Shown here: positions 1 to 64,000 of the stretch, one piece after another | How positions within the stretch are numbered: position 1 is the stretch's first letter | Layout: every line of letters starts with the position of its first letter | DNA from: Fidelibacterota bacterium | GTDB taxonomy: Bacteria > Fidelibacterota > Marinisomatia > Marinisomatales > JAHJCW01 | Direction: 5' to 3' | Assembly: GCA_042577295.1 (NCBI GenBank) | Contig: JBHPEE010000001.1 | Coordinates: forward strand, 10,506-74,505 | Length of the DNA: 64,000 nucleotides | Position numbers and translations under genes: made by a program | The notes under the pieces: generated by a model | Told to the model about the DNA's origin: nothing | The model's database searches: none | Seen by the model: only the letters and a program-made list of their open reading frames with translations

Positions 1-479
1 TCGATTCTGATGATGCAATTCATAATAAAAAATTAATGCGGATGGGAATGTTTTCCGCTATAGCGATCGCCATTCACAATTTTCCTGAAGGATTGGCAAC
101 CTTTATGGCGGCATTACAAAATCCTGCTTTAGGCATTAGCATCGCTGTTGCGATAGCTATTCATAATATCCCGGAAGGCATTGCCGTTTCTGTGCCAATT
201 TACTTTGCAACAAAAAATCGGAAAAAAGCTTTTGTATATTCCTTTCTATCCGGCCTAGCTGAACCCGTAGGAGCACTTGTCGGTTATTTCTTAATATTGA
301 GAATATTCAACGAAGCTATTTTCGGAATAATCTTTGCGAGCGTGGCTGGAATTATGGTCTACATTTCTTTGGATGAATTATTACCAACAGCAGAAGAATT
401 TGGCGAACATCACGTTGCAATTTATGGGCTGATTGCAGGAATGGCATTGATGGCAATTAGTCTGCTATTGTTTGTCTGA
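1..479 (+). CDS. zupT: ZIP-family zinc transporter ZupT (5'-truncated by window edge)
   Basis: The frame is open from nt 3. It has duplicated HNFPEG / HNIPEG metal-binding motifs in TM helices and a ZupT-like C-terminus. Confidence 0.85.
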
Positions 480-982
480 TAACTATTTAAATTGCGATCC
501 AAATAAAATGTTGAATAATTTGGCTTATTATTTCTTCATAAAATAGGAATATTTAAATACTATATTAAGAAATAAAGCTCTTTTAATAGAGTTTATTCCG
601 AATAGGACAGGTATTTTATTATTTGTTTTCATACCAGTCCCATTTTACTAATGAGTATAAAAGACTAAAAAATATAATATAACAAAGGAAAAATATAAAA
701 TACTTGATATATCTAATGAGTTTTTTATTATTCTTAAATAGTTATATGGAAATGTGAAAATATGTTCAGATATAATTAAAGATTCAATAGCTCTGTTTTT
801 GTGGAGCGATGTTTATTAGCAAATACTACGTAGTAAGGCACTTCACCTAGTTTGTATCCACAGAAAGAGCAGCCTTAATACAGTTCTATTTGACTATTTT
901 AGTTTGTATTGACAATTACCTTCTGCATATTTAGACTCTAGTCATTAATCAATGTCGTTTTCAACTGTCAGAGAGGGCAATT

Positions 983-1567
983 TTGAATAAAAACGTTAAA
1001 TTAAAAGATGGCACAGAAATCTTATTTTGTAATCTGAAAAAGAAAGACAAGAAGCGATTAACTGAATTTTTCAAATCTCTTCCAAAAGAAGATAGAGTTT
1101 ATTTGCGAAGGGACATAACGGATAAAGAGACTATTAAACAGATCATTAAATCGTCAACGTCCGGTGAGAGTCCGCGCATTGTTGCTCTGGACAAAGACAA
1201 TATCGTAGCATACGGACTTTTAGAATTGGAAAGAAGGCAATGGAATAAACAATCTTGTGAAATCAGGTTGCTTATATCAAAGGATTATCGAAGAAAAGGG
1301 ATAGGAATGCTATTGGCCCGCGAATTGTATTCATTGGCTATTAGCGAAAAGGTCGATGAAATAATTGTGAAAATGATGAAGCCACAAAAGTCAGCGATAA
1401 GCATTTTCAAACGAATGGGTTTTAAACAGGAAGCTGTACTATATGATTATGTTATAGATTTAGAAGGAATGAAACAGGATCTTATAATCATGCGGTGCAA
1501 CATCACTGAAATGTGGAAAGAACTAGAAGAGTATTTAGAAGATTCTGATTGGCAAAGGGTACGTTAG
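983..1567 (+). CDS. GNAT-family N-acetyltransferase (Pat-type GNAT domain-like)
   Basis: 194 aa with a TTG start. The RRKGIG acetyl-CoA pocket motif (R/Q-x-x-G-x-G/A) is present, and the N-terminal 'LKKKDKKRLTEFFKSLPKEDRVYLR' resembles Pat-like GNAT domains. Confidence 0.7.
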   Translation: MNKNVKLKDGTEILFCNLKKKDKKRLTEFFKSLPKEDRVYLRRDITDKETIKQIIKSSTSGESPRIVALDKDNIVAYGLLELERRQWNKQSCEIRLLISKDYRRKGIGMLLARELYSLAISEKVDEIIVKMMKPQKSAISIFKRMGFKQEAVLYDYVIDLEGMKQDLIIMRCNITEMWKELEEYLEDSDWQRVR

Positions 1568-1904
1568 CCCAGAACATAGCGTTCAAAATCTAATAGCCAT
1601 TTTTTTCTCTCTAATCCTCCTCCATAACCTGTTAAGTTACTATCTTTACCGATACCCAATGGCAGGGTAAAATGATCGCAATGCGATTATGTCCATTAGC
1701 ATTCGCAACGGCTCGAACCGCTTTTGGATTATTTAGTTTGATTGCCTGTTGTTGATATGACCATGTTTTGCCATAAGGAATTTTCCTTAACATTTCCCAA
1801 ACAACCTTACATCCACAAAAAGTATTTCCACAATTAGGTATTATTTGAATAACAATGAATTGATTTGACAAAATCATTTTTCTATAAGAAACACTGTGCA
1901 GCAC
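1564..1904 (-). pseudogene. Short MGMT/Ogt-family methylated-DNA--protein-cysteine methyltransferase, frameshifted at the active site
   Basis: The listed ORF (1632..1904) reads KVVWEMLRKIPYGKTWSYQQQA...RAVANANGHNRIAIILPCHW and then stops after VSVKIVT. A different frame of the next 70 nt encodes IGKDSNLTGYGGGLERKKWLLDFERYVLG*, the canonical Ogt C-terminus. A 1-nt indel near 1650-1655 explains this. Confidence 0.6.
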
Positions 1905-2085
1905 GAATCTTGTGATTTTTGAAATATAAATAAAGATGTTTAATAGACTATGAAGTTGTAAAAAATAATTATATATTAAACGTCAATTATTTAAGAATCT
2001 AATTGTGTTTATTGACCAATCTTTTTGGAATCAAATTGTATTATGCAATCACTTTTTTTTAAAAATTGAATATAAGGATTAGACT

Positions 2086-3429
2086 ATGTTTAAAGAACAT
2101 CCAAAGGGCCTGTATATACTTTTCTTTACGGAAATGTGGGAGAGGTTTAGTTATTACGGAATGAGAGCAATTTTAACGCTTTATATGATCACTGAAGTAT
2201 CACAAAAAAATCCCGGATTGGGATGGGACGATGCTTTGGCACTGTCAATTTATGGATGGTATACAATGGCTGTTTACGTTATGTCTATTCCGGGTGGTAT
2301 TATTGCAGATAGATGGCTAGGACAAAAAAAGACGGTCTTGTTTGGAGGAATTTTACTAGTATTTGGGCATTCAATACTTGCTATTGATGCTATGTGGGCT
2401 TTTGCAACAGGTTTAACTTTTATTGTCCTCGGAGTTGGCGGTTTAAAACCTAATATTTCAACAATGGTAGGAGGACTTTATAGGAAAGGAGATCCGAGAA
2501 GAGACCACGGTTTCACAATATTTTATATTGGAATAAATCTTGGTGCATTCCTTTCTTCTTTAGTAGTTGGAGGTGTAGGTGAATTATATGGCTGGCATTA
2601 CGGTTTTGGATTAGCTGGAATAGGAATGCTTCTTGGAGTTTCAGTTTTCCTTTACGGGCATAAATATTTGAAAGATGTTGGTGAACCACCTGCAAAGAAA
2701 AAAGAAACAGAAACTGCAATACATTCTCCTCTGACAAAAATTGAAAAAGACAGAATGGTTGTTTTGTTTTTATCCTTTATAATTATTATTGTTTTTTGGG
2801 CGGCTTTCGAGCAGGCAGGCGGTCTGATGAACATTTATACTAATTCAAAAGTGGATCGGATGTTATTAGGGTGGCAAATACCTACTTCGTGGTTTCAATC
2901 ACTTAATCCGTTTTTTATAATGACTTTAGGTACTGTTATAGCTACATTCTGGTTAAAGAGACAACGCTCAAACAAAGAAGCATCAACTTTATTTAAAATG
3001 GCAATCGGTACAATGATCATGGGTACCGGCTTTTTAATGATGTCAGGTGCTACATTACAAGCAGGCAGTGCTGGACAAGCCGGAATGTATTGGATTATTG
3101 CCGCATACTTATTACACACAATCGGAGAATTGTGTGCTTCACCAACGGCATTATCCTTTATTACTAAATTGGCACCTGTTAAATACGGGTCATTAATGAT
3201 GGGGTCTTATTTTGCTGCAACCGGTTTGGGTAATAAAGTTGCTGGTATGCTTGGCGGTTCAGCTGCACAAGCTGGAGAATTACAAGTATTTACTGGAATT
3301 TTCATTTTTACCGCTGTATTTGGTATCCTTTTGCTTGTCTTTTTAAAGAAGTTAAAGGCGCTTACACACGGTGCTGAAGATCTTATTGAGGATGAATCAG
3401 AAATAGCAGTTGAACTTGATAAAGCCTAG
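2086..3429 (+). CDS. Proton-dependent oligopeptide transporter (POT/PTR2 family, DtpT-like)
   Basis: 447 aa polytopic membrane protein with the POT signatures ERFSYYGMRAIL and GGIIADRWLG. Confidence 0.9.
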   Translation: MFKEHPKGLYILFFTEMWERFSYYGMRAILTLYMITEVSQKNPGLGWDDALALSIYGWYTMAVYVMSIPGGIIADRWLGQKKTVLFGGILLVFGHSILAIDAMWAFATGLTFIVLGVGGLKPNISTMVGGLYRKGDPRRDHGFTIFYIGINLGAFLSSLVVGGVGELYGWHYGFGLAGIGMLLGVSVFLYGHKYLKDVGEPPAKKKETETAIHSPLTKIEKDRMVVLFLSFIIIIVFWAAFEQAGGLMNIYTNSKVDRMLLGWQIPTSWFQSLNPFFIMTLGTVIATFWLKRQRSNKEASTLFKMAIGTMIMGTGFLMMSGATLQAGSAGQAGMYWIIAAYLLHTIGELCASPTALSFITKLAPVKYGSLMMGSYFAATGLGNKVAGMLGGSAAQAGELQVFTGIFIFTAVFGILLLVFLKKLKALTHGAEDLIEDESEIAVELDKA

Positions 3430-3662
3430 TAAATTGATGGTTTTCTAATTAAAACAGGTGTTTTATATTCAAGTTAAAAAACATGAAATCATCCTCAATA
3501 TATGCAATTTATCGAGTATGATTTTTCTGAGAGCGATTGCAGGCTGGATCTGCCGATCCCTGCCGCGTGAAGACAGTGTTTAACGAGGAGAAATTTTAAA
3601 AGTGTGCTACAACAGTGCTACGCTACTGTCCACTTCTGTCATAGTAAACTAATAATTAACAT

Positions 3663-3692
3663 AAAAAGCCCTGTGAAAAACAGGGCTTTTTA
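3663..3692. terminator. Bidirectional intrinsic terminator between convergent genes
   Basis: AAAAAGCCCTG-tgaaaaa-CAGGGCTTTTT: a perfect 7-bp GC-rich stem flanked by an A-tract and a T-tract, 17 nt downstream of the TonB-receptor stop. Confidence 0.7.
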
Positions 3693-3708
3693 TTATCATC
3701 TTTTTAGA

Positions 3709-6700
3709 TTAAAACATATATCGCAGACCGACCTGTAAACCCCATCTAGAAAATGGACCTGGATCATCAATAAATGTTTCTTTGATATCACTATTAAATT
3801 TCAAAATCGGTTCGCCTCCGTCAGTCCAACCAGTAAGCTCGAGTGGTGTTGTTGCAGCCGGACTAGCAACTTTCCTTACACCCCAACTGTTATTCACAAG
3901 ATTGGCAACATTCAATAAGTCGATAGTGAACTGGAATGCGCCTACATTGGTTTTGAAATTGTGTAGCACTCGTAGATCAATATTGCTGAACCAAGGATTG
4001 GTCAATCCATGCCTTTCTGCAATTTCACCACGATGTTCGCTAAGATATGAATCTTGCTTAATAAAAGCATTTAAATCGTTCCAATTGCTTGATTCATCAA
4101 GAACAATATCGTTTGCATTATTGGGTATATAGATTAAATCATTTCCACCGACACCATCACCATTTACATCGCCTGCATAAGTGAATGAATAGCGATTACC
4201 GCCTGAATATGTATAACGATTACCTTCTGCTACTTCCACAAACACACCAATATTTGATGAATGTTCAGAATTCCAATTATGCGTATAATTTGCTGTACCA
4301 ATTATACGATGACGGTTACCAAATTCTGAATAACTTAAATTCGGTTTATTCGGGTCTCCCTGTATAGGCTGGCTTTGCCATAATACACTTGCGATTTCTG
4401 TTGATTTTAGATTGTTCTTGGCTTGCAAATAAGTATATGCCAAACTTGTATTTAATCCCGAATCAAACTCTTTCCGGACTTGTGCTGTTATTGTAAGATT
4501 ATAACCTTCATCAGTATTATCAATTACATATACACCCGCAGCTTCTCCGGGGTATGCTTCGTTTAGTTCACGATCAGTTGTAGTTGCACCATAATATGGT
4601 CTACCATCATCTAAATAACGTTCCGGAACATCTAGATCAGCATTCCTCATATAAATGGCATTAATATCTTTTCCATATACAACCTCAAATGTTCCAAGTA
4701 AACCCATTGGCAATTTGGAATCAATAGCAAAATTAGTTGTCCACACTTGCGGCCACTTGAAGTCCTCCACCATTGCATTTAGATCAAATGATTGTTGTAA
4801 TACTGATTTACCTTCAGTATCTCTATTTTCGCCGCTGTCAGTCTCATTGGAATTCTCAGAAATACCTTCCCCGGGATACAGATTTGGATTTGCACCAGGA
4901 TTAGAAAGGACGTTACCAATCCATACAAACGGTAAATGTCCTGTGAAGATACCCGTTCCGCCACGTACTTGCATTGAACGATCTCCTTTGACATCCCAAT
5001 TAAAACCAAAACGCGGTGACCATAGTAATTGTGGATCAGGTAATTTGCTCTGATCAACAGTTTCTGGATCGTCATTTTCATCCAATAATGTTAGTCCTCT
5101 TGAGAATGGATTATCGATAGGATCAGTATTATACATTGGAACGTCAACACGCAGTCCAAAAGTGAGATTTAGATTTCTGGAAGCTACATATTCATCCTGT
5201 GCATAAACTGAAAATTGCCCTACATCTATTAACTCGCCCTTAAAGGGTCCTGAACCAACAAAAGAATTGAAATCAGCAAAATTGTCTGCATCATCTGGGT
5301 CGGTTCGTGCGAAAAAATTATCCAAAGATGAATAAGTCGAGGCTCCAAGAAAGTCCAAATATCCAGCACCAGGGAAGAGTAGATCGAGATCGCCCGTGAG
5401 TTGAAAGAGACCATGACGGAAGATATTGAAGGAATTAAAGAACTTAAATTGTTCATAATTCACACCAGCAGTAAAGACGTGTGGACCCATAAAGTAACTA
5501 ATATTATCAGTAATTTGTAGGACATCCTGGTCGAGTATATTATGTATGGAAAAAGGTTCATACCCCACGGTTGTATATGTCACACCATCCTCTCCAATTT
5601 CAATTGTTGGAAAGTCTGCACTAAATGGTTCACGGAAATCACGGAAACGATTATAACTCGCAAAGAAATGGTTTGCTATTTTTTCACTGAACATGCTGTT
5701 TAATTCGAATGCTAGTGAATGTAAATTATTGTTTATAGCATAACCGGAATTTTGGAATGGTAAACTCGTACTATTTGGACCACGGCCAGTGCCATTAAAA
5801 CTTAGTACAAAACCATGTGGACCTAAATCACGAACAGCATCAAGATAATTATATCTGAATGATGCATTGTGTTTATCGCTGATATTCCAATCAAGTTTTA
5901 AGAGCAACTTATCATTCTCAGTTTTATGCTTATATCCTTGGTATGATCCTGTATCGTAATCATAAACATCCATCATAACCTGACGAATTCGATCCATCGT
6001 GGAAGGGCTAACACGCGATTCTCCAAGCCCATTACCCTCAGCAGCCACAAAGTTTGATCCAGGATCTTCTTTGCGTTCCATTTCACCATTTACGAAGAAA
6101 AATAGTTTGTTTGGAATAATTGGTCCACTAAAAGTAAAACCAGTTTGGTTATAAAATTGATCAGGATCTGCAAATATCTCATTCCCATTTACTTTATTAC
6201 CAACTAATCTGTCATTTTGTACGAAAGTGTAAATCGAACCTTTAAATTTATTAGTCCCGCTCTTGGTAATTGTATTTATTCCTGCTCCTGTATAACCACC
6301 TTCAGTGACTTTAAATGAGGCAACTGATACTTGCACTTGCTCAACCGCATCGAAGGGTATTGATTCAGCATTGGCTTGGCCACCTGGTGCTGGATCATCT
6401 AATCCAAAAGCATTGTTAAAGTTTGAACCATCAACTGATATGTTGTTATACAGCCAATTCTTACCACCAAAACTAAAATTGCCATCACTACGTGGATCTA
6501 ATCGTGTTAAGTCTCGAGTACTTCTTTTAATTGAAGGCATTTGGGTTAATAAATCATCACCGATAAACGTGGCGGCACCAGTTCGGTCTGAATTAAGAAC
6601 AGCGTCTTGAACTCCTGCAACTTCAACTTCCATCATTTCAATTGCTTTAACCTCAAGTTTAAAATCAATACCTTGAGTTTGACCCAATATCAAAAATACA

Positions 6701-6987
6701 TCGGTTTTTTCTTGAGTTTGGTAACCGATATACGAAACAGTAATTTTGTAAGGACCTCCTGCTCGCATATTAGGAATGGTAAAAAGACCACCATTTCTGA
6801 CAGATGCTCCATATTGGGCACCACTTGGTTCATGCACTACAACTACATTTGCGCCAACAAGCGGATTGCCATCAGTATCATTTACAAAACCATCAAGACC
6901 AGAAGTTGTGACTCCTTGGGCAAAAATTATGGAAGTGTAAAAAATAAGAATGGTAACTATGGCGCGAAGAGATTTTTGGTGTTTCAT
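3709..6987 (-). CDS. TonB-dependent outer-membrane receptor, Oar-like, with N-terminal carboxypeptidase-regulatory-like domain
   Basis: Signal peptide, then a CarboxypepD_reg-like segment (GFVNDTDGNPLVGANVVV...YKITVSYIGYQ), a long beta-barrel rich in G/N/Y/F and a terminal ...GLRYMF. The ATG at 6987 follows AAGGAG, so it is preferred over the ORF-track start at 7002. Confidence 0.85.
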   Translation of the reverse strand: MKHQKSLRAIVTILIFYTSIIFAQGVTTSGLDGFVNDTDGNPLVGANVVVVHEPSGAQYGASVRNGGLFTIPNMRAGGPYKITVSYIGYQTQEKTDVFLILGQTQGIDFKLEVKAIEMMEVEVAGVQDAVLNSDRTGAATFIGDDLLTQMPSIKRSTRDLTRLDPRSDGNFSFGGKNWLYNNISVDGSNFNNAFGLDDPAPGGQANAESIPFDAVEQVQVSVASFKVTEGGYTGAGINTITKSGTNKFKGSIYTFVQNDRLVGNKVNGNEIFADPDQFYNQTGFTFSGPIIPNKLFFFVNGEMERKEDPGSNFVAAEGNGLGESRVSPSTMDRIRQVMMDVYDYDTGSYQGYKHKTENDKLLLKLDWNISDKHNASFRYNYLDAVRDLGPHGFVLSFNGTGRGPNSTSLPFQNSGYAINNNLHSLAFELNSMFSEKIANHFFASYNRFRDFREPFSADFPTIEIGEDGVTYTTVGYEPFSIHNILDQDVLQITDNISYFMGPHVFTAGVNYEQFKFFNSFNIFRHGLFQLTGDLDLLFPGAGYLDFLGASTYSSLDNFFARTDPDDADNFADFNSFVGSGPFKGELIDVGQFSVYAQDEYVASRNLNLTFGLRVDVPMYNTDPIDNPFSRGLTLLDENDDPETVDQSKLPDPQLLWSPRFGFNWDVKGDRSMQVRGGTGIFTGHLPFVWIGNVLSNPGANPNLYPGEGISENSNETDSGENRDTEGKSVLQQSFDLNAMVEDFKWPQVWTTNFAIDSKLPMGLLGTFEVVYGKDINAIYMRNADLDVPERYLDDGRPYYGATTTDRELNEAYPGEAAGVYVIDNTDEGYNLTITAQVRKEFDSGLNTSLAYTYLQAKNNLKSTEIASVLWQSQPIQGDPNKPNLSYSEFGNRHRIIGTANYTHNWNSEHSSNIGVFVEVAEGNRYTYSGGNRYSFTYAGDVNGDGVGGNDLIYIPNNANDIVLDESSNWNDLNAFIKQDSYLSEHRGEIAERHGLTNPWFSNIDLRVLHNFKTNVGAFQFTIDLLNVANLVNNSWGVRKVASPAATTPLELTGWTDGGEPILKFNSDIKETFIDDPGPFSRWGLQVGLRYMF

Positions 6988-7291
6988 ATTTACTCCTTGC
7001 AAATAATCTTTAAATATTCTAACAAATGAAAGGGGGGCATTTATTAGAGCCTATTGTAAATTTAATTATTAATAATATAATAAAAAAGCATATACAAGAA
7101 AAATGGTATAATATTTAAACAATGTATTAAATATTTAATAGTCTAAAACAAACAAAGGTACTCACAAAAGGTATTTTATTCCTTTCGAGATATTTCTTTT
7201 CGCCATTATATTTCCAAAGAAAGTGTGCCCACTTTGTAGTTTTTTGATGGTATTAAAATATACTATATACTTCACATAAATATATTTAAAT

Positions 7292-7999
7292 ATGAAAACC
7301 GAATTTGATATTATTGGATTTGATGCAGATGATACTCTTTGGATAAACCAACCAAACTATGATGACGCTGAAAATGAATTCTGTGAATTACTTTCCAATT
7401 ATATTAACCCAGAAGCACTTTCTAAAGAACTATATATAACTGAGATGCAAAACCTTTCCTTGTATGGATATGGTGCTAAAAGTTTTATGTTATCAATGAT
7501 CGAAACAGCAATTAGAATTACTAAAAAAGAAGTAACACAAATCATAATAAATGACATTATAACTCTTGGTAAGAAACTTATAAATAGACCTATCACATTA
7601 TTAAATGGTGTAAAGGAAGTGCTGGAGTTTTTTAATGGAACAGGCATAAAAATTATATTAGTAACAAAAGGTGATTTGATTGACCAAAAAAGGAAACTCC
7701 ATAATTCCAAACTTGAGAAATTCTTTCACCATATAGAAATTATGAGTGATAAAAAAGAATCAGATTATCTAAAACTTTTATCACATTTAAATGTTGAATC
7801 TGAACGATTTCTAATGATTGGCAATTCATTAAAATCCGATATTATTCCCGTTCTAAATATCGGGGGATTTGGAATACACATTCCTTATCATACAAATTGG
7901 CAACACGATTATGTCGATAAAATTGAGAAACACTCCAATCTTATTGAAGTAGAAAATATTGCCAAAATTATTAAATTATTCAGAGGAAAAAATAAATAA
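7292..7999 (+). CDS. HAD-superfamily hydrolase
   Basis: N-terminal nucleophile motif IGFDADDTLW (DxDxT), motif II VTKG, and a downstream IGNSLKSD region. Confidence 0.7.
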   Translation: MKTEFDIIGFDADDTLWINQPNYDDAENEFCELLSNYINPEALSKELYITEMQNLSLYGYGAKSFMLSMIETAIRITKKEVTQIIINDIITLGKKLINRPITLLNGVKEVLEFFNGTGIKIILVTKGDLIDQKRKLHNSKLEKFFHHIEIMSDKKESDYLKLLSHLNVESERFLMIGNSLKSDIIPVLNIGGFGIHIPYHTNWQHDYVDKIEKHSNLIEVENIAKIIKLFRGKNK

Positions 8000-8320
8000 C
8001 TCCAGCTTGCTAAGGTGACCCGATATATCCATTTGGTCATTCTGATACATTTTATTTAAAAAGAAATGTTGTGGGGGAGATTTTTCATCTCTGTATCTCT
8101 GGGCAGAGATTTATTTGGTGCATGATGATGGGCAGGAAACGTCAATATTAGCTTTGTAAAGACCAGGTCTCTTTGCAAAACCCACCGTTTTTGACACACT
8201 CAAATTAGCCCATTTGTTTTGGGACACGTTTTGGGGACTAATTGTCTGCTAAAATCAACAAAAACATATTAACAATGCTGACTTTTGGAGATGATACTGC
8301 CAATAATAAATTTAATAACA

Positions 8321-8354
8321 TAGGAAACCATCTCTTTTTAGAGGCGGTTTCCTA
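8321..8354. terminator. Strong hairpin downstream of the transglutaminase-like gene (probable terminator)
   Basis: TAGGAAACC...GGTTTCCTA (9 bp) plus inner CTC/GAG pairing. It lies 52 nt past the stop of the minus-strand gene, with moderately T-rich flanks on both strands. Confidence 0.5.
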
Positions 8355-8406
8355 TAATTTTAAACGTAGGTTTACAGCATAATTACTACGTTTTTCTGAA
8401 AGTTAT

Positions 8407-9663
8407 TTATATCGTGTTTGGTGTTCTCCAAAACTGTTTATCGTCTGTTGTGTAAATTATACTCGAACGATTACCAGTAATCTCATGGAAATTTTCATTT
8501 GTATGATTATAGCCCTCAGGAAGCAGTTGAACATAAATTCTTATCTTTCGTGGGTACATTTCATAAGCTGGAATACTGAATAGGGGAATTGCAATCCTGA
8601 AAAGGTTTTTAGTCATATAATCATATAAATATTGTTCACCGCCACCTTCATATGGTTCGTTGTTCCAGTTTATTTCTGGTGACGCAAAAACAGGTAATCC
8701 GTTCATGAGATTATTCCTTACTTCGGCTATGCTTAACAGGTTACCCTGACTATCTTTTACATAAGTCTCAAATGATGGATCTATCCAAAGCCATTTGTTC
8801 AGTGATGGAGAGAATACTTCAACAATAACATGCCATTCATGGATAATGAAAGGGTCTCCTTTGGGATAACATGAAACTATCCTTGATTTTAAACCCATTG
8901 CAAGGTATACCTCATTCATAACTGTAGAAATCATCCAACAGTTTAGCCCCTTTTTTTCTGTTTGACATAATTCAATTAACGCGTCTGCATGTCTATCGGT
9001 CGGTTCTCCTGAATTACCATCATGCCTTATAGTGTTATGAACCCAACTCATAAGATTAAGTATTTTTGAAACATCATCACCATTACCAGCGATTGAATCT
9101 AGATTATATTTCTCTTTTAATTCAGGCAGAGAGCCCCAATCCTCGTCGACATATATGAAAGGAGTCAATTTTGATTCAATCGCATTATATGTTTTGTATT
9201 CTTTTAGAATTTTACCCCATCCTTTTTCTTCAAACTTTACTAATAAATTCTGAAAATCTTGATTGCTTCTTATATTATTAAAGGCGACATCTCTACTAAT
9301 ATGATAATTGTTATTTCGATAGTAAGTAGAGTACGATGTAAACGCTAGGTCATAATAGTTTTGAAGATACACTAATGCAGAATCTGGTTGGTTCAATAAA
9401 GAGTATGCGCGAGCGATATCATAATTTAAATTTTCAAAATTAAGGATATTGCTTGTTTTTTTCTTATCATCAGATTCATGGTTTAAATACAAATTATACA
9501 TCTTTTTCATTGATTCAATTGCTTTTTCATACTGACCTAATTCCCAACATGAAACTCTTTTGTCCTCTTCAATAGAGAATTCCTCAGAAATATCTATTTT
9601 ATCCTGTGCCGTAATTATAAGTGAGAATAAAATTGGGATTATGATATAAATTGGTTTTTTCAT
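8407..9663 (-). CDS. Secreted transglutaminase-like cysteine-protease-fold protein with TPR-like N-terminal region
   Basis: Signal peptide, then a Cys-His-Asp core arrangement (GLNCWMISTVM ... HEWHVIVEVF ... WIDPSF) typical of the transglutaminase-like superfamily. Confidence 0.6.
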   Translation of the reverse strand: MKKPIYIIIPILFSLIITAQDKIDISEEFSIEEDKRVSCWELGQYEKAIESMKKMYNLYLNHESDDKKKTSNILNFENLNYDIARAYSLLNQPDSALVYLQNYYDLAFTSYSTYYRNNNYHISRDVAFNNIRSNQDFQNLLVKFEEKGWGKILKEYKTYNAIESKLTPFIYVDEDWGSLPELKEKYNLDSIAGNGDDVSKILNLMSWVHNTIRHDGNSGEPTDRHADALIELCQTEKKGLNCWMISTVMNEVYLAMGLKSRIVSCYPKGDPFIIHEWHVIVEVFSPSLNKWLWIDPSFETYVKDSQGNLLSIAEVRNNLMNGLPVFASPEINWNNEPYEGGGEQYLYDYMTKNLFRIAIPLFSIPAYEMYPRKIRIYVQLLPEGYNHTNENFHEITGNRSSIIYTTDDKQFWRTPNTI

Positions 9664-10071
9664 TGATTCATCCTTAGGTTTATTAATAATATGACCCTAA
9701 TTATGGTTAATTGTTGTCATGCTCTTTCAACTTATTCTTTTGCCTGTTCTCTTTATCCAATCTTAATGGATATGTTGATTGGTCCCGTACCATGAACCTC
9801 CTAATGTCTGACACAGTGGGTAGATCTGAAAAAAATACAAAAACAACCGAATGTATATCTAAGTTATAAAATCTTTGCCTGGATTATGGTATTAATTGTT
9901 TTATTACCACTAAATCTTTTTGAATTTTCGTTTCCATCATTTTTATCTCATTTGATTAACTTTATATGATAAGGCACTTGTGTACATATATCAACAATTA
10001 AACAATAATTCTGTTTAAATTGATTAATGCATTTAACAAATTTTAAACATATTGGAAAGAACGGATATGTC

Positions 10072-10500
10072 ATGAATAAAATAATAATAGGTCTTGGGAT
10101 TTGTGCGTTCAGTATTCTAATAATGAACTGCGCTCAAGCTACTATTAAAAAAGAGACAATACTTTATTCTAATATAATTGCAACAGACCAATATACGGAA
10201 TTTAATCAAAGGGTAAGAAAAGCCGGAAATATTGAAACCCCCGTCGAATTGATCAAATATTATTTGGGTGAAATTGATGCAGATCAAGATATTGACATTT
10301 CCGTTGCCCAAGTAGAAAATAATCAATATGAAATCACTCTAATTCAAGAAAATATCAAAGATGATTCAATTGCAGGAATGAAAATCATTATGGTCGCTAA
10401 AATCTATAATAACCTATGGACTGTAATTGATATTCAACAAACTTGGAAATGCCAAAAAGGACGTGGTCCTTCCAAACTTAGTAAAAAACTATGTAATTAA
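10072..10500 (+). CDS. Hypothetical lipoprotein
   Basis: MNKIIIGLGICAFSILIMNC is a lipobox-like signal peptide. The internal ATG at 10072 is preferred to the ORF start at 10027. No recognisable domain. Confidence 0.5.
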   Translation: MNKIIIGLGICAFSILIMNCAQATIKKETILYSNIIATDQYTEFNQRVRKAGNIETPVELIKYYLGEIDADQDIDISVAQVENNQYEITLIQENIKDDSIAGMKIIMVAKIYNNLWTVIDIQQTWKCQKGRGPSKLSKKLCN

Positions 10501-10817
10501 TTGCAACAAAAACAATGACACAAGTAGACAGAAATAGACAAATATATAGTTCTGTTATAGCACTACTTGTCTTAGAGATTCTCTAATGCACAGTGGCCTT
10601 TTAAGCCATTGTTCGAGCGTTCGCGTTGCTCCGGAGTATCGCCTAATTTCCCCTCTCAAACATAGTTTTTCAGAGTTATTTTTCATTTTCGCAGTGTATG
10701 GGTATGGCATCATTGTGGGTCAAGTTAAAATATCAGACAATAATATCTTTGGACATATTTTTATATATTTTATGGACTAAACCTAAGTATTATAATAGTA
10801 ATTTATAATACAAATAG

Positions 10818-11366
10818 ATGTCAAATTTTAAATATGTCGATTATCCCGCAATCGGGAATGTACTTTTTGAAAAAAGCAAGAAAGCAAAGCGTGTTATTAT
10901 CTCATTTAAATCACCTTCAAACATAAGAGTAGCAGTACCAACGCATATAACACTTAGAAAAGCGGAATCTTATGTAAATCAAAAGTTAGCTTGGATAAAA
11001 AAACAACAAACCAAATATTCTAAAAAAATCAATGCTACCGAATTAACAAATGCCGTATCTTCTACAGAAAAGTTAAAACTTATAAATCAGGTTGAACTCC
11101 TTGCTAATAAACATGGTTTTACTTATGGCAAAATAACTCTGAGGAGAATGAAAACAAGATGGGGTAGCTGCACACATCATAACAACATTAGTTTAAACAT
11201 TGGATTAATTGCGCTAACAGACGAACTAAAGGATTATGTTATTTTACACGAGCTTGTACATACTAAAATCAAAAACCATAGCAAAAAATTTTGGGATGAA
11301 TTAGGCGGTATTATTCATTATCCTAAATCATTTAATAGGGAATTAAAACAAAACTATGGATTGTAG
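10818..11366 (+). CDS. YgjP-like (DUF45 / M48-related) zinc metallohydrolase
   Basis: WGSCTHHNNISLN followed by the HELVH zinc motif and KNHSKKFW, the characteristic YgjP/DUF45 layout. Confidence 0.75.
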   Translation: MSNFKYVDYPAIGNVLFEKSKKAKRVIISFKSPSNIRVAVPTHITLRKAESYVNQKLAWIKKQQTKYSKKINATELTNAVSSTEKLKLINQVELLANKHGFTYGKITLRRMKTRWGSCTHHNNISLNIGLIALTDELKDYVILHELVHTKIKNHSKKFWDELGGIIHYPKSFNRELKQNYGL

Positions 11367-11496
11367 GCGATTTAGATTGAAAAACTTTATTAAATTACTG
11401 ATACGAGGACATTTGTTTGTTTTATATGACAACCATTCTTTATGAATGATGTCTATGATTAATATAACTATTATTAAATAAAAAAAATATAAATCT

Positions 11497-12957
11497 ATGA
11501 AATATTTAAAACTCTTTTTATCGTCGATTTCAATTGTTTTAATTGTACTCAATGCTTTCAGTTGCAAAAAGGAAAACTTATCAAAAATTCCGATTACTAC
11601 AAATTCTGAAAAAGCTCTTGAGTATTACAAAGAAGGGGAAGCACTTTCACAAAAATTGCGCGGACAGGAAGCGGTATATTATTATTTAAAGGCCATTGCT
11701 GAAGACAGGGATTTTGCACTAGCATATATGCAATTAGCTGTCGTTCAAACAACTCCCAAATTGGTATTCAAATATCTAGATAAGGCAAAATCATTAAGTA
11801 AAAATACTTCTGAAGGAGAACAGCTCACAATTCTTGCTGTTGAAGCAAATTTTGATAATGACCGTGAAAAAGAAAATAATTACTATTTAGAATTAATTGA
11901 AAAATATCCAAATGATGAAAAGGTTCAAAATAGATATGGTAATTTTTTATACAGTTTACCAAAATATAAAGATGCAATCAGACATATGAAAAAGGCAATA
12001 GAAATAAACCCTGAATTATCGCAGCCATATAATATGTTAGGTTATACTTACCGACAACTCGGAGATTATGATGAGGCTGAAAAGTATTTCAAACAATACA
12101 TTGATATTATTCAAGACGATCCAAATCCCTATGATTCATATGCTGAATTATTACTTAAAAAAGGAGAGTTTGAAGAATCCATTAAATATTATCAAAAAGC
12201 CCTTGAAATGCAACCGAACTTTATCCCGTCCATTATTGGTATTGCAAATAATTTAATGCTTATGGAAAGACACGAAGATGCTTGTGATGAATTAGAACGC
12301 ATCGAATCTCTTTCTAATGATCCTGGGAACCTAAAAGCTATGCATTTTGCCAAAGCAGTAGTAAATGTAGATATTGGAAATTTCGAAAGAGCTATTAAGG
12401 AAATAAATGAAAACATTTCAATCTCAGAGAGCATTGATGATGATTTGGCAATTGGACAAGATCTAACAAACTTGGGTGTTTTACACTTATTGCATGGGAA
12501 TTATGAAAAAGCCTTGAAATATTCAGAAAAATCAATAGAATATTTTGAGAAATCCAAAATTTCACAAGACTTGAAATATTATTTGCGCAGACAATTATTT
12601 AGAACTGCAGGATGGGTCGCTTATTTTGAAAAGGATATCGACGCATTAAAAAGATACAAAGACAAGTATCAATCTTCTGCACAAAAAACTCTGAATCCAA
12701 ATGAAATAAGAAACGTTCATGAACTCGCAGGTCATATTAAATTGTTGGAAGAAAATTATATTAATGCCATTCGTGAATACAAACAAGCCACCCAACAGAA
12801 TCCACTTATATTATATTTGACTGGCACAGCTTATGAAGCGCTCGGGGACGTCGATAAGGCTCGTGAGATATATGAATCAGTAGCACATTTCAATTCATTA
12901 AATGATTTGAATTATGCTTTTATTAGAAAGACTGCATTGGCAAAGTTGAACGACTAA
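11497..12957 (+). CDS. TPR-repeat lipoprotein
   Basis: Signal peptide with Cys (LNAFSC), then repeated 34-aa TPR-like units (A..YY.KAIE..P....Y..LG..Y). Confidence 0.7.
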   Translation: MKYLKLFLSSISIVLIVLNAFSCKKENLSKIPITTNSEKALEYYKEGEALSQKLRGQEAVYYYLKAIAEDRDFALAYMQLAVVQTTPKLVFKYLDKAKSLSKNTSEGEQLTILAVEANFDNDREKENNYYLELIEKYPNDEKVQNRYGNFLYSLPKYKDAIRHMKKAIEINPELSQPYNMLGYTYRQLGDYDEAEKYFKQYIDIIQDDPNPYDSYAELLLKKGEFEESIKYYQKALEMQPNFIPSIIGIANNLMLMERHEDACDELERIESLSNDPGNLKAMHFAKAVVNVDIGNFERAIKEINENISISESIDDDLAIGQDLTNLGVLHLLHGNYEKALKYSEKSIEYFEKSKISQDLKYYLRRQLFRTAGWVAYFEKDIDALKRYKDKYQSSAQKTLNPNEIRNVHELAGHIKLLEENYINAIREYKQATQQNPLILYLTGTAYEALGDVDKAREIYESVAHFNSLNDLNYAFIRKTALAKLND

Positions 12958-12964
12958 ACAAGCA

Positions 12965-14371
12965 TTACTTCACATACCAATCAATCATATTTTCAATTGC
13001 TTCAGAGCAAACTTTACAGAACTCGCTACGATTACGAGAAAACATGATGCAGTCCACCTCCGGACGATATAGTCCTTTGGCTAGATAACGTGCCCCTTCA
13101 AAAGCGCCGACTTCTCCATAATATTTCTGAGATTTTAATATAGAACTTGTAGATTTTTTGAATTCATCTGTTAAGTCTTCCATTTCTTTTACACTTGCTC
13201 CTTCATCAACCATATTTTTGCGATTTTTTGAATACTTAAGTGCAATTTTATCATAATCAGATTGATCCCAATATGTAGGAATCGGTGTATTTTCTTCAAC
13301 TAAATGTTTCCATTTTAATTTTTCAGGATCAAATAGAGCAGTCACATTTGGTTTATTTGGCTCAAACTTTGGTGAAGATATTTCATAGGCAGTATCAGAT
13401 GTATAATATTCATCCTCTAATCCTGCAAAAGAATGTCCAAATTCATGTACAAATACATAATCTGCCTCGTTGGATAGTGCAGACACCGTTGACCACAAAT
13501 TATATATGCCACCACCGCCGTATTTTTGATCGTTAAAGATTATCATAATTGCATCATAGGGAGCTTGAGCGGCAATCTCTCGTATTTTTTTATTGGCAAA
13601 TGTTAGAACATATCTATCTGAATCAAAGGAATTAAAACGTAAATCTAGTGCGGACTTCATCCACACATTTTGCCGCGGATTGCTGATACCTATATCCTCT
13701 GAAAACACATCAACCGCCCAAACATTAAAATCTGATTTACGAGACTTAAAAGGCTCGGTATTAAACATCACCCCAATCAAATGCTTAGCATCATTTTTAA
13801 ATTGTTTTGCATCTTCCTTGCGATAGCCATCGCCAAGAATTAGAATATCAACTTTATTTTCTGCTAAACCATTATTAAATATTCTCCACACTTTGTCATT
13901 ATTTGCCACAGACGAACGATTCACAAAACGGCTTGCTGGATCGTGTTCGGTATTATATATTGTTTTATAAGTACCGTCAGGATTGCGCTTTTTCAAGGCT
14001 AATCGGAATGGATGTTTCGGTTCCGGGAATCGTTGTGATTCATGGATAGTACGCCACACGCCGTCTGCGGCTTCGCTGGTAGTCTGCCACTCACCAAAAA
14101 TACTTGCAAAAGCGTAGGAATAGATTATTTGATCTGACGCTACGTCGATTACTTCAAAGCGGTAAAGACCTAAATGCATATCATCAATTAAATTGGTCTT
14201 ACTGCCTGACCAAGCACCCTCCAAGCGAAGTTCATCTAAACTAACGCGTTCCGTGTCGGTTACACCGCTATGAAAATAATCAAACCGAAGTGTATTATCT
14301 GTAAAATAATCAGTGAAGATTATATTTTGACAAAAACCAATGGATAAAATAAATAATAAGATACGATACAT
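12965..14371 (-). CDS. Peptidase M64 (IgA-peptidase-like) family zinc metalloprotease
   Basis: Signal peptide, the [14 protein letters not shown] zinc motif, and an N-terminal beta-rich domain as in the M64 family. Confidence 0.8.
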
Positions 14372-14513
14372 TATTAAAACTCCAATTTCAATTATTGTTC
14401 GGTATTACGCTATAGCATTTAATCTTGTTTTCGCAAACAAAAAAGAGGTTCTAAATTCAAGCTTAATTTTACAGAATAAAAATACATTTCAAACAAATAA
14501 AAAATATATTTCT

Positions 14514-17393
14514 ATGACAAAATCAAACGATTCATTAATCCCGCGCCATATAGGTCCGTCAAAAAAAGACATTCACAAAATGCTAAAGGTTATTGGTTTG
14601 GACTCATTAGAAGATCTAGTAAATGAAACTATTCCTAAATCAATATTAAGCAAGAAACAACTTACAATTGGCAAAGATATTAGTGAATATGATCTTACAC
14701 ATTTATCCAAAATAATTGCTGCTAAAAACACGGTGTTTCGTTCATTTATCGGGCAGGGATATTATGGTACAAAAGTTCCAGCTGTAATTCAGCGTAACAT
14801 TTTGGAGAATCCGGGTTGGTATACGCAATACACACCATATCAAGCGGAAATTTCTCAAGGTCGATTAGAAGCTTTGCTTATTTTCCAAACAATGATATCT
14901 GATCTAACCGGCTTGCCCTTGGCAAATGCATCGTTACTTGATGAGGCAACCGCTTCCGCCGAGGCGATGGCGATGTTCTTCCGCGAAGTAAAAGACAATA
15001 ACCATAATGTATTTTTCGTTTCGGAATTCTGTCATCCACAAACAATTGACGTTCTTAAAACTCGCTCCGCTCCGTTTGGGATTGAATTAATTATTGGGGA
15101 TCATCAATCCTTTGAATTTAATGATAATGTTTTTGGCGCACTTGTTCAATATCCGGCAAGCGATGGTGAAATATTCGATTATACTAATTTCTGTAAATCT
15201 GCCCACAGTTCGGGAGCTTATGTTGCTGTAGCGGCCGATATTATGAGCTTATTATTATTAACCCCACCCGGTGAATTTGGTGCCGATGTTGCCATTGGTA
15301 ATACTCAACGATTTGGTGTACCAATGGGATACGGTGGTCCACACGCCGCTTATTTTGCAGCTAGTGAAAAATTTCAGCGTAAAATTCCCGGCCGGGTAAT
15401 TGGCGTAACGATAGATAGACACGGCAATCAAGCATATCGTATGGCACTACAAACTCGTGAACAGCATATTCGACGTGAGAAGGCCACTTCCAATATTTGC
15501 ACAGCTCAAGTATTATTGGCAATTATGGCCGGAATGTATGCTGTTTATCATGGACCGGAACGCTTAAAACAAATTGCTGAATCTATCCATCAAAAAACAA
15601 AATATTTAGCGCATGGGATTTCAAAGCTTGGTCACAAAGTTATAACCAAATCATATTTCGATACTTTAAGAATATCGTTAAACGGAAAATCCGCTAATGA
15701 AGTGCGTGAACTCACCGAAAAAGCACAAATTAATTTCCGATATTATGATAATGGAGATATTGGAATTAGTTTAGATGAACTAACAACAGAAAAAGATATT
15801 GATGACATTTTAAAAACTTTAGCCACAAATGACATCCATCTACGCCGAGGCTATCGCGGACAGGCTGATAACTCTAATATTAAAAACAAAGAGGATGAAT
15901 ACATTGTTAAATTAAAAAGGAAATCGGACTACTTGACGCATCCAACCTTTAGTTTATATCATTCCGAGACTGAGATGATGCGCTACTTACATCGTTTGGA
16001 AATTAAAGATTTATCGTTAAACACCAGTATGATTCCGCTTGGCTCGTGCACTATGAAACTGAATGCCGCATCCGAAATGATGCCAATATCTTTGCCTGCG
16101 TTCACTGAATTACATCCTTTTGTTCCAACTGAACAAGCACAAGGATATCATCAAATAATTGAGGAATTGGGAAATTATTTGAAAGAAATTACCGGACTAC
16201 CTTCTATTTCTATGCAACCAAATTCAGGAGCTCAAGGAGAATATACCGGATTAATGGTAATTCGAGCCTTTCATCAAAGTAATAATGAATCCGGGCGCAA
16301 TATTTGCTTAATTCCTGCTTCTGCACATGGAACAAATCCGGCAAGCGCCATAATGGCAGGTATGAAAGTTGTCGTTATCAAATGTGATGATAATGGCAAT
16401 ATAGATATTACTGATTTACGAACCAAAGCCGAGCAGTATAGCCAAAACTTGGCGGCATTTATGGTTACCTATCCCTCAACTCACGGCGTTTTTGAAGAAG
16501 CAATCGGTGAAATGTGTGACATAATCCATAAAAATGGCGGACAAGTTTATATGGATGGTGCCAATCTGAATGCAATGGTTGGGCTTTGCTATCCCGCTGA
16601 TTTCGGTGCGGACGTAATTCATATCAATCTGCATAAAACCTTTGCTATTCCACATGGTGGCGGCGGTCCCGGAATGGGTCCAATTTGTGTTGCCAAACAT
16701 CTTGCTGACTTTATACCTAAACACAGTGTCGTTAATACTACTGGTGTAAAAGGCACAACTGCTGTGTCAGCTGCTCCGTGGGGCAGCGCCAATATACTAC
16801 CAATTTCTTGGGCATATATTACAATGATGAATGGTGCCGGGCTAACCCAGGCATCGCAAGTTGCGATACTGAACGCCAACTACATGGCAAAGCGCTTGGA
16901 AGAACATTTCCCCATCCTTTATCACGGTGCTAAAGGAAGAGTTGGACATGAGTTCATAATTGACCTGCGTCCCCTACGTAAAACCTCAGGGATTACCGAA
17001 GAAGATGTTGCCAAACGCTTAATGGACTACGGATACCACGCTCCCACGATGTCCTTTCCTGTTCCCGGAACACTGATGATCGAGCCGACCGAAAGTGAAT
17101 CCAAGACTGAATTAGATAGATTCTGTGAGGCATTAATTTTAATAAAGCAGGAAATTTTAGATGTGGAGAACGGTAAGGCAGACAAAACCAATAATGTTCT
17201 TAAAAACGCTCCGCATACTGCACAGGAAATTGCTTCGGATAATTGGAGTCACCCCTATTCTCGTGAACAAGCTACTTACCCCACCGATTGGCTCAAGGAA
17301 AGCAAGTTTTGGCCTTCAGTTGGGCGTGTTGACAATGCTTATGGTGACAGGCATTTGGTGTGTGCTTGTCCACCAATTGAGGAATATGAATAA
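14514..17393 (+). CDS. gcvP: Glycine dehydrogenase (decarboxylating), single-chain P protein
   Basis: About 960 aa starting [16 protein letters not shown]. It has conserved GcvP blocks ([24 protein letters not shown], the PLP-lysine region [16 protein letters not shown]). The ATG at 14514 is chosen over the ORF-track start at 14340. Confidence 0.95.
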
Positions 17394-17414
17394 TACAGAT
17401 AAACAGTATTTTTA

Positions 17415-19286
17415 TTAATTATTCTGCAGTTCTTCTAATTCCGTTAATAAAACGAAATAGGATTCCTCAACTCTTTTCTCTTGCTCCAGAAATTTTTGTA
17501 TCTTCTCATAATCACTTGCAATATTAGGATTTAATAAATCCATTTTAATATTTTCTAAATTTTTTTCTTGCTCTTTGAGCTTTCGTTTTAACACCCTGAT
17601 TCTATTTTCAATCTTCTTTTGTTCTTTATAATTTGATTTATTTTTAGTTGTTGGCTTCTCAATTTTTTCAGTTTTACTGTTCTTATTGATCTCTGATCCC
17701 TTTTTCCAGCTATAATAATCATAATTGCCGGAATATATTACAACTCCACCATTTCCAATATCATATGTAGTATTGGTTATTTCATTTAAAAAATGTCGGT
17801 CGTGAGAAATACATACAATTGTACCTACATATTTCTTCAAGGCTGCTTCCACTACATCACGCGATATCATATCAAGATGATTGGTTGGTTCGTCCAATAG
17901 CAATAAATTGGCAGGTTGAATTAGCATTTTAGCAAGCGCTAAACGCGATTTTTCACCTCCGGAAAGCACCTTAATAAGCTTGCTTACAGAATTACCTGAA
18001 AATAAAAAACTGCCTAAATAACTCCGTATTTCTGATTCATTTTTACCGCTCGAGGCACTTTGCAGTGCTTCAAATACTGTATGATTAGGATTTAGTGTTT
18101 CTAATTGATGTTGGGCAAAATAAGCGATTGTCACATCTTTCCCGGGGCGCAACGTTCCTGTAGAAATCGGTTCAACACCGGCAAGCATTTTTAATAAAGT
18201 TGATTTCCCCGCACCGTTATGACCAACGAGACCTATCGTCTGTCCTCTTTCTATTTCAATATTAAGATTATCGTACACTGAAATCTCATCATAATGTTTA
18301 CTGACATTTTTTAGGCTGACAACTTTCAATGGACTCCTCGAAGGAAGAGGTATTTTTATATTTATACGTTTTTTATTTTGAGTCGGTTCATCGATCAATT
18401 CTAATTTTTCTAATTGTTTGATCTTGCTTTGTACTTGTCTTGATTTAGTATTTTTATAGCGGAATCTCTCAATAAAACGCTTAGTTTGGGCAATCATATC
18501 TTGCTGGTTAGAATATGCAGCTTGCTGTTGCTCTATTCTAATTTGTTTTTGTTTTAGGAAGCTTGAATAATTGCCATTATACAGTATTACTTTGGCCTGG
18601 TCAATTTCAACAATATGATTGACAGATTTATTTAGAAATTCCCGGTCGTGGCTAATCATTACTATGCTTCCTTTCCAGTCCGCAAGAAAACTTTCCAGCC
18701 ATAACGTTGCGTCTAAATCAAGATGATTGGTTGGTTCATCTAAAAATAATACATCGGGGTTTTGTAGCAATATTCCCGCTAAAGCGACACGCATCCGCCA
18801 GCCACCACTGAATGTATCAAGATTTCTTTGAAATTGATCTGTTGTAAACCCAAGACCACCCAAAATTTCTTTGGCTCTCTTATCAATAGTCCATCCACCA
18901 ATACTATCAAATCGTTGTTGCAAATCGCCAAGTATCTTTAGTTTTTTTGTATCGTTAGGATTGTTTGTTATTTCTGATGAAATAATTGCCAGCTTGTTTT
19001 CAATCTCTCGTATTTCAGGAAAAGAACTCAGCACTTCATCAAGTATTGATTGATTAGTACCAATAATAATGTCCTGCGGTAAATGACCTATCGAAAGTCC
19101 TTTGTTTTTCAGAATAGTACCTCCGTCGGGAGATTCATCACCAAGCATTAATCGTAAGAGTGTTGTCTTGCCGGAACCGTTTGGACCAACTAATCCAATG
19201 CACATATTCTTTTTTATCAATAATGATACATTGCTAAATAAAATTCCGTCCGGATATTCCTTTGATATATTATCTAATTGAATCAT
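17415..19286 (-). CDS. ABC-F family ATPase (two ABC domains, no TM domain)
   Basis: Two Walker A motifs (GPNGSGKTT, GHNGAGKST), two LSGG signatures, an inter-domain linker and a C-terminal coiled-coil tail. Confidence 0.9.
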   Translation of the reverse strand: MIQLDNISKEYPDGILFSNVSLLIKKNMCIGLVGPNGSGKTTLLRLMLGDESPDGGTILKNKGLSIGHLPQDIIIGTNQSILDEVLSSFPEIREIENKLAIISSEITNNPNDTKKLKILGDLQQRFDSIGGWTIDKRAKEILGGLGFTTDQFQRNLDTFSGGWRMRVALAGILLQNPDVLFLDEPTNHLDLDATLWLESFLADWKGSIVMISHDREFLNKSVNHIVEIDQAKVILYNGNYSSFLKQKQIRIEQQQAAYSNQQDMIAQTKRFIERFRYKNTKSRQVQSKIKQLEKLELIDEPTQNKKRINIKIPLPSRSPLKVVSLKNVSKHYDEISVYDNLNIEIERGQTIGLVGHNGAGKSTLLKMLAGVEPISTGTLRPGKDVTIAYFAQHQLETLNPNHTVFEALQSASSGKNESEIRSYLGSFLFSGNSVSKLIKVLSGGEKSRLALAKMLIQPANLLLLDEPTNHLDMISRDVVEAALKKYVGTIVCISHDRHFLNEITNTTYDIGNGGVVIYSGNYDYYSWKKGSEINKNSKTEKIEKPTTKNKSNYKEQKKIENRIRVLKRKLKEQEKNLENIKMDLLNPNIASDYEKIQKFLEQEKRVEESYFVLLTELEELQNN

Positions 19287-19343
19287 TTATGTTTATTTAC
19301 TTGAGCCTTGCGAAGGTTCCAAACCTTTGCAAGGATTTTTTGT

Positions 19344-20630
19344 TTAAAGTATATTACCAACCAAATAATCTATTTCGTTTTCTATCAGCTTCACTGTAAC
19401 AATTCTATTTTGTAATTCTTCTGTCCCCGCTGCGATAACTTTTATATAATTTTCGGTGTGTCCCTGTATTTTGCCATTAAAATGTGTTTCAAATAGCACT
19501 TTTCTTTCTTGTCCGATAAATTTATTATAAAATGTTTTTTGCTTTGAATCGGATAATTCATGCAAAATTTTGCTTCGTTCTTTGCGTTGAGCATGGGTAA
19601 CAATGTTTTTGAAATCTAATGCTCTAGTATTGTCACGTGGGGAATAGGAAAATACATGTAAATATGAAATATCTAAACTATTTATGAAATCATACGTCTC
19701 TTGGAAATATTTTTCTATCTCGGTAGGGAATCCGACTATTACATCGACTCCAATACAACAATCAGGCATGACAGATTTTATTCTATCAACCCGTTCGGCA
19801 TATAATTCCCGCTGATACCGGCGACGCATATCTTTCAAAATTTTATTTGAACCGGATTGCAAAGGAATGTGGAAGTGCGGTACAAATAGTTTTGATTCTG
19901 CGATGAATTCAATTGTTTCTGTGGTTAATAGATTAGGTTCAATTGATGAAATTCTAATACGATCAATATTTTCTAATTTGTCTAATTCCTTTATTAAATC
20001 ATAAAATGTTTCATTTGTACCGCTTCCAAAATCACCAGTATTTACACCGGTTAGTACAATTTCTCGAGTATTTGTTTTATCAATTTTTTTTGCCTGCTGC
20101 ATCGTATTTTTGATATTATCACTTCTACTCTTTCCACGTGCTAAGGGAATTGTACAGTAAGTACATTCATAATCACAGCCATCTTGTACTTTGAGAAAGG
20201 TTCTGGTTCTTTCATCTCTAGAATAAGAAGAATGAAATTTGTCTAGTCTATCAATATTGCCATGATAATCAAACATACCTTTGTTATTTTGAAAATCCTG
20301 ATAATGTTCAAATACATTATATTTTTCATCATTGCCTAATACTGTACTTACCCCAGGTATAGATTTAGATTCTTCCAGATTTAATTGAGAAAAACATCCT
20401 ACCATAGCAATAAAAGCATCAGGATTGTTACGATTGGCTTGATGCACAGCTTTTCGACAATCTTTATCAGCATTTGCAGTAACAGTACAAGTATTTATTA
20501 CGTAGACATCTGCTTTGCAATTAAAATCCACTATATCGAATCCTTGATTTTGAAATTTGCGGGAAATGGTCGAAGTTTCAGCAAAATTTAATTTACATCC
20601 AATGGTCTTGAGTGCTATTCGTTTATTCAT
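19344..20630 (-). CDS. mtaB: Radical-SAM methylthiotransferase, MtaB/MiaB-like
   Basis: N-terminal MTTase domain (TIGCKLNFAETS), the radical SAM motif CDYECTYC, and a C-terminal TRAM-like region. The ATG at 20630 is preferred to the TTG at 20681. Confidence 0.8.
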   Translation of the reverse strand: MNKRIALKTIGCKLNFAETSTISRKFQNQGFDIVDFNCKADVYVINTCTVTANADKDCRKAVHQANRNNPDAFIAMVGCFSQLNLEESKSIPGVSTVLGNDEKYNVFEHYQDFQNNKGMFDYHGNIDRLDKFHSSYSRDERTRTFLKVQDGCDYECTYCTIPLARGKSRSDNIKNTMQQAKKIDKTNTREIVLTGVNTGDFGSGTNETFYDLIKELDKLENIDRIRISSIEPNLLTTETIEFIAESKLFVPHFHIPLQSGSNKILKDMRRRYQRELYAERVDRIKSVMPDCCIGVDVIVGFPTEIEKYFQETYDFINSLDISYLHVFSYSPRDNTRALDFKNIVTHAQRKERSKILHELSDSKQKTFYNKFIGQERKVLFETHFNGKIQGHTENYIKVIAAGTEELQNRIVTVKLIENEIDYLVGNIL

Positions 20631-20727
20631 AATCTCATAAAATTTGGGCGGGAATTTCGCCAAAAAAGATGTCTCAAACAAGTCATGAACAGCGCAATAT
20701 ATTCTTAATGAGTGTTAAGTTTGCTCC

Positions 20728-21657
20728 ATGTGGAGAAAGAAAAATATTAAAGTTGGCTTAGCGTTAGGGAGTGGTTCCGCTCGCGGTTGGGCGCATATTG
20801 GGGCTATTGAGGCAATTGAAGAAGCCGGAATTCCGATTCACTATGTTGCAGGTACAAGTATTGGGGCCTTTGTGGGGGCAGTTTATGCAACCGGCGATCT
20901 TGACAGCTTAAAGCAATTTGCTTTACAGATGGATTGGAAAAAAGTTTTATCGTATTTTGACGTTGTTTTCCCACGTTCCGGATTAATGGACGGTAAAAAA
21001 GTACACGAATTATTCTCGATTCATACTAAAGCAAGAACTTTCGACGATTTTAAGATTCCTGTTAAAATAATTGCTACCGATTTAAATACCGGAGAAAAAG
21101 TAATAATTGATTCCGGTAATATCATTGAAAGTATTCGCGCAAGTTTGTCAGTTCCAGGAGTCTTTACTCCTGTTAATTTAAACAATAAGTGGTTGGTGGA
21201 TGGCGGGTTGGTAGATCCGGTTCCGGTAAAAGTCGTACGTGAAATGGGCGCCGATATAGTTATTGGTATTGACCTCAACTCCCGGCTTTCGAATAGCAAT
21301 TTTCCAAAAAAAATAAAGAAGCCAGACAAAGCCAAACCATCACTTAAAGAACGAAATGAATTAATTGCCCGCATTTCCGCACAATACGGCAATGCCGAAA
21401 AAGCGGTTAAAAAGCAAATAAGTCGTTGGTATACGCCCAGTTCCAGACCAAACATTCTCGATGTACTGGGTTCATCCATCGGTATTATGGAAGAGCAGAT
21501 AACGCGCATCAATTTAGCAATGGATCCTCCTGATATATTAATTCAACCGCGATTGGGAAACTTGAAAATGTTTGATTTTGATCAAGCCGAACAGTCAATA
21601 CAAGAAGGATATACGCAAGCCAAATATCAAATTGAGAATATTAAAGCACTGCTTTAG
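20728..21657 (+). CDS. Patatin-like phospholipase (RssA-like)
   Basis: GSGSARG oxyanion motif, GTSIG nucleophile elbow, and the DGG catalytic Asp motif (LVDGGL). Confidence 0.85.
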   Translation: MWRKKNIKVGLALGSGSARGWAHIGAIEAIEEAGIPIHYVAGTSIGAFVGAVYATGDLDSLKQFALQMDWKKVLSYFDVVFPRSGLMDGKKVHELFSIHTKARTFDDFKIPVKIIATDLNTGEKVIIDSGNIIESIRASLSVPGVFTPVNLNNKWLVDGGLVDPVPVKVVREMGADIVIGIDLNSRLSNSNFPKKIKKPDKAKPSLKERNELIARISAQYGNAEKAVKKQISRWYTPSSRPNILDVLGSSIGIMEEQITRINLAMDPPDILIQPRLGNLKMFDFDQAEQSIQEGYTQAKYQIENIKALL

Positions 21658-22434
21658 TTATTTCTGTTTCTCTTCCACAAAAAAAGTATCATTAATACCT
21701 TTATTAACTTTATAATCTGAAAATTTTAGGGTGATCATTCCTGATATTCCATTTTTTTGTGAATCCCCCTGCTGGCTACCAAATTGATGTTTCGCTCCAA
21801 ACGTATCTTCCATTCCGGATGACATTACGCCTAAATATTTAAAGCTAATGATAGTTTCTTTTGGTAAATAAATATCTTCGGCAACTGATCCATATTCTGT
21901 TTCTATTTCAACAACTTTTGATGTATCCATCCAAGTTTCAGATTTTATTAATGTCCAGTTACTACGGTCAACCAATAGCCGCATTTTCAAATTTGGTACA
22001 GAACTCATATCACTCATCTTTTTAAATGTCAATGAATCGGGATTGAGCCTCCCTTGCAGTATCCAAACTTGTTTATCATCAAAATACTCAGCTCCTACAA
22101 CCGCTAAATCAGATAGATTGTCAAATATATCAACCGGAGATGTGATAATTCCTGATTTTGGGATTGCGGCAAAACCTTTTGTCTCTATTTTTTTCAAATT
22201 GGGCTTTTTAAACCAAAATTCAACTCGTTTTTTCGGCATCCTAAGCATTGGTGTTTTTATAGATATATCGATACGGACATAATAATCTTCTATTTGATTG
22301 TATTTTTTTTCCAAACTATCCAAAACAGATTCAGCTGTAGGGAAAATACTTGCCGAGGATTTGTTATTACCTTGAGCACTTAGATTGATAAATATTGTGA
22401 TAAGTACAATAAATATTATTTGTTGCTTCATCAA
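21658..22434 (-). CDS. Hypothetical secreted protein co-operonic with the ABC-2 exporter (possibly LolA-like fold)
   Basis: Signal peptide. Its start overlaps the permease stop by 4 nt. The fold assignment is a guess from size, composition and context. Confidence 0.35.
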   Translation of the reverse strand: MMKQQIIFIVLITIFINLSAQGNNKSSASIFPTAESVLDSLEKKYNQIEDYYVRIDISIKTPMLRMPKKRVEFWFKKPNLKKIETKGFAAIPKSGIITSPVDIFDNLSDLAVVGAEYFDDKQVWILQGRLNPDSLTFKKMSDMSSVPNLKMRLLVDRSNWTLIKSETWMDTSKVVEIETEYGSVAEDIYLPKETIISFKYLGVMSSGMEDTFGAKHQFGSQQGDSQKNGISGMITLKFSDYKVNKGINDTFFVEEKQK

Positions 22435-23270
22435 GTTGAAATATCCTTTCTTACAAATTGAATAATACTTATTGATATGAATATCATCGTGTATATAGCT
22501 AAAATGAGAGCATCATTGCCAATGTCTCCCCATGGAATTGGATCAAAAAATGCTTTTTGCCAAATATCAAAATATGATGTGAATAAATAAGGGCTAATTT
22601 TTTCAAAAATATCGATAGGAATATTTGCAATAGCCAATCCAATTATTATTATCGCCATCGCTCCGATAATTGGTCCAATACCATTATTAACCATTGATGA
22701 GAACATAAAACATAAAGTAACTACAACTATCATAACAAAGGAAGCAAAAAGAAATGCAAGAGCAAATCTTGCCCAAGCCATCTCCTGTGGTAATATTAAT
22801 ATCCCCTGATCGAAAACAACCAAATCACCAACTCCAAGCCATAAAGAACCCAAACCAAGACTCGTTATTACAAAAAATGTAATTAAGATAATAGTATATA
22901 TATATGTCGCAATTAATTTTGCGATTAATATCTGAAAACGGGATATTCTCCTTGTTAATATTATTCTAAAGGTCCCTGCGGCACCCTCGCCGGCAACCAC
23001 ATCCCCAGCTACTAACATTAATAAGAACGGGATGTGTACCCAAAGAAAATTCATTGTAATATATGTTACCAAAAATCCATTGAATATTGAACCAATAATA
23101 ATAAAAGAATCGCCTAACTGACGTGTAATGTCTTGCTCAATACCCGTAGCACCCTTAGAAAATCCCCAAATAATAAGTGGCATTAAAATTGCCAGCGCCA
23201 AGAAACCGAGCATACTTCGTACTTTCCCAAAAATCTTAATTAACTCAATACCTACTAATTTTAACAACAT
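22431..23270 (-). CDS. ABC-2-type transporter permease
   Basis: 279 aa with about 6 predicted TM helices, immediately downstream of the ABC ATPase (1-nt gap). Confidence 0.7.
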   Translation of the reverse strand: MLLKLVGIELIKIFGKVRSMLGFLALAILMPLIIWGFSKGATGIEQDITRQLGDSFIIIGSIFNGFLVTYITMNFLWVHIPFLLMLVAGDVVAGEGAAGTFRIILTRRISRFQILIAKLIATYIYTIILITFFVITSLGLGSLWLGVGDLVVFDQGILILPQEMAWARFALAFLFASFVMIVVVTLCFMFSSMVNNGIGPIIGAMAIIIIGLAIANIPIDIFEKISPYLFTSYFDIWQKAFFDPIPWGDIGNDALILAIYTMIFISISIIQFVRKDIST

Positions 23271-23271
23271 C

Positions 23272-24180
23272 TTAAATACTGTCTCCAGTAAGTGATAGAA
23301 AATAATCTTCTAACGAAGTTCGCGGAATAATAGCTGACACGTCAATATCAGCTTTTACCAATTCGCGCGTTAGTTGCTTCAAATTTTTATTTGCGATTCT
23401 AATTTTAAAGATTCCATCACTTTCAGTAATATTTGATACATAGTCTAAGTTCTCAAGAATCTTCCTTGCTTTTAATAGCGGTTTGATATTTATCTCAGTA
23501 ATAAATGTGTCAGATTCACTAAGTAAATCATGCACGCTACCAATTTTAATTAATTTACCTAAATTAATTATAGCCATCGTAGTACAGACCTGTTCCACCT
23601 CATGTAATATATGTGATGACAATAGTATTGTAATGCCTTTGTTCGATAGTTTCCGTATAAGATCACGCACTTCTTTCATTCCGCGTGGATCAAGACCATT
23701 TGTGGGTTCATCCAGTATTAATAATTTTGGGTCACTTAATAATGCCTGAGCAATTCCTAAGCGTTGTTTCATTCCTTGCGAATAAGCTTTTACTTTATCT
23801 TCTCCTCGATCGGTTAATCCAACGATCTCTAATATTTCGTCAATTTTATTTTTTTTAACGTTATCCATTGTCGCTAAGAGCGATAGATTTTTATATGCTG
23901 ATAAAAATTCATAAAAATCAGGACGCTCAACCAATGCTCCAACTCTCTGTAATGCCGAATTCTTGTTTTTTCTTAACGATTTACCGAATATTTCAATATC
24001 ACCTTCATCAGGCTTAATTAACGATAGCATTGATCTAATAGCTGTCGATTTACCAGCACCATTCGGCCCAAGGAAACCAAATATCTCTCCTTCCTTAATC
24101 TCAAAAGATAAATTATCGACAGCCTTACGTTTACCAAATGATTTTGTCAACGCTTTAACTGATAATATTGATTCTGGCAT
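23272..24180 (-). CDS. ABC transporter ATP-binding protein (ABC-2 subfamily)
   Basis: Walker A GPNGAGKST, signature YSQGMKQRL, Walker B LLILDEPTNGLD, and an H-loop. Confidence 0.9.
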   Translation of the reverse strand: MPESILSVKALTKSFGKRKAVDNLSFEIKEGEIFGFLGPNGAGKSTAIRSMLSLIKPDEGDIEIFGKSLRKNKNSALQRVGALVERPDFYEFLSAYKNLSLLATMDNVKKNKIDEILEIVGLTDRGEDKVKAYSQGMKQRLGIAQALLSDPKLLILDEPTNGLDPRGMKEVRDLIRKLSNKGITILLSSHILHEVEQVCTTMAIINLGKLIKIGSVHDLLSESDTFITEINIKPLLKARKILENLDYVSNITESDGIFKIRIANKNLKQLTRELVKADIDVSAIIPRTSLEDYFLSLTGDSI

Positions 24181-24342
24181 GAAAGAATTTCCATAGTTTA
24201 AATCATAGAAAAAAATATTTCTTTAGATAAAATAAAAAATTATTAAAAAGACCTTTTTGTCTTGTAATGGTGTAATTATTGTTTTTAAATTCTGTAGTGT
24301 ATACAGCAGTATTTCAGCATTGGCAAATACAGATACAATAAT

Positions 24343-24834
24343 ATGAATGACAATTTAATAGAAAATCCTACTACTCCATTATTCCCATTAAGGGTAGCGG
24401 CAGACTTAACGAGTACTTCAGTCTATGCTCTCAGACAATATGTTGATTTAGGTCTAATCATTCCGTATAAAACCCCTACTAATCGAAGATTATATTCCAG
24501 GGTTGATATCCAAAGGATTCTATGTATCCGAAGATATCTTGATGAGTACGGTTTAAACACTGCCGGAATCAAGGCACTTTTTGCTGCAGTTCCATGTTGG
24601 CTCATAAAACCCTGTACGGAATCCGATTGTGAACAATGTGATGCGTATACATCATTTACCCAACCGTGTTGGCAAGTATCTGTTAAAGGACCTACTTGTC
24701 AAGACGTTGATTGTCGTGTTTGTAAAGTTTACCGATTACCAGAAGAGTGTAATGATTTAAAAACAATATTTAAAAAATTTAATGAAGAAATGAATTATCA
24801 AAACAATACAAGTAAGGTAAATAGTAATAAATGA
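24343..24834 (+). CDS. MerR-family HTH regulator with C-terminal nine-cysteine domain
   Basis: N-terminal MerR/HspR-like wHTH (RVAADLTSTSVYALRQYVDLGLIIPYKTPTNRRLYSRVDIQRI). C-terminal Cys pattern C-x5-C-x4-C-x2-C-x9-C-x9-C-x4-C-x2-C-x8-C. Its stop overlaps the next gene's start (ATGA). Confidence 0.7.
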   Translation: MNDNLIENPTTPLFPLRVAADLTSTSVYALRQYVDLGLIIPYKTPTNRRLYSRVDIQRILCIRRYLDEYGLNTAGIKALFAAVPCWLIKPCTESDCEQCDAYTSFTQPCWQVSVKGPTCQDVDCRVCKVYRLPEECNDLKTIFKKFNEEMNYQNNTSKVNSNK

Positions 24835-26060
24835 AAAAATTAGTCATATTAGGAGCCGGTACAGCCGGCACAATGATTTTAAATAAATTAGAACCTGTCC
24901 TGGATAAAGAGGATTGGCAAATAACCATAGTAGATCAATATGAAACACATTATTACCAACCAGGCTTTCTGTTTATTCCCTTTGGTATTTATAACAAAAA
25001 AGATGTAATAAAACCAAAGCGAGACTTCTTTCCATCAAGCGTTGATGTTATTTTCGATTCAATTGATAAGATACAACCAGATGAAAATAAAGTTCTCTTT
25101 GCAAACAACAAAGTGTTGAACTATGATTATTTAATAATAGCAACTGGATGCAAGATTAATCCAGGTGAAACTGAGGGATTAGCAGAAGACGGTTGGCACA
25201 AAAATATATTTGATTTTTATACAATTGAAGGAGCAATAGGATTAGCACATTTTCTTAAATATTGGGAAGGTGGAAAAATGGTGTTGAATATTACGGAGAT
25301 GCCGATTAAATGTCCCGTCGCACCACTTGAATTTGTATTCTTAGCTGATTGGTGGTTTACGGAACAGGGGATTCGTGATAAAGTAGAAATTTCATTTGTT
25401 ACACCTTTGGATGGGGCTTTCACTAAACCACGTGCATCTAAAGTATTTGGAGACTTTCTATCTAAAAAAAATATAAACTTAATTCCTGATTTTAGCATCA
25501 GCCGTGTTGATCATGAAAATAATAAAATTATTTCTTGGGAAGAGAAAGAAGTTCCATACGATCTATTAGTTACTATCCCAACCAATATGGGCGATGAATT
25601 AATTGAGCGTTCCGGCATGGGCGATGAATTAAATTTTGTGCCTACTGACAAACAAACACTTCAATCTAAAAGCCATAAAAATATCTTTATTATGGGCGAT
25701 GCAACCGATTTACCGAGTTCAAAAGCCGGGTCTGTAGCTCATTTTGAAGCTGATGTATTGTTTGAGAATTTCCTTAGTGCAATTGAAAATAGACCATTGA
25801 GAGCAAAATTTGATGGACATGCTAATTGTTACATTGAATCAGGTTTTGGTAAAGGTATTCTAATAGATTTTAATTATGATACTGAACCGTTACCGGGGAA
25901 ATACCCCCTACCGGGAGTTGGGCCATTCTCCCTTTTGGAAGAAACAAAAATGAACCACTACGGGAAAATAATGTTCCGATGGATGTATTGGAATTTGTTA
26001 TTACGCGGAGCCGAGCTGCCAATAGAATCACAAATGTTAATGGCGGGCAAGAGAAAATAA
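24831..26060 (+). CDS. sqr: Sulfide:quinone oxidoreductase-type FAD-dependent oxidoreductase
   Basis: Rossmann motif ILGAGTAGT. SQR-like redox Cys contexts PIKCPVAPLEF and FDGHANCYIESGFGKGILIDFNYD (compare SQRDL ...CPLVTGY...). C-terminal amphipathic segment. Confidence 0.75.
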   Translation: MKKLVILGAGTAGTMILNKLEPVLDKEDWQITIVDQYETHYYQPGFLFIPFGIYNKKDVIKPKRDFFPSSVDVIFDSIDKIQPDENKVLFANNKVLNYDYLIIATGCKINPGETEGLAEDGWHKNIFDFYTIEGAIGLAHFLKYWEGGKMVLNITEMPIKCPVAPLEFVFLADWWFTEQGIRDKVEISFVTPLDGAFTKPRASKVFGDFLSKKNINLIPDFSISRVDHENNKIISWEEKEVPYDLLVTIPTNMGDELIERSGMGDELNFVPTDKQTLQSKSHKNIFIMGDATDLPSSKAGSVAHFEADVLFENFLSAIENRPLRAKFDGHANCYIESGFGKGILIDFNYDTEPLPGKYPLPGVGPFSLLEETKMNHYGKIMFRWMYWNLLLRGAELPIESQMLMAGKRK

Positions 26061-26061
26061 A

Positions 26062-26751
26062 ATGGCTGATCAAAACTTAGAATTACAATTACAGTCGATC
26101 GATCGGAAATTAGATCTAATTTTTGAAGAATTGGCCGTGGTTCGCAGGCAACGAGAAGAACTGAACGAATTAAAACAAGATTTAACAATTATTGCAAAAG
26201 ATTTATTTAGTGCAGCAATTGATGAATTCGAAGATATTGCACCGTTTGTTCAAACCGGAGATTTTTTGCATCTGTTGAAGAAAATTCTACAAAACACTCA
26301 AAATATCACTATGGTAATGACAAAATTTGAAAGTGGGTTGGATTTCTTTGCCGATGCAAAACCTGTTGGCAAAGAATTATTTAATGATACTCTAGAAAAA
26401 TTAAATGAATTTGATCAAAAGGGCTATTTTCAATTTATCAAAGAGTTAATAAATGTAGCGGATCGAGTTGTAGAACATTTTTCAGAAAAAGATGTCAAGT
26501 TACTTGGTGATAACATTATTACAATCCTTGAAACTGTTAAAGGCTTAACGCAACCGGAAATGTTATCGGCAATGAATAATGCCGTTGGTATTTATCAGAA
26601 TCTTGATCCCAAAGATACACCTCAGTATTCTATTTGGAAAGTGATGCGTGAACTAAATACACCAGAAATGAAAAGGGGTATCGGTTATGTGATCACCTTT
26701 TTAAAGAAAATTACAGCAGAACAAGAAAATCAAAATAAACAAAGGAGTTAA
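26062..26751 (+). CDS. Helical protein, DUF1641-like (tentative)
   Basis: N-terminal coiled coil plus a helical C-terminal half. The assignment rests mainly on the recurrent pairing of DUF1641 proteins with SQR/NDH-2-type flavoproteins. No diagnostic motif was verified by eye. Confidence 0.4.
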   Translation: MADQNLELQLQSIDRKLDLIFEELAVVRRQREELNELKQDLTIIAKDLFSAAIDEFEDIAPFVQTGDFLHLLKKILQNTQNITMVMTKFESGLDFFADAKPVGKELFNDTLEKLNEFDQKGYFQFIKELINVADRVVEHFSEKDVKLLGDNIITILETVKGLTQPEMLSAMNNAVGIYQNLDPKDTPQYSIWKVMRELNTPEMKRGIGYVITFLKKITAEQENQNKQRS

Positions 26752-26753
26752 AT

Positions 26754-27071
26754 ATGGTAGCAAGAGAAATTGCCGGGGTTACAGTTGATGTTGATATTGA
26801 TGGTTACATGACTGATTACAAATCATGGAATAAAGAAATAGCCGAAGCCTTTGCAAAAGAACAAGGAATTGATGAATTAACTGATCGTCACAATATCGTT
26901 ATCGAATTTATGCGTAAGGAATTTGAAGAAAACGGTACCGGACCATCAATACGGAAATTAAATAAACAAAGCGGTGTTTCTACTAAAGAATTATACCAGC
27001 TTTTCCCAGGTGGGCCTGCAAAGAAAGCCGCACTTATTGCCGGAATACCAAAACCTCAAGGTTGCATTTAA
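26754..27071 (+). CDS. TusE/DsrC-family sulfur-relay protein (single C-terminal Cys)
   Basis: 105 aa. The C-terminus LFPGGPAKKAALIAGIPKPQGCI matches the TusE/DsrC signature (LFP.GPAK.A..IAG.PKP..C-x). The second, upstream DsrC Cys is absent. Confidence 0.85.
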   Translation: MVAREIAGVTVDVDIDGYMTDYKSWNKEIAEAFAKEQGIDELTDRHNIVIEFMRKEFEENGTGPSIRKLNKQSGVSTKELYQLFPGGPAKKAALIAGIPKPQGCI

Positions 27072-27086
27072 GAATAGGAGAAAATC

Positions 27087-27599
27087 ATGAGTGAATATGA
27101 GCCAATAAAAAAGGTTTCGCTTGTTTGTGCTAAGGGTGGATTGGAAGAAGTTTATCCATCATTGATTATGGCCAACGGCGCCCGCATGGAAGGAATTGAA
27201 GCATCTATTTTCTTTACATTTTTTGGTCTGAACGCTATTGTTAAAAAAACACATGGAAACTTAAAGGTTGCCACTGTCGGTAACGCTGCGTTAAACCTTG
27301 CGATGCCAATGTTAAAAATGCCGATTACAATGCCATTCCCAACATTATTAGGTGCAATTCCTGGAGTATCAAATTTTGCAACTTGGTTAATGAAAAGAGA
27401 AATGGAAAAACTAGATGTGCCACCCGTTGGCGAATTTTTAGAAATGATGAGCGATGCTGGTGTCGAAATTTATGCCTGTAAAATGACTGTTGATATGTAT
27501 GGTTTAACTATGGATGATTTTGTGCCACAGGTTAGTGGAATAATGACAGTTGGCGAATTCTATGAAAAATCTGCCGGTGCTCAAATAATTTTTACATAA
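27087..27599 (+). CDS. DsrE/DsrF-like (COG2210-type) sulfur-transfer family protein
   Basis: 170 aa with a DsrE-like fold pattern (VSLVCAKGGLEEVYPSLIMANGA...FFTFFGL) and a conserved Cys in VEIYACKMT. Confidence 0.65.
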   Translation: MSEYEPIKKVSLVCAKGGLEEVYPSLIMANGARMEGIEASIFFTFFGLNAIVKKTHGNLKVATVGNAALNLAMPMLKMPITMPFPTLLGAIPGVSNFATWLMKREMEKLDVPPVGEFLEMMSDAGVEIYACKMTVDMYGLTMDDFVPQVSGIMTVGEFYEKSAGAQIIFT

Positions 27600-27642
27600 A
27601 ACTATCGACCGATTAAACAAGTATACGGATAATATCTTAAAA

Positions 27643-27680
27643 AATTGCGGGCAATTTTCAAATAACCAATTGCCCGCAAT
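27643..27680. terminator. Intrinsic terminator between the convergent sulfur operon and the T9SS-cargo gene
   Basis: ATTGCGGGCAATT - 11-nt loop - AATTGCCCGCAAT, a perfect 13-bp stem. An A5 run lies 5' on the plus strand, which is a T5 run after the hairpin on the minus strand. Confidence 0.7.
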
Positions 27681-27690
27681 CAATATAATA

Positions 27691-28872
27691 TTATTTAAGC
27701 AAGACCATTTTATTGGTCTGTATAAATCCTTCAGCTTCAATCTGATAAATATAAACACCGGCATTTACCAAATTACCTGTATAATCTCTGCCATCCCAAT
27801 TAATTGATCTACTCCCTACCGGTTCGATTTGGTTAACCAATGTAATAATTTCTCTGCCTAATAGATCGAATACTGAAATCTTTATATTTGATTCTCTGCT
27901 AACATCGTAAAAAATTGTCGTAGTCGGATTAAACGGATTTGGGAAGTTTTGGTGTAATTGGAACTCATTTGGAATTGTAAGATTTTCTTCCACGCTAGAC
28001 AAATTTGTCAATTCATTAAACTCAACTGTATGATTATTAAAATTGGGGACAATTAGAATACCTGTGTTACTATTTGTTTTGGTTAATTTATTAATCTTTT
28101 CCGTGGAAGTTAATTCATGAAAAAAAATGTCTGCAGGTCCATCATGCTGGCTCGACACCAAATATGGATTATCAGATAAACCACCATTAACACCTGAAAA
28201 ATCACTATTAAATCTATAGATGGAATTATTTCCCCAATAAGATATATAATAATTACCAACCATATCGCATGCAATACCATCAGGCTGATCTAATGTGGTT
28301 GCTCTAATTTGTGATATTGTTCTATCACCCATATTGACAGCCATTATTGGTGCATTGCTTATCATCGGAACAAATATTAACCGGCTATTATCACCATCCC
28401 AATACAATCCATTCGGGTTTGATAAACTTTCAGCTAATGTTTCATATGATCCCCCGCTAATGATTAATTTGTATATTTTTCCTGTTTCTGTATCACTGAC
28501 AAATAAGATATCCGAATTGTCACTGGTTATATCATTTAAAAATCCCATACCTGGAATTACAACTGTTTGAGTAATTGTACCCGCAGGAAGCGATATAAAA
28601 ACAACGCCTTCATCTGCTGCTGCAAAAAGCGTATTTCCAATTATACAAAGTCCTCTAACACTTGTTAAATCACTATTCAATACACTTTTTGAATTAGTAT
28701 CATTAGCGTCAACTTTTAATATTTTCCCATCACCTTTATTTGAAACATAATAACAGTTATTGTTAGGATCATAAACAGCGCTTTCCGGATTATTGTAAGC
28801 TTGGGCGAATATTATATTAGAAAGGAATGGACATATAAATATTAGAAGAAATAATGACCTTATTAATTTCAT
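27691..28872 (-). CDS. Secreted beta-propeller protein (NHL/SMP-30-like repeats) with T9SS C-terminal sorting domain
   Basis: Signal peptide and repeated ...G.a.D..gn.Yvs... blades. The C-terminal ~80 aa (LHQNFPNPFNPTTTIFYDV...GVYIYQIEAEGFIQTNKMVLLK) is a Por secretion CTD. Confidence 0.75.
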   Translation of the reverse strand: MKLIRSLFLLIFICPFLSNIIFAQAYNNPESAVYDPNNNCYYVSNKGDGKILKVDANDTNSKSVLNSDLTSVRGLCIIGNTLFAAADEGVVFISLPAGTITQTVVIPGMGFLNDITSDNSDILFVSDTETGKIYKLIISGGSYETLAESLSNPNGLYWDGDNSRLIFVPMISNAPIMAVNMGDRTISQIRATTLDQPDGIACDMVGNYYISYWGNNSIYRFNSDFSGVNGGLSDNPYLVSSQHDGPADIFFHELTSTEKINKLTKTNSNTGILIVPNFNNHTVEFNELTNLSSVEENLTIPNEFQLHQNFPNPFNPTTTIFYDVSRESNIKISVFDLLGREIITLVNQIEPVGSRSINWDGRDYTGNLVNAGVYIYQIEAEGFIQTNKMVLLK

Positions 28873-29046
28873 ATTAACCTCCAATTAATAAATTGATAGG
28901 TTATAATATAAATATAGTTGGTGTTTTTAAAAAAAGGGAACTTAATCGAACAGATTAGCAGGCTTCATTGTCAGAAAATAAAATAATATTGTTTAATTTA
29001 CGGTAACCCATCGTGTCAATTGCCTAAAATTACTGTAAATTTGACC

Positions 29047-32546
<3,500 letters not shown>

Positions 32547-32561
32547 TTAAATTAGGCGCTT

Positions 32562-32915
32562 ATGAATAAACATGAAATGATGAGTATGAAGGATATCACC
32601 GATGATGTGGTATTACTAATCCTTGCTAATACTGAAGTATTGGCTGATATCGGTGTAACTCAAAAAACAATTTATGCCAAAGTTCTTGGCTATGATGATT
32701 ATGGATTGTGGATTGAATTTTCTAACTTTAAAATACCAAAAATAAAAACAGCTAAAGGAGAGAAACCCAAACGTCCAATCTATCAATCTGTTACCGGTTC
32801 ACTTTTAATACCCTGGCTATATATTACATCAATTGTGCATTTCCCGGGTGTCGAGGGTTTTGATTTTCCAAGCCCGTTTGAGTTTCATATTGGTTTTGAT
32901 GCAGAAAAAGAATAA
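32562..32915 (+). CDS. Hypothetical protein
   Basis: 117-aa ORF 15 nt after ligA on the same strand. No recognisable motif. Confidence 0.4.
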   Translation: MNKHEMMSMKDITDDVVLLILANTEVLADIGVTQKTIYAKVLGYDDYGLWIEFSNFKIPKIKTAKGEKPKRPIYQSVTGSLLIPWLYITSIVHFPGVEGFDFPSPFEFHIGFDAEKE

Positions 32916-32928
32916 AACTTAGATTAGT

Positions 32929-33882
32929 TTACCGCTCAACATAAGGAATAAAAGCTAGTATTGTTCCGGGGAATTTATCGGTAACAATTAAGAAACCTCT
33001 ATTATCCAAACGAACAATACCTTCCCAATTACGCGAGTCTCCGAATTCAGATAATTGAATATCAATTGGCGGTTTTTCTGTTCTGACTATTTGTCCATCT
33101 AATATTTGAAATTCTAATAATCGTTCTACCGGTTTAATATCCTCTTTTTTTATAATTATATAATTCAATTGCGGCTCTAGTAAATCATAGTCGCCGGGCC
33201 AAAAATAATTTGTCACCCAAAACCCGCCTTCACTGTCGATTTCAGTCGCGTCAGTAATCCGATATTCTGTGAACGGAAATGGTTTTATTGTATCTGATTT
33301 TAAATTTTTATCAAACTGATGATAAACCGGTGATCCGTTAACTTCCACAGAATTGACTTCATAAATTGCTATTACAGAATTATTATTTATTATGATTGTT
33401 TCGTAAGTCATATTACGCAAAGTAACCGGTGTGTTGATTTTTTTTAAACTTTTGCTATTAATTTTGATTTCACTCTTATTATTGTCAATAATTCCGCGGG
33501 CGATGAAACCCGAATTTATTTTACGTCTTTCTGCTTCAATTGTAACGTAAACCGTATCATTATTAAAAATAATTGATTCGTATCCTTCAAACCCTTTTAT
33601 TTGTTTATCAAGACTTGATGAATTCCACCTAATTTCGTTTGGCAAAATCGTAGTTCGGGATGAATCAAGATATTCAATAATTTGTGTTTTTGGAATAGAG
33701 TATACCACATCCTTTGGATACTGAGGTAATAAAATTAAATTACCATTGTACCAAGCCAGTCCAGAGATTTCTTGGTTAGGACTAGTAATGTCCCCATTTA
33801 GAATAATATATATTGGGTTGATAGCTTGACTAAAAATAATCAATGGAAAAAGTATAATAAATTTGAATACAGTATTCTTCAT
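32929..33882 (-). CDS. Hypothetical secreted protein (beta-rich)
   Basis: Signal peptide MKNTVFKFIILFPLIIFSQA with beta-strand-rich composition. No motif recognised. Confidence 0.45.
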   Translation of the reverse strand: MKNTVFKFIILFPLIIFSQAINPIYIILNGDITSPNQEISGLAWYNGNLILLPQYPKDVVYSIPKTQIIEYLDSSRTTILPNEIRWNSSSLDKQIKGFEGYESIIFNNDTVYVTIEAERRKINSGFIARGIIDNNKSEIKINSKSLKKINTPVTLRNMTYETIIINNNSVIAIYEVNSVEVNGSPVYHQFDKNLKSDTIKPFPFTEYRITDATEIDSEGGFWVTNYFWPGDYDLLEPQLNYIIIKKEDIKPVERLLEFQILDGQIVRTEKPPIDIQLSEFGDSRNWEGIVRLDNRGFLIVTDKFPGTILAFIPYVER

Positions 33883-33912
33883 GTACTTACATAAATTCCG
33901 TTGTGAATTTAG

Positions 33913-34563
33913 ATGAGAACATTAAAACAAATGAATAACTTTGATCAACAACGCACAAAAATGGTGGAAGATCAAATCCGAAGCAGAGGAATCTCCGATA
34001 AACGCGTTCTGAGCGTAATGGCAACCGTCCCACGACATCTATTTGTAGATGAGCATCAACAGCGATTAGCATACTTTGATGGACCTTTACCAATCGGCCA
34101 TGGACAGACAATCAGTCAACCGTACATCGTAGCTTTTATGACGGAAGAATTACGAATTCTAGCAAATCATTCAGTATTAGAGATTGGTACGGGTTGCGGT
34201 TATCAATCCGCTGTTTTATCAATGTTGGCAAAAGAGGTTATTTCATTGGAATATGTAGCAAAATTAGCTGAAACTGCTCGTAAAAGATTGAACCAACTCG
34301 ACCATCATAATGTTCAAATTTACAATGCAAACGGAATGGATGGGTGGGAAGAAAATGCACCGTACGACAGAATAATCGGAACTGCTGCTCCTACATCCAT
34401 GCCGGACAAATTAATTGAACAATTGGCACCACTAGGCAGAATGATAATTCCGGTTGGAGGTAGTATTTTTGATCAATCCCTTTTTATTATTACGAAGAAC
34501 AAAAAAGGAGCAGTAAAAATTAAGCGTTCCCTTTCTGTGCGATTTGTACCAATGGTTGGTTAA
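33913..34563 (+). CDS. pcm: Protein-L-isoaspartate O-methyltransferase
   Basis: GQTISQPYIVAFMTE and SAM motif LEIGTGCGYQSAVL, with a C-terminal ...VRFVPM. Confidence 0.9.
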   Translation: MRTLKQMNNFDQQRTKMVEDQIRSRGISDKRVLSVMATVPRHLFVDEHQQRLAYFDGPLPIGHGQTISQPYIVAFMTEELRILANHSVLEIGTGCGYQSAVLSMLAKEVISLEYVAKLAETARKRLNQLDHHNVQIYNANGMDGWEENAPYDRIIGTAAPTSMPDKLIEQLAPLGRMIIPVGGSIFDQSLFIITKNKKGAVKIKRSLSVRFVPMVG

Positions 34564-34610
34564 TGTAGCTTTACATACATAAAGTAAAATATAAAAATTT
34601 TAAGTTGTTT

Positions 34611-35252
34611 TCAATTAGCCAATGGTTTAGATATAATATTGTTTATTCGTTTAATGGCTTGTACATAGTTAATGTTTTCAAGTGAATCTAAATTTAATTC
34701 TTGTATCGTCTTAGTAACTTCTTCTGCTTCTGTAGATTCAACACTGACCGTATATAAACAATCATTTCCAAATATCACTTCGGCAAACTCGCAAATTGTG
34801 TAGTTCAAAATATATGCATATCTTTTTTTAAGAACCGGAATAACGAGTAAATCTTTATGCCGTTTTATGATGTCAACAAATTGCTTTTCATCCAATGCAT
34901 TATTTTTTAATAATAGAATGTCTGCTTTAAGAGCAGGAAATATTTCATCCATTAATAATTTCTTGGAAACGGGAAAATCAAATTTCATCATTGTATTCCA
35001 CTTCTCAAGATTATCCCGCACTTGTATTAACTTTTTAACATCTAACTTATTATTTTTTACTTTAATATTAGTATTATCAACAGTTTTTGATATAATATAA
35101 ATTTCGTCAAATTTGCGTACACGCATTTCGTCGGGAACCGGCAAGGACAGTTCTGCCATTTTATTATGATAGTCAGTAAAATCATGACCAAAAGTACGAA
35201 ACTCGAATCGCGGTGTAGTAGGCTCACCAATGTGGATTATTTTTTCACTCAT
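34611..35252 (-). CDS. Hypothetical protein, possibly CYTH-like
   Basis: 213 aa. There is only a weak resemblance to a CYTH beta-barrel pattern (RFEFRTF ... MRVRKFDEIYIIS ... IKVK ... CEFAEV ... SVES). The canonical ExExK is not intact. Confidence 0.35.
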   Translation of the reverse strand: MSEKIIHIGEPTTPRFEFRTFGHDFTDYHNKMAELSLPVPDEMRVRKFDEIYIISKTVDNTNIKVKNNKLDVKKLIQVRDNLEKWNTMMKFDFPVSKKLLMDEIFPALKADILLLKNNALDEKQFVDIIKRHKDLLVIPVLKKRYAYILNYTICEFAEVIFGNDCLYTVSVESTEAEEVTKTIQELNLDSLENINYVQAIKRINNIISKPLAN

Positions 35253-35324
35253 TTTAATCCTATTGCCTATTAATCCTAACGTACATTATACAGAATACTT
35301 AGCTTATAGGCAGTAATAATATTT

Positions 35325-35924
35325 TTATACTATGAGGAAATTATCTAGTCTTTCGTACAAATCGTCAATTGATTTGTAATGTATTGCATTCATATTTAGA
35401 GATCTTGCTTTCTCAACGTTTTCGATTAGATCATCAATAAACAAAGATTTTTCCGCAATGGTACCGGCGATTTCCAAAGCCTTAAAATATATATCTTCTT
35501 CCGGTTTACGAGCCCCTACATCAAAGGAATAAATTCCACCCGTTACCTTGTCAAATAATTTGAAGCGTTCTTCTTCTAAAATATGATATGGATTTGTATT
35601 TGATAACAACCAAACTGGATACTTTGTTGTTAGGCTATTCATAATTTTTACAACCTCGGTTTCTTCTCCGATCAACAAACTCCACGCATTCCAAAATTGT
35701 TCTTCAGTTAAATTATTTGCCACCGGTAAATTATACATTACTTCATTAAAGAATTTCGAGCCCGATATCTCACCGCGTTCATATTTATGATGTGCCTCTT
35801 CAGGAAAGGATTTTACAATTTCTTTTTCAGTCAAATTTGTAAGTGCACTAAGTTGCTTTATTGTTCTTTCGGGATAAATGTTCAATAAAACACCACCTAT
35901 ATCAAAAAATATAGTATTGATCAT
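35325..35924 (-). CDS. HAD-superfamily hydrolase (subfamily IA-like)
   Basis: N-terminal IFFDIGGVL (DxG variant of DxDxT), LLSNTN motif II, and FIDD motif IV. Confidence 0.7.
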   Translation of the reverse strand: MINTIFFDIGGVLLNIYPERTIKQLSALTNLTEKEIVKSFPEEAHHKYERGEISGSKFFNEVMYNLPVANNLTEEQFWNAWSLLIGEETEVVKIMNSLTTKYPVWLLSNTNPYHILEEERFKLFDKVTGGIYSFDVGARKPEEDIYFKALEIAGTIAEKSLFIDDLIENVEKARSLNMNAIHYKSIDDLYERLDNFLIV

Positions 35925-35970
35925 AGAAATTATAATCTAAATTGTTTTGAGAGAATAATAATTAAAACGC

Positions 35971-37053
35971 CTAATTGACAATCATCAACTCTTTTGAGGT
36001 CTTATTAAGTACCTCATTTCCATCTTTTTTTACCCAAATATCATCTTCAATTCGTACTCCACCCCATTCGGTCAAGTACACACCTGGCTCAATAGTGACA
36101 ACGTTGTTTTCTTCTAATACTTCTTCACTTTGTTGGCTTAAGCGCGGGTAAGTATGAATTTCAAGTCCGATACCGTGGCCTGCGGAATGTATATATTTGT
36201 CGCCGTATCCCGCATCTGCGATAATATTCCGCGTTGCATCATCAACGGTTTTACATGCTACGCCAGCTTTAGCAGCATCAATCCCTGCTTGCTGTGATTT
36301 TTTTACAAGTTCATATATTTCAGAGTGTTTTTCAGTTGGTTCACCCATTAAAATTGTTCGAGTCATATCAGCATGGTAACCGTCATATTTTGCGCCTGTA
36401 TCTATTACTACAAAATCGCCCTTTTTCAATATTCTCTCACCAGGTTGAGCATGAGGTATAGCACTGTTTGGACCTGAAGCAACAATAGTAGAAAAGGCTT
36501 CGCCATCCGCATATTTCCAATAACGGTTAGCTATTTCTAAGGCAATATATTTTTCAGAAACACCAATTTTAATTATGTGCAACACTTCATAAAATACTTT
36601 ATCAGTTATTTCTATCGCAGTTCGCAGTGCTTTTAATTCGCTTGCATCTTTCACAGCAGCCAAGTTTTCTAATATCTTTTTTGTGCTTTCCCACTTAACT
36701 TTAGGAAATAACTCTGTAAGTTGATTATATGAATTATACGATAATATTTCGCTTTCAAATGCCAGCTTTAATCCTTTGTGGATTAGATTATTCTTCTGAG
36801 CAATTTCTATATGTGTACCGTAATCGATGAAGCGTTCAAAGCCTTTTACTTCTTTTTTAGATTGTTCCTTATAACGACCATCTGTTATAAAATAATTTGC
36901 ATTTGGTGTTATTATACAAGACCCGGCTGATCCAGTAAATCCACAGATGTATCGAATATTCGACAATCTACTGATTAGTATTCCATCAAGTTCTTGTTCC
37001 GCTAAAACAGCTTTCAGCCTATTTTGACGATTCTTGAAAATTTCCACAGACAT
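35971..37053 (-). CDS. pepP: Xaa-Pro aminopeptidase (M24B family)
   Basis: Creatinase-like N-domain plus the pita-bread domain with metal ligands (DTGAKYDGYHADMTRT, HGIGLEIHT, EPGVY, RIED). Confidence 0.9.
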   Translation of the reverse strand: MSVEIFKNRQNRLKAVLAEQELDGILISRLSNIRYICGFTGSAGSCIITPNANYFITDGRYKEQSKKEVKGFERFIDYGTHIEIAQKNNLIHKGLKLAFESEILSYNSYNQLTELFPKVKWESTKKILENLAAVKDASELKALRTAIEITDKVFYEVLHIIKIGVSEKYIALEIANRYWKYADGEAFSTIVASGPNSAIPHAQPGERILKKGDFVVIDTGAKYDGYHADMTRTILMGEPTEKHSEIYELVKKSQQAGIDAAKAGVACKTVDDATRNIIADAGYGDKYIHSAGHGIGLEIHTYPRLSQQSEEVLEENNVVTIEPGVYLTEWGGVRIEDDIWVKKDGNEVLNKTSKELMIVN

Positions 37054-37065
37054 GGTTTTATAAAA

Positions 37066-37869
37066 TTATTGCGGTTCGTTCTCTTTGATTAATTTTTGGA
37101 GATTTTTCCGCTCTTGATTTATTAATGCTGAATCTGCTCCTTTTTCTTCCAACATTGACAATACGACAATTGCCTGCTGATAAAGTTTTTGTTTCTTTAA
37201 AACATTGACCATTGTGAAGGTTGCCATACGTGGACTAATATCTAACGATTGTAGTTCTTCTTCGCTTATTTTTTGCGGTTTAATTGACGGTGGCTTAGGA
37301 CCAAGAATATTTTCCTCATTTTGAGCCGTTTTCTGTGGCGCGTCAATAGGAGTATCTTTTATTTCAGAGGCTGTCTCAATCTTTTGCTTAAGTTTTTTTA
37401 CTTCACTATTTTTATTAGTAGGTTTCTTGATCTCAGCAATTTCCTTTTCCTCGTCTGGTTCATCTTCTTGAGATATAGGTTGTATTAAAAATGCTTTTGC
37501 TTCCGGATGAGTTGGATCGATTTCTGCAATTATCTGCCACAGTTTAGCGATAGAAGCGGGGGCTCTTTTTAATTTTAACTGTATCTTTGCTAAGTTTATT
37601 GCTGCCCTATAATGCAATGGTTCAACAGCCATTACATTTTTCAATAGCTTCTCAGCATTGATCAAATCACCAGCTAGCAGATTTATTTCCGCTAGAACAA
37701 ATGTACCATCAACATTATTGGGGTGGTACTCTAAACCTATTTCACATACTTTTTTTGCTCTGCTCAGGTCCCCTTCTGTTTTGTAAATATCAGCTAGTAC
37801 CGGAAAAAGTACTGTGTCAAAATGATTAGCAAAATATTTCTCAAGTTCAGTCTTATTTTTTAGATTCAT
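37066..37869 (-). CDS. TPR-containing protein with acidic/basic low-complexity linker
   Basis: N-terminal TPR-like repeats, a central E/K/P-rich linker, and a start codon overlapping the upstream stop (TAATG). Confidence 0.55.
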   Translation of the reverse strand: MNLKNKTELEKYFANHFDTVLFPVLADIYKTEGDLSRAKKVCEIGLEYHPNNVDGTFVLAEINLLAGDLINAEKLLKNVMAVEPLHYRAAINLAKIQLKLKRAPASIAKLWQIIAEIDPTHPEAKAFLIQPISQEDEPDEEKEIAEIKKPTNKNSEVKKLKQKIETASEIKDTPIDAPQKTAQNEENILGPKPPSIKPQKISEEELQSLDISPRMATFTMVNVLKKQKLYQQAIVVLSMLEEKGADSALINQERKNLQKLIKENEPQ

Positions 37870-38279
37870 TATCTTCTATTATTTTTAACCCAATCAGTAA
37901 TATAATTTATTGTGGTTTGGACAGTTGTTCCTGGACCAAACAACATTCCTACACCTAGCGACTGTAAATCTTTCATATCTTTTTCTGGAATAATGCCGCC
38001 ACCAGTGAGTAAAATATCTTCCAATCCTTTTTCCTTCATTAATTGTAATACGCGTGGAAAAATTGTATTATGAGCACCAGACAGAATAGATAAAGCAATA
38101 ACATCAGCATCTTCTTGCAATGCAGCAGATACAATCATTTCCGGAGTTTGGCGTAACCCTAAATATATAACTTCCATTCCGGCATCGCGATATGCGGCAG
38201 CTAAAACCTTAATTCCGCGATCGTGACCATCTAATCCTGGTTTTGCCATCACTATTCTAATTTTTTGTTTCATGCTCAT
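37869..38279 (-). CDS. Stand-alone cobalamin (B12)-binding domain protein (methylmalonyl-CoA mutase small-subunit-like)
   Basis: [35 protein letters not shown] contains the DxHxxG B12-binding signature. At 136 aa it is a single domain. Confidence 0.85.
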
Positions 38280-38334
38280 ACTCGTTATTTATTTATCGTT
38301 GAAATTACAATTAGATGTCTAAAAAATCATATAT

Positions 38335-38805
38335 TCATTTCTCCAATCGATTCACTTTTTTATTTACCGCACTATCCAATACGAACGTAACGGGACCATC
38401 GTTGATTAACGATACTTCCATCATTGCACCAAAGCGACCGGTTTTTGTTGGAATATTGGCAGATTCCAAATATTCAACAAATAAATTGTACAATTTCTCC
38501 GCGCGCTCCGATATCGCTGCTTTAATAAAGCTTGGTCTACGGCCTTTTTGCCAGTCTCCACAAAGAGTAAATTGGCTTATAACTAATGCTTCGCCGTTTA
38601 TGTCTTTTATAGAAAGATTCATCTTGTCATTTTCATCATTAAAAATTCGGAAATGTACTGTTTTGCCTATTAGAAATTGACAATCTGTTTCATCGTCATC
38701 TGACATGACACCTAATAATATTACAAGCCCCTTATTAATCTTGGCGATTTGTTTTTCATCTATATAGATAGCTGCTGCAGATACACGTTGGATTACTGCA
38801 ATCAT
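38335..38805 (-). CDS. dtd: D-aminoacyl-tRNA deacylase
   Basis: MIAVIQRV..., SQFTL, and GRFGAMMEVSLINDGPVTFVLD, the canonical Dtd motifs. Its start overlaps the dnaE stop by 4 nt. Confidence 0.9.
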   Translation of the reverse strand: MIAVIQRVSAAAIYIDEKQIAKINKGLVILLGVMSDDDETDCQFLIGKTVHFRIFNDENDKMNLSIKDINGEALVISQFTLCGDWQKGRRPSFIKAAISERAEKLYNLFVEYLESANIPTKTGRFGAMMEVSLINDGPVTFVLDSAVNKKVNRLEK

Positions 38806-41800
38806 TCTACCCAGATATTCTTTTCACCGTATTCTTCGCGTAACTTTTGCAAAAACAATTTATTCGATGATACCTTTATATTTTGCGCAAGAATTCTTTG
38901 TTGTAGCTGACCATTGGCAATGTGGAATATTAAACTACAGTTCCCGCTGAATTGCTTTGCTAACATGTGTAACTTTTCAAGATCCATTTCCTCCGCCAAT
39001 TGTGGAGTTAACCGAATGTTTACCCGCTTTGATAGTAGTTCTCTGCAATTTTCCAATGGTACAATTTGATCTGCTATTAATTTTAGATCAGCAAAGTCAG
39101 ATCGATCGGTTGGGTTTCCATGTACAAAAATAATTTTATTATCTTCTATCAAATTCTTATAACGTTCAAAGGTATCACTAAATATTAAGATTTCTGCTTG
39201 ACCGCCTAAACAATCTAAGTTGAAAAAGGCCATTTGTTTATTTTTTCTATCATAATGATGGCGCAAATCGCGTATTATTCCACCGATTTGAATTGTTCCC
39301 ACGGACTTCAACGAAAATTTTTCAGAAAAATCAAAATTGCTAAATTCTTCCAAATCATCTGCATATTTTAACAATGGATGACCGGATAAATATAATCCCA
39401 AAACTTCCTTTTCCTGGTCCAAGGATTCTTGTTCGCTCCATTCTTCTGCTTCCGACGGCGGCGGTTTTACAACTACTTTACTTTCCGTATAACTTGAACA
39501 TTCAAATAATCCAACTTGATTGCTTGAGGCATCATCTTGCCTCTGATGTCCATATTTAAGGCCATTATCAATAGAGGCAAACATCTGCGCTCTACTGCCA
39601 TTAAGTGAATCCATTGCACCAGCTTTTATTAAACTTTCCAATACTTTTTTGTTGAGTGAATGGAGATCTACTCGACTGCACACATCAAAAATATCTATAA
39701 ACTTTCCATCTTTATCTCTTGCTTCGATTATTTTTTCCACCGTTTTTGTGCCAACATTTTTTACAGCATTTATTCCAAACGAAATAGTTGTATCATCTAC
39801 TGGACGAAATTCAACATGCGAAACGTTGATATCCGGTGCATTCACCTTAATCCCCAATTTTCGGCATTCATTAATTAATATAACCACGCGATTACTGTTT
39901 GACATTTCGCTAGTTAAATTAGCTGACATGAACTCCGCCGGATAATATGTCTTTAACCAAGCGGTCTGATAAGCGATTATTGCATAAGCGGTAGCATGGC
40001 TTTTGTTAAAACCATATTGTGCAAATTTCCCAAGCAACTCTACAATTTCAGTCGCCTTATTTTTATTTATTCCTTGCTTAACAGCACCTTTGATAAACTT
40101 TTCCGCACTTTTCTTCATCGACGCTGCATCTTTTTTGCCCATTGCACGCCGCATAATATCAGCTTCCGCCATACTGAATCCACCAATCACGTTAGCAATT
40201 TGCATCACTTGTTCTTGATAAACAATTATACCTTGAGTTTCTTTTAATATCGGTTCTAAATCAGGATGCGGAAAAACTTTTTTCTTCTTTCCATGTTTTC
40301 TATCAATATAATCATTGATGTTATTCATGGGTCCCGGACGATAAAGTGCATTCATTGCTATTAAGTCTTCCAGTTCTGTCGGTTTCAATTTTTTAAGGAA
40401 TTCTCTCATACCCGATGACTCAAACTGAAAAATACCGGCCGTCATTCCCTTTGCAAACAGCTCAAATACTTTTTGATCATCAAATTTCAAACTATCAATA
40501 TCTACTTCAATGTCACGAAGCTTGATTAACTTTACAGCTTTATCAATAACCGTTAAAGTTCTTAGCCCTAAAAAGTCCATTTTTAACAAGCCAAGATCTT
40601 CTAATCCTTTCATGTCGTATTGACTTGTGATATCACCTTGTGACGATTTATAAAGCGGCACATAATCGGTTAAATCGCTCGGAGCGATAACAACACCTGC
40701 AGCATGCGTCGAAGCGTGGCGATTCATTCCTTCTAAAACAAAGGAATGCTGAATAAGCTCCCTATAATCACCTTCGGCATTGTCGCTCAATTCAGTGCTT
40801 TTTTTAATTGCATCTTCTAGGGTAATATTTATTTCTTCCGGTATTGCTTTTGCTATTTTATCAACTGCGCTATATGGGTAACTCATCACGCGCCCAACAT
40901 CTCGCACAACCTGCCGGGCTTTCATTTTACCGAATGTAATAATTTGAGTTACAGCATTTTTGCCATATTGCCGTTTGATGTAATCAATCACTTCTCCGCG
41001 TCTTTCAATACAAAAATCAATATCAATATCAGGTAAACTAATACGTTCGGGATTTAAAAATCTTTCAAAAAGTAAATTATATTTTAAAGGATCGATAGTT
41101 GTAATACCTAAAACGTAAGAAACTATACTTCCTGCAGCAGATCCACGGCCGGGCCCAACAGGAATGCCATTTTCTTTAGCATATTTTACAAAATCGGCAG
41201 TTATTAAGAAATATCCGGCAAAACCCATTTTTGTTATGACACCTAATTCATGATCAAGTCGAGATTGTATCTCTTCACTAATTGTCCCATAGAGTTCTTT
41301 TAATCCTTTGATGCATAATTTTTGTAAGTAATCATCAGGATTAGAACTTGCTGATTCTTCCGGTATGGGAAAATTCGGTAAATGATATTTACCTAATGGT
41401 ATGTCCAAATCTATGCTATCGGCGATACGACGTGTATTCTCTATTGCGCCGGGTATATCTTTAAATAGTGAATGCATTTCATCTTGAGATTTTAAATAAA
41501 ACTCATCTGTTGCATATCGCATCCGATTCGGATCATTTCTTTCTTTTCCGGTGGCAAGACAAATATGAATGTCGTGAGCATCGTAATGTTCTTTTTTAGC
41601 ATAATGTGAATCGTTTGTTGCAACAATGGGAAGACCAATTTCTTCAGCAAGGCGTTTAGTTCCGGTAATATTAATTTGCTCTTCGGGAATTCGATGATTT
41701 TGTACTTCAAGGTAAAATCGACCCGGGAATATTTCTGCAAATTCTAGAGCAGCCTTTTTAGCGCCTTGGTAATCATTTTTTACTATTCTTTCGGGGATTT

Positions 41801-42227
41801 CACCCTTTAAACAGGCAGATAATGCAATTAAACCACCACTATGTTTTCTCAATAATTCTTTATCAATGCGCGGACGATAATAAAATCCATCTAGGTAACC
41901 ATAGGTTACTAATTTCATAAGATTTTTATATCCAACAAAATTTTGTGCTAACAATATTAAGTGATTACTTCCCCCGCCTAATTGACCGCTTTTTTCAGTA
42001 TGTTTCCCTTTAGCGACATATACTTCACTACCAATAATTGGTTTGATTCTCTTATTTATTGCAGCTTGATAAAATTTTAAAGCACTGAACATATTGCCAT
42101 GCTCAGTAAGTGCTATACTGTCCATTTTCAGTGCTAGAATTGTATCGAGCATAACATCAATGGTTTGCGCACCATCAAGCAGGCTGTAATCTGAATGATT
42201 ATGAAGGTGTACGAAATCAGAAGCCAT
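38802..42227 (-). CDS. dnaE: DNA polymerase III alpha subunit
   Basis: PHP domain FVHLHNHSDYSLLDG, palm/fingers blocks (GPGRGSAAGS, PDIDIDF), HhH and OB-fold regions. The ATG at 42227 (MASDFVHLH) is preferred to 42263. Confidence 0.95.
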   Translation of the reverse strand: MASDFVHLHNHSDYSLLDGAQTIDVMLDTILALKMDSIALTEHGNMFSALKFYQAAINKRIKPIIGSEVYVAKGKHTEKSGQLGGGSNHLILLAQNFVGYKNLMKLVTYGYLDGFYYRPRIDKELLRKHSGGLIALSACLKGEIPERIVKNDYQGAKKAALEFAEIFPGRFYLEVQNHRIPEEQINITGTKRLAEEIGLPIVATNDSHYAKKEHYDAHDIHICLATGKERNDPNRMRYATDEFYLKSQDEMHSLFKDIPGAIENTRRIADSIDLDIPLGKYHLPNFPIPEESASSNPDDYLQKLCIKGLKELYGTISEEIQSRLDHELGVITKMGFAGYFLITADFVKYAKENGIPVGPGRGSAAGSIVSYVLGITTIDPLKYNLLFERFLNPERISLPDIDIDFCIERRGEVIDYIKRQYGKNAVTQIITFGKMKARQVVRDVGRVMSYPYSAVDKIAKAIPEEINITLEDAIKKSTELSDNAEGDYRELIQHSFVLEGMNRHASTHAAGVVIAPSDLTDYVPLYKSSQGDITSQYDMKGLEDLGLLKMDFLGLRTLTVIDKAVKLIKLRDIEVDIDSLKFDDQKVFELFAKGMTAGIFQFESSGMREFLKKLKPTELEDLIAMNALYRPGPMNNINDYIDRKHGKKKKVFPHPDLEPILKETQGIIVYQEQVMQIANVIGGFSMAEADIMRRAMGKKDAASMKKSAEKFIKGAVKQGINKNKATEIVELLGKFAQYGFNKSHATAYAIIAYQTAWLKTYYPAEFMSANLTSEMSNSNRVVILINECRKLGIKVNAPDINVSHVEFRPVDDTTISFGINAVKNVGTKTVEKIIEARDKDGKFIDIFDVCSRVDLHSLNKKVLESLIKAGAMDSLNGSRAQMFASIDNGLKYGHQRQDDASSNQVGLFECSSYTESKVVVKPPPSEAEEWSEQESLDQEKEVLGLYLSGHPLLKYADDLEEFSNFDFSEKFSLKSVGTIQIGGIIRDLRHHYDRKNKQMAFFNLDCLGGQAEILIFSDTFERYKNLIEDNKIIFVHGNPTDRSDFADLKLIADQIVPLENCRELLSKRVNIRLTPQLAEEMDLEKLHMLAKQFSGNCSLIFHIANGQLQQRILAQNIKVSSNKLFLQKLREEYGEKNIWVE

Positions 42228-43065
42228 TATATGACCCCAGCCAGACAGCAAAAACACCGGCAATTGTACTAATCTTTAGTAATTGTGCAACTCGTTTTGC
42301 AGTAATAATTGTTGGGGATTTCACCGCTGAAAATACAGTTATTACTAAAGGAATCTCAACTCCAAATAATACAAATATTATATACAAAATATTATATTTA
42401 CCCATCATAAATGGAAGAATAGCGCCAATGCCCATAAAAATTGCAAAAACAGATATCAAAACCCAAGCTTTTTCCACTCCAGCAATTATTGGGAATGTTT
42501 TTAAATTCGTTTTACGGTCACCTTCCACATCGCCAATATCTTTCACAAGTTCTCTTACGGCAGTCAATCCAAAGGCCAACAATGCCGGTATAATCATAAT
42601 TTCAATATTATTCAATGCAGCACCGGCAAATAAAAATGTTAATCCTAAAATCAATGCAATAATAAGATTGCCCACTAAAGGCATTCCCTTAAACCAAATA
42701 CTGTAAAATATCATCAATGGTAAAGCAATCGCAACTGCGATTAAAATAGCCTTGAATGGTAACGTAAAAGCCAAAACGGTACCAAAAGCGAATAGTATTA
42801 TTGATAAGACTAATGCAGTTTGTGGTTTAACATGACCTGTAACCAATGGCCGATTTGGTCGATTGATTTTATCTATTTCTAGATCAAAATAATCGTTTAT
42901 GGAATTGGCAGCTGCATTATAAAAAACCACAACACATAATGCTGTAAACCAAACTGAAACCTGATCCATTTCCTTCAAAATAGATGCAGTAATAATTACC
43001 GAAAAAGCACCGATTATAAGATTTAGAGGACGCATAATTTTAATATGTGCTAGTACTCTTTTCAT
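42217..43065 (-). CDS. UbiA-family prenyltransferase (DGGGPS-like short form)
   Basis: 282 aa with about 8 TM helices. First Asp-rich motif NSINDYFDLEIDKINRPNRPL and second motif KDIGDVEGDRK. Confidence 0.8.
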   Translation of the reverse strand: MKRVLAHIKIMRPLNLIIGAFSVIITASILKEMDQVSVWFTALCVVVFYNAAANSINDYFDLEIDKINRPNRPLVTGHVKPQTALVLSIILFAFGTVLAFTLPFKAILIAVAIALPLMIFYSIWFKGMPLVGNLIIALILGLTFLFAGAALNNIEIMIIPALLAFGLTAVRELVKDIGDVEGDRKTNLKTFPIIAGVEKAWVLISVFAIFMGIGAILPFMMGKYNILYIIFVLFGVEIPLVITVFSAVKSPTIITAKRVAQLLKISTIAGVFAVWLGSYNGF

Positions 43066-43940
43066 GCAACTTGAGCTTTCAATACACGATCATCACCGTT
43101 ATAATCTTTAATCAATTCAACATTTTTAAATTTCTCATTTGAAAATAATTTCATAGCATTTTTAGGATGTTCACCCAATCCAACTTCAAAAAATATCCAA
43201 CCATTTGGATTTATTATTGTTGGACTAATTTCAGAAAATTTATGGTAAAAAGTTAATCCATCTGCTGAATCAGTTAAAGCGGAAAGTGGTTCAAAATTTT
43301 TAACATCCAGCATTAATGATTCTATTTCTTCTCGAGGTATGTAGGGTGGGTTAGATATAAGTATATCAAATTTCCCATCAATATTATTTTCAAATAAGTC
43401 AATTTTTAAAAAACTTACATTCTTAATTTGTAATGTAGCAGCATTTAATTTTGCAGTCTCAACTGCTTTAGCTGATTTATCAATACCTGTAACATTCGCA
43501 TTTGGCAATTCTTTACCTAATGCCAAAGCCAAACAACCGGAACCGGTTCCTATATCTATTATCGAAATGTTTGATTTTTTACCGACCATTTCTATTACTT
43601 CTTCGACTAATCGTTCGCTCTCTGGACGAGGGATTAAAACGTCAGGTGTTACATTGAGCGTTAAATTGTGAAATCCGGCTTTGCCGGTGATATACTGTAT
43701 CGGTTCTCGATTCTTTCTTCGTTGTACCCAGTTTCGAAGTTTTACTAGTTGCATTTTTGCCACTGGCTCTTCAAATCTTAGATATAAATCAACTCGACTA
43801 CATTCCAAAATATCCTGAAGGATTATATTTATTTCTTTACGTGGAGAATCAAAGCCGTTATCATTAAAATATTGTTCACCCCAATTCAATAGGTCAATCA
43901 CCCGCCAAATTTCGTGTGAATTGCGGGTAGTGTCCGTCAT
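43062..43940 (-). CDS. prmC: Release-factor glutamine N5-methyltransferase
   Basis: SAM motif IDIGTGSGC, catalytic NPPY, and a position directly after prfA. Confidence 0.9.
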   Translation of the reverse strand: MTDTTRNSHEIWRVIDLLNWGEQYFNDNGFDSPRKEINIILQDILECSRVDLYLRFEEPVAKMQLVKLRNWVQRRKNREPIQYITGKAGFHNLTLNVTPDVLIPRPESERLVEEVIEMVGKKSNISIIDIGTGSGCLALALGKELPNANVTGIDKSAKAVETAKLNAATLQIKNVSFLKIDLFENNIDGKFDILISNPPYIPREEIESLMLDVKNFEPLSALTDSADGLTFYHKFSEISPTIINPNGWIFFEVGLGEHPKNAMKLFSNEKFKNVELIKDYNGDDRVLKAQVA

Positions 43941-45002
43941 TTATTCGCCTTTTAGAATTTCTTTCTGTTCGGCAATACGTAGCTGGTCTATCATTTCCAA
44001 AATGTCACCATCCAGCATCTCATCAAGATGATAAGCAGTATAATTAATACGATGGTCTGTAATTCGTCCCTGCGGGAAATTATAAGTCCGTATTTTTGCG
44101 GATCGGTCTCCGGTAGAAACTAAAGTTTTTCGCTCTTTAGCGCGCTCCGAAGCAATTCTTTCTTCCTCCGCAGCAAGCATACGTGAACGCAACACCTTTA
44201 ATGCTGCAGCACGATTTTTATGCTGTGAGCTTTCATCCTGGCAAGTAACAACTAAGCCGGTAGGAAGATGAGTTATACGAATTGCAGATTCTGTTTTATT
44301 AACATGCTGACCGCCCGCACCACTTGCGCGATATGTATCAATCTTGAGATCTTCGCTTCTTATATCAATATCAGCTTCTTCCGCCTCCGGTAAAACTGCA
44401 ACGGTTGCGGCTGACGTGTGCACCCTGCCACTAGCTTCAGTTTTTGGTACGCGTTGCACTCGGTGAACGCCGCTTTCGTATTTCATCTTGCCATAAGCAC
44501 CTTTTCCTGCAATTGAAAATATAATTTCCTTAAAACCGCCGATTCCCGTTTCGTTGGCGTCCATAACATGAAATTGCCAATTGGATCGTTCTGCGAAGCG
44601 GGAATACATTCTAAATAAATCTGCAACGAACAAGGCAGCTTCATCTCCTCCAGTACCTGCTCTCATTTCAACAATAGTATTCTTATCATCATTAGGGTTC
44701 TTTGGGATTAGCAGAATTTTTAACTTTTCCTCACACATTTTAAGTTCATGTTCAATATTGGGCAAATCGTCTTTAGCTATTTCTTTTAACTCATCATCAT
44801 CGGTATTCAAAATGTCTTTATATTCCTTAATTTGCTCATTAAGAGCAATATAAACCTTGGCTTGATCTACTACGTTCTCAAGTGTGCTCCGCTCTTTAGA
44901 AATTTCTGTGACCTTGGCATTATCAGAATGAATTTCAGGATCCATTAATAATTTTTCAAGATCTTCGAAGCGATTAATTATTTGCTGTAGTTTATTTATC
45001 AT
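43941..45002 (-). CDS. prfA: Peptide chain release factor 1
   Basis: GGQ motif ([14 protein letters not shown]) and an RF1-type PxT tripeptide (RVPKTE...GRVHTS). There is no in-frame stop or frameshift as in prfB. Confidence 0.95.
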
Positions 45003-46006
45003 CCAATTGCCTCGGCTACATATTTTTTACCGGTGATATCTTTATACTTATCACCAAACGCAGATTTTAAAGATTCAATCGCTACTTCTACCATTGCGTC
45101 TTCCGGTTCTTTGGTAGTTATATTTTGTAGCCAAAGACCAGGTGCTCTAAACATTTTGAAGAATGCATTATCGCTTTTACGGGCACTTTTTTTTAACACT
45201 TCATAGCCGATACCGGCCACAAATGGCATCATTAGTAAGTGCAATATGATTCTTGATATAACAGTGAGATTACCAAAAAATCCTATGAAAATAGTGTCTA
45301 TTATCGAGAAAACAATGATAGCAGAAATCATTACAATAAATAAGAAACTTGTTCCGCAACGCGGGTGTTGAGTAGGAAATGATTGAGCATTTTTTATCGT
45401 AACAGCCTTCCCCGATTCAAAATTATATACAACACGGTGTTCGGCACCGTGATATTGAAATAACCTTTTCACATCCTTCATAAATGATATCAATATAAGA
45501 TAAAGTACAAAAAATGTAATCCGGAAAGCCCCGGCAATCAGGTTGAATAAAAATGCTTCTTTGTTAACTAAAAATAGTTTTGTTGTTATCCAGTACGGCG
45601 CTACCATGAAAAGTGCAAGCGCAATCAATATTGCTGTAGACGTAGTAAAAAATTGAGCTAATTTGCCCGGTTCTTTTTTCTTGTCTTCTTCCGGCGTTGC
45701 GATTTCAGCTGACCATTGTAATGTTTTCATTCCCATTTTTAACGATTCAAAAAGAGATATTATTCCGCGCAATACCGGTTTTTTCCATATCTTGCTGTTT
45801 TCAACCATTGATGTAAAATCATGTTTATCAACGTGGATTTTACCTTCAGCATCGCGAACAGCGGTTGCATAGGCCCCCGGAACGCGCATCATTACGCCCT
45901 CTATCACAGCTTGCCCACCAACTAAAATTGATGGTTTCATCAATGTATTGATTATAATATTTTTTAATACCATATTTTTCTGCTTAACCTTAGTCAATTT
46001 AATCAT
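44999..46006 (-). CDS. DUF1385-family membrane protein (prfA/prmC-associated)
   Basis: [14 protein letters not shown]-terminal block, YHGAEH motif and 4-5 TM helices. The rpmE-DUF1385-prfA-prmC synteny is conserved. The true start may be an internal ATG (45973 or 45940). Confidence 0.7.
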
Positions 46007-46025
46007 TTACAATGTTCAAAGACAC

Positions 46026-46067
46026 AAAAAGGACTTCTATCTTTCGAAAAAAAGCAGAAGTCCTTTT
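46026..46067 (-). terminator. Intrinsic terminator/attenuator after rpmE
   Basis: AAAAAGGACTTCT - 17-nt loop - AGAAGTCCTTTT. On the minus strand the hairpin is followed by TTTTTGTG, and it sits 11 nt after the rpmE stop. Confidence 0.6.
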
Positions 46068-46077
46068 CAATATATTG

Positions 46078-46287
46078 CTATTGAGCTTGACGTTTTCCGT
46101 ATTTTCTTTCGAATTTTTCGATTCTGCCAGCAGTGTCTACTAATTTTTGCTTACCGGAAAAGAACGGATGACAAACATTACAAATATCTATCCGTTGATC
46201 GCCAATAGTACTATAAACCTTAAATGTATTACCGCATGCACAATGCACGGCACCAAGCTTGTATTCAGGATGTATTTTTTCTTTCAT
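46078..46287 (-). CDS. rpmE: 50S ribosomal protein L31 (zinc-binding type A)
   Basis: MKEKIHPEY..., with Cys pairs CACG and [12 protein letters not shown]. Confidence 0.95.
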
Positions 46288-46557
46288 CCAATTCTCCTGT
46301 TCTATTCAACTTACAATAAATAATTATCTAAATTTTACCCGATTTACGGGGGCAGAGTTTAGCAAAATTATAATAATATTCCTTATAATATTTTATTGGC
46401 GGTACCATACACTAAAAAGCAACATTACACAAGAATATTTAATTCAATTTTGAATAATGATAGTTTAATTATTTAAGATTATTGTAATTTTCACTTAGTT
46501 AGTTTCAAACTTAATTAAAAACAGTATTTAAACTTATAATAATAAGAACTATAAATT

Positions 46558-47772
46558 ATGAGCATTAGTCAAATCGCAAGAAGTCTAACCCCGTCAGCTA
46601 CATTAAAATTAAATGAAAAAGCCACAATATTGCGCCAGAAAGGCGATCCAGTTATTCATTTGGGTGGCGGAGAACCAAAAAGCAAAGCACCTTTTGATGC
46701 TATTTTAGCAACTACCGGATTGCTTGATTCAGGAGAGATTAGATACTCTCCACCGGATGGTACTGTTGCCATGAAAAAGGCGATTATCCGCTATACTGAA
46801 GAACATTACAACCGCTTAGTTGAACCGCGTCAAATCATTGCGTCCAACGGCGCAAAGCAAGCACTAATGGTTGCCTTACAGGCCATCCTAAATCCACACG
46901 AAGAAGTAATTTTCCCTGCACCTTATTGGGTAAGCTACCCAGATATGGTGAAACTTTGTCAAGGTATACCAATCCCCGTCCTGCCGGAAGATGGTACATT
47001 TTATCCAAAATTATCGGATATTGAAGAGAATGTAGGCTCTTATACTAAAGCAGTCATCATCAATAGTCCGAACAATCCGACAGGCGCTGTTTATTCTGAA
47101 GAATTTATTGCTGATATTGTCGAATATTGCCGAAAGCGCGACTTATATCTAATTATGGATGATATTTATAATCGATTAGTCTTTGACAATCGCAAACCAA
47201 GCAATTGTTTTGATTATGTTAAAGATTTTGGTGATAACTCCAAACTGATCCTCATCAATGGAGTTTCGAAACAATATGCTATGACGGGATTTAGAATTGG
47301 ATGGGCAATTGGAAATAAAAATTTAATAGACGTTATGATCAATATTCAAAGTCATCAAACTTCCGGTCCGCCGACAATATCGCAAAAAGCGGCTATTGGT
47401 GCAATTAATGGAGTTCAATCCTCGGTTGAAAATCTTAGAGTATCATTGGAAAACCGAAGAAATATTATGATTGATAATCTAAATTCCTTTGATGGACTAA
47501 AGGTAACAAAACCGGATGGTACATTTTACTGTTTTATAGATTTTAGTCATTATAATTCCAACTCAGTGAAACTTGCAGAATTACTCCTTGAGAAAGTCCA
47601 AGTGATTACAGTTCCGGGCTTGGCATTTGGTCTTGACGGATATTTACGTTTGAGTTATTGTGGTGGTATTAATGATATTCGAGAAGGAATTGAAAGGATT
47701 CAATGGGTTCTTGATCCGGACGCTCCAAACGAACTGTATATTGGTGAACGCAAATTAGTGAGGGATTGGTAA
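46558..47772 (+). CDS. Class I/II PLP aminotransferase (aspartate aminotransferase-like)
   Basis: NSPNNPTG, the PLP-Lys motif VSKQYAMTGFRIGW, and a C-terminal LRLSY. Confidence 0.85.
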   Translation: MSISQIARSLTPSATLKLNEKATILRQKGDPVIHLGGGEPKSKAPFDAILATTGLLDSGEIRYSPPDGTVAMKKAIIRYTEEHYNRLVEPRQIIASNGAKQALMVALQAILNPHEEVIFPAPYWVSYPDMVKLCQGIPIPVLPEDGTFYPKLSDIEENVGSYTKAVIINSPNNPTGAVYSEEFIADIVEYCRKRDLYLIMDDIYNRLVFDNRKPSNCFDYVKDFGDNSKLILINGVSKQYAMTGFRIGWAIGNKNLIDVMINIQSHQTSGPPTISQKAAIGAINGVQSSVENLRVSLENRRNIMIDNLNSFDGLKVTKPDGTFYCFIDFSHYNSNSVKLAELLLEKVQVITVPGLAFGLDGYLRLSYCGGINDIREGIERIQWVLDPDAPNELYIGERKLVRDW

Positions 47773-49421
47773 TGAGTAAATATTTAAAAATAAAATCACC
47801 TAGCGCCAATCAAGCACGTACTCTTGCTTCAACCTACGGGCTTTCTAATCATGGGTTAAAGCATCTTGATACAGTTTATTGGAATCTTTCAACGCCGGCT
47901 TTATATGAAGAGATTATTTTTAGAAATGAGGGTAAAATTGTTAATCAAGGTCCGATTTTAGTAAAAACCGGTAAGCACACTGCACGCGCTGCTAATGACA
48001 AATTTGTAGTTCGTGAAGATACTACACTCGATGATATTTGGTGGGGCGATTATAACCGTCCATTAAGTCCCGAACAGTTTAATACAATATATACGCGGGC
48101 GCAAGCCTATGCGCAAGGGGAAGAAATATTTGTTCAGGATTGTTACGCAGGTAATGACCCAAATTATCGGCTACCGGTACGAATAATCACTGAAAAAGCG
48201 TGGCATAGTTTATTTGCTCGCAATATGCTCATCACGACCACTAATCAAGATGAATTGAAACATTTTATTCCCGAATTTACTGTGATAGCACTTCCTGAAT
48301 TTAAAATGGATCCCAAAATTGATGGCACCAATAGCGATACAACAATTGTAATAAATTTTGAACAAAGAATTGCTATTATTGCAAATTCACTTTATGGTGG
48401 CGAGATAAAGAAAGCGGTTTTTACCGTTTTAAATTTTTTACTCACTTTCAATAATGTTTTGCCTATGCATTGTTCTGCAAATGTAGGTAAAAAAAATGAC
48501 GCTGCTCTCTTTTTTGGGCTGAGCGGAACCGGCAAAACTACTCTTTCGGCCGATCCTAATCGTTTCCTTATCGGAGATGATGAGCATGGTTGGTCAGTTG
48601 ATGGAATTTTTAACTTTGAAGGTGGTTGTTATGCAAAAGTGATTCGTCTTTCCGCAGAACATGAACCTGAAATATTTGCCTGTACAGAAAAGTTTGGTAC
48701 AATTTTGGAAAATGTCGTGTTTGATGAAACAACCCGGAAGATTGATTTAGATGATGATGTTCATACAGAGAATACTAGAATTTCATATCCACTTAGCTAC
48801 ATTCCGAATACAGTTCCGGAAGGTATGGTTAATGTTCATCCAAAAAATATAATATTTTTGACGTGTGATGCGTCTGGTGTAATGCCACCAATTGCACGTC
48901 TAAGTCCGGAGCAAGCCCAATATCATTTCATAAGCGGATATACTTCAAAGGTAGCGGGTACCGAGATCGGATTAGGGATTGAACCTAAAATTACTTTCAG
49001 TGCCTGTTTTGGTGGACCTTTCATGGTGCGACATCCATCGATATATGCCGCTATGCTTAAAGAACGTATGCAAAAGCACGATGCCCAGTGCTGGTTAGTT
49101 AATACTGGTTGGGTTGGTGGTCGCTTTGGCGTTGGTAAACGTATTAGCATTCACCATACTAGAAACTTACTCAACGCAGCATTAGACGGTAAACTAGAAA
49201 AGGTTAAGTTTCGTAAAGACAAACTATTTGGATTCGAAGTCCCGTTATCTTGTCCTAATGTACCTGAAGATATATTAGAACCGGCAAATTCATGGGGCGA
49301 CAAAAAAGATTATTGGAAGAAGTACGATTCTTTAGCGGCTCGCTTTAATCAGAATTTTAAGCTGTTTGCGAACAAATGTTCTCAACCTGTTATTGATGCC
49401 GGGCCGAAAAGACTAAAATAA
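47772..49421 (+). CDS. pckA: Phosphoenolpyruvate carboxykinase (ATP)
   Basis: Kinase-1a FFGLSGTGKTTLS, IGDDEHGW and NTGWVGG. Its ATG overlaps the aminotransferase stop (TAATG). Confidence 0.95.
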   Translation: MSKYLKIKSPSANQARTLASTYGLSNHGLKHLDTVYWNLSTPALYEEIIFRNEGKIVNQGPILVKTGKHTARAANDKFVVREDTTLDDIWWGDYNRPLSPEQFNTIYTRAQAYAQGEEIFVQDCYAGNDPNYRLPVRIITEKAWHSLFARNMLITTTNQDELKHFIPEFTVIALPEFKMDPKIDGTNSDTTIVINFEQRIAIIANSLYGGEIKKAVFTVLNFLLTFNNVLPMHCSANVGKKNDAALFFGLSGTGKTTLSADPNRFLIGDDEHGWSVDGIFNFEGGCYAKVIRLSAEHEPEIFACTEKFGTILENVVFDETTRKIDLDDDVHTENTRISYPLSYIPNTVPEGMVNVHPKNIIFLTCDASGVMPPIARLSPEQAQYHFISGYTSKVAGTEIGLGIEPKITFSACFGGPFMVRHPSIYAAMLKERMQKHDAQCWLVNTGWVGGRFGVGKRISIHHTRNLLNAALDGKLEKVKFRKDKLFGFEVPLSCPNVPEDILEPANSWGDKKDYWKKYDSLAARFNQNFKLFANKCSQPVIDAGPKRLK

Positions 49422-49459
49422 TAATATTTGATAATTATCGGATTTTAGCTCGATACAGG

Positions 49460-50455
49460 TCACACGGCGTGCTGTTTTTTGTGATAATCTGCGGTGTTAA
49501 AATTGTTCTCGGATGAGGCGTTTGGAGTGGTTTTATCATCTTGAGAATTCTTTTTCGGTTTAGTGGTTTTTATTGATTTTACCGATTTTTTCTCAATTTC
49601 ATAATCTTCCGACAATACCTTTTTGATTTTACTTTTTCCTTTACTGGTTATATTTTTAGACTTTCTACGTGGTTTGGGTACATTTTTTACTATTACACTT
49701 AGCAAGTCATCGTCTTCTTCAATTATATTTACTGCCTCATTATCAATAGTCTTCGAGTTTAAAAGTTCTTCATCAAACTTAAAATCTTGTGGATTATATA
49801 AACCATGGATTGCCCCATAACCCCGAGTAATACCGTTGCCTACACCAATATAATTGGGTAATAAAAAATTTGTTTGGAATTCACCGGAAAATGAGCCCCA
49901 GTCATTTTCATGAACCGGTTTTGGGAATAATGAATCGAGTTTTAGCTTGGTATATACTTTATCATTTAGTTCAACTCCCATCTCTCGAGCTAAAAACACT
50001 ATATTTTGACCCAACAAACGGTTTAAAAATGCTGTCCTATCTTTGTTTTTTAAAAATTTATAGCGATTCTGTGTATTTTTACTTAACGCCACCCACGGCG
50101 ACACAAATCTATATCTGAGCAATTGATCAACATGTTTAAATTGATCAATACTTTCTTCAACATCTATTCCTAAAATGTTAAAGGTAATATTCCCAAAATT
50201 TAGCAATTCCAATTCTTTTAACATTTCTAATACAGGGTCAGTTCCATCTTTGATACCTACAAGATAAATCTGTTCATTCAAAATTTTAACTTGAATTCGT
50301 GGATATAAAAACTTCTCACGATAACGACCATCCAACATAGGTATTGCAGAACTATTTGGGTATTGTTTCATAAAAACGCCTTTTACTTGGTAGGCAGTCT
50401 TTTTTACCGGCTTATCAGTTATTAATCGAGCAACAATTGTTTTCACAGATCGCAA
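49460..50455 (-). CDS. Cas6/RAMP-like dual-RRM protein with Lys-rich disordered C-terminal tail (tentative)
   Basis: Exact RAMP glycine-rich loop GVGNGITRGYG (GxGxxxxxGxG) near the end of the globular part. A second-RRM-like onset RYRFVSPWVAL and the helix NRLLGQNIVFLAREMG are present. About 85 aa of K/S/E-rich tail follow. TTG start. Confidence 0.45.
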   Translation of the reverse strand: MRSVKTIVARLITDKPVKKTAYQVKGVFMKQYPNSSAIPMLDGRYREKFLYPRIQVKILNEQIYLVGIKDGTDPVLEMLKELELLNFGNITFNILGIDVEESIDQFKHVDQLLRYRFVSPWVALSKNTQNRYKFLKNKDRTAFLNRLLGQNIVFLAREMGVELNDKVYTKLKLDSLFPKPVHENDWGSFSGEFQTNFLLPNYIGVGNGITRGYGAIHGLYNPQDFKFDEELLNSKTIDNEAVNIIEEDDDLLSVIVKNVPKPRRKSKNITSKGKSKIKKVLSEDYEIEKKSVKSIKTTKPKKNSQDDKTTPNASSENNFNTADYHKKQHAV

Positions 50456-50513
50456 TCCTTGTGACTTTAATATAGATTATAAATAAATTAAAATGAAATC
50501 AGTATTCGCAAAA

Positions 50514-51761
50514 TTATCGACTCATTGTCTCCATAAATTCATCATTGGTTTTTGTTCTTATCATCCTATCTCGTAAAAACTCCATCGCTTCTGTTATTTG
50601 CATTTCGTTCAATAGTTTTCGCAAAATCCAGACGCGCCCTAAAACCATTTTGGATAATAATAATTCTTCTTTTCTAGTGCCAGATCTAACAACGTCAAAT
50701 GAAGGGAATAATCTTCTGTCGCTCAATCTTCGATCTAATACCAACTCCATATTGCCGGTACCTTTAAATTCTTCGAAAATTACTTCATCCATTCTACTGC
50801 CCGTATCAACTAGTGCTGTAGCGATAATCGTGAATGATCCACCTTCTTCGATATTACGTGCTGCTCCAAAAAATTGCTTTGGTTTTTTAAGTGCGTTTGA
50901 ATCTACGCCACCGGATAATATTTTTCCGCTATGCGGGATTACAGCGTTGTGCGCTCTAGCTAAACGAGTTAAACTGTCTAGTAAAATAACAACATCATCT
51001 CCGTACTCTACCATTCGTTTGGCTTTTTGTAATGCCATATCAGCTACAGCGACGTGTCGCTCCGGTGCTTCATCAAAAGTTGAACTTAATACTTCAGCGT
51101 CAACGCTGCGTGCCATATCTGTAACTTCTTCCGGACGTTCATCAATTAGTAGTATTATCATCTTTGTTTTGGGATGATTTTTTCTTATTGAGTTAGCTAT
51201 TTGTTGTAATAATATTGTCTTACCGGTTTTTGGCTGTGCGACAATCAATCCTCTCTGTCCTTTTCCAATCGGGCACATTAAATCCATAATCCGCATTGAT
51301 AAATTCTTTGGCTCTGTCTCTAATGTAAATTTTTCATCGGGATGCAATGGTGTTAAATTATCAAATAACATTACATTTCTTACGTCTTCTGGTGGCCGAT
51401 CATTTACAGTATCAACCTTTAATAATGCATAGAAGCGTTCTTTTGATTTGGGCGGTCTTATTTGTCCGGCCACCTCATGCCCCGTTTTAAGACCAAATCG
51501 TTTTATTTGAGATGGACTAACATAAATATCATTGGGACCTGGTAAATAATTAGAATCGGCGCTGCGCAAAAATCCATAACCATCCGGCAATACTTCTAAA
51601 GTACCACGCGCGAAGAGTGCATCATCATCCTTTGCTTCGGCTTTTAGAATTTGCACGACTAATTCCTGTTTGTTTAGCCCGGAAATATTCTCAATTTTTA
51701 GATCCTTCGCTAATTTTGTTAAGTCTTTAACCTTCAAAGATTGAAGTTCGTTGACATCCAT
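50514..51761 (-). CDS. rho: Transcription termination factor Rho
   Basis: N-terminal Rho_N/CSD-like RNA-binding domain (GYGFLR), Walker A PKTGKT, and Q/R loops. Confidence 0.97.
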
Positions 51762-51850
51762 AATAAATTATCCTTCGGTTTTTCAATTGATTAAAAATAT
51801 ATAAATAAAATCTGGCGCTGTGCGCGTCTTATCGGTAATACTAAGTTACA

Positions 51851-53149
51851 TTAAATGATACCAATGTCAAAGAAAAAATCGTATTCCTTATAAATTGTTT
51901 CTCCTATGTAATGACTGCCAAAGATTAGACCGGGATTTGTATTAGAAACTGCGTTATTAATTATTTTTAGTGCTTTAATTATATCCGGTTCTAACGTAGT
52001 ATTGATTCCAAACTTCGTTAACGAATCATACAAATCTTTGGCCTCCATAAGTCCTAATTTCGGTATACTTGTTACTATTAATTCTTTAAATCGGTTCTTT
52101 AATTTTGGAACAATTAGTTCAATTTCTTTGTCTGCTTTTAATGCTATTAATCCAATTGGTTTATCGTGATATATCATAAATAATGAATCCAACATAACTT
52201 GGATGCCATGTGGATTATGGGCAACATCATAGAAAATTGGAAATGTTTCGTGCATCTTCTGCATTCGTGCAGGCCAGTTCACTTTTTTTAATCCATTGAT
52301 TATTATATCAGACTTGATTTTATTGCTTAATATTTTTGTTGCCTCTATTGCTAGAACGGCATTTCTAGCTTGATGCTCTCCAATCAGACGGGTTTCGTAG
52401 TTTACACCATACCAATTAAAATTTGTTCCCCTTTCGCTAATATTTATGTTTTTTATACCATTCTCTTTACAATATGTAACATTTGAATTTTTTCTATCCG
52501 CTATTTCGAGTAGCACATTTTTTACTTCTTTACTCTGCGATGACAGAATTAACGGCACTCCTTTTTTAATAATACCACCCTTTTCAAATGCGATGGTTTC
52601 TAAATCATCTCCTAATATCTCAGTATGATCTGCTGTAATTGAAGTAATTACAGTAATCTTTGGTTTTATCACATTAGTCGAGTCCAATCGTCCACCGAGA
52701 CCAGTTTCAACAATTGCTATATCTACCTTTTTCTTATTAAAATAATCAAATGTCATTGCTGTGGTCGCTTCAAAAAAAGTAGACTTAATCTCGTTAATTG
52801 CAGAATTGTATTGTGACATAAATTCAACAATACTTTCATCAGAAATAGGTACACCATTTACTCTTATACGCTCGTTGAATCTTATTAAATGCGGTGATGT
52901 ATATAAACCAACACTATATCCTGCTTTGATAAGTATGGAGGCAATCATTGCTGCTGTAGAACCCTTGCCATTCGTGCCGGCAATATGGATTGATTCAAAA
53001 TTATCTTGAGGATTACCGCAAACTCCCATTAGCCTTTGAGTATGCTCTAATCCGACTTTAATACCAAGTCGCTGTAAAGCATATAAATCTTCTAATAATT
53101 GATTAAACTCTGCCGAGTTGGATTTTTTCGACATTTGATATTTTTTCAC
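51851..53149 (-). CDS. folC: Folylpolyglutamate synthase / dihydrofolate synthase
   Basis: P-loop IAGTNGKGST with Mur-ligase middle and C-terminal domains. The start is ambiguous (53149 or 53134) and overlaps the murI 3' end. Confidence 0.9.
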   Translation of the reverse strand: MKKYQMSKKSNSAEFNQLLEDLYALQRLGIKVGLEHTQRLMGVCGNPQDNFESIHIAGTNGKGSTAAMIASILIKAGYSVGLYTSPHLIRFNERIRVNGVPISDESIVEFMSQYNSAINEIKSTFFEATTAMTFDYFNKKKVDIAIVETGLGGRLDSTNVIKPKITVITSITADHTEILGDDLETIAFEKGGIIKKGVPLILSSQSKEVKNVLLEIADRKNSNVTYCKENGIKNINISERGTNFNWYGVNYETRLIGEHQARNAVLAIEATKILSNKIKSDIIINGLKKVNWPARMQKMHETFPIFYDVAHNPHGIQVMLDSLFMIYHDKPIGLIALKADKEIELIVPKLKNRFKELIVTSIPKLGLMEAKDLYDSLTKFGINTTLEPDIIKALKIINNAVSNTNPGLIFGSHYIGETIYKEYDFFFDIGII

Positions 53150-53912
53150 CTAAAAACCGACTTGCAACAGTTTCGAACCTTGCTGGAAGATCAGATACAA
53201 AAAGCTTTAAATCGCCTTTAGTGTTTTGGTCATTCAGTAATCCATAATTCATTAATAATTCCGCTGTTTCAGCAGCCATCGCTTGCGCGGAATCAACTAA
53301 TTGTATTTTAGAGGATACAACCTCTTGTATGACTTTCTTTAGTAACGGATAGTGCGTACAGCCTAATATCAACGTGTCAACATTTGCTTCATTGATGGGC
53401 TCAAGATATTTTTCAGCAATTAACCTAGTCACCGGTTCATCGATCCAACCCTCCTCAGCGAGTGGTACAAATAATGGACAGGAAGCTGAGGTGACCATAA
53501 CAGAATGATTATTGATTTTTAACTCAGCTTCATATACACCGGAACCAATTGTTGAAATTGTTCCAATTACACCAATACGATCGTTTTGAGTAAGTTTTAA
53601 TGCGGAATCGACCCCAGGTTTCACAACTCCGATAATGGGAATATCCAATTTATCCTGCAGTGTGTGGAGAGCCAAAGCAGTTGCAGTATTACAAGCCACA
53701 ACAATTATTTTGGTACCACGCTCGAACAAAAAATCTGCTATTTGCAGGCTATATTCTTTAATAAGCTCCGGACTTTTATTTCCGTACGGTACACGTGCTG
53801 TGTCACCGAAATATATGATTGATTCATTTGGTAATACATTCCGTATTGCCTTGACAACAGTAAGTCCACCTAAGCCTGAATCAAATAAACCAATAGGGTT
53901 TTGATTCTTCAT
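53103..53912 (-). CDS. murI: Glutamate racemase
   Basis: DSGLGGLTV, the catalytic Cys motifs VVACNTA and LGCTHYP. Confidence 0.93.
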   Translation of the reverse strand: MKNQNPIGLFDSGLGGLTVVKAIRNVLPNESIIYFGDTARVPYGNKSPELIKEYSLQIADFLFERGTKIIVVACNTATALALHTLQDKLDIPIIGVVKPGVDSALKLTQNDRIGVIGTISTIGSGVYEAELKINNHSVMVTSASCPLFVPLAEEGWIDEPVTRLIAEKYLEPINEANVDTLILGCTHYPLLKKVIQEVVSSKIQLVDSAQAMAAETAELLMNYGLLNDQNTKGDLKLFVSDLPARFETVASRFLGEKISNVEKIQLGRV

Positions 53913-55400
53913 TTATCCCTCCGCCATAACAAATTCTCTACTTTTCTTAAATTCTATAATTGCTCTATAGATCGCGTTTGCAATTTTTTGCCTATATTCT
54001 GCTGTCCGTAATTTTTTTTCTTCTTCGGGATTTGTTAAAAACCCAACTTCTAATAAAACATTTGGCATACTAGCTCCGATCAAAACATAAAATCCGGCTT
54101 GTTTCACCCCTCGGTTTGGCGATTTAATTTCCTTATCAAGTTCATGTTGAATTTGGCCCGCAAAACTTTCACTCTCTTTCATGAACATGCTTTGAGCCAT
54201 TGTTGCCAGGATTAGCCCTTCGTACGTTAATTCCTGGTATTTCCCGTTACGTGATTCTTCATATTTTATAGCAGCATTTTCTTCAGCTGCAACATCAATG
54301 GCATCTTGTGTTTTCCCCGGTCGCAATAAGTAGGTTTCAAATCCGTGTGCATTCCGATTCCGATTCCCGTTTGCGTGTACACTTATAAATATCTTGCCAT
54401 TTTTCTCGTTTGCTATTTTTGTTCTTTGCCAGAGTGGAATAAATACATCCTCATCGCGAGTATAAACAACTTTCACATTAGTATTTTTTGTGATAAGCTT
54501 TCCTACTCTTTTAACTACATCTAAAGCTAAGGTTTTTTCTTTTGTTCCATATTTACCAATTGTTCCCGGATCTTTTCCTCCATGACCGGCATCCAAAACA
54601 ATTGTATCAATTTCCCACTGACTTTTTACTTCGTTAATCTTGGCTACGCTTTTTGATAATGGTGCCCAGAGTGTTATTACAATTTCATTAGTGTTTTTAT
54701 TCTGATAAAATTCGTGCCTCTCAATTTCGGATCTCAGGAAAAATGCTAATTGTAAACTGCCTTCGAGCTGATCCATTGATATTTCCTTCACTATTCCACG
54801 AGTATCTGTTTTTAATATGCTATTCGAATCTGCGGCTGCACCTTGGATTGTAAGATAAAACCAGCCATTTTTATGTAAAAATGTACTGATTTCTTTCTTC
54901 TTAAACTTCTCAAGAGTTTTAACACGTACAATTGTTCCGTTCGCTTTTTCATCTACTTGAATAGACTGAATATTGTATTCAGTGGGAACTATAACTATCT
55001 CATTTTTTTCAACAATATAAGAAACACTCGGCAATACAGTGTCGTGTAATATTTGAAAGAGTGCATTGGTCGGTAAATAAATATCTCCTTCAACTATAAT
55101 TGCCTGTGATGGAATTTGATATACTATATCATCAATAACTATAAAACTTGTGCCGGCAGATATTTTTACACGATGCGCACCAATATATAATACTAGTTTT
55201 TCTCTTTCGATATTTTCATAAATAGTGGTTAACAATACTCTCGCCAAATCTTTAACTGAACAATATACAACCGGAGTATTACCTAAAACCTTCAACTCAT
55301 CTTCTGTGTTTTCTAGCCGATTTACTACTTTTATCGGCGATGCGTCAATATTAAATGAATAGAAGAGTATGATAAAAAGAAAAATGCGTAATATTTTCAT
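53913..55400 (-). CDS. N-acetylmuramoyl-L-alanine amidase (Amidase_3) with N-terminal AMIN-like domains
   Basis: C-terminal catalytic domain LDAGHGGKDPG ... FISVHAN ... E(V)GFLTN. Signal peptide. Confidence 0.85.
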   Translation of the reverse strand: MKILRIFLFIILFYSFNIDASPIKVVNRLENTEDELKVLGNTPVVYCSVKDLARVLLTTIYENIEREKLVLYIGAHRVKISAGTSFIVIDDIVYQIPSQAIIVEGDIYLPTNALFQILHDTVLPSVSYIVEKNEIVIVPTEYNIQSIQVDEKANGTIVRVKTLEKFKKKEISTFLHKNGWFYLTIQGAAADSNSILKTDTRGIVKEISMDQLEGSLQLAFFLRSEIERHEFYQNKNTNEIVITLWAPLSKSVAKINEVKSQWEIDTIVLDAGHGGKDPGTIGKYGTKEKTLALDVVKRVGKLITKNTNVKVVYTRDEDVFIPLWQRTKIANEKNGKIFISVHANGNRNRNAHGFETYLLRPGKTQDAIDVAAEENAAIKYEESRNGKYQELTYEGLILATMAQSMFMKESESFAGQIQHELDKEIKSPNRGVKQAGFYVLIGASMPNVLLEVGFLTNPEEEKKLRTAEYRQKIANAIYRAIIEFKKSREFVMAEG

Positions 55401-55557
55401 AACTTTGAAGTTATCATATAGTTATAATCTGAGGCAACCTTGATGCTATAACAAGACCTCAAACATTAACGCACCAAACATTAAATCTATCGGAGTAAAA
55501 ATAATGATATAAATAATAATAAATTTTGATAATATAGTAACTTGCTGTGTTTTCATG

Positions 55558-55666
55558 TTATTTTTTGAACCTAGGATCACTATCGACCTGATTTCGAGAC
55601 CCTTTCATAAGGCTATATGCTATTAAAAGCCGCACTAAATAAGTAACAGAAAATAAGGAAAATCCA
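55558..55666 (-). pseudogene. Relic of the 3' end of a GT2 glycosyltransferase gene
   Basis: The minus-strand translation ...VTYLVRLLIAYSLMKGSRNQVDSDPRFKK* parallels the C-terminus of the intact GT2 gene (...PYLVRFFIAYSLMKGSRNPAEGMHKFQSM*). The 49-nt core 55595-55643 matches 57621-57669 at 44/49 nt. Confidence 0.55.
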
Positions 55667-57349
55667 TTAATTCTTTATAATATATTGATTAAATAACTTT
55701 ACTATTTCATCTTTATTAAATCGACGCTCAACGCCCAACCAAAATACATTGGATTTTCGTTCTTGGAATGCTTTGTCAGCCCATCCGCGAAATTGATCAT
55801 TTTTAATCTTTTCATGCTCATAATATAAATTAAAGATGAATCCTTTAAATTTATACCTCAAGTCTAAACGATATTCCAATTTCACTTCAGGCCAAAAATC
55901 TCGATTGCCCCAAATGTGTAGCCAAGGATATTCTGTTGGATTATATTCGTATTCTCTCTCTGGTATTTTATTATCAATAACTCCATGCCTTTCGTAATTG
56001 AAAGATGGAATGACGGTCAGTTTATCGCTCATATATCCAAAATATAAATATAAATCATCAGAATCGGGTCCGCTATGTGCGCCCCAATGCCTGCCATCAT
56101 ATCCCCAATAATCAAAATTCCATCTATCATACCAATCAGCGCTTTGACGATCATTCCAGTATTTGGTTTTCATCAAATTTGCATATTCTATACCACCGAC
56201 CAAATTGGGATTGTCGAAAAAACCGTATTTTCGTAAACCGATAACACTAGCTCCCGTATGATCCGGTTGTTTAATAAAATCATCCTTATTCCAAGCATGG
56301 TCATTTCTTCCGTATTCAATAAAAACCATTAATCCTACTTTTGGGAAAGTCATCGTTAGATAACCTACAAGAGTTTGATCCCAAATATCCACTGCACTAA
56401 GCGGATTTCCGGTACTATCTACTTTGTCTTCTAAATATATTGATTCGAATGGAATTAGCATGGCTTCTTTACGGGTTATATCTTCGGTAACACGGTTACC
56501 ACCAGTCAAGTAGGATCGTGAAAAACCAAGAGTAATGATAGGTTCAGAGTAATAAGTTATCGACGACGTAATTGCTGTAAAAAATGGTTTTGCATCATTA
56601 TATTTAAGAGAGTCGCCAAATATATATCGAAAATTAATTCCAAAGTCTTTTATACGCTGTTCCTTAATTGTGCCAATCACTAAATGAGGAAAACCGGTTG
56701 TATTGTTTGTCATGTTTAAACTAGTATGATAACCTGATCCCCACCACATATTTGCATTGGAATACCCAACCCCAAGTCCATTATAATGTAAATATAATTG
56801 CGCTTCACGAATACCGGTCTTACTATAACGGTCGTTGCCATGTGGTCGGTTGTCATTCAATTTAGAAAATTTTTGCTCACGAAAGGGTTGATCATATCTA
56901 AAATGATCCTTATATTTTTGATATTTAATAGAATCAGGTAAACTATTAAAAAAATCTTGCCAAGGTCCAGCATAGTCTTTGTTTTGATTTGTAAAATAAA
57001 ACGGTTCCAAGCTAAGTGATAAAAACTTATTTGTGTAAGCTAACTGTATCCCTTGAAAGAAAGACATTCCTTTACCGATCCATCTATCCGACGCATTTTC
57101 TAAATTAGGTACATTGTCATTATAAAATAATTCTGTGCGGAAACCAACAGACCAAGTGCCATATAATGTTGTATCGGCATGATTCAAAAAAGGTCTAATG
57201 AGCAAATTTTTGTAAGTATTGTTAGAAACAGTATACGATTTTTTCTCTTGTTCTAATAAGTAAAACGGATCAGCAGTAATAAATATTTGGGAATATAGAT
57301 TTGAGACGAAAAGAAACACAACTGTTGTAGCTATTATTTTTTTATACAT
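55667..57349 (-). CDS. Putative outer-membrane beta-barrel protein (possibly Wzi-like capsule-assembly protein)
   Basis: Signal peptide with G/Y/W/N-rich alternating composition, located inside a glycan locus. The family assignment is not verified. Confidence 0.45.
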   Translation of the reverse strand: MYKKIIATTVVFLFVSNLYSQIFITADPFYLLEQEKKSYTVSNNTYKNLLIRPFLNHADTTLYGTWSVGFRTELFYNDNVPNLENASDRWIGKGMSFFQGIQLAYTNKFLSLSLEPFYFTNQNKDYAGPWQDFFNSLPDSIKYQKYKDHFRYDQPFREQKFSKLNDNRPHGNDRYSKTGIREAQLYLHYNGLGVGYSNANMWWGSGYHTSLNMTNNTTGFPHLVIGTIKEQRIKDFGINFRYIFGDSLKYNDAKPFFTAITSSITYYSEPIITLGFSRSYLTGGNRVTEDITRKEAMLIPFESIYLEDKVDSTGNPLSAVDIWDQTLVGYLTMTFPKVGLMVFIEYGRNDHAWNKDDFIKQPDHTGASVIGLRKYGFFDNPNLVGGIEYANLMKTKYWNDRQSADWYDRWNFDYWGYDGRHWGAHSGPDSDDLYLYFGYMSDKLTVIPSFNYERHGVIDNKIPEREYEYNPTEYPWLHIWGNRDFWPEVKLEYRLDLRYKFKGFIFNLYYEHEKIKNDQFRGWADKAFQERKSNVFWLGVERRFNKDEIVKLFNQYIIKN

Positions 57350-57580
57350 TGCATTTATAGTCTTTAAGTTGGCTCGAAAATATTTTATTTATAAACATTA
57401 ATATTGCACAATAACTTACTAATTATTATAAATAATAAATAGGGATAAGAATTATATGTTGATTATATCTTTAGTTTATAAATAAACATAGAGACACATA
57501 TAGGGTCTATTTAATAAAATAAATATTCACTAAGGAATAATGCATAATATTATGAGTACACTAAATTAGTGTAATCATAA

Positions 57581-58513
57581 TTACATTGATTGGAATTTAT
57601 GCATTCCTTCTGCCGGGTTACGAGACCCTTTCATAAGACTATATGCTATGAAAAACCGTACTAAATATGGATTTGGAATCACAAGATAAATAATCTTAAC
57701 GATTGAATTAACCATTGGATTAAAAACTAATTTACCCTTAAGTGAATTTATCCAGTCACCCGCCAAATCTTCAGTATGGTCAGGATATCTTTCTAATAAT
57801 CTTAAGTAGTTTGTTTTACCGTAGTTTTCCATCTTTTCCTGCAATTCACTAAGTGGACGCTGATGATAATGTTCACCAACAGCTGTAGATAAGAATCTAA
57901 GTCCAAACGGGTGTTGATCCCACAAACGGATTGCAAAATCAGTGTCCTCTCCACCATAGCTCGTAATACTTTCGTCAAATATACCAACTTCATTTATGGC
58001 CTTTCTTTTAACGGTAGTATTATTTAATAGAAACCATTTAAATCGAATGGCCTTGTTTTCTCCATGTTTGAGCACACCTCTTGTTGGATTGTATAAAAAT
58101 TTATCTAAAGTATTTGGAATTAAAGATTCTGCTAATTTTATTCCCCCCATACAGGCCACTACTCCATCTTTTGATAATTCGCATATCATCTGTTTTGCCC
58201 AGTTTTTTTTAACAACCATATCACTATCAAGAAATCCGATAATTATAGATTTGCTTGCTTTTATTCCGCTGTTTCGTGCCGCAGAGAGACCCCTATTCCG
58301 AAAATGTTTAATTATCTTAACTTGGGTATTTTTATGATATTGCTCAATTATTTGACCCGTATTGTCAGTTGATTTATCATCAATGATAATAATAGATAAT
58401 TTGTTTTTCGGATAATCTTGCTCCAGAAGTGCGTTAATGCAACGTTCAACTACATGCTCTACGTTATAACAAGGGACTACTATTGATAATGTTGGAAATT
58501 CTGCTAAATCCAT
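57581..58513 (-). CDS. Family 2 glycosyltransferase
   Basis: LSIVVPCYNVEHVVERCINALLEQDY, IIIDDKSTD and the DSD (DxD) motif. Confidence 0.85.
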   Translation of the reverse strand: MDLAEFPTLSIVVPCYNVEHVVERCINALLEQDYPKNKLSIIIIDDKSTDNTGQIIEQYHKNTQVKIIKHFRNRGLSAARNSGIKASKSIIIGFLDSDMVVKKNWAKQMICELSKDGVVACMGGIKLAESLIPNTLDKFLYNPTRGVLKHGENKAIRFKWFLLNNTTVKRKAINEVGIFDESITSYGGEDTDFAIRLWDQHPFGLRFLSTAVGEHYHQRPLSELQEKMENYGKTNYLRLLERYPDHTEDLAGDWINSLKGKLVFNPMVNSIVKIIYLVIPNPYLVRFFIAYSLMKGSRNPAEGMHKFQSM

Positions 58514-59589
58514 TTTAGTTCTTCGTAATAACGATATAGTATTTTTGCTGTATTATGTAAATCATGATATTTTACTACCCATTCCCTACTTTTTCTTTTT
58601 AGCTCTGGTATTCGATCTCGATCCCGCACCAATTTTTTTAAAGTTATATATAATGTATCTCCTGTTACATTAACGAAAGGATGGTCGGAGATAAACTCCT
58701 CATATTTAGGAATCAATTCTGTTACACAAACCAATCCCATTGACATAGCCTCGACTGAATTCATACCATATCCCCAACCACCACGATTATGCACCTGGTC
58801 AATCAAAATATCACAACTTTGTTTAATTTTCATTGCTTCGGTAATTGATTTATTCTCAATAAGTATAAATTCAACATTTTCTTCTTCGGCAATTTTTTCA
58901 CATACTGGAATTATTGTATCACTACCTTTAAAATGGCGATTTGTAGGACTATGGCAAATCTTAATTTTATCATTTAACTCCTCACGAGGTTCGTATAAAC
59001 TTGTATCAAATGGTAAAAATAGATATTTAATATTCGGGTGTTTTTCCAATAAATCCAATTCGCTTGTTACGTTTAAATTGCTTACCCGGTCTACTCTTTC
59101 GATAACACCACGATTTCTTAAATCTTGTCCATGATAACTACACACTATGTGTTTACCCATTTCTGCCAATTTTGTAACAAAACGCCCATCTCGGTAAAAC
59201 TCCAAACCCCATTCGATATGATAAAGATCATATTTTAGCAAATCAAGTTCGTTGATCACTTTTTCTATCTTAAAATGCCATAACCAATCACGAAAGTGGA
59301 AATACTTTTTTTCTAAATATGAATTAGGTTTCCATACAGGCGGAAATCCTTCTTTCTCTTTATATGATCCCTCACTACCTTTATGATATTTATAATATTT
59401 ATGGCGAAATTTTATATAAAAAGAATTAGATGAAACCAGCGGTAGGTTTAAACAATATCCTGGATCATAATCATGCCTGGTAGGATAAAGTGTGATAAAA
59501 TCACACTGATTTCCAACCTTTTCATGAGCTTTTTTCCATAGACTTAATGTGCCTACTGTATTCTCGGGCGATATATATAGAACCTTCAA
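58504..59589 (-). CDS. GT-B-fold glycosyltransferase-like protein
   Basis: C-terminal half resembles GT1/GT4 (GGWGYGMNSVEAMSMGLVCVT). It overlaps both neighbours (10 nt and 4 nt). Confidence 0.55.
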   Translation of the reverse strand: MKVLYISPENTVGTLSLWKKAHEKVGNQCDFITLYPTRHDYDPGYCLNLPLVSSNSFYIKFRHKYYKYHKGSEGSYKEKEGFPPVWKPNSYLEKKYFHFRDWLWHFKIEKVINELDLLKYDLYHIEWGLEFYRDGRFVTKLAEMGKHIVCSYHGQDLRNRGVIERVDRVSNLNVTSELDLLEKHPNIKYLFLPFDTSLYEPREELNDKIKICHSPTNRHFKGSDTIIPVCEKIAEEENVEFILIENKSITEAMKIKQSCDILIDQVHNRGGWGYGMNSVEAMSMGLVCVTELIPKYEEFISDHPFVNVTGDTLYITLKKLVRDRDRIPELKRKSREWVVKYHDLHNTAKILYRYYEELKWI

Positions 59590-60689
59590 ATTACTACCTG
59601 ACTATAAACCTCGAATAAGGTTGGTTCAACATTATTCCAATTGTATTTTTCTTTTACCGCCCTAGAGCCCTCTTCACCCATACGCTTGCGCTTTTCATCA
59701 TTGACTAATATCTCCTCGATTGCCCTACTGAGAGCATCAACATCGCCCGGGTGATACAGCTCAATAAATTCCTCTCCATATTCTCTAATTGAATCCAAAT
59801 CACTGGCAATAATCGCGCAGCGTGCCCACATAGCTTCAAACATTTTTACCGGAATGGCAATTCTGAACATCGGGTAATCTCGAAATGGTATAATGGCAAT
59901 ATGTGCTTTAGTTAATACTTTAAGCATTTCGTCGTGCGGTTGATGACTATGAATTTTGACTATATCATCTAATTGTAAATAGCTAATATATCTATTAAGC
60001 TTATCTACAGTACCCGGCACTCTTTCAGAACCGTAAATTTCCACCTTAAATGACAATTCTTTCTTGATTAATGGCGGTATTGCGTTGATCAAATCTTCTA
60101 AACCTCTCTCTAATGATATTTGACCATGGTAAATTATTGTAGGAATTACTGACTTTTTATTTCTTCTAGGAAATGTAATAGGATAATTTGGAACAAATTC
60201 TGATTTAACTCCCCATTTTTCATATCGGTTCACTAAACCTGGGGTTGTTGTGATCACAAAATCAACTATTTTTAAAAACCTTTTTTCATATAGATTTAGA
60301 GTCTTATTAATTACTTGTTTTAGCACTTTTGGTTTTGACGAAAAAGTGTCCCATAATTCTATATTGGCTTCATGTACATCATATATTATTTTTGTGTTAT
60401 ATAATTTTTTAGCTTTTTTCGCTAGTGGCAATAATTCAAATTCATGAATATGAACAACTGACGGTTTAAGAATTTTAAAATCCTTTAATATTCCTTGTAT
60501 ATAATCTCTGATGGAAACATCTTTTTGGGAATAATTTCGATGCCATAAACTTTCTTCTGATAAACAACTTTCTCTTTCCCATCGCGTAAAGTACGTAATT
60601 TTGTATCCTGCTTTTAATAACGTCTTTATTTCACGCTCGTAAATTCTTTCATCGTCAGGACGATGACCACAGGTAACAACTGCTATCAT
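59586..60689 (-). CDS. Family 4 (GT1-clan) glycosyltransferase
   Basis: GT-B architecture with a C-terminal P.......FEAM...C.IIASD.....E motif region. Confidence 0.8.
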   Translation of the reverse strand: MIAVVTCGHRPDDERIYEREIKTLLKAGYKITYFTRWERESCLSEESLWHRNYSQKDVSIRDYIQGILKDFKILKPSVVHIHEFELLPLAKKAKKLYNTKIIYDVHEANIELWDTFSSKPKVLKQVINKTLNLYEKRFLKIVDFVITTTPGLVNRYEKWGVKSEFVPNYPITFPRRNKKSVIPTIIYHGQISLERGLEDLINAIPPLIKKELSFKVEIYGSERVPGTVDKLNRYISYLQLDDIVKIHSHQPHDEMLKVLTKAHIAIIPFRDYPMFRIAIPVKMFEAMWARCAIIASDLDSIREYGEEFIELYHPGDVDALSRAIEEILVNDEKRKRMGEEGSRAVKEKYNWNNVEPTLFEVYSQVVI

Positions 60690-62104
60690 GCTATCAAACT
60701 TTTGATTTTCTGTTTATCGGTATTTTCAGCAACTACTAAATACCATAAAACAAGATAAAGAAACGAAAGAACTATTCTTAGCGTAAAATTCAACGGTATA
60801 ACCACTACTATTATTAAATAAACAATTGGAAACAATATTCCGCGCCACGACTGTTGAATATTATAATATTTCTTATTATTTATCCAAATTGCAAAAGCCA
60901 TTCCAAAATAAGCAATTGCTTTTGCTGTAGCTGCACCAATAATTCCAAGCAAGGGAATTAGCAAAATACCAATAGTTACTGCTAGTATAGCGCCAATACT
61001 ACGAAATGCTGGAACCCACTTAGTACGATTTGTTATAAAAACACCGGGCAATTGTAATACGTAAATTCCAAATAAATAATAACCTAGAAGTAAAATCGGA
61101 ACTACCTGAGTCGATGTCCAATAATCTTCACCAAAGAATGATACTCCACCAACTTTAAATCGCACTATTGAATCAATCCACAATGAAATAAAAACAATAA
61201 AAAATCCCGAAATCCCTAAAAAGTATTTTGATATTTGTGAAAATGTTTGTTTTGCGTCATTATTTTTACCTTTTTTTAGAAAATATGGCGTCCATCCCAT
61301 ATTAAAACCCATTACAATCAGTAATCCAAATTTACCGAAATTATTTCCCGCCGAATACAGCCCTACGGCAGTCGTATCGGCTAGCCATTCCAAAAGATAA
61401 CGATCGGAAAGTTCCATAATCATTGCAAACAAAGCAGCCGGTAAGAACGGTATCCCAAATTTTATTACTACTTTTAAAGCATTTAAATTAACCGAATCAA
61501 TCTTAAAATTTTGAAATATTATTGGCATTGTAGCGAGTAATACTATAGCTGAAGCCAAAATATTGCCAACTAAGACACCTTCAATTCCCATTTTCAAAAA
61601 AACTACTAAATAGATATTTAGTCCCATTAATAATAGAACATTTATTAAACTGAAAAAGATAAATTGTCGTGGTTTTTCATTAGCACGTAATACTAACAAG
61701 GGCAGTTCACGAAGTGCATCTAGAAACAGAATGATGGCAACAAATTGCATAAGCGTTTTATATTCACCACCAAGAAATATAGGTGATAAAAAACTGGCAG
61801 TTACAAATACAATTCCTGAGAAGATTAAACTTGTGGCGGTTTGTGTGCTGAAAATAATAGTAAAGTATTTCTTTTTTTCATCTCCTTCAGCATCAATGTA
61901 AAATTTCATTAATGCTGTATCCATACCATAACGATAAAATACTATCACAAACCCTGTGAATGCATATGATAGAGAAACTACGCCATACTGCTCAGGTGTA
62001 AATACATTTGTATAGACAGGTAACAGTAAAAACGTCACAAGGCGCGTAAGGATTGTGCCAATACCGTATATCAGCGATTGTTTTCCTAGTATTCTAATAG
62101 ACAT
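60686..62104 (-). CDS. wzx: Polysaccharide/O-unit flippase (Wzx, MOP superfamily)
   Basis: 472 aa with about 12-14 TM helices. The N-terminal GIGTILTRLVTFLLLPVYTNVFTPEQYG is typical of Wzx-type polysaccharide biosynthesis proteins. Confidence 0.8.
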   Translation of the reverse strand: MSIRILGKQSLIYGIGTILTRLVTFLLLPVYTNVFTPEQYGVVSLSYAFTGFVIVFYRYGMDTALMKFYIDAEGDEKKKYFTIIFSTQTATSLIFSGIVFVTASFLSPIFLGGEYKTLMQFVAIILFLDALRELPLLVLRANEKPRQFIFFSLINVLLLMGLNIYLVVFLKMGIEGVLVGNILASAIVLLATMPIIFQNFKIDSVNLNALKVVIKFGIPFLPAALFAMIMELSDRYLLEWLADTTAVGLYSAGNNFGKFGLLIVMGFNMGWTPYFLKKGKNNDAKQTFSQISKYFLGISGFFIVFISLWIDSIVRFKVGGVSFFGEDYWTSTQVVPILLLGYYLFGIYVLQLPGVFITNRTKWVPAFRSIGAILAVTIGILLIPLLGIIGAATAKAIAYFGMAFAIWINNKKYYNIQQSWRGILFPIVYLIIVVVIPLNFTLRIVLSFLYLVLWYLVVAENTDKQKIKSLIA

Positions 62105-62136
62105 TATTATACATTGTGAATTGCTATGTTTCTATT

Positions 62137-62253
62137 TTAAAGGATTATTTCAAATGTGTCACGTAACATCCCGCTTGCGTCAATATTTTCCTTAAATCGG
62201 GCAAGACCAAAATTCCGGTCCTCCTTCACCATAAAATTCCGGAATCGAATACT
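62137..62253 (-). pseudogene. Possible relic of the C-terminus of a FemAB/GNAT-like gene
   Basis: The minus-strand frame reads SIRFRNFMVKEDRNFGLARFKENIDASGMLRDTFEIIL*. Its last 23 aa align 9/23 with the adjacent intact gene (SLIRFKEEFGSLGMIRKAFRKVF*), and both terminate at the aligned position. Confidence 0.35.
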
Positions 62254-62338
62254 TTAAAATCATTTTTAATGACCCAATCAAATATGAAATAGAATAACAA
62301 GTTTAACTCTCTTGTTTCTATATATTTTTCATACTGTG

Positions 62339-63358
62339 TTAAAATACCTTCCGGAAAGCTTTTCTAATCATGCCTAGTGAACCAAATTCTTCTTTGAACC
62401 GAATGAGTGATGGGGCTGGCGTCAAAGGGTTTTTTGCTTTTGGGTCTTGAGAAACCCCAAAATCCAAATAGGAAAAACCTCTTTTTTTTGCCCATTTTAT
62501 TGTTTCCATAATTTGCAGTGTTGCCGCTTGGGCTTGTATATAATCATAGTCTACCATGTTGTAAAAAATGATAGCAACTTTTTCATTAGCAATAAAATTT
62601 AGTGTACCACCTATAGGTTTCCCCTTTGAGTACATCATAAGAAGATGAAGTCTGTTTGGAAAAAGCTGCATTAATTTATTCAATTCTAAAAGAGAATGGG
62701 TAGGTTTTGAATTATGTCTTTTTTTATTGTTCAGAAGGATCGGGTAAAACTCATCAAAATTACTGTTCCACTCAGTTGTAATAGAGAACTCCTCGATGAT
62801 TTTTTTAAAGTATTTCTGCGATCTATGCTTTAGCCTACACACGTTTTTTATGATCTCATCATTGTCACGTATTAAAGGAATCACACTGGAAATATATATT
62901 TCATCTACAATATAATTGTTCCATAGCATAGCATATTCAAACGATTCGCTTTGGCGTGTATGATAAATCCATGGGGGAGGAATTAGAAATGTTTCTTGGA
63001 AATTCTGTTTCTGACAATATACCTCAAATGCTTTTAGAATTTCAGAAGCCAAGGTAAATGTTGGATCATCGGTTATAAACCCACCATAACTTGTCCCTGG
63101 GTGGGAAAACAATATCTTTTTCCCATTTTCTTCGATAATCGCAGCAGGAAAAACCGCTTTGATTTTTTCTCCTATTTTGCAAATGAGAGAGTGATCCATA
63201 AATTTTTTGTTAAGATGGTACGATAAAAATGCTCTAAGATGAAAAAGGGTTCCATTATTTGAATCTTTAACAAAAGAATCCCACTCTGCTTCGTCTTTTG
63301 TATAGTATCTGCTAATAACGATTTTCATAAATTTCTCTTTTCTACCAAATGCCTTCAC
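62339..63358 (-). CDS. FemAB-like / BioF2-like GNAT acyltransferase of glycan loci
   Basis: The W..FV....NGTLFHLRAFL N-terminus and a C-terminal GNAT-like half are typical of COG2348-type proteins in EPS loci. An alternative start lies at 63328. Confidence 0.55.
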   Translation of the reverse strand: MKAFGRKEKFMKIVISRYYTKDEAEWDSFVKDSNNGTLFHLRAFLSYHLNKKFMDHSLICKIGEKIKAVFPAAIIEENGKKILFSHPGTSYGGFITDDPTFTLASEILKAFEVYCQKQNFQETFLIPPPWIYHTRQSESFEYAMLWNNYIVDEIYISSVIPLIRDNDEIIKNVCRLKHRSQKYFKKIIEEFSITTEWNSNFDEFYPILLNNKKRHNSKPTHSLLELNKLMQLFPNRLHLLMMYSKGKPIGGTLNFIANEKVAIIFYNMVDYDYIQAQAATLQIMETIKWAKKRGFSYLDFGVSQDPKAKNPLTPAPSLIRFKEEFGSLGMIRKAFRKVF

Positions 63359-63480
63359 CTGAATTAGTCATTTTAAAAATATTAATAAATACTTCTCCTT
63401 GTCAAACTTTGAAAGTTAAGAGTGATTTAATCAATAATGAAACCTGTTTGTAACTCAGATATACCATATCTAATTTATAA

Positions 63481-64000
<520 letters not shown>

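Follow-up and report, generated by a model that had tools for sequence, protein, structure and literature searches.

We consider here what is meant by a locus in which a flavoprotein of the SQR type is packed between a Cys-rich MerR-type regulator on one side and a DUF1641 protein and two small proteins of sulfur-carrier families on the other: in which direction would the sulfur move, and to what signal would the regulator respond? The original prediction, made from the letters of the window (the whole stretch of 64,000 nucleotides that was analysed), was of a sulfide/persulfide-sensing sulfur relay. We propose that the five genes form a single autoregulated transcription unit encoding a sulfide-oxidation module that faces the cytoplasm and brings its own proteins for handling sulfur, an explanation which, taken as a whole, we hold with a confidence slightly above even. 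Based on the ORF listing and the raw sequence, five plus-strand ORFs are packed within 24343–27599, followed by a hairpin:

24343–24834, plus strand: regulator gene, with MerR-type HTH and Cys-rich domain (163 aa)
24831–26060, plus strand: type III SQR gene (409 aa)
26062–26751, plus strand: DUF1641 protein gene (Pfam PF07849, now named HMP; 229 aa)
26754–27071, plus strand: DsrC/TusE-family gene, TusE type (105 aa)
27087–27599, plus strand: DsrE2-like (DsrE2B-like) sulfur-carrier gene (170 aa)
27644–27680, no strand assigned: hairpin with a 13-bp stem (−18.6 kcal/mol, z = −4.96)

The first junction, between regulator and SQR, is an ATGA overlap (24831–24834), and the remaining ones are gaps of 1, 2 and then 15 nt, with AGGAG sitting inside the 15-nt gap ahead of the DsrE2-like gene. 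The hairpin lies 3' of the last operon gene and directly before a convergent gene, and is a probable bidirectional terminator closing the operon. The coordinates, overlap and gap sizes of the original prediction all agree with the ORF listing and raw sequence, and each Cys motif that it quoted (PIKCPVAPLEF, GHANCYIESGFG, the C-terminal PKPQGCI and YACKMT) is found in the translations. Its family assignments, namely a MerR HTH, an SQR with both redox Cys, a DUF1641 protein, a TusE/DsrC-like protein with the penultimate Cys alone and a DsrE-like protein with the YACKMT Cys, are likewise borne out by the matches given below.

The five-gene order, which the original prediction had suggested looking for in relatives, is kept. 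Among 80 loci found via the regulator, 22 complete loci, from species-level genomes that are Marinimicrobia or unclassified MAGs, have the identical order with short junctions, and the order is present also in the cultured Melioribacter roseus and on a contig whose SQR is named Delongbacteria by NCBI. The operon is conserved across several FCB-group phyla. A class-V cysteine-desulfurase-like gene (Aminotran_5, 263 bits; ORF from 29020, first ATG at 29047), of which it had been said that it may or may not be related, is real, but of the relatives only the closest three (L001, L004 and L005) have it near the operon, so that it falls outside the conserved module. The 64-kb window encodes neither a downstream sulfur acceptor nor a sulfite-forming enzyme.

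The regulator joins a MerR-type winged HTH (about residues 16–82; MerR_1 PF13411, 39.7 bits with a cut-off of 21.6; PF00376, 28.5 bits with a cut-off of 28.2), for which HspR is the best HTH profile match, to a Cys-rich C-terminal domain (about residues 84–137) with the pattern PCW-x4-C-x7-C-x9-PCW-x8-9-C-x4-CRxCxVY, where in the alignments C85, C91, C99, C109, C124 and C127 are invariant and C119 is frequent. This Cys-rich sensor domain matches neither a Pfam family nor a solved structure. Foldseek with the AF2 model (pLDDT 81.9) returns the HTH domains of GlnR, TnrA, CadR, CarH and SoxR, with no match to the Cys-rich domain, which has just 62 clusters in a library of 1.84 billion representatives. 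The domain is previously undescribed, and the regulator belongs to a small family. The classical MerR coiled coil is not found in the model, which past residue 82 gives short helices at 85–88, 93–98 and 100–103 and a C-terminal helix at 139–161. The modelled layout after the HTH resembles that of the HspR/GlnR/CarH subgroup; the MerR-type N-terminal winged HTH is common to HspR, GlnR/TnrA, CarH and the present protein, for which a long coiled coil is not predicted. SoxR, an Fe-S regulator within the MerR family, is likewise a Cys-bearing protein, but its motif CX2CXCX5C is missing here. As the original prediction had remarked, no MerR-family sulfide or persulfide sensor is known so far as our literature searches could find.

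Moreover, residues 61 and 136 are both Cys in 25/25 SQR-linked and 6/7 Mo-enzyme-linked members of the family, while in Bacteroidales relatives without sulfur context both positions are aromatic (Fisher p = 0.0016 for the co-occurrence across 33 diverse representatives, a statistic that ignores phylogeny). Persulfide-sensing repressors such as CstR, SqrR and BigR have a conserved Cys pair able to form a di- to tetrasulfide bridge; for C61/C136, which co-vary in sequence, a bridge of this kind is at most putative.

The region upstream of the regulator gene contains the following elements:

24248–24264, plus strand: promoter element AAGACCTTTTTGTCTTG, an imperfect dyad over the −33 TTG, specific to the regulator family
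24286–24292, plus strand: candidate −7 promoter box TAAATTC, of the FCB TAnnTTTG-like type, from the alignment of orthologous promoters
24290–24311, plus strand: putative operator palindrome 1, TTCTGTAGTGTATACAGCAGTA, consensus TTCTGyn-N8-nrCAGAA, predicted from the conserved site
24313–24334, plus strand: putative operator palindrome 2, TTCAGCATTGGCAAATACAGAT, predicted, beginning 23 nt after palindrome 1

The exact pattern of the promoter element occurs once in the window. Its core, CYTTTTRTCTTG, has 36 matches within 504 kb (loci L001–L042), with 23 of the 36 lying less than 260 nt 5' of MerR genes of the regulator's family and 3 further ones preceding MerR genes whose starts were misplaced by the ORF caller; the element is common to SQR-type and PSR-type operons. 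We infer the promoter box from the alignment of TAAATTC with a conserved TAATTTC that lies 19–21 nt past TCTTG in at least 20 orthologous promoters. A site TTCTG-N11-13-CAGAA, counted with up to 2 mismatches against a background of 0.33 sites per 211 nt, is present upstream in 22/25 SQR-linked loci, and sites paired exactly 23 nt apart are present in 16/25. The recognition helix LRQYVD goes with half-sites TTCTG..CAGAA and the helix LRMYEE with TCTAyAG..TAGA, and from this covariation the two 22-bp palindromes are assigned as the probable operators of the regulator. They start within the −7 box and extend about 45 nt downstream, and the sequence of the promoter spacer is unconserved. This differs from the classical MerR operator, a dyad in an over-long −35/−10 spacer of 19–20 bp with activation by DNA distortion, and is like the atypical MerR repressors, the palindromic operators of which also overlap the core promoter. 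The position of the palindromes on the promoter, and the way in which they co-vary with the recognition helix, point to repression.

The family extends beyond this operon. Two or three paralogs of the regulator are found together in single genomes, each with a different recognition helix, operator and sulfur operon. Paralogs stand at the head of psrABC-YeeE/YedE-rhodanese operons and, in locus L008, of a TusA-DsrM-DsrK-DsrE2 operon; a relative merely 34% identical to the regulator (L081) again has a type III SQR directly after it, and a distant family member (L083) lies ahead of a multihaem cytochrome module rather than of sulfur genes.

The signal is addressed by published membrane proteomics of M. 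roseus. Proteins from all four structural genes are detected in aerobic, sulfide-free respiration on acetate; in anaerobic medium with 1 mM sulfide as reductant none of them is. In the membrane fraction they are on and off together, with MROS_1024 and MROS_1025, the SQR/DUF1641 pair, co-regulated and with SQR values of 0, 0 and 0 versus 0.38, 0.49 and 0.45 (aerobic; adjusted p = 0.004), in a comparison that mixes O2, sulfide, carbon source and growth mode, from which the signal is not separable. Because the proteins are absent with 1 mM sulfide anaerobically, sulfide alone would not seem to be a sufficient inducer in M. roseus. These data cut against direct sulfide sensing by the regulator. 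H2S itself is an improbable signal; more likely is oxidised sulfur in the form of a persulfide or polysulfide, or a thiol/redox oxidation that arises only with an electron acceptor available. As a whole, the interpretation given in the original prediction is supported in part.

An alternative, which we regard as unlikely although it deserves weight, is that the regulator reads O2 or the general redox state, not sulfur species, by way of a SoxR-like Fe-S cluster or thiol-disulfide switch, so that sulfur specificity would reside in the enzymes only and the operon would be turned on whenever respiration is possible. A metal or cluster site is suggested by the six invariant Cys, the M. roseus proteins are present aerobically and absent in the reduced sulfide medium, and the L083 member precedes a multihaem cytochrome module; but for one redox signal, two or three paralogs per genome, with distinct helices, operators and sulfur operons, would be needless. 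The C61/C136 pair, moreover, follows sulfur-operon context, and the M. roseus psr/phs gene that comes after the MerR-like MROS_1773, a merely possible member of the family, is negligible whether growth is aerobic, microaerobic or anaerobic by fermentation, and goes up with arsenate only.

We return to the sulfide-oxidation module and to its enzyme. With the NCBIfam model NF049943 for type III SQR (cut-off 525) the flavoprotein gives 670.5 bits, and among structures human SQOR, at 153 bits, is the best solved relative (E = 9e-44; the two catalytic Cys coincide in the alignment), whereas NDH-2 at about 41 bits and the CoA-disulfide reductase model at 20.6 bits are excluded as its identity. The redox Cys C161 and C333 are kept in 25/25 orthologues. 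In described type III SQRs the catalytic residues are Cys159 and Cys331/339 (PMC13047784, PMC10989961), and a type III SQR that has the same two Cys, and is oxidative in vivo, is needed in Oceanidesulfovibrio marinus to form zero-valent sulfur (PMC10989961). By family and Cys the flavoprotein is a type III SQR, with its activity predicted from the characterised type III enzymes. It retains C-terminal helices, matched in the alignment by the C-terminal part of human SQOR, so that it may bind the membrane without a helper.

The DUF1641 protein, the gene for which is directly 3' of SQR in every complete locus, matches PF07849 at 34.6 bits (cut-off 21, residues 187–217) and is predicted to have a long N-terminal helix and a C-terminal DUF1641 head, with zero Cys; its AF2 monomer is all-helical but unreliable (pLDDT 36.7). 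It matches ForE1/YjgD (8rqz) weakly but specifically, with E = 0.015 by single sequence and 0.004 by profile, and a sequence comparison with Ncp gave no match. The family members HucM, ForE and Ncp are quinone-transport or conduit scaffolds that serve soluble quinone reductases, their partners being a hydrogenase, a formate dehydrogenase and the SQR-related NDH-2, respectively (PMC13524794). As in Huc-HucM, ForC-ForE and Ndh-Ncp, the DUF1641 gene here adjoins that of a quinone-reducing enzyme, and the SQR is of the same flavoprotein superfamily as NDH-2; by contrast, the partner here is an SQR, which in that study is an outgroup only (PMC13524794). The order here is enzyme and then DUF1641. 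Scaffolds of this family are marked by a tetrameric helical tube with a quinone-binding hydrophobic lumen, a fold for which the present protein is a candidate. Because the family is one of quinone-conduit scaffolds, it is likely that SQR and the DUF1641 protein form a complex.

It might be supposed that the same pair runs in reverse, with a quinol-driven SQR/DUF1641 reducing sulfane sulfur (polysulfide or S0) delivered by DsrE2/TusE to H2S, as the cytoplasmic partner of a Psr system run by a sister regulator. We consider this improbable: by textbook redox potentials the oxidation of sulfide by menaquinone is downhill and the reverse reaction uphill, and the M. roseus proteins are made in aerobic acetate respiration, not anaerobically. 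It is noted that psrABC-like operons do occur under the same regulator clade, and that L008 swaps the SQR-DUF1641 pair for a DsrM/DsrK-like pair beside TusA and DsrE2, DsrMK being a quinol-linked reductase of DsrC trisulfide. Ignicoccus hospitalis, which reduces sulfur, likewise shows a joint increase of an NrfD polysulfide-reductase subunit, a DUF1641 protein and the flavoprotein next to the latter (PMC3149612), whereas the bacterial type III SQR is the oxidative one noted above (PMC10989961).

For the sulfide-oxidation module, the sulfur would next be passed to the two carriers. True DsrC is defined by two-Cys chemistry. The TusE-like protein (PF04358, 114.6 bits; TIGR03342, 95.1 bits with a cut-off of 53.5) is closest to true DsrC and keeps the penultimate Cys, CysA (C104), in 23/23, but at the position of CysB, ten residues upstream, it has Ala (...kgaCkmag... 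of DsrC 2xsj_C aligning with ...kkaAliag...; Ala also against 2v4j_C), so that, with CysB absent, it is without the two-Cys chemistry. It scores 64 bits against the TusE equivalog, far under the cut-off of 191, and by these matches the fourth gene is of the TusE/DsrC/DsvC family, TusE type, and not the E. coli TusE equivalog. The DsrE2-like protein matches PF13686 at 109.5 bits and the model of characterised DsrE2, NF047629, at 103 bits, below its cut-off of 210; its best solved relative is 2QS7, which is SSO1126, a DsrE2B (PMC4175335). Its C131 is kept in 23/23, with YACKMT aligning with FACSTT of 2QS7 and YACQLS of 3PNX. Across the four structural proteins the only strictly conserved Cys are SQR C161/C333, TusE C104 and DsrE2 C131, as a Cys-based relay predicts.

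A DsrE-type gene beside SQR is an already known arrangement, the DsrE homologue downstream of SQR having been noted before as the 'DsrE4' group, and the DsrE2B of M. cuprina, the closest characterised DsrE type, was inert toward every sulfur compound tried (PMC4175335). As in the DsrE4/DsrE2B systems, a DsrE-family protein with a conserved active-site Cys has as its genetic partner an SQR, or else TusA with modules of the Hdr/Dsr type, as in the tusA-dsrM-dsrK-dsrE2 arrangement of L008; the present protein is nearest DsrE2B, with a TusE-type partner instead of TusA. Like DsrEFH → DsrC and TusBCD → TusE (PMC3397948), the pair comprises a DsrE-type Cys donor and a DsrC/TusE acceptor using the penultimate Cys, but the DsrE-like component is a single gene and not a heterohexamer, and no DsrAB or MnmA partner was identified here.

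Based on these comparisons, our model is as follows. The type III SQR would oxidise HS⁻ on FAD via C161/C333, reducing menaquinone, and the DUF1641 helical scaffold, by homology and strict gene adjacency, would tether it to the membrane and supply the quinone. C131 of the DsrE2-like protein would take the sulfane sulfur off SQR and pass it to C104 of the TusE-like protein and then to a further acceptor, this putative SQR → DsrE → TusE handoff having the same direction as DsrEFH → DsrC and TusBCD → TusE. The regulator, presumably a repressor from a distinct Cys-rich MerR branch, would bind the tandem 22-bp palindromes over the −7 box and the beginning of the transcribed region, and a chemical change at its cysteines would release it from the DNA. 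That the relay is instead biosynthetic, with SQR sulfur on the TusE-type protein used to thiolate tRNA or to make cofactors and not for energy metabolism or detoxification, would suit a carrier with CysA alone and the nearby genes for a SufS-like protein and a radical-SAM UPF0004 protein, which we take to be MiaB/MtaB-like, but is very improbable, as those neighbours are kept in the closest relatives only, the carrier, scoring far below the TusE equivalog cut-off, is nearest to true DsrC, and the regulator family is common to respiratory sulfur operons.

A comparable system is the Staphylococcus aureus cst operon, in which CstR controls SQR, CstA (with rhodanese, TusA-like and DsrE/TusD-like domains) and CstB. 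Likewise there, SQR is co-transcribed with Cys-based TusA/DsrE-type sulfurtransferases under a dedicated local Cys-containing repressor. By contrast, the regulator is CsoR-like there and has a MerR HTH and a new Cys-rich domain here, the SQR is of type II there and of type III here, and the persulfide dioxygenase and rhodanese are absent here, with DUF1641 and DsrC/TusE-family proteins added.

Finally, with relatives that are quinone-transport scaffolds (PMC13524794), the DUF1641 protein is no longer a blank in this locus, and the operon places a flavoenzyme predicted to oxidise sulfide, a probable scaffold for quinone delivery and two proteins of sulfur-carrier families under one Cys-rich regulator.

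The five genes predicted from the sequence alone to form one tightly packed operon are borne out by the ORF listing, and a hairpin with a 13-bp stem closes the operon before the convergent gene:

24343-24834, + strand: regulator, MerR-type HTH with Cys-rich C-terminal domain
24831-26060, + strand: SQR
26062-26751, + strand: DUF1641 protein
26754-27071, + strand: TusE-type protein
27087-27599, + strand: DsrE2-like protein
27644-27680: hairpin, -18.6 kcal/mol, z = -4.96

In the raw sequence the junctions are an ATGA overlap and then gaps of 1, 2 and 15 nt, with AGGAG lying inside the last gap, and every Cys context quoted in the original prediction is found in the translations. With the regulator alignment scanned against one genome per species, 80 loci were obtained, where the gene order was read by tblastn with the five window proteins. 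The order regulator-SQR-DUF1641-TusE-DsrE2 is conserved, being complete in 22 of the 80 loci, while in 5 further loci the operon is interrupted by the contig end. The titled records among the operon loci are Neomarinimicrobiota, Fidelibacterota or FCB group, with many unclassified MAGs. Cultured Melioribacter roseus P3M-2 has the identical operon (locus L086, MROS_1026 down to MROS_1022), as does a contig with an SQR named Delongbacteria by NCBI, and in a Calditrichia genome (L042) a regulator paralog lies directly before a 73%-identical SQR.

The family searches place the four structural proteins as had been proposed. The flavoprotein is a type III SQR (NF049943, 670.5 bits vs a cut-off of 525), rather than clustering with NDH-2 or CoA-disulfide reductases (CoA-disulfide reductase model, 20.6 bits); among solved structures, human SQOR is its nearest relative (E = 9e-44), and the two redox Cys align. 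It is noted that NF049943 is named 'type III SQR, selenoprotein subtype', and that the window SQR (24831-26060) has Cys at both redox positions with no in-frame TGA; some members of that family presumably carry Sec at one redox site. The third gene encodes a DUF1641 protein (PF07849, 34.6 bits). The fourth product belongs to the DsrC/TusE family (114.6 bits), and although its nearest match is the true DsrC of sulfate reducers (2xsj_C, E = 6e-25), it is assigned to the TusE type because the CysB position is Ala. The fifth product belongs to the DrsE_2 family (109.5 bits), and its nearest solved structure is 2QS7, the prototype structure of DsrE2B (PMC4175335). In comparisons of 23-25 orthologues, the only strictly conserved Cys of the four structural proteins are SQR C161 and C333, TusE C104 and DsrE2 C131; the DUF1641 protein has no strictly conserved Cys, being Cys-free.

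DUF1641 proteins are established scaffolds: they form tetrameric tubes that hold soluble quinone reductases and bring quinone to them, the known partners being HucM-hydrogenase, ForE-formate dehydrogenase and Ncp/YjlC-NDH-2 of Bacillus subtilis, with SQRs included in that study as outgroup only (PMC13524794). In the PDB searches, the window DUF1641 protein gives a weak but specific match to ForE1 (E = 0.015 with the single sequence and 0.004 with the profile), which is the sole match, Ncp and HucM being matched by neither search. Since this weak match is specific and the DUF1641 gene is invariably directly 3' of the SQR gene, an SQR-DUF1641 complex is the most economical reading. The complex is kept as a prediction because the AF2 model of the DUF1641 protein failed (pLDDT 36.7, from a 34-sequence alignment) and because the window SQR retains helices at its C-terminus that align with the same region of human SQOR. 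In the proteome of Ignicoccus hospitalis a DUF1641 protein and an adjoining flavoprotein increase together (PMC3149612), and the pairing may be old.

The MerR assignment of the regulator also stands (PF13411, 39.7 bits), with HspR-type HTHs as the top NCBIfam matches and no Pfam or NCBIfam profile matching past residue 85. The AF2 model of the regulator is confident (pLDDT 81.9) and lacks a long coiled coil, so that we group the protein with the atypical HspR, GlnR and CarH-like MerR proteins. The Cys-rich domain has no Pfam family and no solved-structure match, Foldseek of the model having hit the HTH only. In a set of 1.84 billion representatives, residues 80-145 match only 62 clusters, which are mostly proteins of 140-185 aa with the domain C-terminal as in the window regulator, the remainder being shorter. 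Among 33 diverse representatives, C99, C124 and C127 are invariant, C85, C91 and C109 are nearly so (31-32 of 33), and C119 is present in 24.

Two further positions, 61 and 136, are both Cys in 25/25 SQR-linked members and in 6/7 members linked to molybdoenzyme operons. Among the 33 representatives, 12 have Cys at both positions, 3 at 61 only, 4 at 136 only and 14 at neither (Fisher p = 0.0016, uncorrected for phylogeny), and C61 and C136 behave as a pair. The Bacteroidales relatives (43-50% identity) have Tyr or Phe at 61 and 136 and inconsistent neighbours, and on these two grounds they were dropped as evidence on sulfur.

The upstream regions of the orthologues share an AAGACC-TTTTT-GTCTTG element overlapping a -33 TTG and, 19-21 nt past it, a TAATTTC box, inside which begin two 22-bp palindromes with the consensus TTCTGyn-N8-nrCAGAA. 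Their positions in the window are as follows:

24248-24264: -33 element, conserved in orthologous upstream regions
24286-24292: TAATTTC-type -7 box, conserved in orthologous upstream regions
24290-24311: predicted operator palindrome 1
24313-24334: predicted operator palindrome 2, ending 9 nt from the start codon

A TTCTG-N11-13-CAGAA site with at most 2 mismatches is found upstream in 22/25 SQR-linked loci, the background being 0.33 sites per 211 nt, and in 16/25 there are two such sites exactly 23 nt apart. The -33 element has 36 matches in 504 kb, of which 23 are found upstream of MerR genes of the family and a further 3 before miscalled ones; it is specific to promoters of the regulator family and common to the SQR and PSR operons. 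The palindromes are assigned to the regulator mainly because their half-sites co-vary with its recognition helix: in the main SQR clade the helix LRQYVD goes with TTCTG..CAGAA, and in the basal SQR group and the PSR clade LRMYEE goes with TCTAyAG..TAGA. As the palindromes cover the -7 box and the transcription start region, repression is predicted, which points to the regulator as a putative repressor of its own operon. The strict pattern TTCTG-N10-13-CAGAA is absent throughout the window, where the operon's own two sites each have mismatches, and thus no further regulon member was found in the window.

The regulator family extends to other operons. Where readable (e.g. loci L030, L033, L035-L037 and L039 of other genomes), a paralog of 49-56% identity heads a second operon, which encodes a TAT-signal molybdopterin oxidoreductase, a 4Fe-4S protein, an NrfD protein, two YeeE/YedE halves and a rhodanese, and which is by its predicted products a psrABC-type module with sulfur transport. 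Such a psr-type operon with a regulator paralog occurs in L029-L037, L039 and L042 (e.g. L035:8001-14049), the L042 version being partial. It resembles the 'psrABC' locus of Marinimicrobia known from OMZ literature, and a regulator and an operator can here be predicted for it. At L008:2500-5715, the genes after a regulator 69% identical to the window's encode TusA (with a CPxP motif), a membrane protein resembling DsrM/NarI, a DsrK/HdrD-like protein and a DsrE2-like protein; the place of SQR-DUF1641 in other loci is taken at this locus by a module of DsrMK type. P0064, a distant relative only 34% identical to the window regulator, has a type III SQR gene directly after it, again with an overlap. 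Other relatives stand beside another Mo-enzyme set (L078), before a NarI/DsrM-like membrane protein (L082), and before a MamS/X-like protein and a multihaem cytochrome (L083). From these contexts, therefore, the family is tied mainly, not exclusively, to quinone-linked sulfur redox modules.

A multi-omics study of M. roseus compared membrane-fraction proteomes under maltose fermentation, strictly anaerobic with the Eh of -130 mV set by 1 mM sodium sulfide, and under aerobic acetate respiration without sulfide (PMC5492636). We checked the order of the emPAI columns against the Fe-only hydrogenases, which are fermentation-only (PMC5492636).

Operon proteins in M. roseus membrane fractions, emPAI values (PMC5492636)
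MROS_1025 (SQR): fermentation 0, 0, 0; aerobic 0.38, 0.49, 0.45; adjusted p 0.004
MROS_1024 (DUF1641): fermentation 0.20, 0, 0; aerobic 0.71, 0.53, 0.58; adjusted p 0.021
MROS_1023 (DsrC family): fermentation 0, 0, 0; aerobic 0, 0.77, 0.36; adjusted p 0.30, not significant
MROS_1022 (DsrE2-like): fermentation 0, 0, 0; aerobic 0.78, 0.49, 0.54; adjusted p 0.017

The outer-membrane protein MROS_1021, a neighbour of the operon, is abundant and unchanged across both conditions (PMC5492636). In a contrast that confounds O2, sulfide, substrate and growth mode, these data show that the four structural proteins are co-regulated and membrane-associated, and that sulfide under anoxic, acceptor-free conditions leaves the operon off.

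As to the signal, the sulfur context, the presence of several paralogs and the requirement for an oxidant agree with oxidised sulfur (persulfide or polysulfide), and the invariant Cys together with expression in aerobic growth agree with a redox switch like that of SoxR. A third candidate comes from the MROS_1773-1774 locus of M. roseus, where the psr/phsA catalytic gene is preceded by a MerR-like gene, MROS_1773, and has a transcript that is negligible in aerobic, microaerobic and fermentative growth and goes up only with arsenate (PMC5492636). This one result suggests a thiophilic metalloid as signal, with As(III) binding to the thiols of MROS_1773 if that protein belongs to the Cys-rich family.

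The surroundings of the operon are less constant. The class-V aminotransferase / cysteine desulfurase-like gene, which had been left as a possible associate, is rejected as a member of the module, since it follows the operon only in the three closest relatives, L001, L004 and L005. The following lie nearby in the window:

19344-20681, - strand: radical-SAM UPF0004 protein, which reads as a MiaB/MtaB-like methylthiotransferase
27691-28884, - strand: convergent SMP-30/gluconolactonase-like beta-propeller with a C-terminal FlgD-Ig/T9SS-type sorting tail
29020-30516, + strand: 498-aa SufS-like protein, the product of the class-V aminotransferase gene, 269 bits, under the cut-off of 475

The sorting tail is consistent with an FCB-group origin of the window; its gene is kept beside the operon only in close relatives, and for the sulfur-using UPF0004 and SufS-like enzymes the linkage is confined to the nearest relatives. 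A scan of 20 larger ORFs elsewhere in the window gave housekeeping genes throughout, with no persulfide dioxygenase, Sox, Dsr or Hdr gene among them. In the close relatives L004 (11242-11712) and L005 (11250-11690), the DsrE2-like gene is immediately followed by a third regulator paralog, 42-45% identical and retaining both C61 and C136, at a position where the window has only the terminator hairpin. The gene after the M. roseus operon (MROS_1021, L086:9971-11242) is of the FadL/Toluene_X type, and a similar gene, as judged by eye on a fragment, follows the distant regulator relative P0083 (L085:672-1043); import of hydrophobic sulfur species by MROS_1021-type proteins is a guess.

The best-supported picture of the operon is an SQR with a DUF1641 scaffold and DsrE2 -> TusE carriers under a repressor. 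It would be an autoregulated, repressor-controlled and cytoplasm-facing sulfide-oxidation module, in which the SQR would operate with the DUF1641 quinone scaffold and its sulfane sulfur would go to the DsrE2-like carrier and then to the TusE-like carrier, a direction modelled on DsrEFH -> DsrC and TusBCD -> TusE (PMC3397948, PMC4175335). That the module serves instead a reductive role is less likely than this oxidative picture, as is a biosynthetic one.

Going further, we consider a joint reading, tentative and on balance rather unlikely, that the Cys-rich MerR branch forms a new sensor class for reactive sulfur and that the type III SQR is a DUF1641-scaffolded complex giving persulfide directly to carriers. 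C61 and C136 would then be bridged by sulfane sulfur, with a six-Cys site for a metal or cluster beside them. The SQR, Psr and TusA-DsrMK operons would each be switched by a paralog of their own, whose operator has diverged, and persulfide would pass to DsrE2 and then TusE with no polysulfide release or small-molecule acceptor.

The cst operon is a known SQR operon with sulfurtransferases under a dedicated Cys-based repressor, and a DsrE group 'downstream of SQR' has already been named DsrE4 (PMC4175335). Literature searches found nothing specific on the five-gene operon, on SQR with DUF1641 or on a MerR-type persulfide sensor, and the C. tepidum dRNA-seq preprint mentions neither CT0876 nor a MerR regulator. 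Against that literature, the five-gene combination, the SQR as a predicted DUF1641 partner, and the Cys-rich MerR branch over sqr-, psr- and dsrMK-type operons in the sampled FCB-group phyla appear to be new.

The analysis suggests SQR as a fourth enzyme class on the newly discovered DUF1641 quinone-conduit scaffold, as well as a protein-to-protein exit route for SQR-derived sulfane sulfur. The predictions are directly testable, the identical operon being present in cultured M. roseus (MROS_1022-1026) with a clear on/off at the protein level. If the joint reading is true, the Cys-rich MerR branch would be the main regulator family of dissimilatory sulfur metabolism in Marinimicrobia, Ignavibacteriota and Calditrichota. 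In oxygen-deficient ocean water, Marinimicrobia rank among the most abundant bacteria. The part they play in the sulfur cycle has been argued nearly wholly from psrABC genes (PMC8359478). At the head of both their psr-type and their sqr-type operons stand paralogs from a single uncharacterised regulator family, for each of which an operator is predicted, and these paralogs and operators offer a route to when the psr and sqr operons switch on.

Follow-up and report, generated by a model that had tools for sequence, protein, structure and literature searches.

A predicted MerR-superfamily repressor carrying a duplicated, cysteine-rich two-CW-like domain at the head of a sulfide:quinone oxidoreductase operon

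The 64-kb window, i.e., the whole stretch of DNA analysed, contains a gene for a 163-aa regulator (24343..24834, + strand) in which a MerR-superfamily helix-turn-helix (HTH) is fused to a two-CW-like Cys domain. With a probability of roughly 0.55, we read this protein as an autoregulated repressor, in a Marinimicrobia-like bacterium of the FCB group, of the operon comprising the regulator, SQR, DUF1641, DsrC and DsrE2 genes; the repressor would be released by a signal, sulfur or redox, that a metal- or cluster-thiolate centre in its two-CW domain detects.

Downstream of the regulator, and also on the + strand, lie genes for a type III sulfide:quinone oxidoreductase (SQR; 24831..26060; NF049943, 670.5 bits against a cut-off of 525), a DUF1641 protein (26062..26751; PF07849, 34.6 bits), a DsrC/TusE-family sulfur relay protein (26754..27071; PF04358, 114.6 bits; TIGR03342, 95.1 bits) and, as the final operon gene, a DsrE2-like sulfur carrier (27087..27599; PF13686, 109.5 bits). 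The next gene in the ORF map of the window is on the opposite strand. The regulator is the first gene of this operon, as the first-pass annotation had stated, and at 24831-24834 the sequence ATGA contains both the start codon of SQR and the overlapping stop codon of the regulator. A selenoprotein reading of SQR, prompted by the NF049943 match, was rejected, as an in-frame TGA was absent from the window and from 31 orthologues.

The same operon of regulator, type III SQR, DUF1641, DsrC and DsrE2 genes is shared by 30 related MAG loci. SQR is encoded directly downstream of the regulator in 30 of the 63 genome loci, and all four downstream genes are present in 27 of these 30, with one locus cut at a contig end. 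Because this synteny is conserved in 30 loci, the link of the regulator to sulfide metabolism is strong. Paralogs head polysulfide-reductase-like (Psr-like) operons encoding a molybdopterin oxidoreductase, a 4Fe-4S protein, NrfD and a YeeE-like protein (a gene-size pattern in 12 loci, with a Pfam check on L037 and L045), and others head a TusA / Hdr-like / DsrE2 operon; one further protein, P0218, is encoded upstream of a molybdopterin oxidoreductase. In Bacteroidales the genes around the regulator vary and show no sulfur theme. Oxygen-minimum zones and sediments harbour abundant Marinimicrobia and relatives of theirs, which possess both sulfide-oxidising (SQR) and polysulfide-reducing (Psr) systems. 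Two paralogs of one genome, one on an oxidative (SQR) and the other on a reductive (Psr) operon, do not necessarily share one signal.

The DNA-binding domain is a winged HTH at residues 18-81 (24394..24585, +; pLDDT > 90). PF13411 (MerR_1) scored 39.7 bits over these residues against a gathering threshold of 21.6, which makes the protein a MerR superfamily member, and this HTH was the only domain found in a Pfam scan of the 163-aa protein. Residues 2-82 matched GlnR (4r4e) in sequence at E 1.5e-12, and the top Foldseek hits were GlnR-DNA and TnrA-DNA complexes, with 4r4e, 4r22 and 4r24 among the structures matched. No equivalog cut-off was reached in NCBIfam, where the best match, HspR (NF047375), scored 45.9 bits against a cut-off of 105, TnrA 20.6 against 140, SoxR 18.3 against 116.9, CueR 15.5 against 147.4 and MerR 13.5 against 150.85. 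The AF2 model lacks a long coiled-coil dimerisation helix; its post-wing helix is confined to residues 73-81, after which the Cys module begins. Among MerR proteins, the nearest relatives of the HTH are those of the short GlnR/TnrA/HspR-like branch, not those of the MerR/CueR/SoxR branch. The choice of MerR, CueR and SoxR as comparators in the first-pass annotation was thus wrong, while its statement that the Cys module is distinct from the effector site of those proteins was borne out. Short MerR proteins of the GlnR/TnrA/HspR type are repressors, and glnR heads the glnRA operon. For this reason the first-gene position, which had been called atypical, presents no anomaly.

The region upstream of the regulator has the features expected of such a repressor. 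A putative promoter (24262..24290, +) consists of a -35-like box, TTGTAA (24262-24267), a 17-bp spacer and a -10-like box, TTAAAT (24285-24290). It was predicted from cross-locus conservation: in an anchored alignment of 24 upstream regions the promoter positions are conserved (consensus tcTtgta ... TAAT), and TTGACA-17-TAATTT is found upstream in L024, L026, L027 and L029. A consensus promoter scanner made no call in the window, where 8 of 12 positions match; FCB promoters may differ from the sigma-70 consensus. Two unstranded, putative operator sites with the consensus TTCTGY-N10-RCAGAA follow. Site 1 (TTCTGTAGTGTATACAGCAGTA, 24290..24311) abuts the -10-like box, has one mismatch to TTCTG-N12-CAGAA and occupies the same relative position in most orthologous loci; site 2 (TTCAGCATTGGCAAATACAGAT, 24313..24334) lies exactly 23 bp downstream of it. 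Paired sites exactly 23 bp apart occur in the window and in 19 of 30 orthologous loci (two or fewer mismatches per site), and the motif is 36-fold enriched in upstream regions relative to whole loci (one or no mismatch).

The motif is missing from seven of the 30 orthologous upstream regions. L031, L033, L035 and L046 are without a TTCTG/CAGAA site, the first three having a variant half-site, and in the remaining three regions other sequence precedes the regulator. In a subclade the half-site changes from CTG/CAG to CTA/TAG alongside a recognition-helix change from Q32 to M. The two 22-bp palindromes start at the -10 element and extend downstream, so that site 1 should, from its position, cover the transcription start. 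Tandem palindromes placed just past a promoter with a 17-bp spacer represent a repressor geometry, and the combination of this spacer with operators downstream of the -10 element argues against a MerR-activator layout. A further unstranded palindrome, AAGAC-N6-GTCTT (GACCTTTTTGTCTTG, 24248..24263), which occurs once in the 64-kb window and overlaps the -35-like box, is kept upstream of both SQR-linked and Psr-linked paralog regulators, and may serve as a further operator or be bound by a different factor. The HAIR operator, CTTGAGT-N7-ACTCAAG, had no match in the window at up to 3 mismatches, and the TnrA box, TGTNA-N7-TNACA, had none in 24181-24342 at one or no mismatch.

The remainder of the protein is dominated by Cys, with residues at positions 61, 85, 91, 96, 99, 109, 119, 124, 127 and 136. 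A recount on the translated ORF reproduced the nine Cys reported for residues 85-136 (codons at 24595-24750) and their spacings after C85 (5, 4, 2, 9, 9, 4, 2, 8), and the peptides VPCWLIKPCTESDCEQC and QPCWQVSVKGPTCQDVDCRVC, proposed to be two tandem PCW units, were both found in the translation. The proposal of tandem units gained support from hhalign, which aligned the profile of the first half with that of the second at a probability of 96.4% and E 1.2e-9, a value possibly optimistic for profiles this short and Cys-rich. This alignment pairs PCW with PCW, C91 with C119, position 96 with C124, C99 with C127 and AY with VY, supporting an origin of the two units by internal duplication. The core of the module (residues 84-130; 24592..24732, +) was modelled as an isolated domain with AF2 (core pLDDT ~90) and follows the pattern PCW-x4-C-x7-C-x-AY ... 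PCW-x8-C-x4-CRxC-x-VY. It is continued by a lineage-specific extension (24733..24780, +) comprising C136, D138, K140, K144 and a C-terminal helix; these four residues are invariant in alignment A1 (31 sequences), and the extension may form a dimerisation or partner-binding surface.

The Cys pattern was seen again in 58 close homologues, in 62 further full-length MAG relatives and one frameshifted copy, and, when the Cys module alone was used as the query, in 245 clusters at 50% identity; judged from these sequences, its recurrence is far beyond chance. Across 244 domain instances, C85, C91, C99, C109, C124 and C127 are 98-100% conserved, and 86% have a seventh Cys, which lies at varying positions between the second CW and C124. 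Position 96 is Cys in 11% and Arg in 65% of the instances (Cys in 16% of close relatives), and C136 is found in 56%, being invariant in close relatives and missing from many Bacteroidales members. The homologue profiles thus bear out the module, its internal duplication and its strong conservation. The conservation expected of all eight paired Cys held for six of them and largely for the seventh, but not for C96. The idea of two sites with four Cys each is consequently at odds with the conservation, since C96 is usually Arg and the invariant set consists of six Cys, three per half, plus a mobile seventh. Of the four sequences lacking C91, three carry C96 instead (Fisher p = 0.004), an exchange expected if neighbouring Cys can swap as ligands. 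His was never seen in place of a conserved Cys at any conserved position in the 244 instances, which weakly disfavours zinc.

The module, which the first-pass annotation described for this regulator, is not unique to it and belongs to a wider sensory-domain superfamily. Aligned by hhalign with bona fide two-CW domains, i.e., domains of MCP, GGDEF and doublet proteins scoring 39-93 bits on NF045718, the window-type module gave a probability of 98.7% and E 2e-16, the two CW motifs and seven Cys falling in register, and the module profile retrieved NF045718-positive MCPs at E 5e-13. The NF045718 model itself, which is the only curated representative of the superfamily, gave no hit for the window module with E values of up to 10 allowed; it scores MerR-fused relatives at 7-14 bits (cut-off 35), and only 5 of 63 non-HTH superfamily members reach it. 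On these profile comparisons, the Cys module is a divergent, short-loop member of the superfamily around the NF045718 two-CW domain. MCPs, a GGDEF protein and a receiver protein also carry the module, and it makes up small stand-alone proteins as well, one stand-alone copy adjoining a histidine kinase gene. An input module would be expected to be distributed in this way.

Foldseek searches against the PDB gave no match for the isolated Cys domain model at E up to 10, and matched only the HTH of the full-length model. Among PDB sequences nothing was significant against the domain profile, and a word-index protein search with the domain alignment returned 12 hits, nothing useful among them. Literature searches retrieved no paper on the two-CW domain, no MerR-type sqr regulator and nothing on MerR together with SQR and DsrE, and nothing relevant on Marinimicrobia with Psr or on MerR/HspR with Cys-rich or Fe-S terms. 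As far as these searches show, the two-CW domain is unstudied and so far only a database model without literature.

Taken together, these observations suggest the following mechanism. The short-branch winged HTH would bind as two dimers to the two tandem 22-bp palindromes, 23 bp apart centre to centre, and the bound palindromes, covering the -10 element onward and the transcription start, would block RNA polymerase. The C-terminal 50-60 residues would act as a compact, internally duplicated two-CW sensor, in which a metal-thiolate centre is most likely bound by the six invariant Cys together with one or two auxiliary ones; an Fe-S cluster and a binuclear or double zinc site would both fit the data. 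The signal would most probably be sulfane sulfur (polysulfide) or sulfide made or used by the regulated enzymes, or alternatively a redox change. Reaction with the signal would remodel the domain, weaken DNA affinity or dimerisation and so derepress the operon.

Alternatively, the two-CW domain could carry an oxygen- or redox-labile Fe-S cluster that reports O2 or redox state with an FNR/NsrR/SoxR-like logic, not sulfur compounds, respiratory sulfur operons being switched by electron-acceptor availability. The domain occurs in mostly anaerobic lineages (Thermodesulfobacteriota, with the MCP P0078, Ignavibacteria, Bacteroidales and Marinimicrobia) and forms part of chemotaxis receptors and of a GGDEF protein, settings in which inputs from redox or aerotaxis are frequent, and two paralog loci head multihaem cytochrome c/b operons. 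The absence of His substitutes at the conserved Cys also agrees with a cluster, as does the C-x5-C-x7-C spacing, which resembles that of Rrf2-type cluster ligands. Nevertheless, we consider this explanation rather unlikely, because the Marinimicrobia contexts are nearly all sulfur-specific, not general respiratory genes, and a canonical Fe-S motif is absent: the Fe-S sensor signatures of SoxR, Rrf2/IscR/NsrR, WhiB and FNR had no Pfam or NCBIfam match in the window protein, and the spacing 5, 4, 2, 9, 9, 4, 2, 8 is unlike CX2CXCX5C or other known Fe-S sensor motifs.

The Cys domain might instead hold structural zinc, or be an inert fold for docking or dimerisation, the signal arriving through a partner protein such as a persulfidated sulfur carrier of the same operon (DsrC, DsrE2) or TusA. 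GlnR and TnrA are controlled by glutamine synthetase, and HspR by DnaK, through their C-terminal regions. The nearest characterised HTH relatives are thus governed by protein partners, and candidate carriers are encoded in the same operons. A structural zinc site would also accord with the best, non-significant PDB sequence match, the two-zinc domain of a plant SBP protein (8j4b, E 0.43), and with the duplication, whose three invariant Cys per half recall Zn2Cys6 logic. The module is, however, also attached to MCP, GGDEF and receiver proteins where those carriers are absent, which favours an autonomous sensor, and His substitutions are lacking, so that partner-mediated signalling appears quite unlikely.

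A metal-free thiol switch of the SqrR, CstR and FisR kind, in which sulfane sulfur would link Cys pairs by di-, tri- or tetrasulfide bridges, is suggested by the many thiols in the module and by the sqr-operon sensors of other families that work in this way (PMC11211675). It is highly unlikely here, as such switches need two Cys and the module, an internal duplication, has six to seven invariant Cys and two invariant Trp within ~45 residues, a pattern typical of cofactor-binding folds; the apparent substitution of C96 for C91 moreover resembles ligand swapping. A classical MerR sensor of heavy metals (Hg, Cu, Zn, Cd) that activates by promoter distortion, to which the MerR-superfamily HTH and the many Cys might point, was rejected as hardly credible, together with a SoxR-like reading, on scores (SoxR, CueR and MerR at 13-18 bits against cut-offs of 117-151), fold (no long dimerisation helix), promoter geometry (17-bp spacer, operators downstream of the -10 element) and the lack of metal efflux or detoxification genes adjoining the regulator in the loci examined.

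The autoregulated repressor with a metal- or cluster-thiolate two-CW sensor, which we prefer, yields a concrete regulator, two predicted operator sites and a regulon, all directly testable, and a first functional handle on a domain so far without literature. More tentatively, the two-CW domain may in general be a cofactor-bearing (Fe-S or polynuclear metal-thiolate) input module for sulfide, polysulfide or redox state. Its signal would reach transcription through MerR fusions on SQR, Psr and Hdr-like operons across the FCB group, chemotaxis through MCPs, c-di-GMP turnover through GGDEF proteins, and also two-component signalling. On that view the window protein would be the founding member of a new class of regulators that respond to sulfur, with a defined operator and regulon. 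Should the domain indeed sense sulfur or redox state, a further sensor class would stand beside SqrR, CstR and FisR, the repeated presence of the module in the chemoreceptors and c-di-GMP enzymes of anaerobes would be explained, and biosensors for sulfide could gain a compact part.

Compared with known systems, the window module shares with the NF045718 two-CW domain the two CW motifs and the seven Cys in register, and differs in its loop between the fifth and sixth Cys (4 residues, against ~14-16), its extra Cys (C96, C136) and its conserved C-terminal helix. GlnR/TnrA and HspR resemble the regulator in their N-terminal PLFP(L/I) segment, the winged HTH without a long coiled coil, and a repressor layout with tandem palindromic operators at the promoter and the gene first in its own operon. 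The window protein nonetheless scores below every equivalog cut-off, is associated with the predicted operator TTCTGY-N10-RCAGAA, and has a Cys-rich two-CW domain where GlnR/TnrA have a glutamine-synthetase-binding tail. With SoxR, CueR and MerR it has in common the HTH superfamily and sensing Cys placed C-terminal of the DNA-binding domain, but not the long alpha-5 coiled coil, CX2CXCX5C or C-terminal metal loop, nor an operator within a 19-20-bp spacer. Known sqr operons are run by sulfane-sulfur or sulfide sensors of other families, i.e., FisR, SqrR, CstR, YrkD and NreBC (PMC11211675, PMC9918477). SqrR/BigR (ArsR family), CstR/YrkD (CsoR family), FisR (a sigma-54 activator) and NreBC are likewise encoded with or beside sqr and turn on the genes for sulfide oxidation when sulfide or sulfane sulfur is sensed (PMC11211675, PMC9918477), but they have unrelated folds with two or three Cys, or a PAS-bound cluster (NreB), and all of them lack both the MerR HTH and the two-CW domain. 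Conversely, Pfam and NCBIfam detected only MerR domains, and no ArsR, CsoR or sigma-54-activator fold, in the window protein. The resemblance of the regulator to the persulfide sensors SqrR/BigR, CstR and FisR is functional only.

The regulator is a 163-aa protein encoded by the ORF at 24343..24834 on the + strand, with cysteines at residues 61, 85, 91, 96, 99, 109, 119, 124, 127 and 136. The spacing after C85 that had been read from the sequence in the first-pass annotation (5, 4, 2, 9, 9, 4, 2 and 8 residues) was matched exactly, and the coordinates that it gave for the Cys-rich segment, 24595-24750, correspond to codons 85-136. In Pfam, the regulator generated a hit on the MerR HTH only (residues 18-81), and the Cys region was covered by no model. 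The TGA stop codon of the regulator gene and the ATG of the next gene share ATGA at 24831-24834. This next gene (24831-26060, + strand) encodes a type III sulfide:quinone oxidoreductase (SQR; NF049943, 670 bits), and it is followed on the same strand by genes for a DUF1641 protein, a DsrC/TusE protein and a DsrE2-like carrier, as assigned with domain libraries. As the gene beyond that of the DsrE2-like carrier lies on the opposite strand, the regulator gene stands at the head of a five-gene operon. Among NCBIfam models the SQR fits NF049943 best, a model of the type III SQR selenoprotein subtype; no in-frame TGA was found in the window gene or in 31 orthologues, and Cys occupies residues 107, 161 and 333 of the window protein. 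The sequence at the end of a neighbouring ORF (27691-28884, - strand) appears to resemble a C-terminal sorting domain of type IX secretion, which fits an FCB-group origin of the window.

The regulator is syntenic with sulfur-energy genes. A type III SQR gene lies directly 3′ of the regulator gene in 30 of 63 genome loci, and DUF1641, DsrC and DsrE2 are also present in 27 of these 30 (one of the 27 is cut at a contig end). Twelve more distant paralogs (loci L036, L037, L039, L040, L042, L044, L045, L047, L050, L051, L064 and L065; regulator near 6000, downstream genes to ~11000) precede genes for proteins of about 747, 177 and 313 aa. Downstream genes in L037 encode a molybdopterin oxidoreductase, a 4Fe-4S protein and two NrfD-type membrane proteins, the last gene of the L045 cluster encodes a YeeE-like sulfur transporter, and the operon headed by these 12 paralogs is, as predicted from its genes, polysulfide reductase (Psr)- or thiosulfate-reductase-like. 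The gene order is regulator, TusA, unknown, HdrB/C-like and DsrE2 in L013 and L001, a multihaem cytochrome c/b fusion is found in the neighbourhood in L057 and L067, and Bacteroidales loci show mixed contexts. Eight MAGs each carry two paralogs at separate loci, and a second two-CW MerR paralog with 42-45% identity lies directly after dsrE2 in L009 (9242-9712) and L010 (9250-9690).

By the membership tests, the regulator was a member of the MerR superfamily; it was not recovered as GlnR, TnrA or HspR, nor as MerR, CueR or SoxR, the last three of which had served as comparators at first and gave equivalog scores of 13-18 bits against cut-offs of 117-151. The top NCBIfam match was HspR, under its cut-off, and the closest solved relatives by sequence were GlnR (4r4e, E = 1.5e-12 over residues 2-82) and TnrA. 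In the AF2 model (HTH pLDDT > 90), the wing is followed by a short helix at residues 73-81 with no long coiled coil, and GlnR-DNA and TnrA-DNA complexes were the top Foldseek matches. Thus, within the MerR superfamily, the regulator falls in the short branch of repressor-type proteins.

The upstream regions of SQR-linked regulators were aligned and searched for TTCTG-N12-CAGAA with at most 2 mismatches. Two 22-bp palindromes, always exactly 23 bp apart, were present in the window (putative operator sites at 24290-24311 and 24313-24334) and in 19 of the 30 SQR-linked loci, and a single site was present in four further loci. At ≤ 1 mismatch, the motif density was 5.9 per kb upstream vs 0.17 per kb in whole loci. 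Alignment anchored on the first site revealed a conserved TCTTGTA or TTGACA, a 17-bp spacer, and TAAT(TT) running into the first half-site; the tandem putative operators would therefore begin at the -10 element and extend over the site where transcription is expected to start. Such an arrangement is predicted to be that of a repressor and differs from that of MerR activators, whose operator lies within a 19-20-bp spacer. A simple promoter scanner did not call this promoter in the window, so the putative promoter is deduced from conservation. Neither a TnrA box nor a HAIR element was found upstream of the regulator gene. In one subclade (L031, L032, L033 and L035), the half-sites are TTCTA/TAGAG and ATCTA-N12-TAGAT, a change from CTG/CAG to CTA/TAG, and the recognition helix reads YTLRMY in place of YALRQY; this co-variation supports, though it does not prove, binding by the cognate regulator. 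Upstream of the Psr-linked paralogs the motif differs (CTAGATT-type repeats), suggesting that each paralog may have its own operator. Another palindrome, AAGAC-N6-GTCTT at 24248-24263 (GACCTTTTTGTCTTG), overlaps the -35-like box, is unique in the 64-kb window, and is conserved in other MAGs upstream of paralog regulators linked to SQR as well as of those linked to Psr; it could serve as a second operator or be bound by a shared factor.

Relatives of the regulator were collected as 58 close homologues with 56-88% identity from Marinimicrobia and FCB-group MAGs, and, by scanning one genome per species, as 62 more full-length relatives with 42-87% identity from Marinimicrobia/Fidelibacterota, Bacteroidales, Prolixibacteraceae and Ignavibacteria; the scan also gave one frameshifted copy (L068). 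With a profile built from the Cys module alone, 245 clusters at 50% identity were found. Conservation over 244 near-complete domain instances was 98-100% for C85, C91, C99, C109, C124 and C127, 98-99% for both Trp of the CW motifs, 90% for A101, 82% for Y/F102, 94% for V/I129 and 99% for Y/F130. The Cys between the second CW and C124 (C119 in the window protein) was conserved in 86%, and C136 in 56%, mostly MerR fusions, with Y, H, N, F or A in Bacteroidales members. Position 96 is Cys in 11% and Arg in 65%. As C96 is present in three of the four sequences without C91 (Fisher p = 0.004), the neighbouring Cys may stand in for each other, as metal ligands often do. Profiles of the two halves aligned with each other in hhalign (probability 96.4%, E = 1.2e-9), pairing PCW with PCW, C91 with C119, position 96 with C124, C99 with C127 and AY with VY, so the earlier reading of two tandem units is sound. 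Four Cys per unit, also proposed there, holds for the window protein but not across relatives, where conservation is asymmetric (C85, C91 and C99 in unit 1; C109, C124 and C127 in unit 2).

This conserved, internally duplicated Cys/Trp domain is common to other signalling proteins. Beyond MerR regulators, its profile matched two methyl-accepting chemotaxis-type receptors (MCPs), P0099 and the Thermodesulfobacteriota MAG protein P0078, each with a C-terminal tandem pair of copies; the GGDEF protein P0162, also with two copies; the receiver-domain protein P0206; P0182, in which the module is joined to an OmpR-type wHTH and a MerR HTH; P0201, which consists of a doublet only; and many proteins of 60-130 aa, one encoded beside a histidine kinase. 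A stand-alone 79-aa two-CW protein (L085 4001-4240) is encoded upstream of a histidine kinase gene, and a 118-aa one (L088 2363-2719) directly before a molybdopterin oxidoreductase gene. The MCP, GGDEF and doublet proteins match NCBIfam NF045718, "two-CW domain", with 39-93 bits (cut-off 35), which is reached by 5 of 63 non-HTH superfamily members. MerR-fused relatives scored 7-14 bits only, and the window module, formally outside the family, gave no NF045718 match even at E up to 10. Homology was clear at the profile level: the MerR-fused module aligned with eight NF045718-positive domains (probability 98.7%, E = 2e-16) with all seven Cys and both CW motifs in register, the loop between the fifth and sixth Cys being 4 residues long vs ~14-16. 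Given this homology and the sub-cut-off scores, the module is, by sequence, a divergent, uncurated branch of the two-CW superfamily. The isolated domain was modelled with confidence by AF2 from a 94-sequence alignment (mean pLDDT 83, core ~90), and Foldseek against PDB returned no match at E up to 10. The two-CW profile A6 found nothing significant in PDB; its best match, the plant two-zinc SBP DNA-binding domain (8j4b, E = 0.43), has like spacing around C-x9-C and CxxC-x-[VF]-[YH] and is a lead only. A literature search found the term "two-CW domain" in no paper, and this sensor domain is without literature and without a solved structure.

We propose that the regulator would bind the tandem palindromes as two dimers and repress its own operon, and that the two-CW domain would carry a metal-thiolate centre whose reaction with sulfane sulfur or sulfide, or with oxidants or O2, would weaken DNA binding. 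An Fe-S cluster and zinc are both candidates for this centre. With three in each repeat, the six invariant Cys would be compatible with a binuclear M2Cys6 centre and also with a cluster that leaves some ligands spare; no Cys-to-His substitution was found, which leans slightly away from zinc. The C-terminal region of GlnR/TnrA reportedly governs dimerisation and DNA binding (4r4e, 4r22, 4r24), and by analogy the two-CW domain may plausibly signal to the HTH in a similar way.

Sulfane sulfur would make an attractive signal, since SQR produces it, Psr uses it as substrate, and FisR, SqrR, CstR and YrkD respond to it. Among known sqr regulators, these four answer sulfane sulfur, and NreBC answers sulfide (PMC11211675, PMC9918477). 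A GlnR/HspR-like repressor with a two-CW sensor, a defined putative operator and an FCB-group sulfur-operon regulon appears not to have been described before; SqrR, CstR and FisR do the same job, but with unrelated parts.

Follow-up and report, generated by a model that had tools for sequence, protein, structure and literature searches.

Cas6 proteins inside and outside CRISPR immunity

Cas6b proteins are crRNA endoribonucleases that cut the repeat RNA 8 nt from its 3' end. In the M. maripaludis enzyme, mutagenesis has shown H38 and H40 to be jointly essential and the Y47A exchange to reduce activity (PMC3479195). The Cas6 of Sulfolobus solfataricus (Sso1437), devoid of a catalytic histidine, still cleaves by means of a network of lysines and arginines (PMC3652601). 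With regard to Cas and RAMP proteins that have been exapted, a review (PMC8730458) lists the Csf5/Cas6 of type IV systems, the Cas6 of CAST I-B and I-F, a Streptomyces module derived from type I-E together with a STAND NTPase, and the haloarchaeal HRAMP; no rho-linked or solo Cas6 appears among these cases. Inactive Cas6 has also reportedly been engineered into an RNA-binding translational repressor or tether (PMC13478208, PMC12475213).

The gene considered here, cas6bL (cas6b-like), lies downstream of rho in a 64-kb stretch of DNA, referred to as the window. Like the reviewed exaptations, some of which lack arrays or adaptation genes, it would represent a Cas protein outside canonical adaptive immunity. 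However, those cases are modules of several genes, carried by mobile elements or defence islands and still working with Cas5, Cas7 or Cas8, whereas cas6bL is a lone Cas6b gene in a housekeeping operon, found phylum-wide. On balance, it appears probable that cas6bL encodes a domesticated, Cas6b-derived RNA-binding protein that acts outside CRISPR-Cas as a host gene of Fidelibacterota (SAR406/Marinimicrobia), co-expressed with rho, although RNA binding, cleavage, the identity of the RNA and contact with Rho are inferred and have not been shown. Recruitment into core RNA metabolism is suggested because the catalytic histidines have been lost, a conserved extension has been gained and the adjacency to rho is found in every relative examined.

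A member of the Cas6b family

The original prediction, which described an orphan RAMP/Cas6-like gene, relied on an open reading frame at 49460..50455 on the minus strand, 58 nt past the rho stop at 50514. This frame exists, and both figures refer to the version given by the ORF finder, with 331 aa and a TTG start at 50455. Judging from the sequence, the true start is probably GTG 50446, since a Shine-Dalgarno AAGGA (50456-50460) is found 9 nt ahead of it and close homologues begin with MKTIV; the protein would therefore have 328 aa and the spacer to rho 67 nt. Residue numbers follow the 331-aa, TTG-start version throughout.

49460..50446, minus strand: cas6bL coding sequence, 328 aa from the probable start GTG 50446; TGA stop at 49460-49462
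50144..50446, minus strand: Cas6b_N, N-terminal RRM/ferredoxin-like half, residues ~4-104 (PF17955, AF2 pLDDT >90, Foldseek 4Z7K)
49802..50143, minus strand: Cas6b_C, C-terminal RRM half, residues ~105-218 (PF17262, AF2, Foldseek)
49814..49846, minus strand: glycine-rich loop GVGNGITRGYG, residues 204-214, fitting GhGxxxxxGhG

The product is confirmed as a genuine Cas6b-family protein by the agreement between Pfam, a PDB sequence match and the predicted fold. The two Pfam domains, PF17955 (Cas6b_N, 36.0 bits against a gathering cut-off of 25) and PF17262 (Cas6b_C, 86.2 bits against 39.4), together span residues 4-217. The PADLOC Cas6/Cas6b profiles match with E values of about 1e-38 to 1e-40 (6e-38 for Cas6b) and a PDB sequence search retrieves 4Z7K (E=6e-25); none of the NCBIfam models matches the protein. 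Orthologues carry the NCBI label 'CRISPR-associated endonuclease Cas6'.

The AF2 model, built from an alignment of 129 sequences (an earlier input of 16 close homologues had given a poor pLDDT of 52), reaches an overall pLDDT of 84, with the core above 90. Its best Foldseek match is 4Z7K_A (E=3e-18, target-normalised TM 0.82), the next ~30 matches are all Cas6 proteins, and Csf5 and CAST Cas6 are among the structural neighbours. The original prediction had inferred the first RRM-like half from a beta-alpha-beta-beta pattern and the second from the stretch RYRFVSPWVAL and the subsequent helix NRLLGQNIVFLAREMG, both of which are found in the protein. The predicted secondary structure shows two beta-alpha-beta-type halves, and the model gives, at high confidence, a tandem RRM/ferredoxin-like fold that superposes on Cas6b 4Z7K. 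The loop with the RAMP/Cas6 pattern is likewise present and conserved: a comparison of 16 diverse orthologues shows no variation at G204, G206, N207, G208, I209, T210, R211, G212 or G214, and in the alignment of Cas6b as a whole G206 and G214 still do not vary, with G204 and G212 showing conservation of 90% or more. Neither an absent tandem fold nor a loop lost in orthologues, both named with the original prediction as grounds for refuting it, is thus observed. The globular part is shorter than the ~245 aa first assumed, as the Cas6b core stops at about residue 218.

The closest described system is therefore canonical Cas6b, represented by the M. maripaludis protein (4Z7K/4Z7L; PF17955+PF17262), which belongs to the same sequence family and has the same tandem RRM fold. 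Canonical members are 25-37% identical to cas6bL and share with it the PW.AL and YPR.Q motifs as well as the GhGxxxxxGhG loop. Unlike them, cas6bL has no H-x-H pair, and Tyr47 is usually Phe in the rho-linked clade; it stands outside any cas operon, with no array nearby, in a fixed position downstream of rho; and it evolves slowly and vertically, its main lineage having an extra, conserved extension of ~110 aa.

Loss of the catalytic residues

50309..50344, minus strand: degenerate catalytic segment IPMLDGRYREKF, residues 38-49 (alignments, His census)

When cas6bL is aligned with H38-N-H40...Y47 of M. maripaludis Cas6b, P39 falls at H38, a gap at H40 and F49 at Y47. None of the 58 rho-linked proteins has a histidine within the catalytic segment, in contrast to 69 of the 71 canonical proteins, and the Tyr47 position is occupied by F in 42/58 of the former and by Y in 63/71 of the latter. 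Throughout the rho-linked clade both catalytic histidines of Cas6b are replaced, as is the supporting Tyr in most members. The search for conserved His, Tyr or Lys candidates that had been suggested at the outset yields, in place of the lost pair, a set of invariant residues in RRM1, namely K15, K19, Y22, K25, Y45, R46, R53 and K57, of which K15, K19, K25, R46, R53 and K57 could act as substitutes.

The loss of H38/H40 is not proof of inactivity, since Cas6 enzymes without His can cleave (PMC3652601). It remains possible, if unlikely, that cas6bL is an active, sequence-specific endoribonuclease with a non-His active site, processing a host RNA such as the rho-cas6bL transcript or a stable RNA. 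The invariant RRM1 residues and the retained glycine-rich loop speak for such an enzyme, as does the precedent of Sso1437, which has the Cas6 fold and no canonical active-site His; nevertheless, M. maripaludis Cas6b, the closest enzyme to have been characterised, has three residues known to be important, and cas6bL retains none of them. Sso1437 is a bona fide crRNA-processing enzyme of CRISPR-rich genomes and only distantly related, whereas cas6bL arose by loss within the His-bearing Cas6b family.

A conserved C-terminal extension

49463..49801, minus strand: C-terminal extension, residues 219-331 (alignments)
49661..49708, minus strand: tail segment LLSVIVKNVPKPRRK, residues ~250-265, predicted extra strand docked on the core (AF2)
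49592..49624, minus strand: acidic/basic motif KKVLSE(E/D)(F/Y)EIE, consensus KKVLSEEFEIEE, residues 278-288, conserved in the alignment, pLDDT <50
49469..49501, minus strand: C-terminal motif FNTADYHKKQH, residues 319-329, predicted short helix

The original prediction had this region as a K/S/E-rich, polybasic and probably disordered tail of ~85 residues. A charged tail does exist, but it is neither polybasic nor fully disordered: its ~111 aa carry charges of both signs (23 K+R, 19 D+E), its pLDDT is 90-96 at residues ~250-265 and falls below 50 only for 278-314, and it contains three conserved motifs. These are the docked strand plus PKPRRK, the KKVLSEEFEIEE motif and a terminal FN..EYHKKQH helix. 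Within LLSVIVKNVPKPRRK the strand is predicted at 252-255, and V259, P260 and P262 are conserved. In the terminal motif, F319, N320, H325, Q328 and H329 are invariant in the orthologue alignment, the helix is predicted by AF2 at residues 322-328, and the strict pattern is matched in 67 of the 80 tail-bearing loci; according to the census of conserved histidines, this motif carries the only ones in the family.

Neither canonical Cas6b nor the deep-branching relatives linked to rho have the extension, and a search for a separately encoded tail in the tail-less lineages found none. The extension is an addition made by the main marine lineage, and not mere basic filler. Both forms exist in accessible material: the cultured Fidelibacter multiformis IA91 has the tail-less form, the tailed form is covered by abundant ocean metatranscriptomes, and the protein is small and soluble-looking. 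With regard to an active endoribonuclease, the invariant Y-H-K-K-x-H of the tail helix offers the residue types of the Cas6 catalytic triad; however, there are tail-less members without this helix, which therefore cannot be the general active site of the family.

Spacer motifs and the search for RNA targets

50447..50513, minus strand: rho-cas6bL spacer, 67 nt, no terminator-like site

A candidate cis-motif, GGTGTAGCA, sits in the rho-cas6bL spacer of many lineages, and such a locus-specific motif upstream of the gene would suit an enzyme that cleaves its own transcript. Neither the window and its clade nor the tail-less lineages have the motif, which weighs against the reading favoured here, and a test for a conserved hairpin gave none that was consistent. 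Ten nucleotides of the window's spacer, ACAAGGATTG (50453-50462), perfectly match the portion of a type I-B repeat in which the cleavage site lies. As a genuine repeat-like site this match was rejected as probably due to chance, because it occurs only in the window's own clade and overlaps the Shine-Dalgarno sequence. The 64-kb window contains no dispersed repeat family that could serve as a multi-copy RNA target, and Rfam gives nothing at gathering thresholds in the 64 kb and nothing at E<=5 near cas6bL. These searches thus found no conserved RNA structure or repeat-like substrate for cas6bL, which counts against active cleavage.

Linkage to rho

50514..51761, minus strand: rho, transcription termination factor, 415 aa, upstream partner of cas6bL

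The Rho proteins at related loci carry the Rho_N, Rho_RNA_bind and ATP-synt_ab domains and are typically 67-99% identical to that of the window. Since no terminator-like site occurs in 49200-52100, the interval between the two genes included, cas6bL is probably co-transcribed with rho. That synteny might be conserved had been left as a check, and it holds in every relative examined across Fidelibacterota (SAR406). Of the species-representative loci of the phylum that leave room for a preceding gene, all 81 have rho immediately ahead of cas6bL in the same orientation, with a median gap of 54 nt (mostly 12-151). Rho likewise precedes the gene in all the deep tail-less relatives whose contigs extend upstream (P0140, P0145, P0146, P0164, P0147, P0175, P0219 and the F. 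multiformis cluster); for P0219, the presence of rho was predicted blind and then borne out.

The pair is kept although at least three unrelated sets of genes flank it, one of them in the cultured Fidelibacter multiformis lineage, and the flanks differ by lineage (folC and pckA or an aminotransferase; carotenoid genes and ubiA-dnaE; pyr genes and lspA). At all related rho-linked loci the neighbours are housekeeping genes. Many bacteria share the ancient gene order rho-rpmE-prfA-prmC, and cas6bL is inserted inside this block. Such a position would also be expected if the adjacency reflected no more than conserved co-transcription, with cas6bL serving RNA biology of another kind, related for example to the ribosome or to translation factors, or general RNA chaperoning via its charged tail. 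We regard this as doubtful. Direct evidence for contact with Rho is indeed absent, and the charged, partly disordered tail may be taken to resemble the extensions of ribosome-associated proteins. However, the Fidelibacter and P0147 lineages have lost their rpmE/prfA neighbours and yet keep the pairing with rho, at a gap of 12-13 nt; because the pairing outlasts this loss, rho, and not the translation genes, is the constant partner.

CRISPR-cas context and evolution

The original prediction also held that the 64 kb contain no CRISPR repeats or cas genes, and this is borne out: no tandem or CRISPR-like repeats were found in the window, and cas6bL is the sole match to Cas models among its 49 ORFs of at least 150 aa. 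Side-matches of PADLOC in the window (mad1/2/3/8, AriA, DndA/SspA) were set aside as probably housekeeping genes, the larger ORFs checked being class-V aminotransferases, an ABC-F ATPase and GcvP (the matches were not mapped ORF by ORF). Across ~95 related loci, with flanks of up to ~10 kb and ~1.63 Mb in total, no CRISPR array was found at the rho-linked loci; the detector had been validated by recovering the array of a canonical control (L091). A canonical, His-bearing relative (P0168), on the other hand, lies within cas8-cas7-cas5-cas3-cas6b-cas1-cas2-cas4 with an array.

Defence genes generally show a patchy distribution, rapid evolution and location in variable islands. These traits are not met by cas6bL, whose synteny is fixed in all examined species and whose dN/dS is low (0.04-0.10 in the domain, 0.17-0.28 in the tail). 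Its identity between genomes correlates with those of murI and rpmE (Spearman 0.76), with a mean like those of murI and folC. Strong purifying selection acts on the gene, and its divergence keeps pace with that of the neighbouring housekeeping genes. In a neighbour-joining tree, the rho-linked proteins form one bipartition with moderate bootstrap support (32/50, 64%; no outgroup). The groups for this test were set by rho linkage; grouping by an 'H.H' pattern or by a segment without His misfiled single-His canonical proteins and two genuine members, and the clade was then not recovered. On this phylogenetic evidence, the rho-linked, His-less cas6bL appears as a vertically inherited clade across Fidelibacterota.

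That cas6bL is an ordinary, displaced Cas6 maturing crRNAs for a CRISPR-cas locus elsewhere in the genome is very improbable, for although its full-length Cas6b profile match, the NCBI name of its orthologues and the 10-nt match of the spacer to a I-B repeat would fit, and the evidence covers loci and flanks rather than whole genomes, so that CRISPR-cas elsewhere in some member genomes is not excluded, the reading fits poorly with a protein whose catalytic His are lost, with the constant position after rho and with the housekeeping-like evolution without defence-gene patchiness, and also has against it the absence of cas genes and arrays described above and a conserved extra tail unknown in Cas6b.

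A proposed role alongside Rho

A domesticated Cas6b-derived RNA-binding protein, as favoured here, is in line with the original suggestion of a RAMP/Cas6 acting outside CRISPR immunity, which is supported by the Cas6b profile, sequence and fold and by the vertical, rho-linked, His-less clade; RNA binding and function remain inferences. In this proposal, the core would go on binding a specific RNA by way of the net-basic RNA-binding surface kept from Cas6, without canonical cleavage chemistry, the extension would add contacts to RNA or to a partner, and the protein would work on host transcripts together with Rho. Its role might be to mark transcripts for Rho-dependent termination or to shield them, or it might regulate how the rho-cas6bL operon is expressed, much as a dead Cas6 near a ribosome-binding site represses translation. 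Gene order is the sole basis for the link to Rho, and no RNA target, RNA binding or Rho contact has been shown. A Rho-modulating role, suggested by gene order, is the only likeness to the Rho accessory factors NusG, Rof/YaeO, Psu and Hfq, which have no similarity to cas6bL in sequence or fold and none of which is a RAMP.

A more specific version, which we put forward only tentatively and consider rather unlikely, is that cas6bL is a natural 'dead Cas6' that reads an RNA tag in a sequence-specific manner together with Rho, recruiting Rho to defined transcripts, its own operon included, or shielding them from it, by means of the C-terminal extension. The engineered dead Cas6 proteins (PMC13478208, PMC12475213) reportedly follow the principle proposed here, binding a short RNA tag tightly without cutting it and so controlling the fate of the transcript. 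They are artificial, whereas cas6bL is natural and its RNA tag unknown.

Significance

Literature searches on solo, orphan or inactive natural Cas6 proteins, or on Cas6 in SAR406/Fidelibacterota, found nothing relevant, and within their reach no prior description of a rho-linked Cas6b relative was found. To our knowledge, no natural counterpart of the engineered dead Cas6 has been described; cas6bL would be such a counterpart of these RNA-binding tools. The database label of the orthologues would wrongly imply that SAR406 genomes have CRISPR immunity. Where Cas proteins are known to have been reused, several genes form a module on a transposon, a plasmid or a defence island. A single Cas6b gene fixed beside rho in a housekeeping operon, throughout a marine phylum of global abundance, would represent domestication of another kind, leading from immunity to core RNA metabolism. 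If the reading of an RNA tag together with Rho were true, cas6bL would be the first Cas-derived component of core transcription termination, and a CRISPR protein would have been domesticated throughout a phylum.

Cas6b identity of the gene product

The ORF that the original prediction had described as lying 58 nt past rho on the same strand is present, in a window of uniform GC content (~35%), with the following neighbours:

49460..50455, minus strand: cas6bL, the cas6b-like gene, as listed by ORF finding (331 aa, TTG start)
50446, minus strand: GTG, likely start of cas6bL
50514..51761, minus strand: rho (415 aa), with its stop codon 58 nt ahead of the TTG-start ORF
51851-53149, minus strand: folC-like ORF, overlapping murI by 47 nt as listed
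53103-53912, minus strand: murI

The start region reads AAGGA-TTGCGATCT-GTG on the minus strand. Since GTG 50446 sits 9 nt past the Shine-Dalgarno-like AAGGA and close homologues carry the N-terminus MKTIV, translation likely starts there, which would give a 328-aa product and a rho-gene spacer of 67 nt. The ORF-finder TTG (50446-50455, minus strand), which abuts AAGGA directly, is probably wrong; residue numbers below keep the 331-aa frame.

The product, Cas6bL, is a genuine member of the Cas6b family, as evidenced by Pfam matches over residues 4-217, with 36 bits for Cas6b_N (cut-off 25) and 86 bits for Cas6b_C (cut-off 39.4), by the PADLOC Cas6 and Cas6b models (about E=1e-38 to 1e-40), by a sequence match to the M. 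maripaludis Cas6b structure 4Z7K (E=6e-25) and by its predicted fold. AlphaFold gave a poor model (pLDDT 52) when supplied with 16 close homologues; with an alignment of 129 sequences covering the entire Cas6b family, the model reached pLDDT 84 and pTM 0.76, residues 1-220 scoring above 90. Foldseek against the PDB placed 4Z7K_A at the top (E=3e-18, target-normalised TM 0.82), followed by Cas6-family proteins only for about 30 ranks. No NCBIfam model matched the window protein. The Cas6/RAMP-like identity first proposed is thereby borne out and sharpened to Cas6b, and the elements cited for it, GVGNGITRGYG (residues 204-214), RYRFVSPWVAL and the helix NRLLGQNIVFLAREMG, are all present.

Distribution and linkage to rho

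A database search returned 1063 clusters, of which the best 120 were all 52-92% identical over ~99% of the length, were 300-350 aa long and, where sources were named, came from Candidatus Neomarinimicrobiota, Marinimicrobia or Fidelibacterota. A GTDB scan with one genome per species found a relative in 180 species, from which 80 loci were retrieved; the phylum, where given, was Marinimicrobia/Fidelibacterota, with many records labelled 'bacterium' only. Near-identical members assigned to Thermodesulfobacteriota, Planctomycetia or Lentisphaeria MAGs (proteins P0044, P0062/P0063 and P0290) are probably mis-binned contigs, to judge by the otherwise exclusive Fidelibacterota distribution and the synteny.

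The rho-adjacent synteny anticipated for related genomes is kept: in 81/81 loci with room upstream, rho immediately precedes the gene on its own strand, as it also does in tail-less relatives. By BLAST ends the gap is below 400 nt in 79 of the 81 and slightly larger in the other two; with ORF-based ends its median is 54 nt (mostly 12-151). The block in marine lineages reads amidase - murI - folC - rho - cas6bL - (pckA/aminotransferase) - rpmE - DUF1385 - prfA - prmC - ubiA - dnaE. By comparison with loci L001, L011, L089 and others, in the window's clade pckA is present and the pckA-aminotransferase pair (46558-49421, plus strand) is inverted, converging on cas6bL, whereas most other lineages have the aminotransferase only, on the cas6bL strand; the downstream flank is thus variable and the rho side constant.

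HMMER, run exhaustively over 1.84 billion representatives, revealed a sharp transition, with tail-bearing proteins of 300-350 aa reaching down to ~40% identity, then a handful of 218-264-aa proteins (27-37%) and finally typical Cas6b (215-230 aa, 23-30%). The intermediates that could be judged are rho-linked; P0144 was left out, as its contig breaks off shortly before the gene.

Gene order around intermediate Cas6b-family proteins
P0140: amidase-folC-rho-(25 nt)-gene
P0145: rho fragment-gene
P0146: amidase-murI-folC-rho-gene-aminotransferase-rpmE
P0164: rho-gene-aminotransferase-rpmE-DUF1385-prfA
P0147: pyr genes (opposite strand), rho-(13 nt)-gene, lspA
P0175: rho fragment-gene-aminotransferase-DUF1385
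P0150 cluster, with WP_400166801.1 from Fidelibacter multiformis, which is in culture: carotenoid genes (opposite strand), rho-(12 nt)-gene, ubiA-dnaE

Both flanks vary by lineage while the pair stays together with very short gaps; what is conserved is therefore the rho-gene pair itself. P0219, chosen solely because it grouped in a tree with rho-linked intermediates and lacked the histidines, showed the predicted context, folC-rho-(14 nt)-gene-aminotransferase-rpmE-DUF1385-prfA. The His-bearing canonical control P0168 (31% identity) lies in cas8-cas7-cas5-cas3-cas6b-cas1-cas2-cas4, adjoining an array in which GTCGAGAGGTAAGTTCCATTAAAACAAGGATTGAAAC is repeated at least 16 times.

Evolution of the core, active site and tail

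Against close relatives, dN/dS was 0.04-0.10 in the core and 0.17-0.28 in the tail. Across 50 loci, identity to the window protein tracks that of murI and rpmE (Spearman 0.76), and mean identity (53% overall, 61% in the core) resembles that of murI (56%) and folC (51%). On these sequence comparisons, the pattern is that of a vertically inherited housekeeping gene and not of a defence gene.

Cleavage by M. maripaludis Cas6b depends jointly on H38 and H40, and Y47A lowers its activity (PMC3479195). Pairwise and multiple alignments place P39, a gap and F49 at these positions in the window protein. In the 129-sequence alignment, a histidine in the catalytic segment occurs in 0/58 rho-linked vs 69/71 canonical proteins, and the tyrosine position holds F in 42/58 and Y in 12/58 of the former and Y in 63/71 of the latter. 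The rho-linked set forms one bipartition of a neighbour-joining tree (bootstrap 32/50). Among the His/Tyr/Lys catalytic candidates originally to be looked for, conserved histidines exist only in the tail (H325 and H329), the core of 85 unique family members having no conserved histidine column. Histidine loss does not prove loss of cleavage, since S. solfataricus Cas6 cleaves without histidine (PMC3652601), and a still-active non-His nuclease cutting host RNA remains a rival to a non-cleaving protein.

The tail (residues 219-331), predicted to be polybasic, does exist as an extension but is of mixed charge, with 23 K+R and 19 D+E in 111 residues.

Features of the C-terminal tail
LLSVIVKNVPKPRRK: added strand, pLDDT 90-96 (AlphaFold)
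Residues 278-314: low-confidence region in the model
KKVLSEEFEIEE: conserved motif
Terminal FN(T/S)xEYHKKQH: invariant motif, short helix in the model

The terminal motif was found by strict pattern in 67/80 tail-bearing loci. Deep-branching members are tail-less, and their surroundings yielded no separate ORF resembling the tail; that they share the rho linkage and histidine loss suggests that the tail was a later addition.

Possible cis elements in the rho-cas6bL spacer

The motif (A)GGTGTAG(C)A occurs in 39/84 rho-gene spacers, against about 1 expected, although related sequences inflate these counts. Its carriers are related lineages (loci L009-L082, e.g. L023 at about 9960-10000), and it is missing from the spacers of the window's clade and of tail-less lineages. 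For GTGTAGCA, this spacer, ~0.3% of the sequence, holds 27/43 of the occurrences in 1.58 Mb. The motif sometimes overlaps the Shine-Dalgarno sequence, sometimes lies 24-47 nt upstream and occasionally occurs twice; these spacers showed no shared secondary structure or conserved hairpin. The motif may serve in autoregulation or processing.

In the window spacer, ACAAGGATTG (50453-50462, minus strand) is identical to a part of the P0168-locus I-B repeat that spans the Cas6b cleavage site (…AAAACAAGG|ATTGAAAC), and 0/200 shuffles reached a 10-nt repeat match. Being confined to the window's close relatives and overlapping the Shine-Dalgarno sequence and TTG, it is probably a chance match.

CRISPR and defence context

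The reported absence of CRISPR repeats and cas genes from the 64 kb holds: no tandem or CRISPR-like repeats and no Rfam families were found there, and Cas6bL is the sole Cas-model match among the 49 window ORFs of at least 150 aa. Across 95 sequences (1.63 Mb of loci, not whole genomes), a simple array detector found only the canonical control array (locus L091). Defence-library entries (mad1/2/3/8, AriA, DndA/SspA, HEC) were matched by window ORFs including 3709-7002, 14340-17393, 17415-19286 and 29020-30516. By Pfam, the larger ORFs checked encode an outer-membrane barrel, GcvP, an ABC-F ATPase, class-V aminotransferases and similar proteins; the matches, which were not mapped individually to ORFs, are probably housekeeping paralogues, and no defence island was seen in the window.

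A 55-nt direct repeat (87% identity; 55587-55641 and 57613-57667, 2 kb apart) has one copy in an unusually long 266-nt gap between a Wzi-like ORF and an amidase gene and the other at the 3' end of a glycosyltransferase ORF (57581..58513); a local rearrangement may have left it behind.

Interpretation

Very probably, cas6bL is a Cas6b derivative untied from CRISPR immunity and kept as a rho-paired host gene throughout the Fidelibacterota examined. Rho pairing, histidine loss and housekeeping-type evolution support the original prediction of a domesticated RAMP outside CRISPR immunity, with its RNA role inferred. A tie to Rho is likewise inferred, from gene order, and a role unconnected to Rho remains a rival beside the constancy of the pair. 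Public annotation calls the family 'CRISPR-associated endonuclease Cas6' or 'hypothetical protein', but a displaced ordinary Cas6 is, judged from loci and not from whole genomes, unlikely for a rho-paired protein without the catalytic histidines.

Wide-ranging papers on Cas families and on how these have been reused (PMC8730458, PMC3150331) describe type IV systems, CASTs, a Streptomyces I-E derivative with a STAND NTPase, and HRAMPs; a solo Cas6 in a housekeeping operon, as Cas6bL appears to be, is not among the cases listed there. Literature searches on natural Cas6 that is orphan, solo or inactive, and on Cas6 in SAR406/Fidelibacterota, found nothing, and neither CRISPR nor Cas6 is mentioned in the description of F. 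multiformis.

The domesticated Cas6b derivative would, as inferred from its retained fold, its lost active site and its gene order, be an RNA-binding, probably non-cleaving Cas6 fold, to which the tail may add partner or RNA contacts. Engineered dead Cas6 repressors make a dead-Cas6-type mode of action feasible by analogy, whereby Cas6bL would act on host transcripts, tied to Rho or to the expression of the rho operon.
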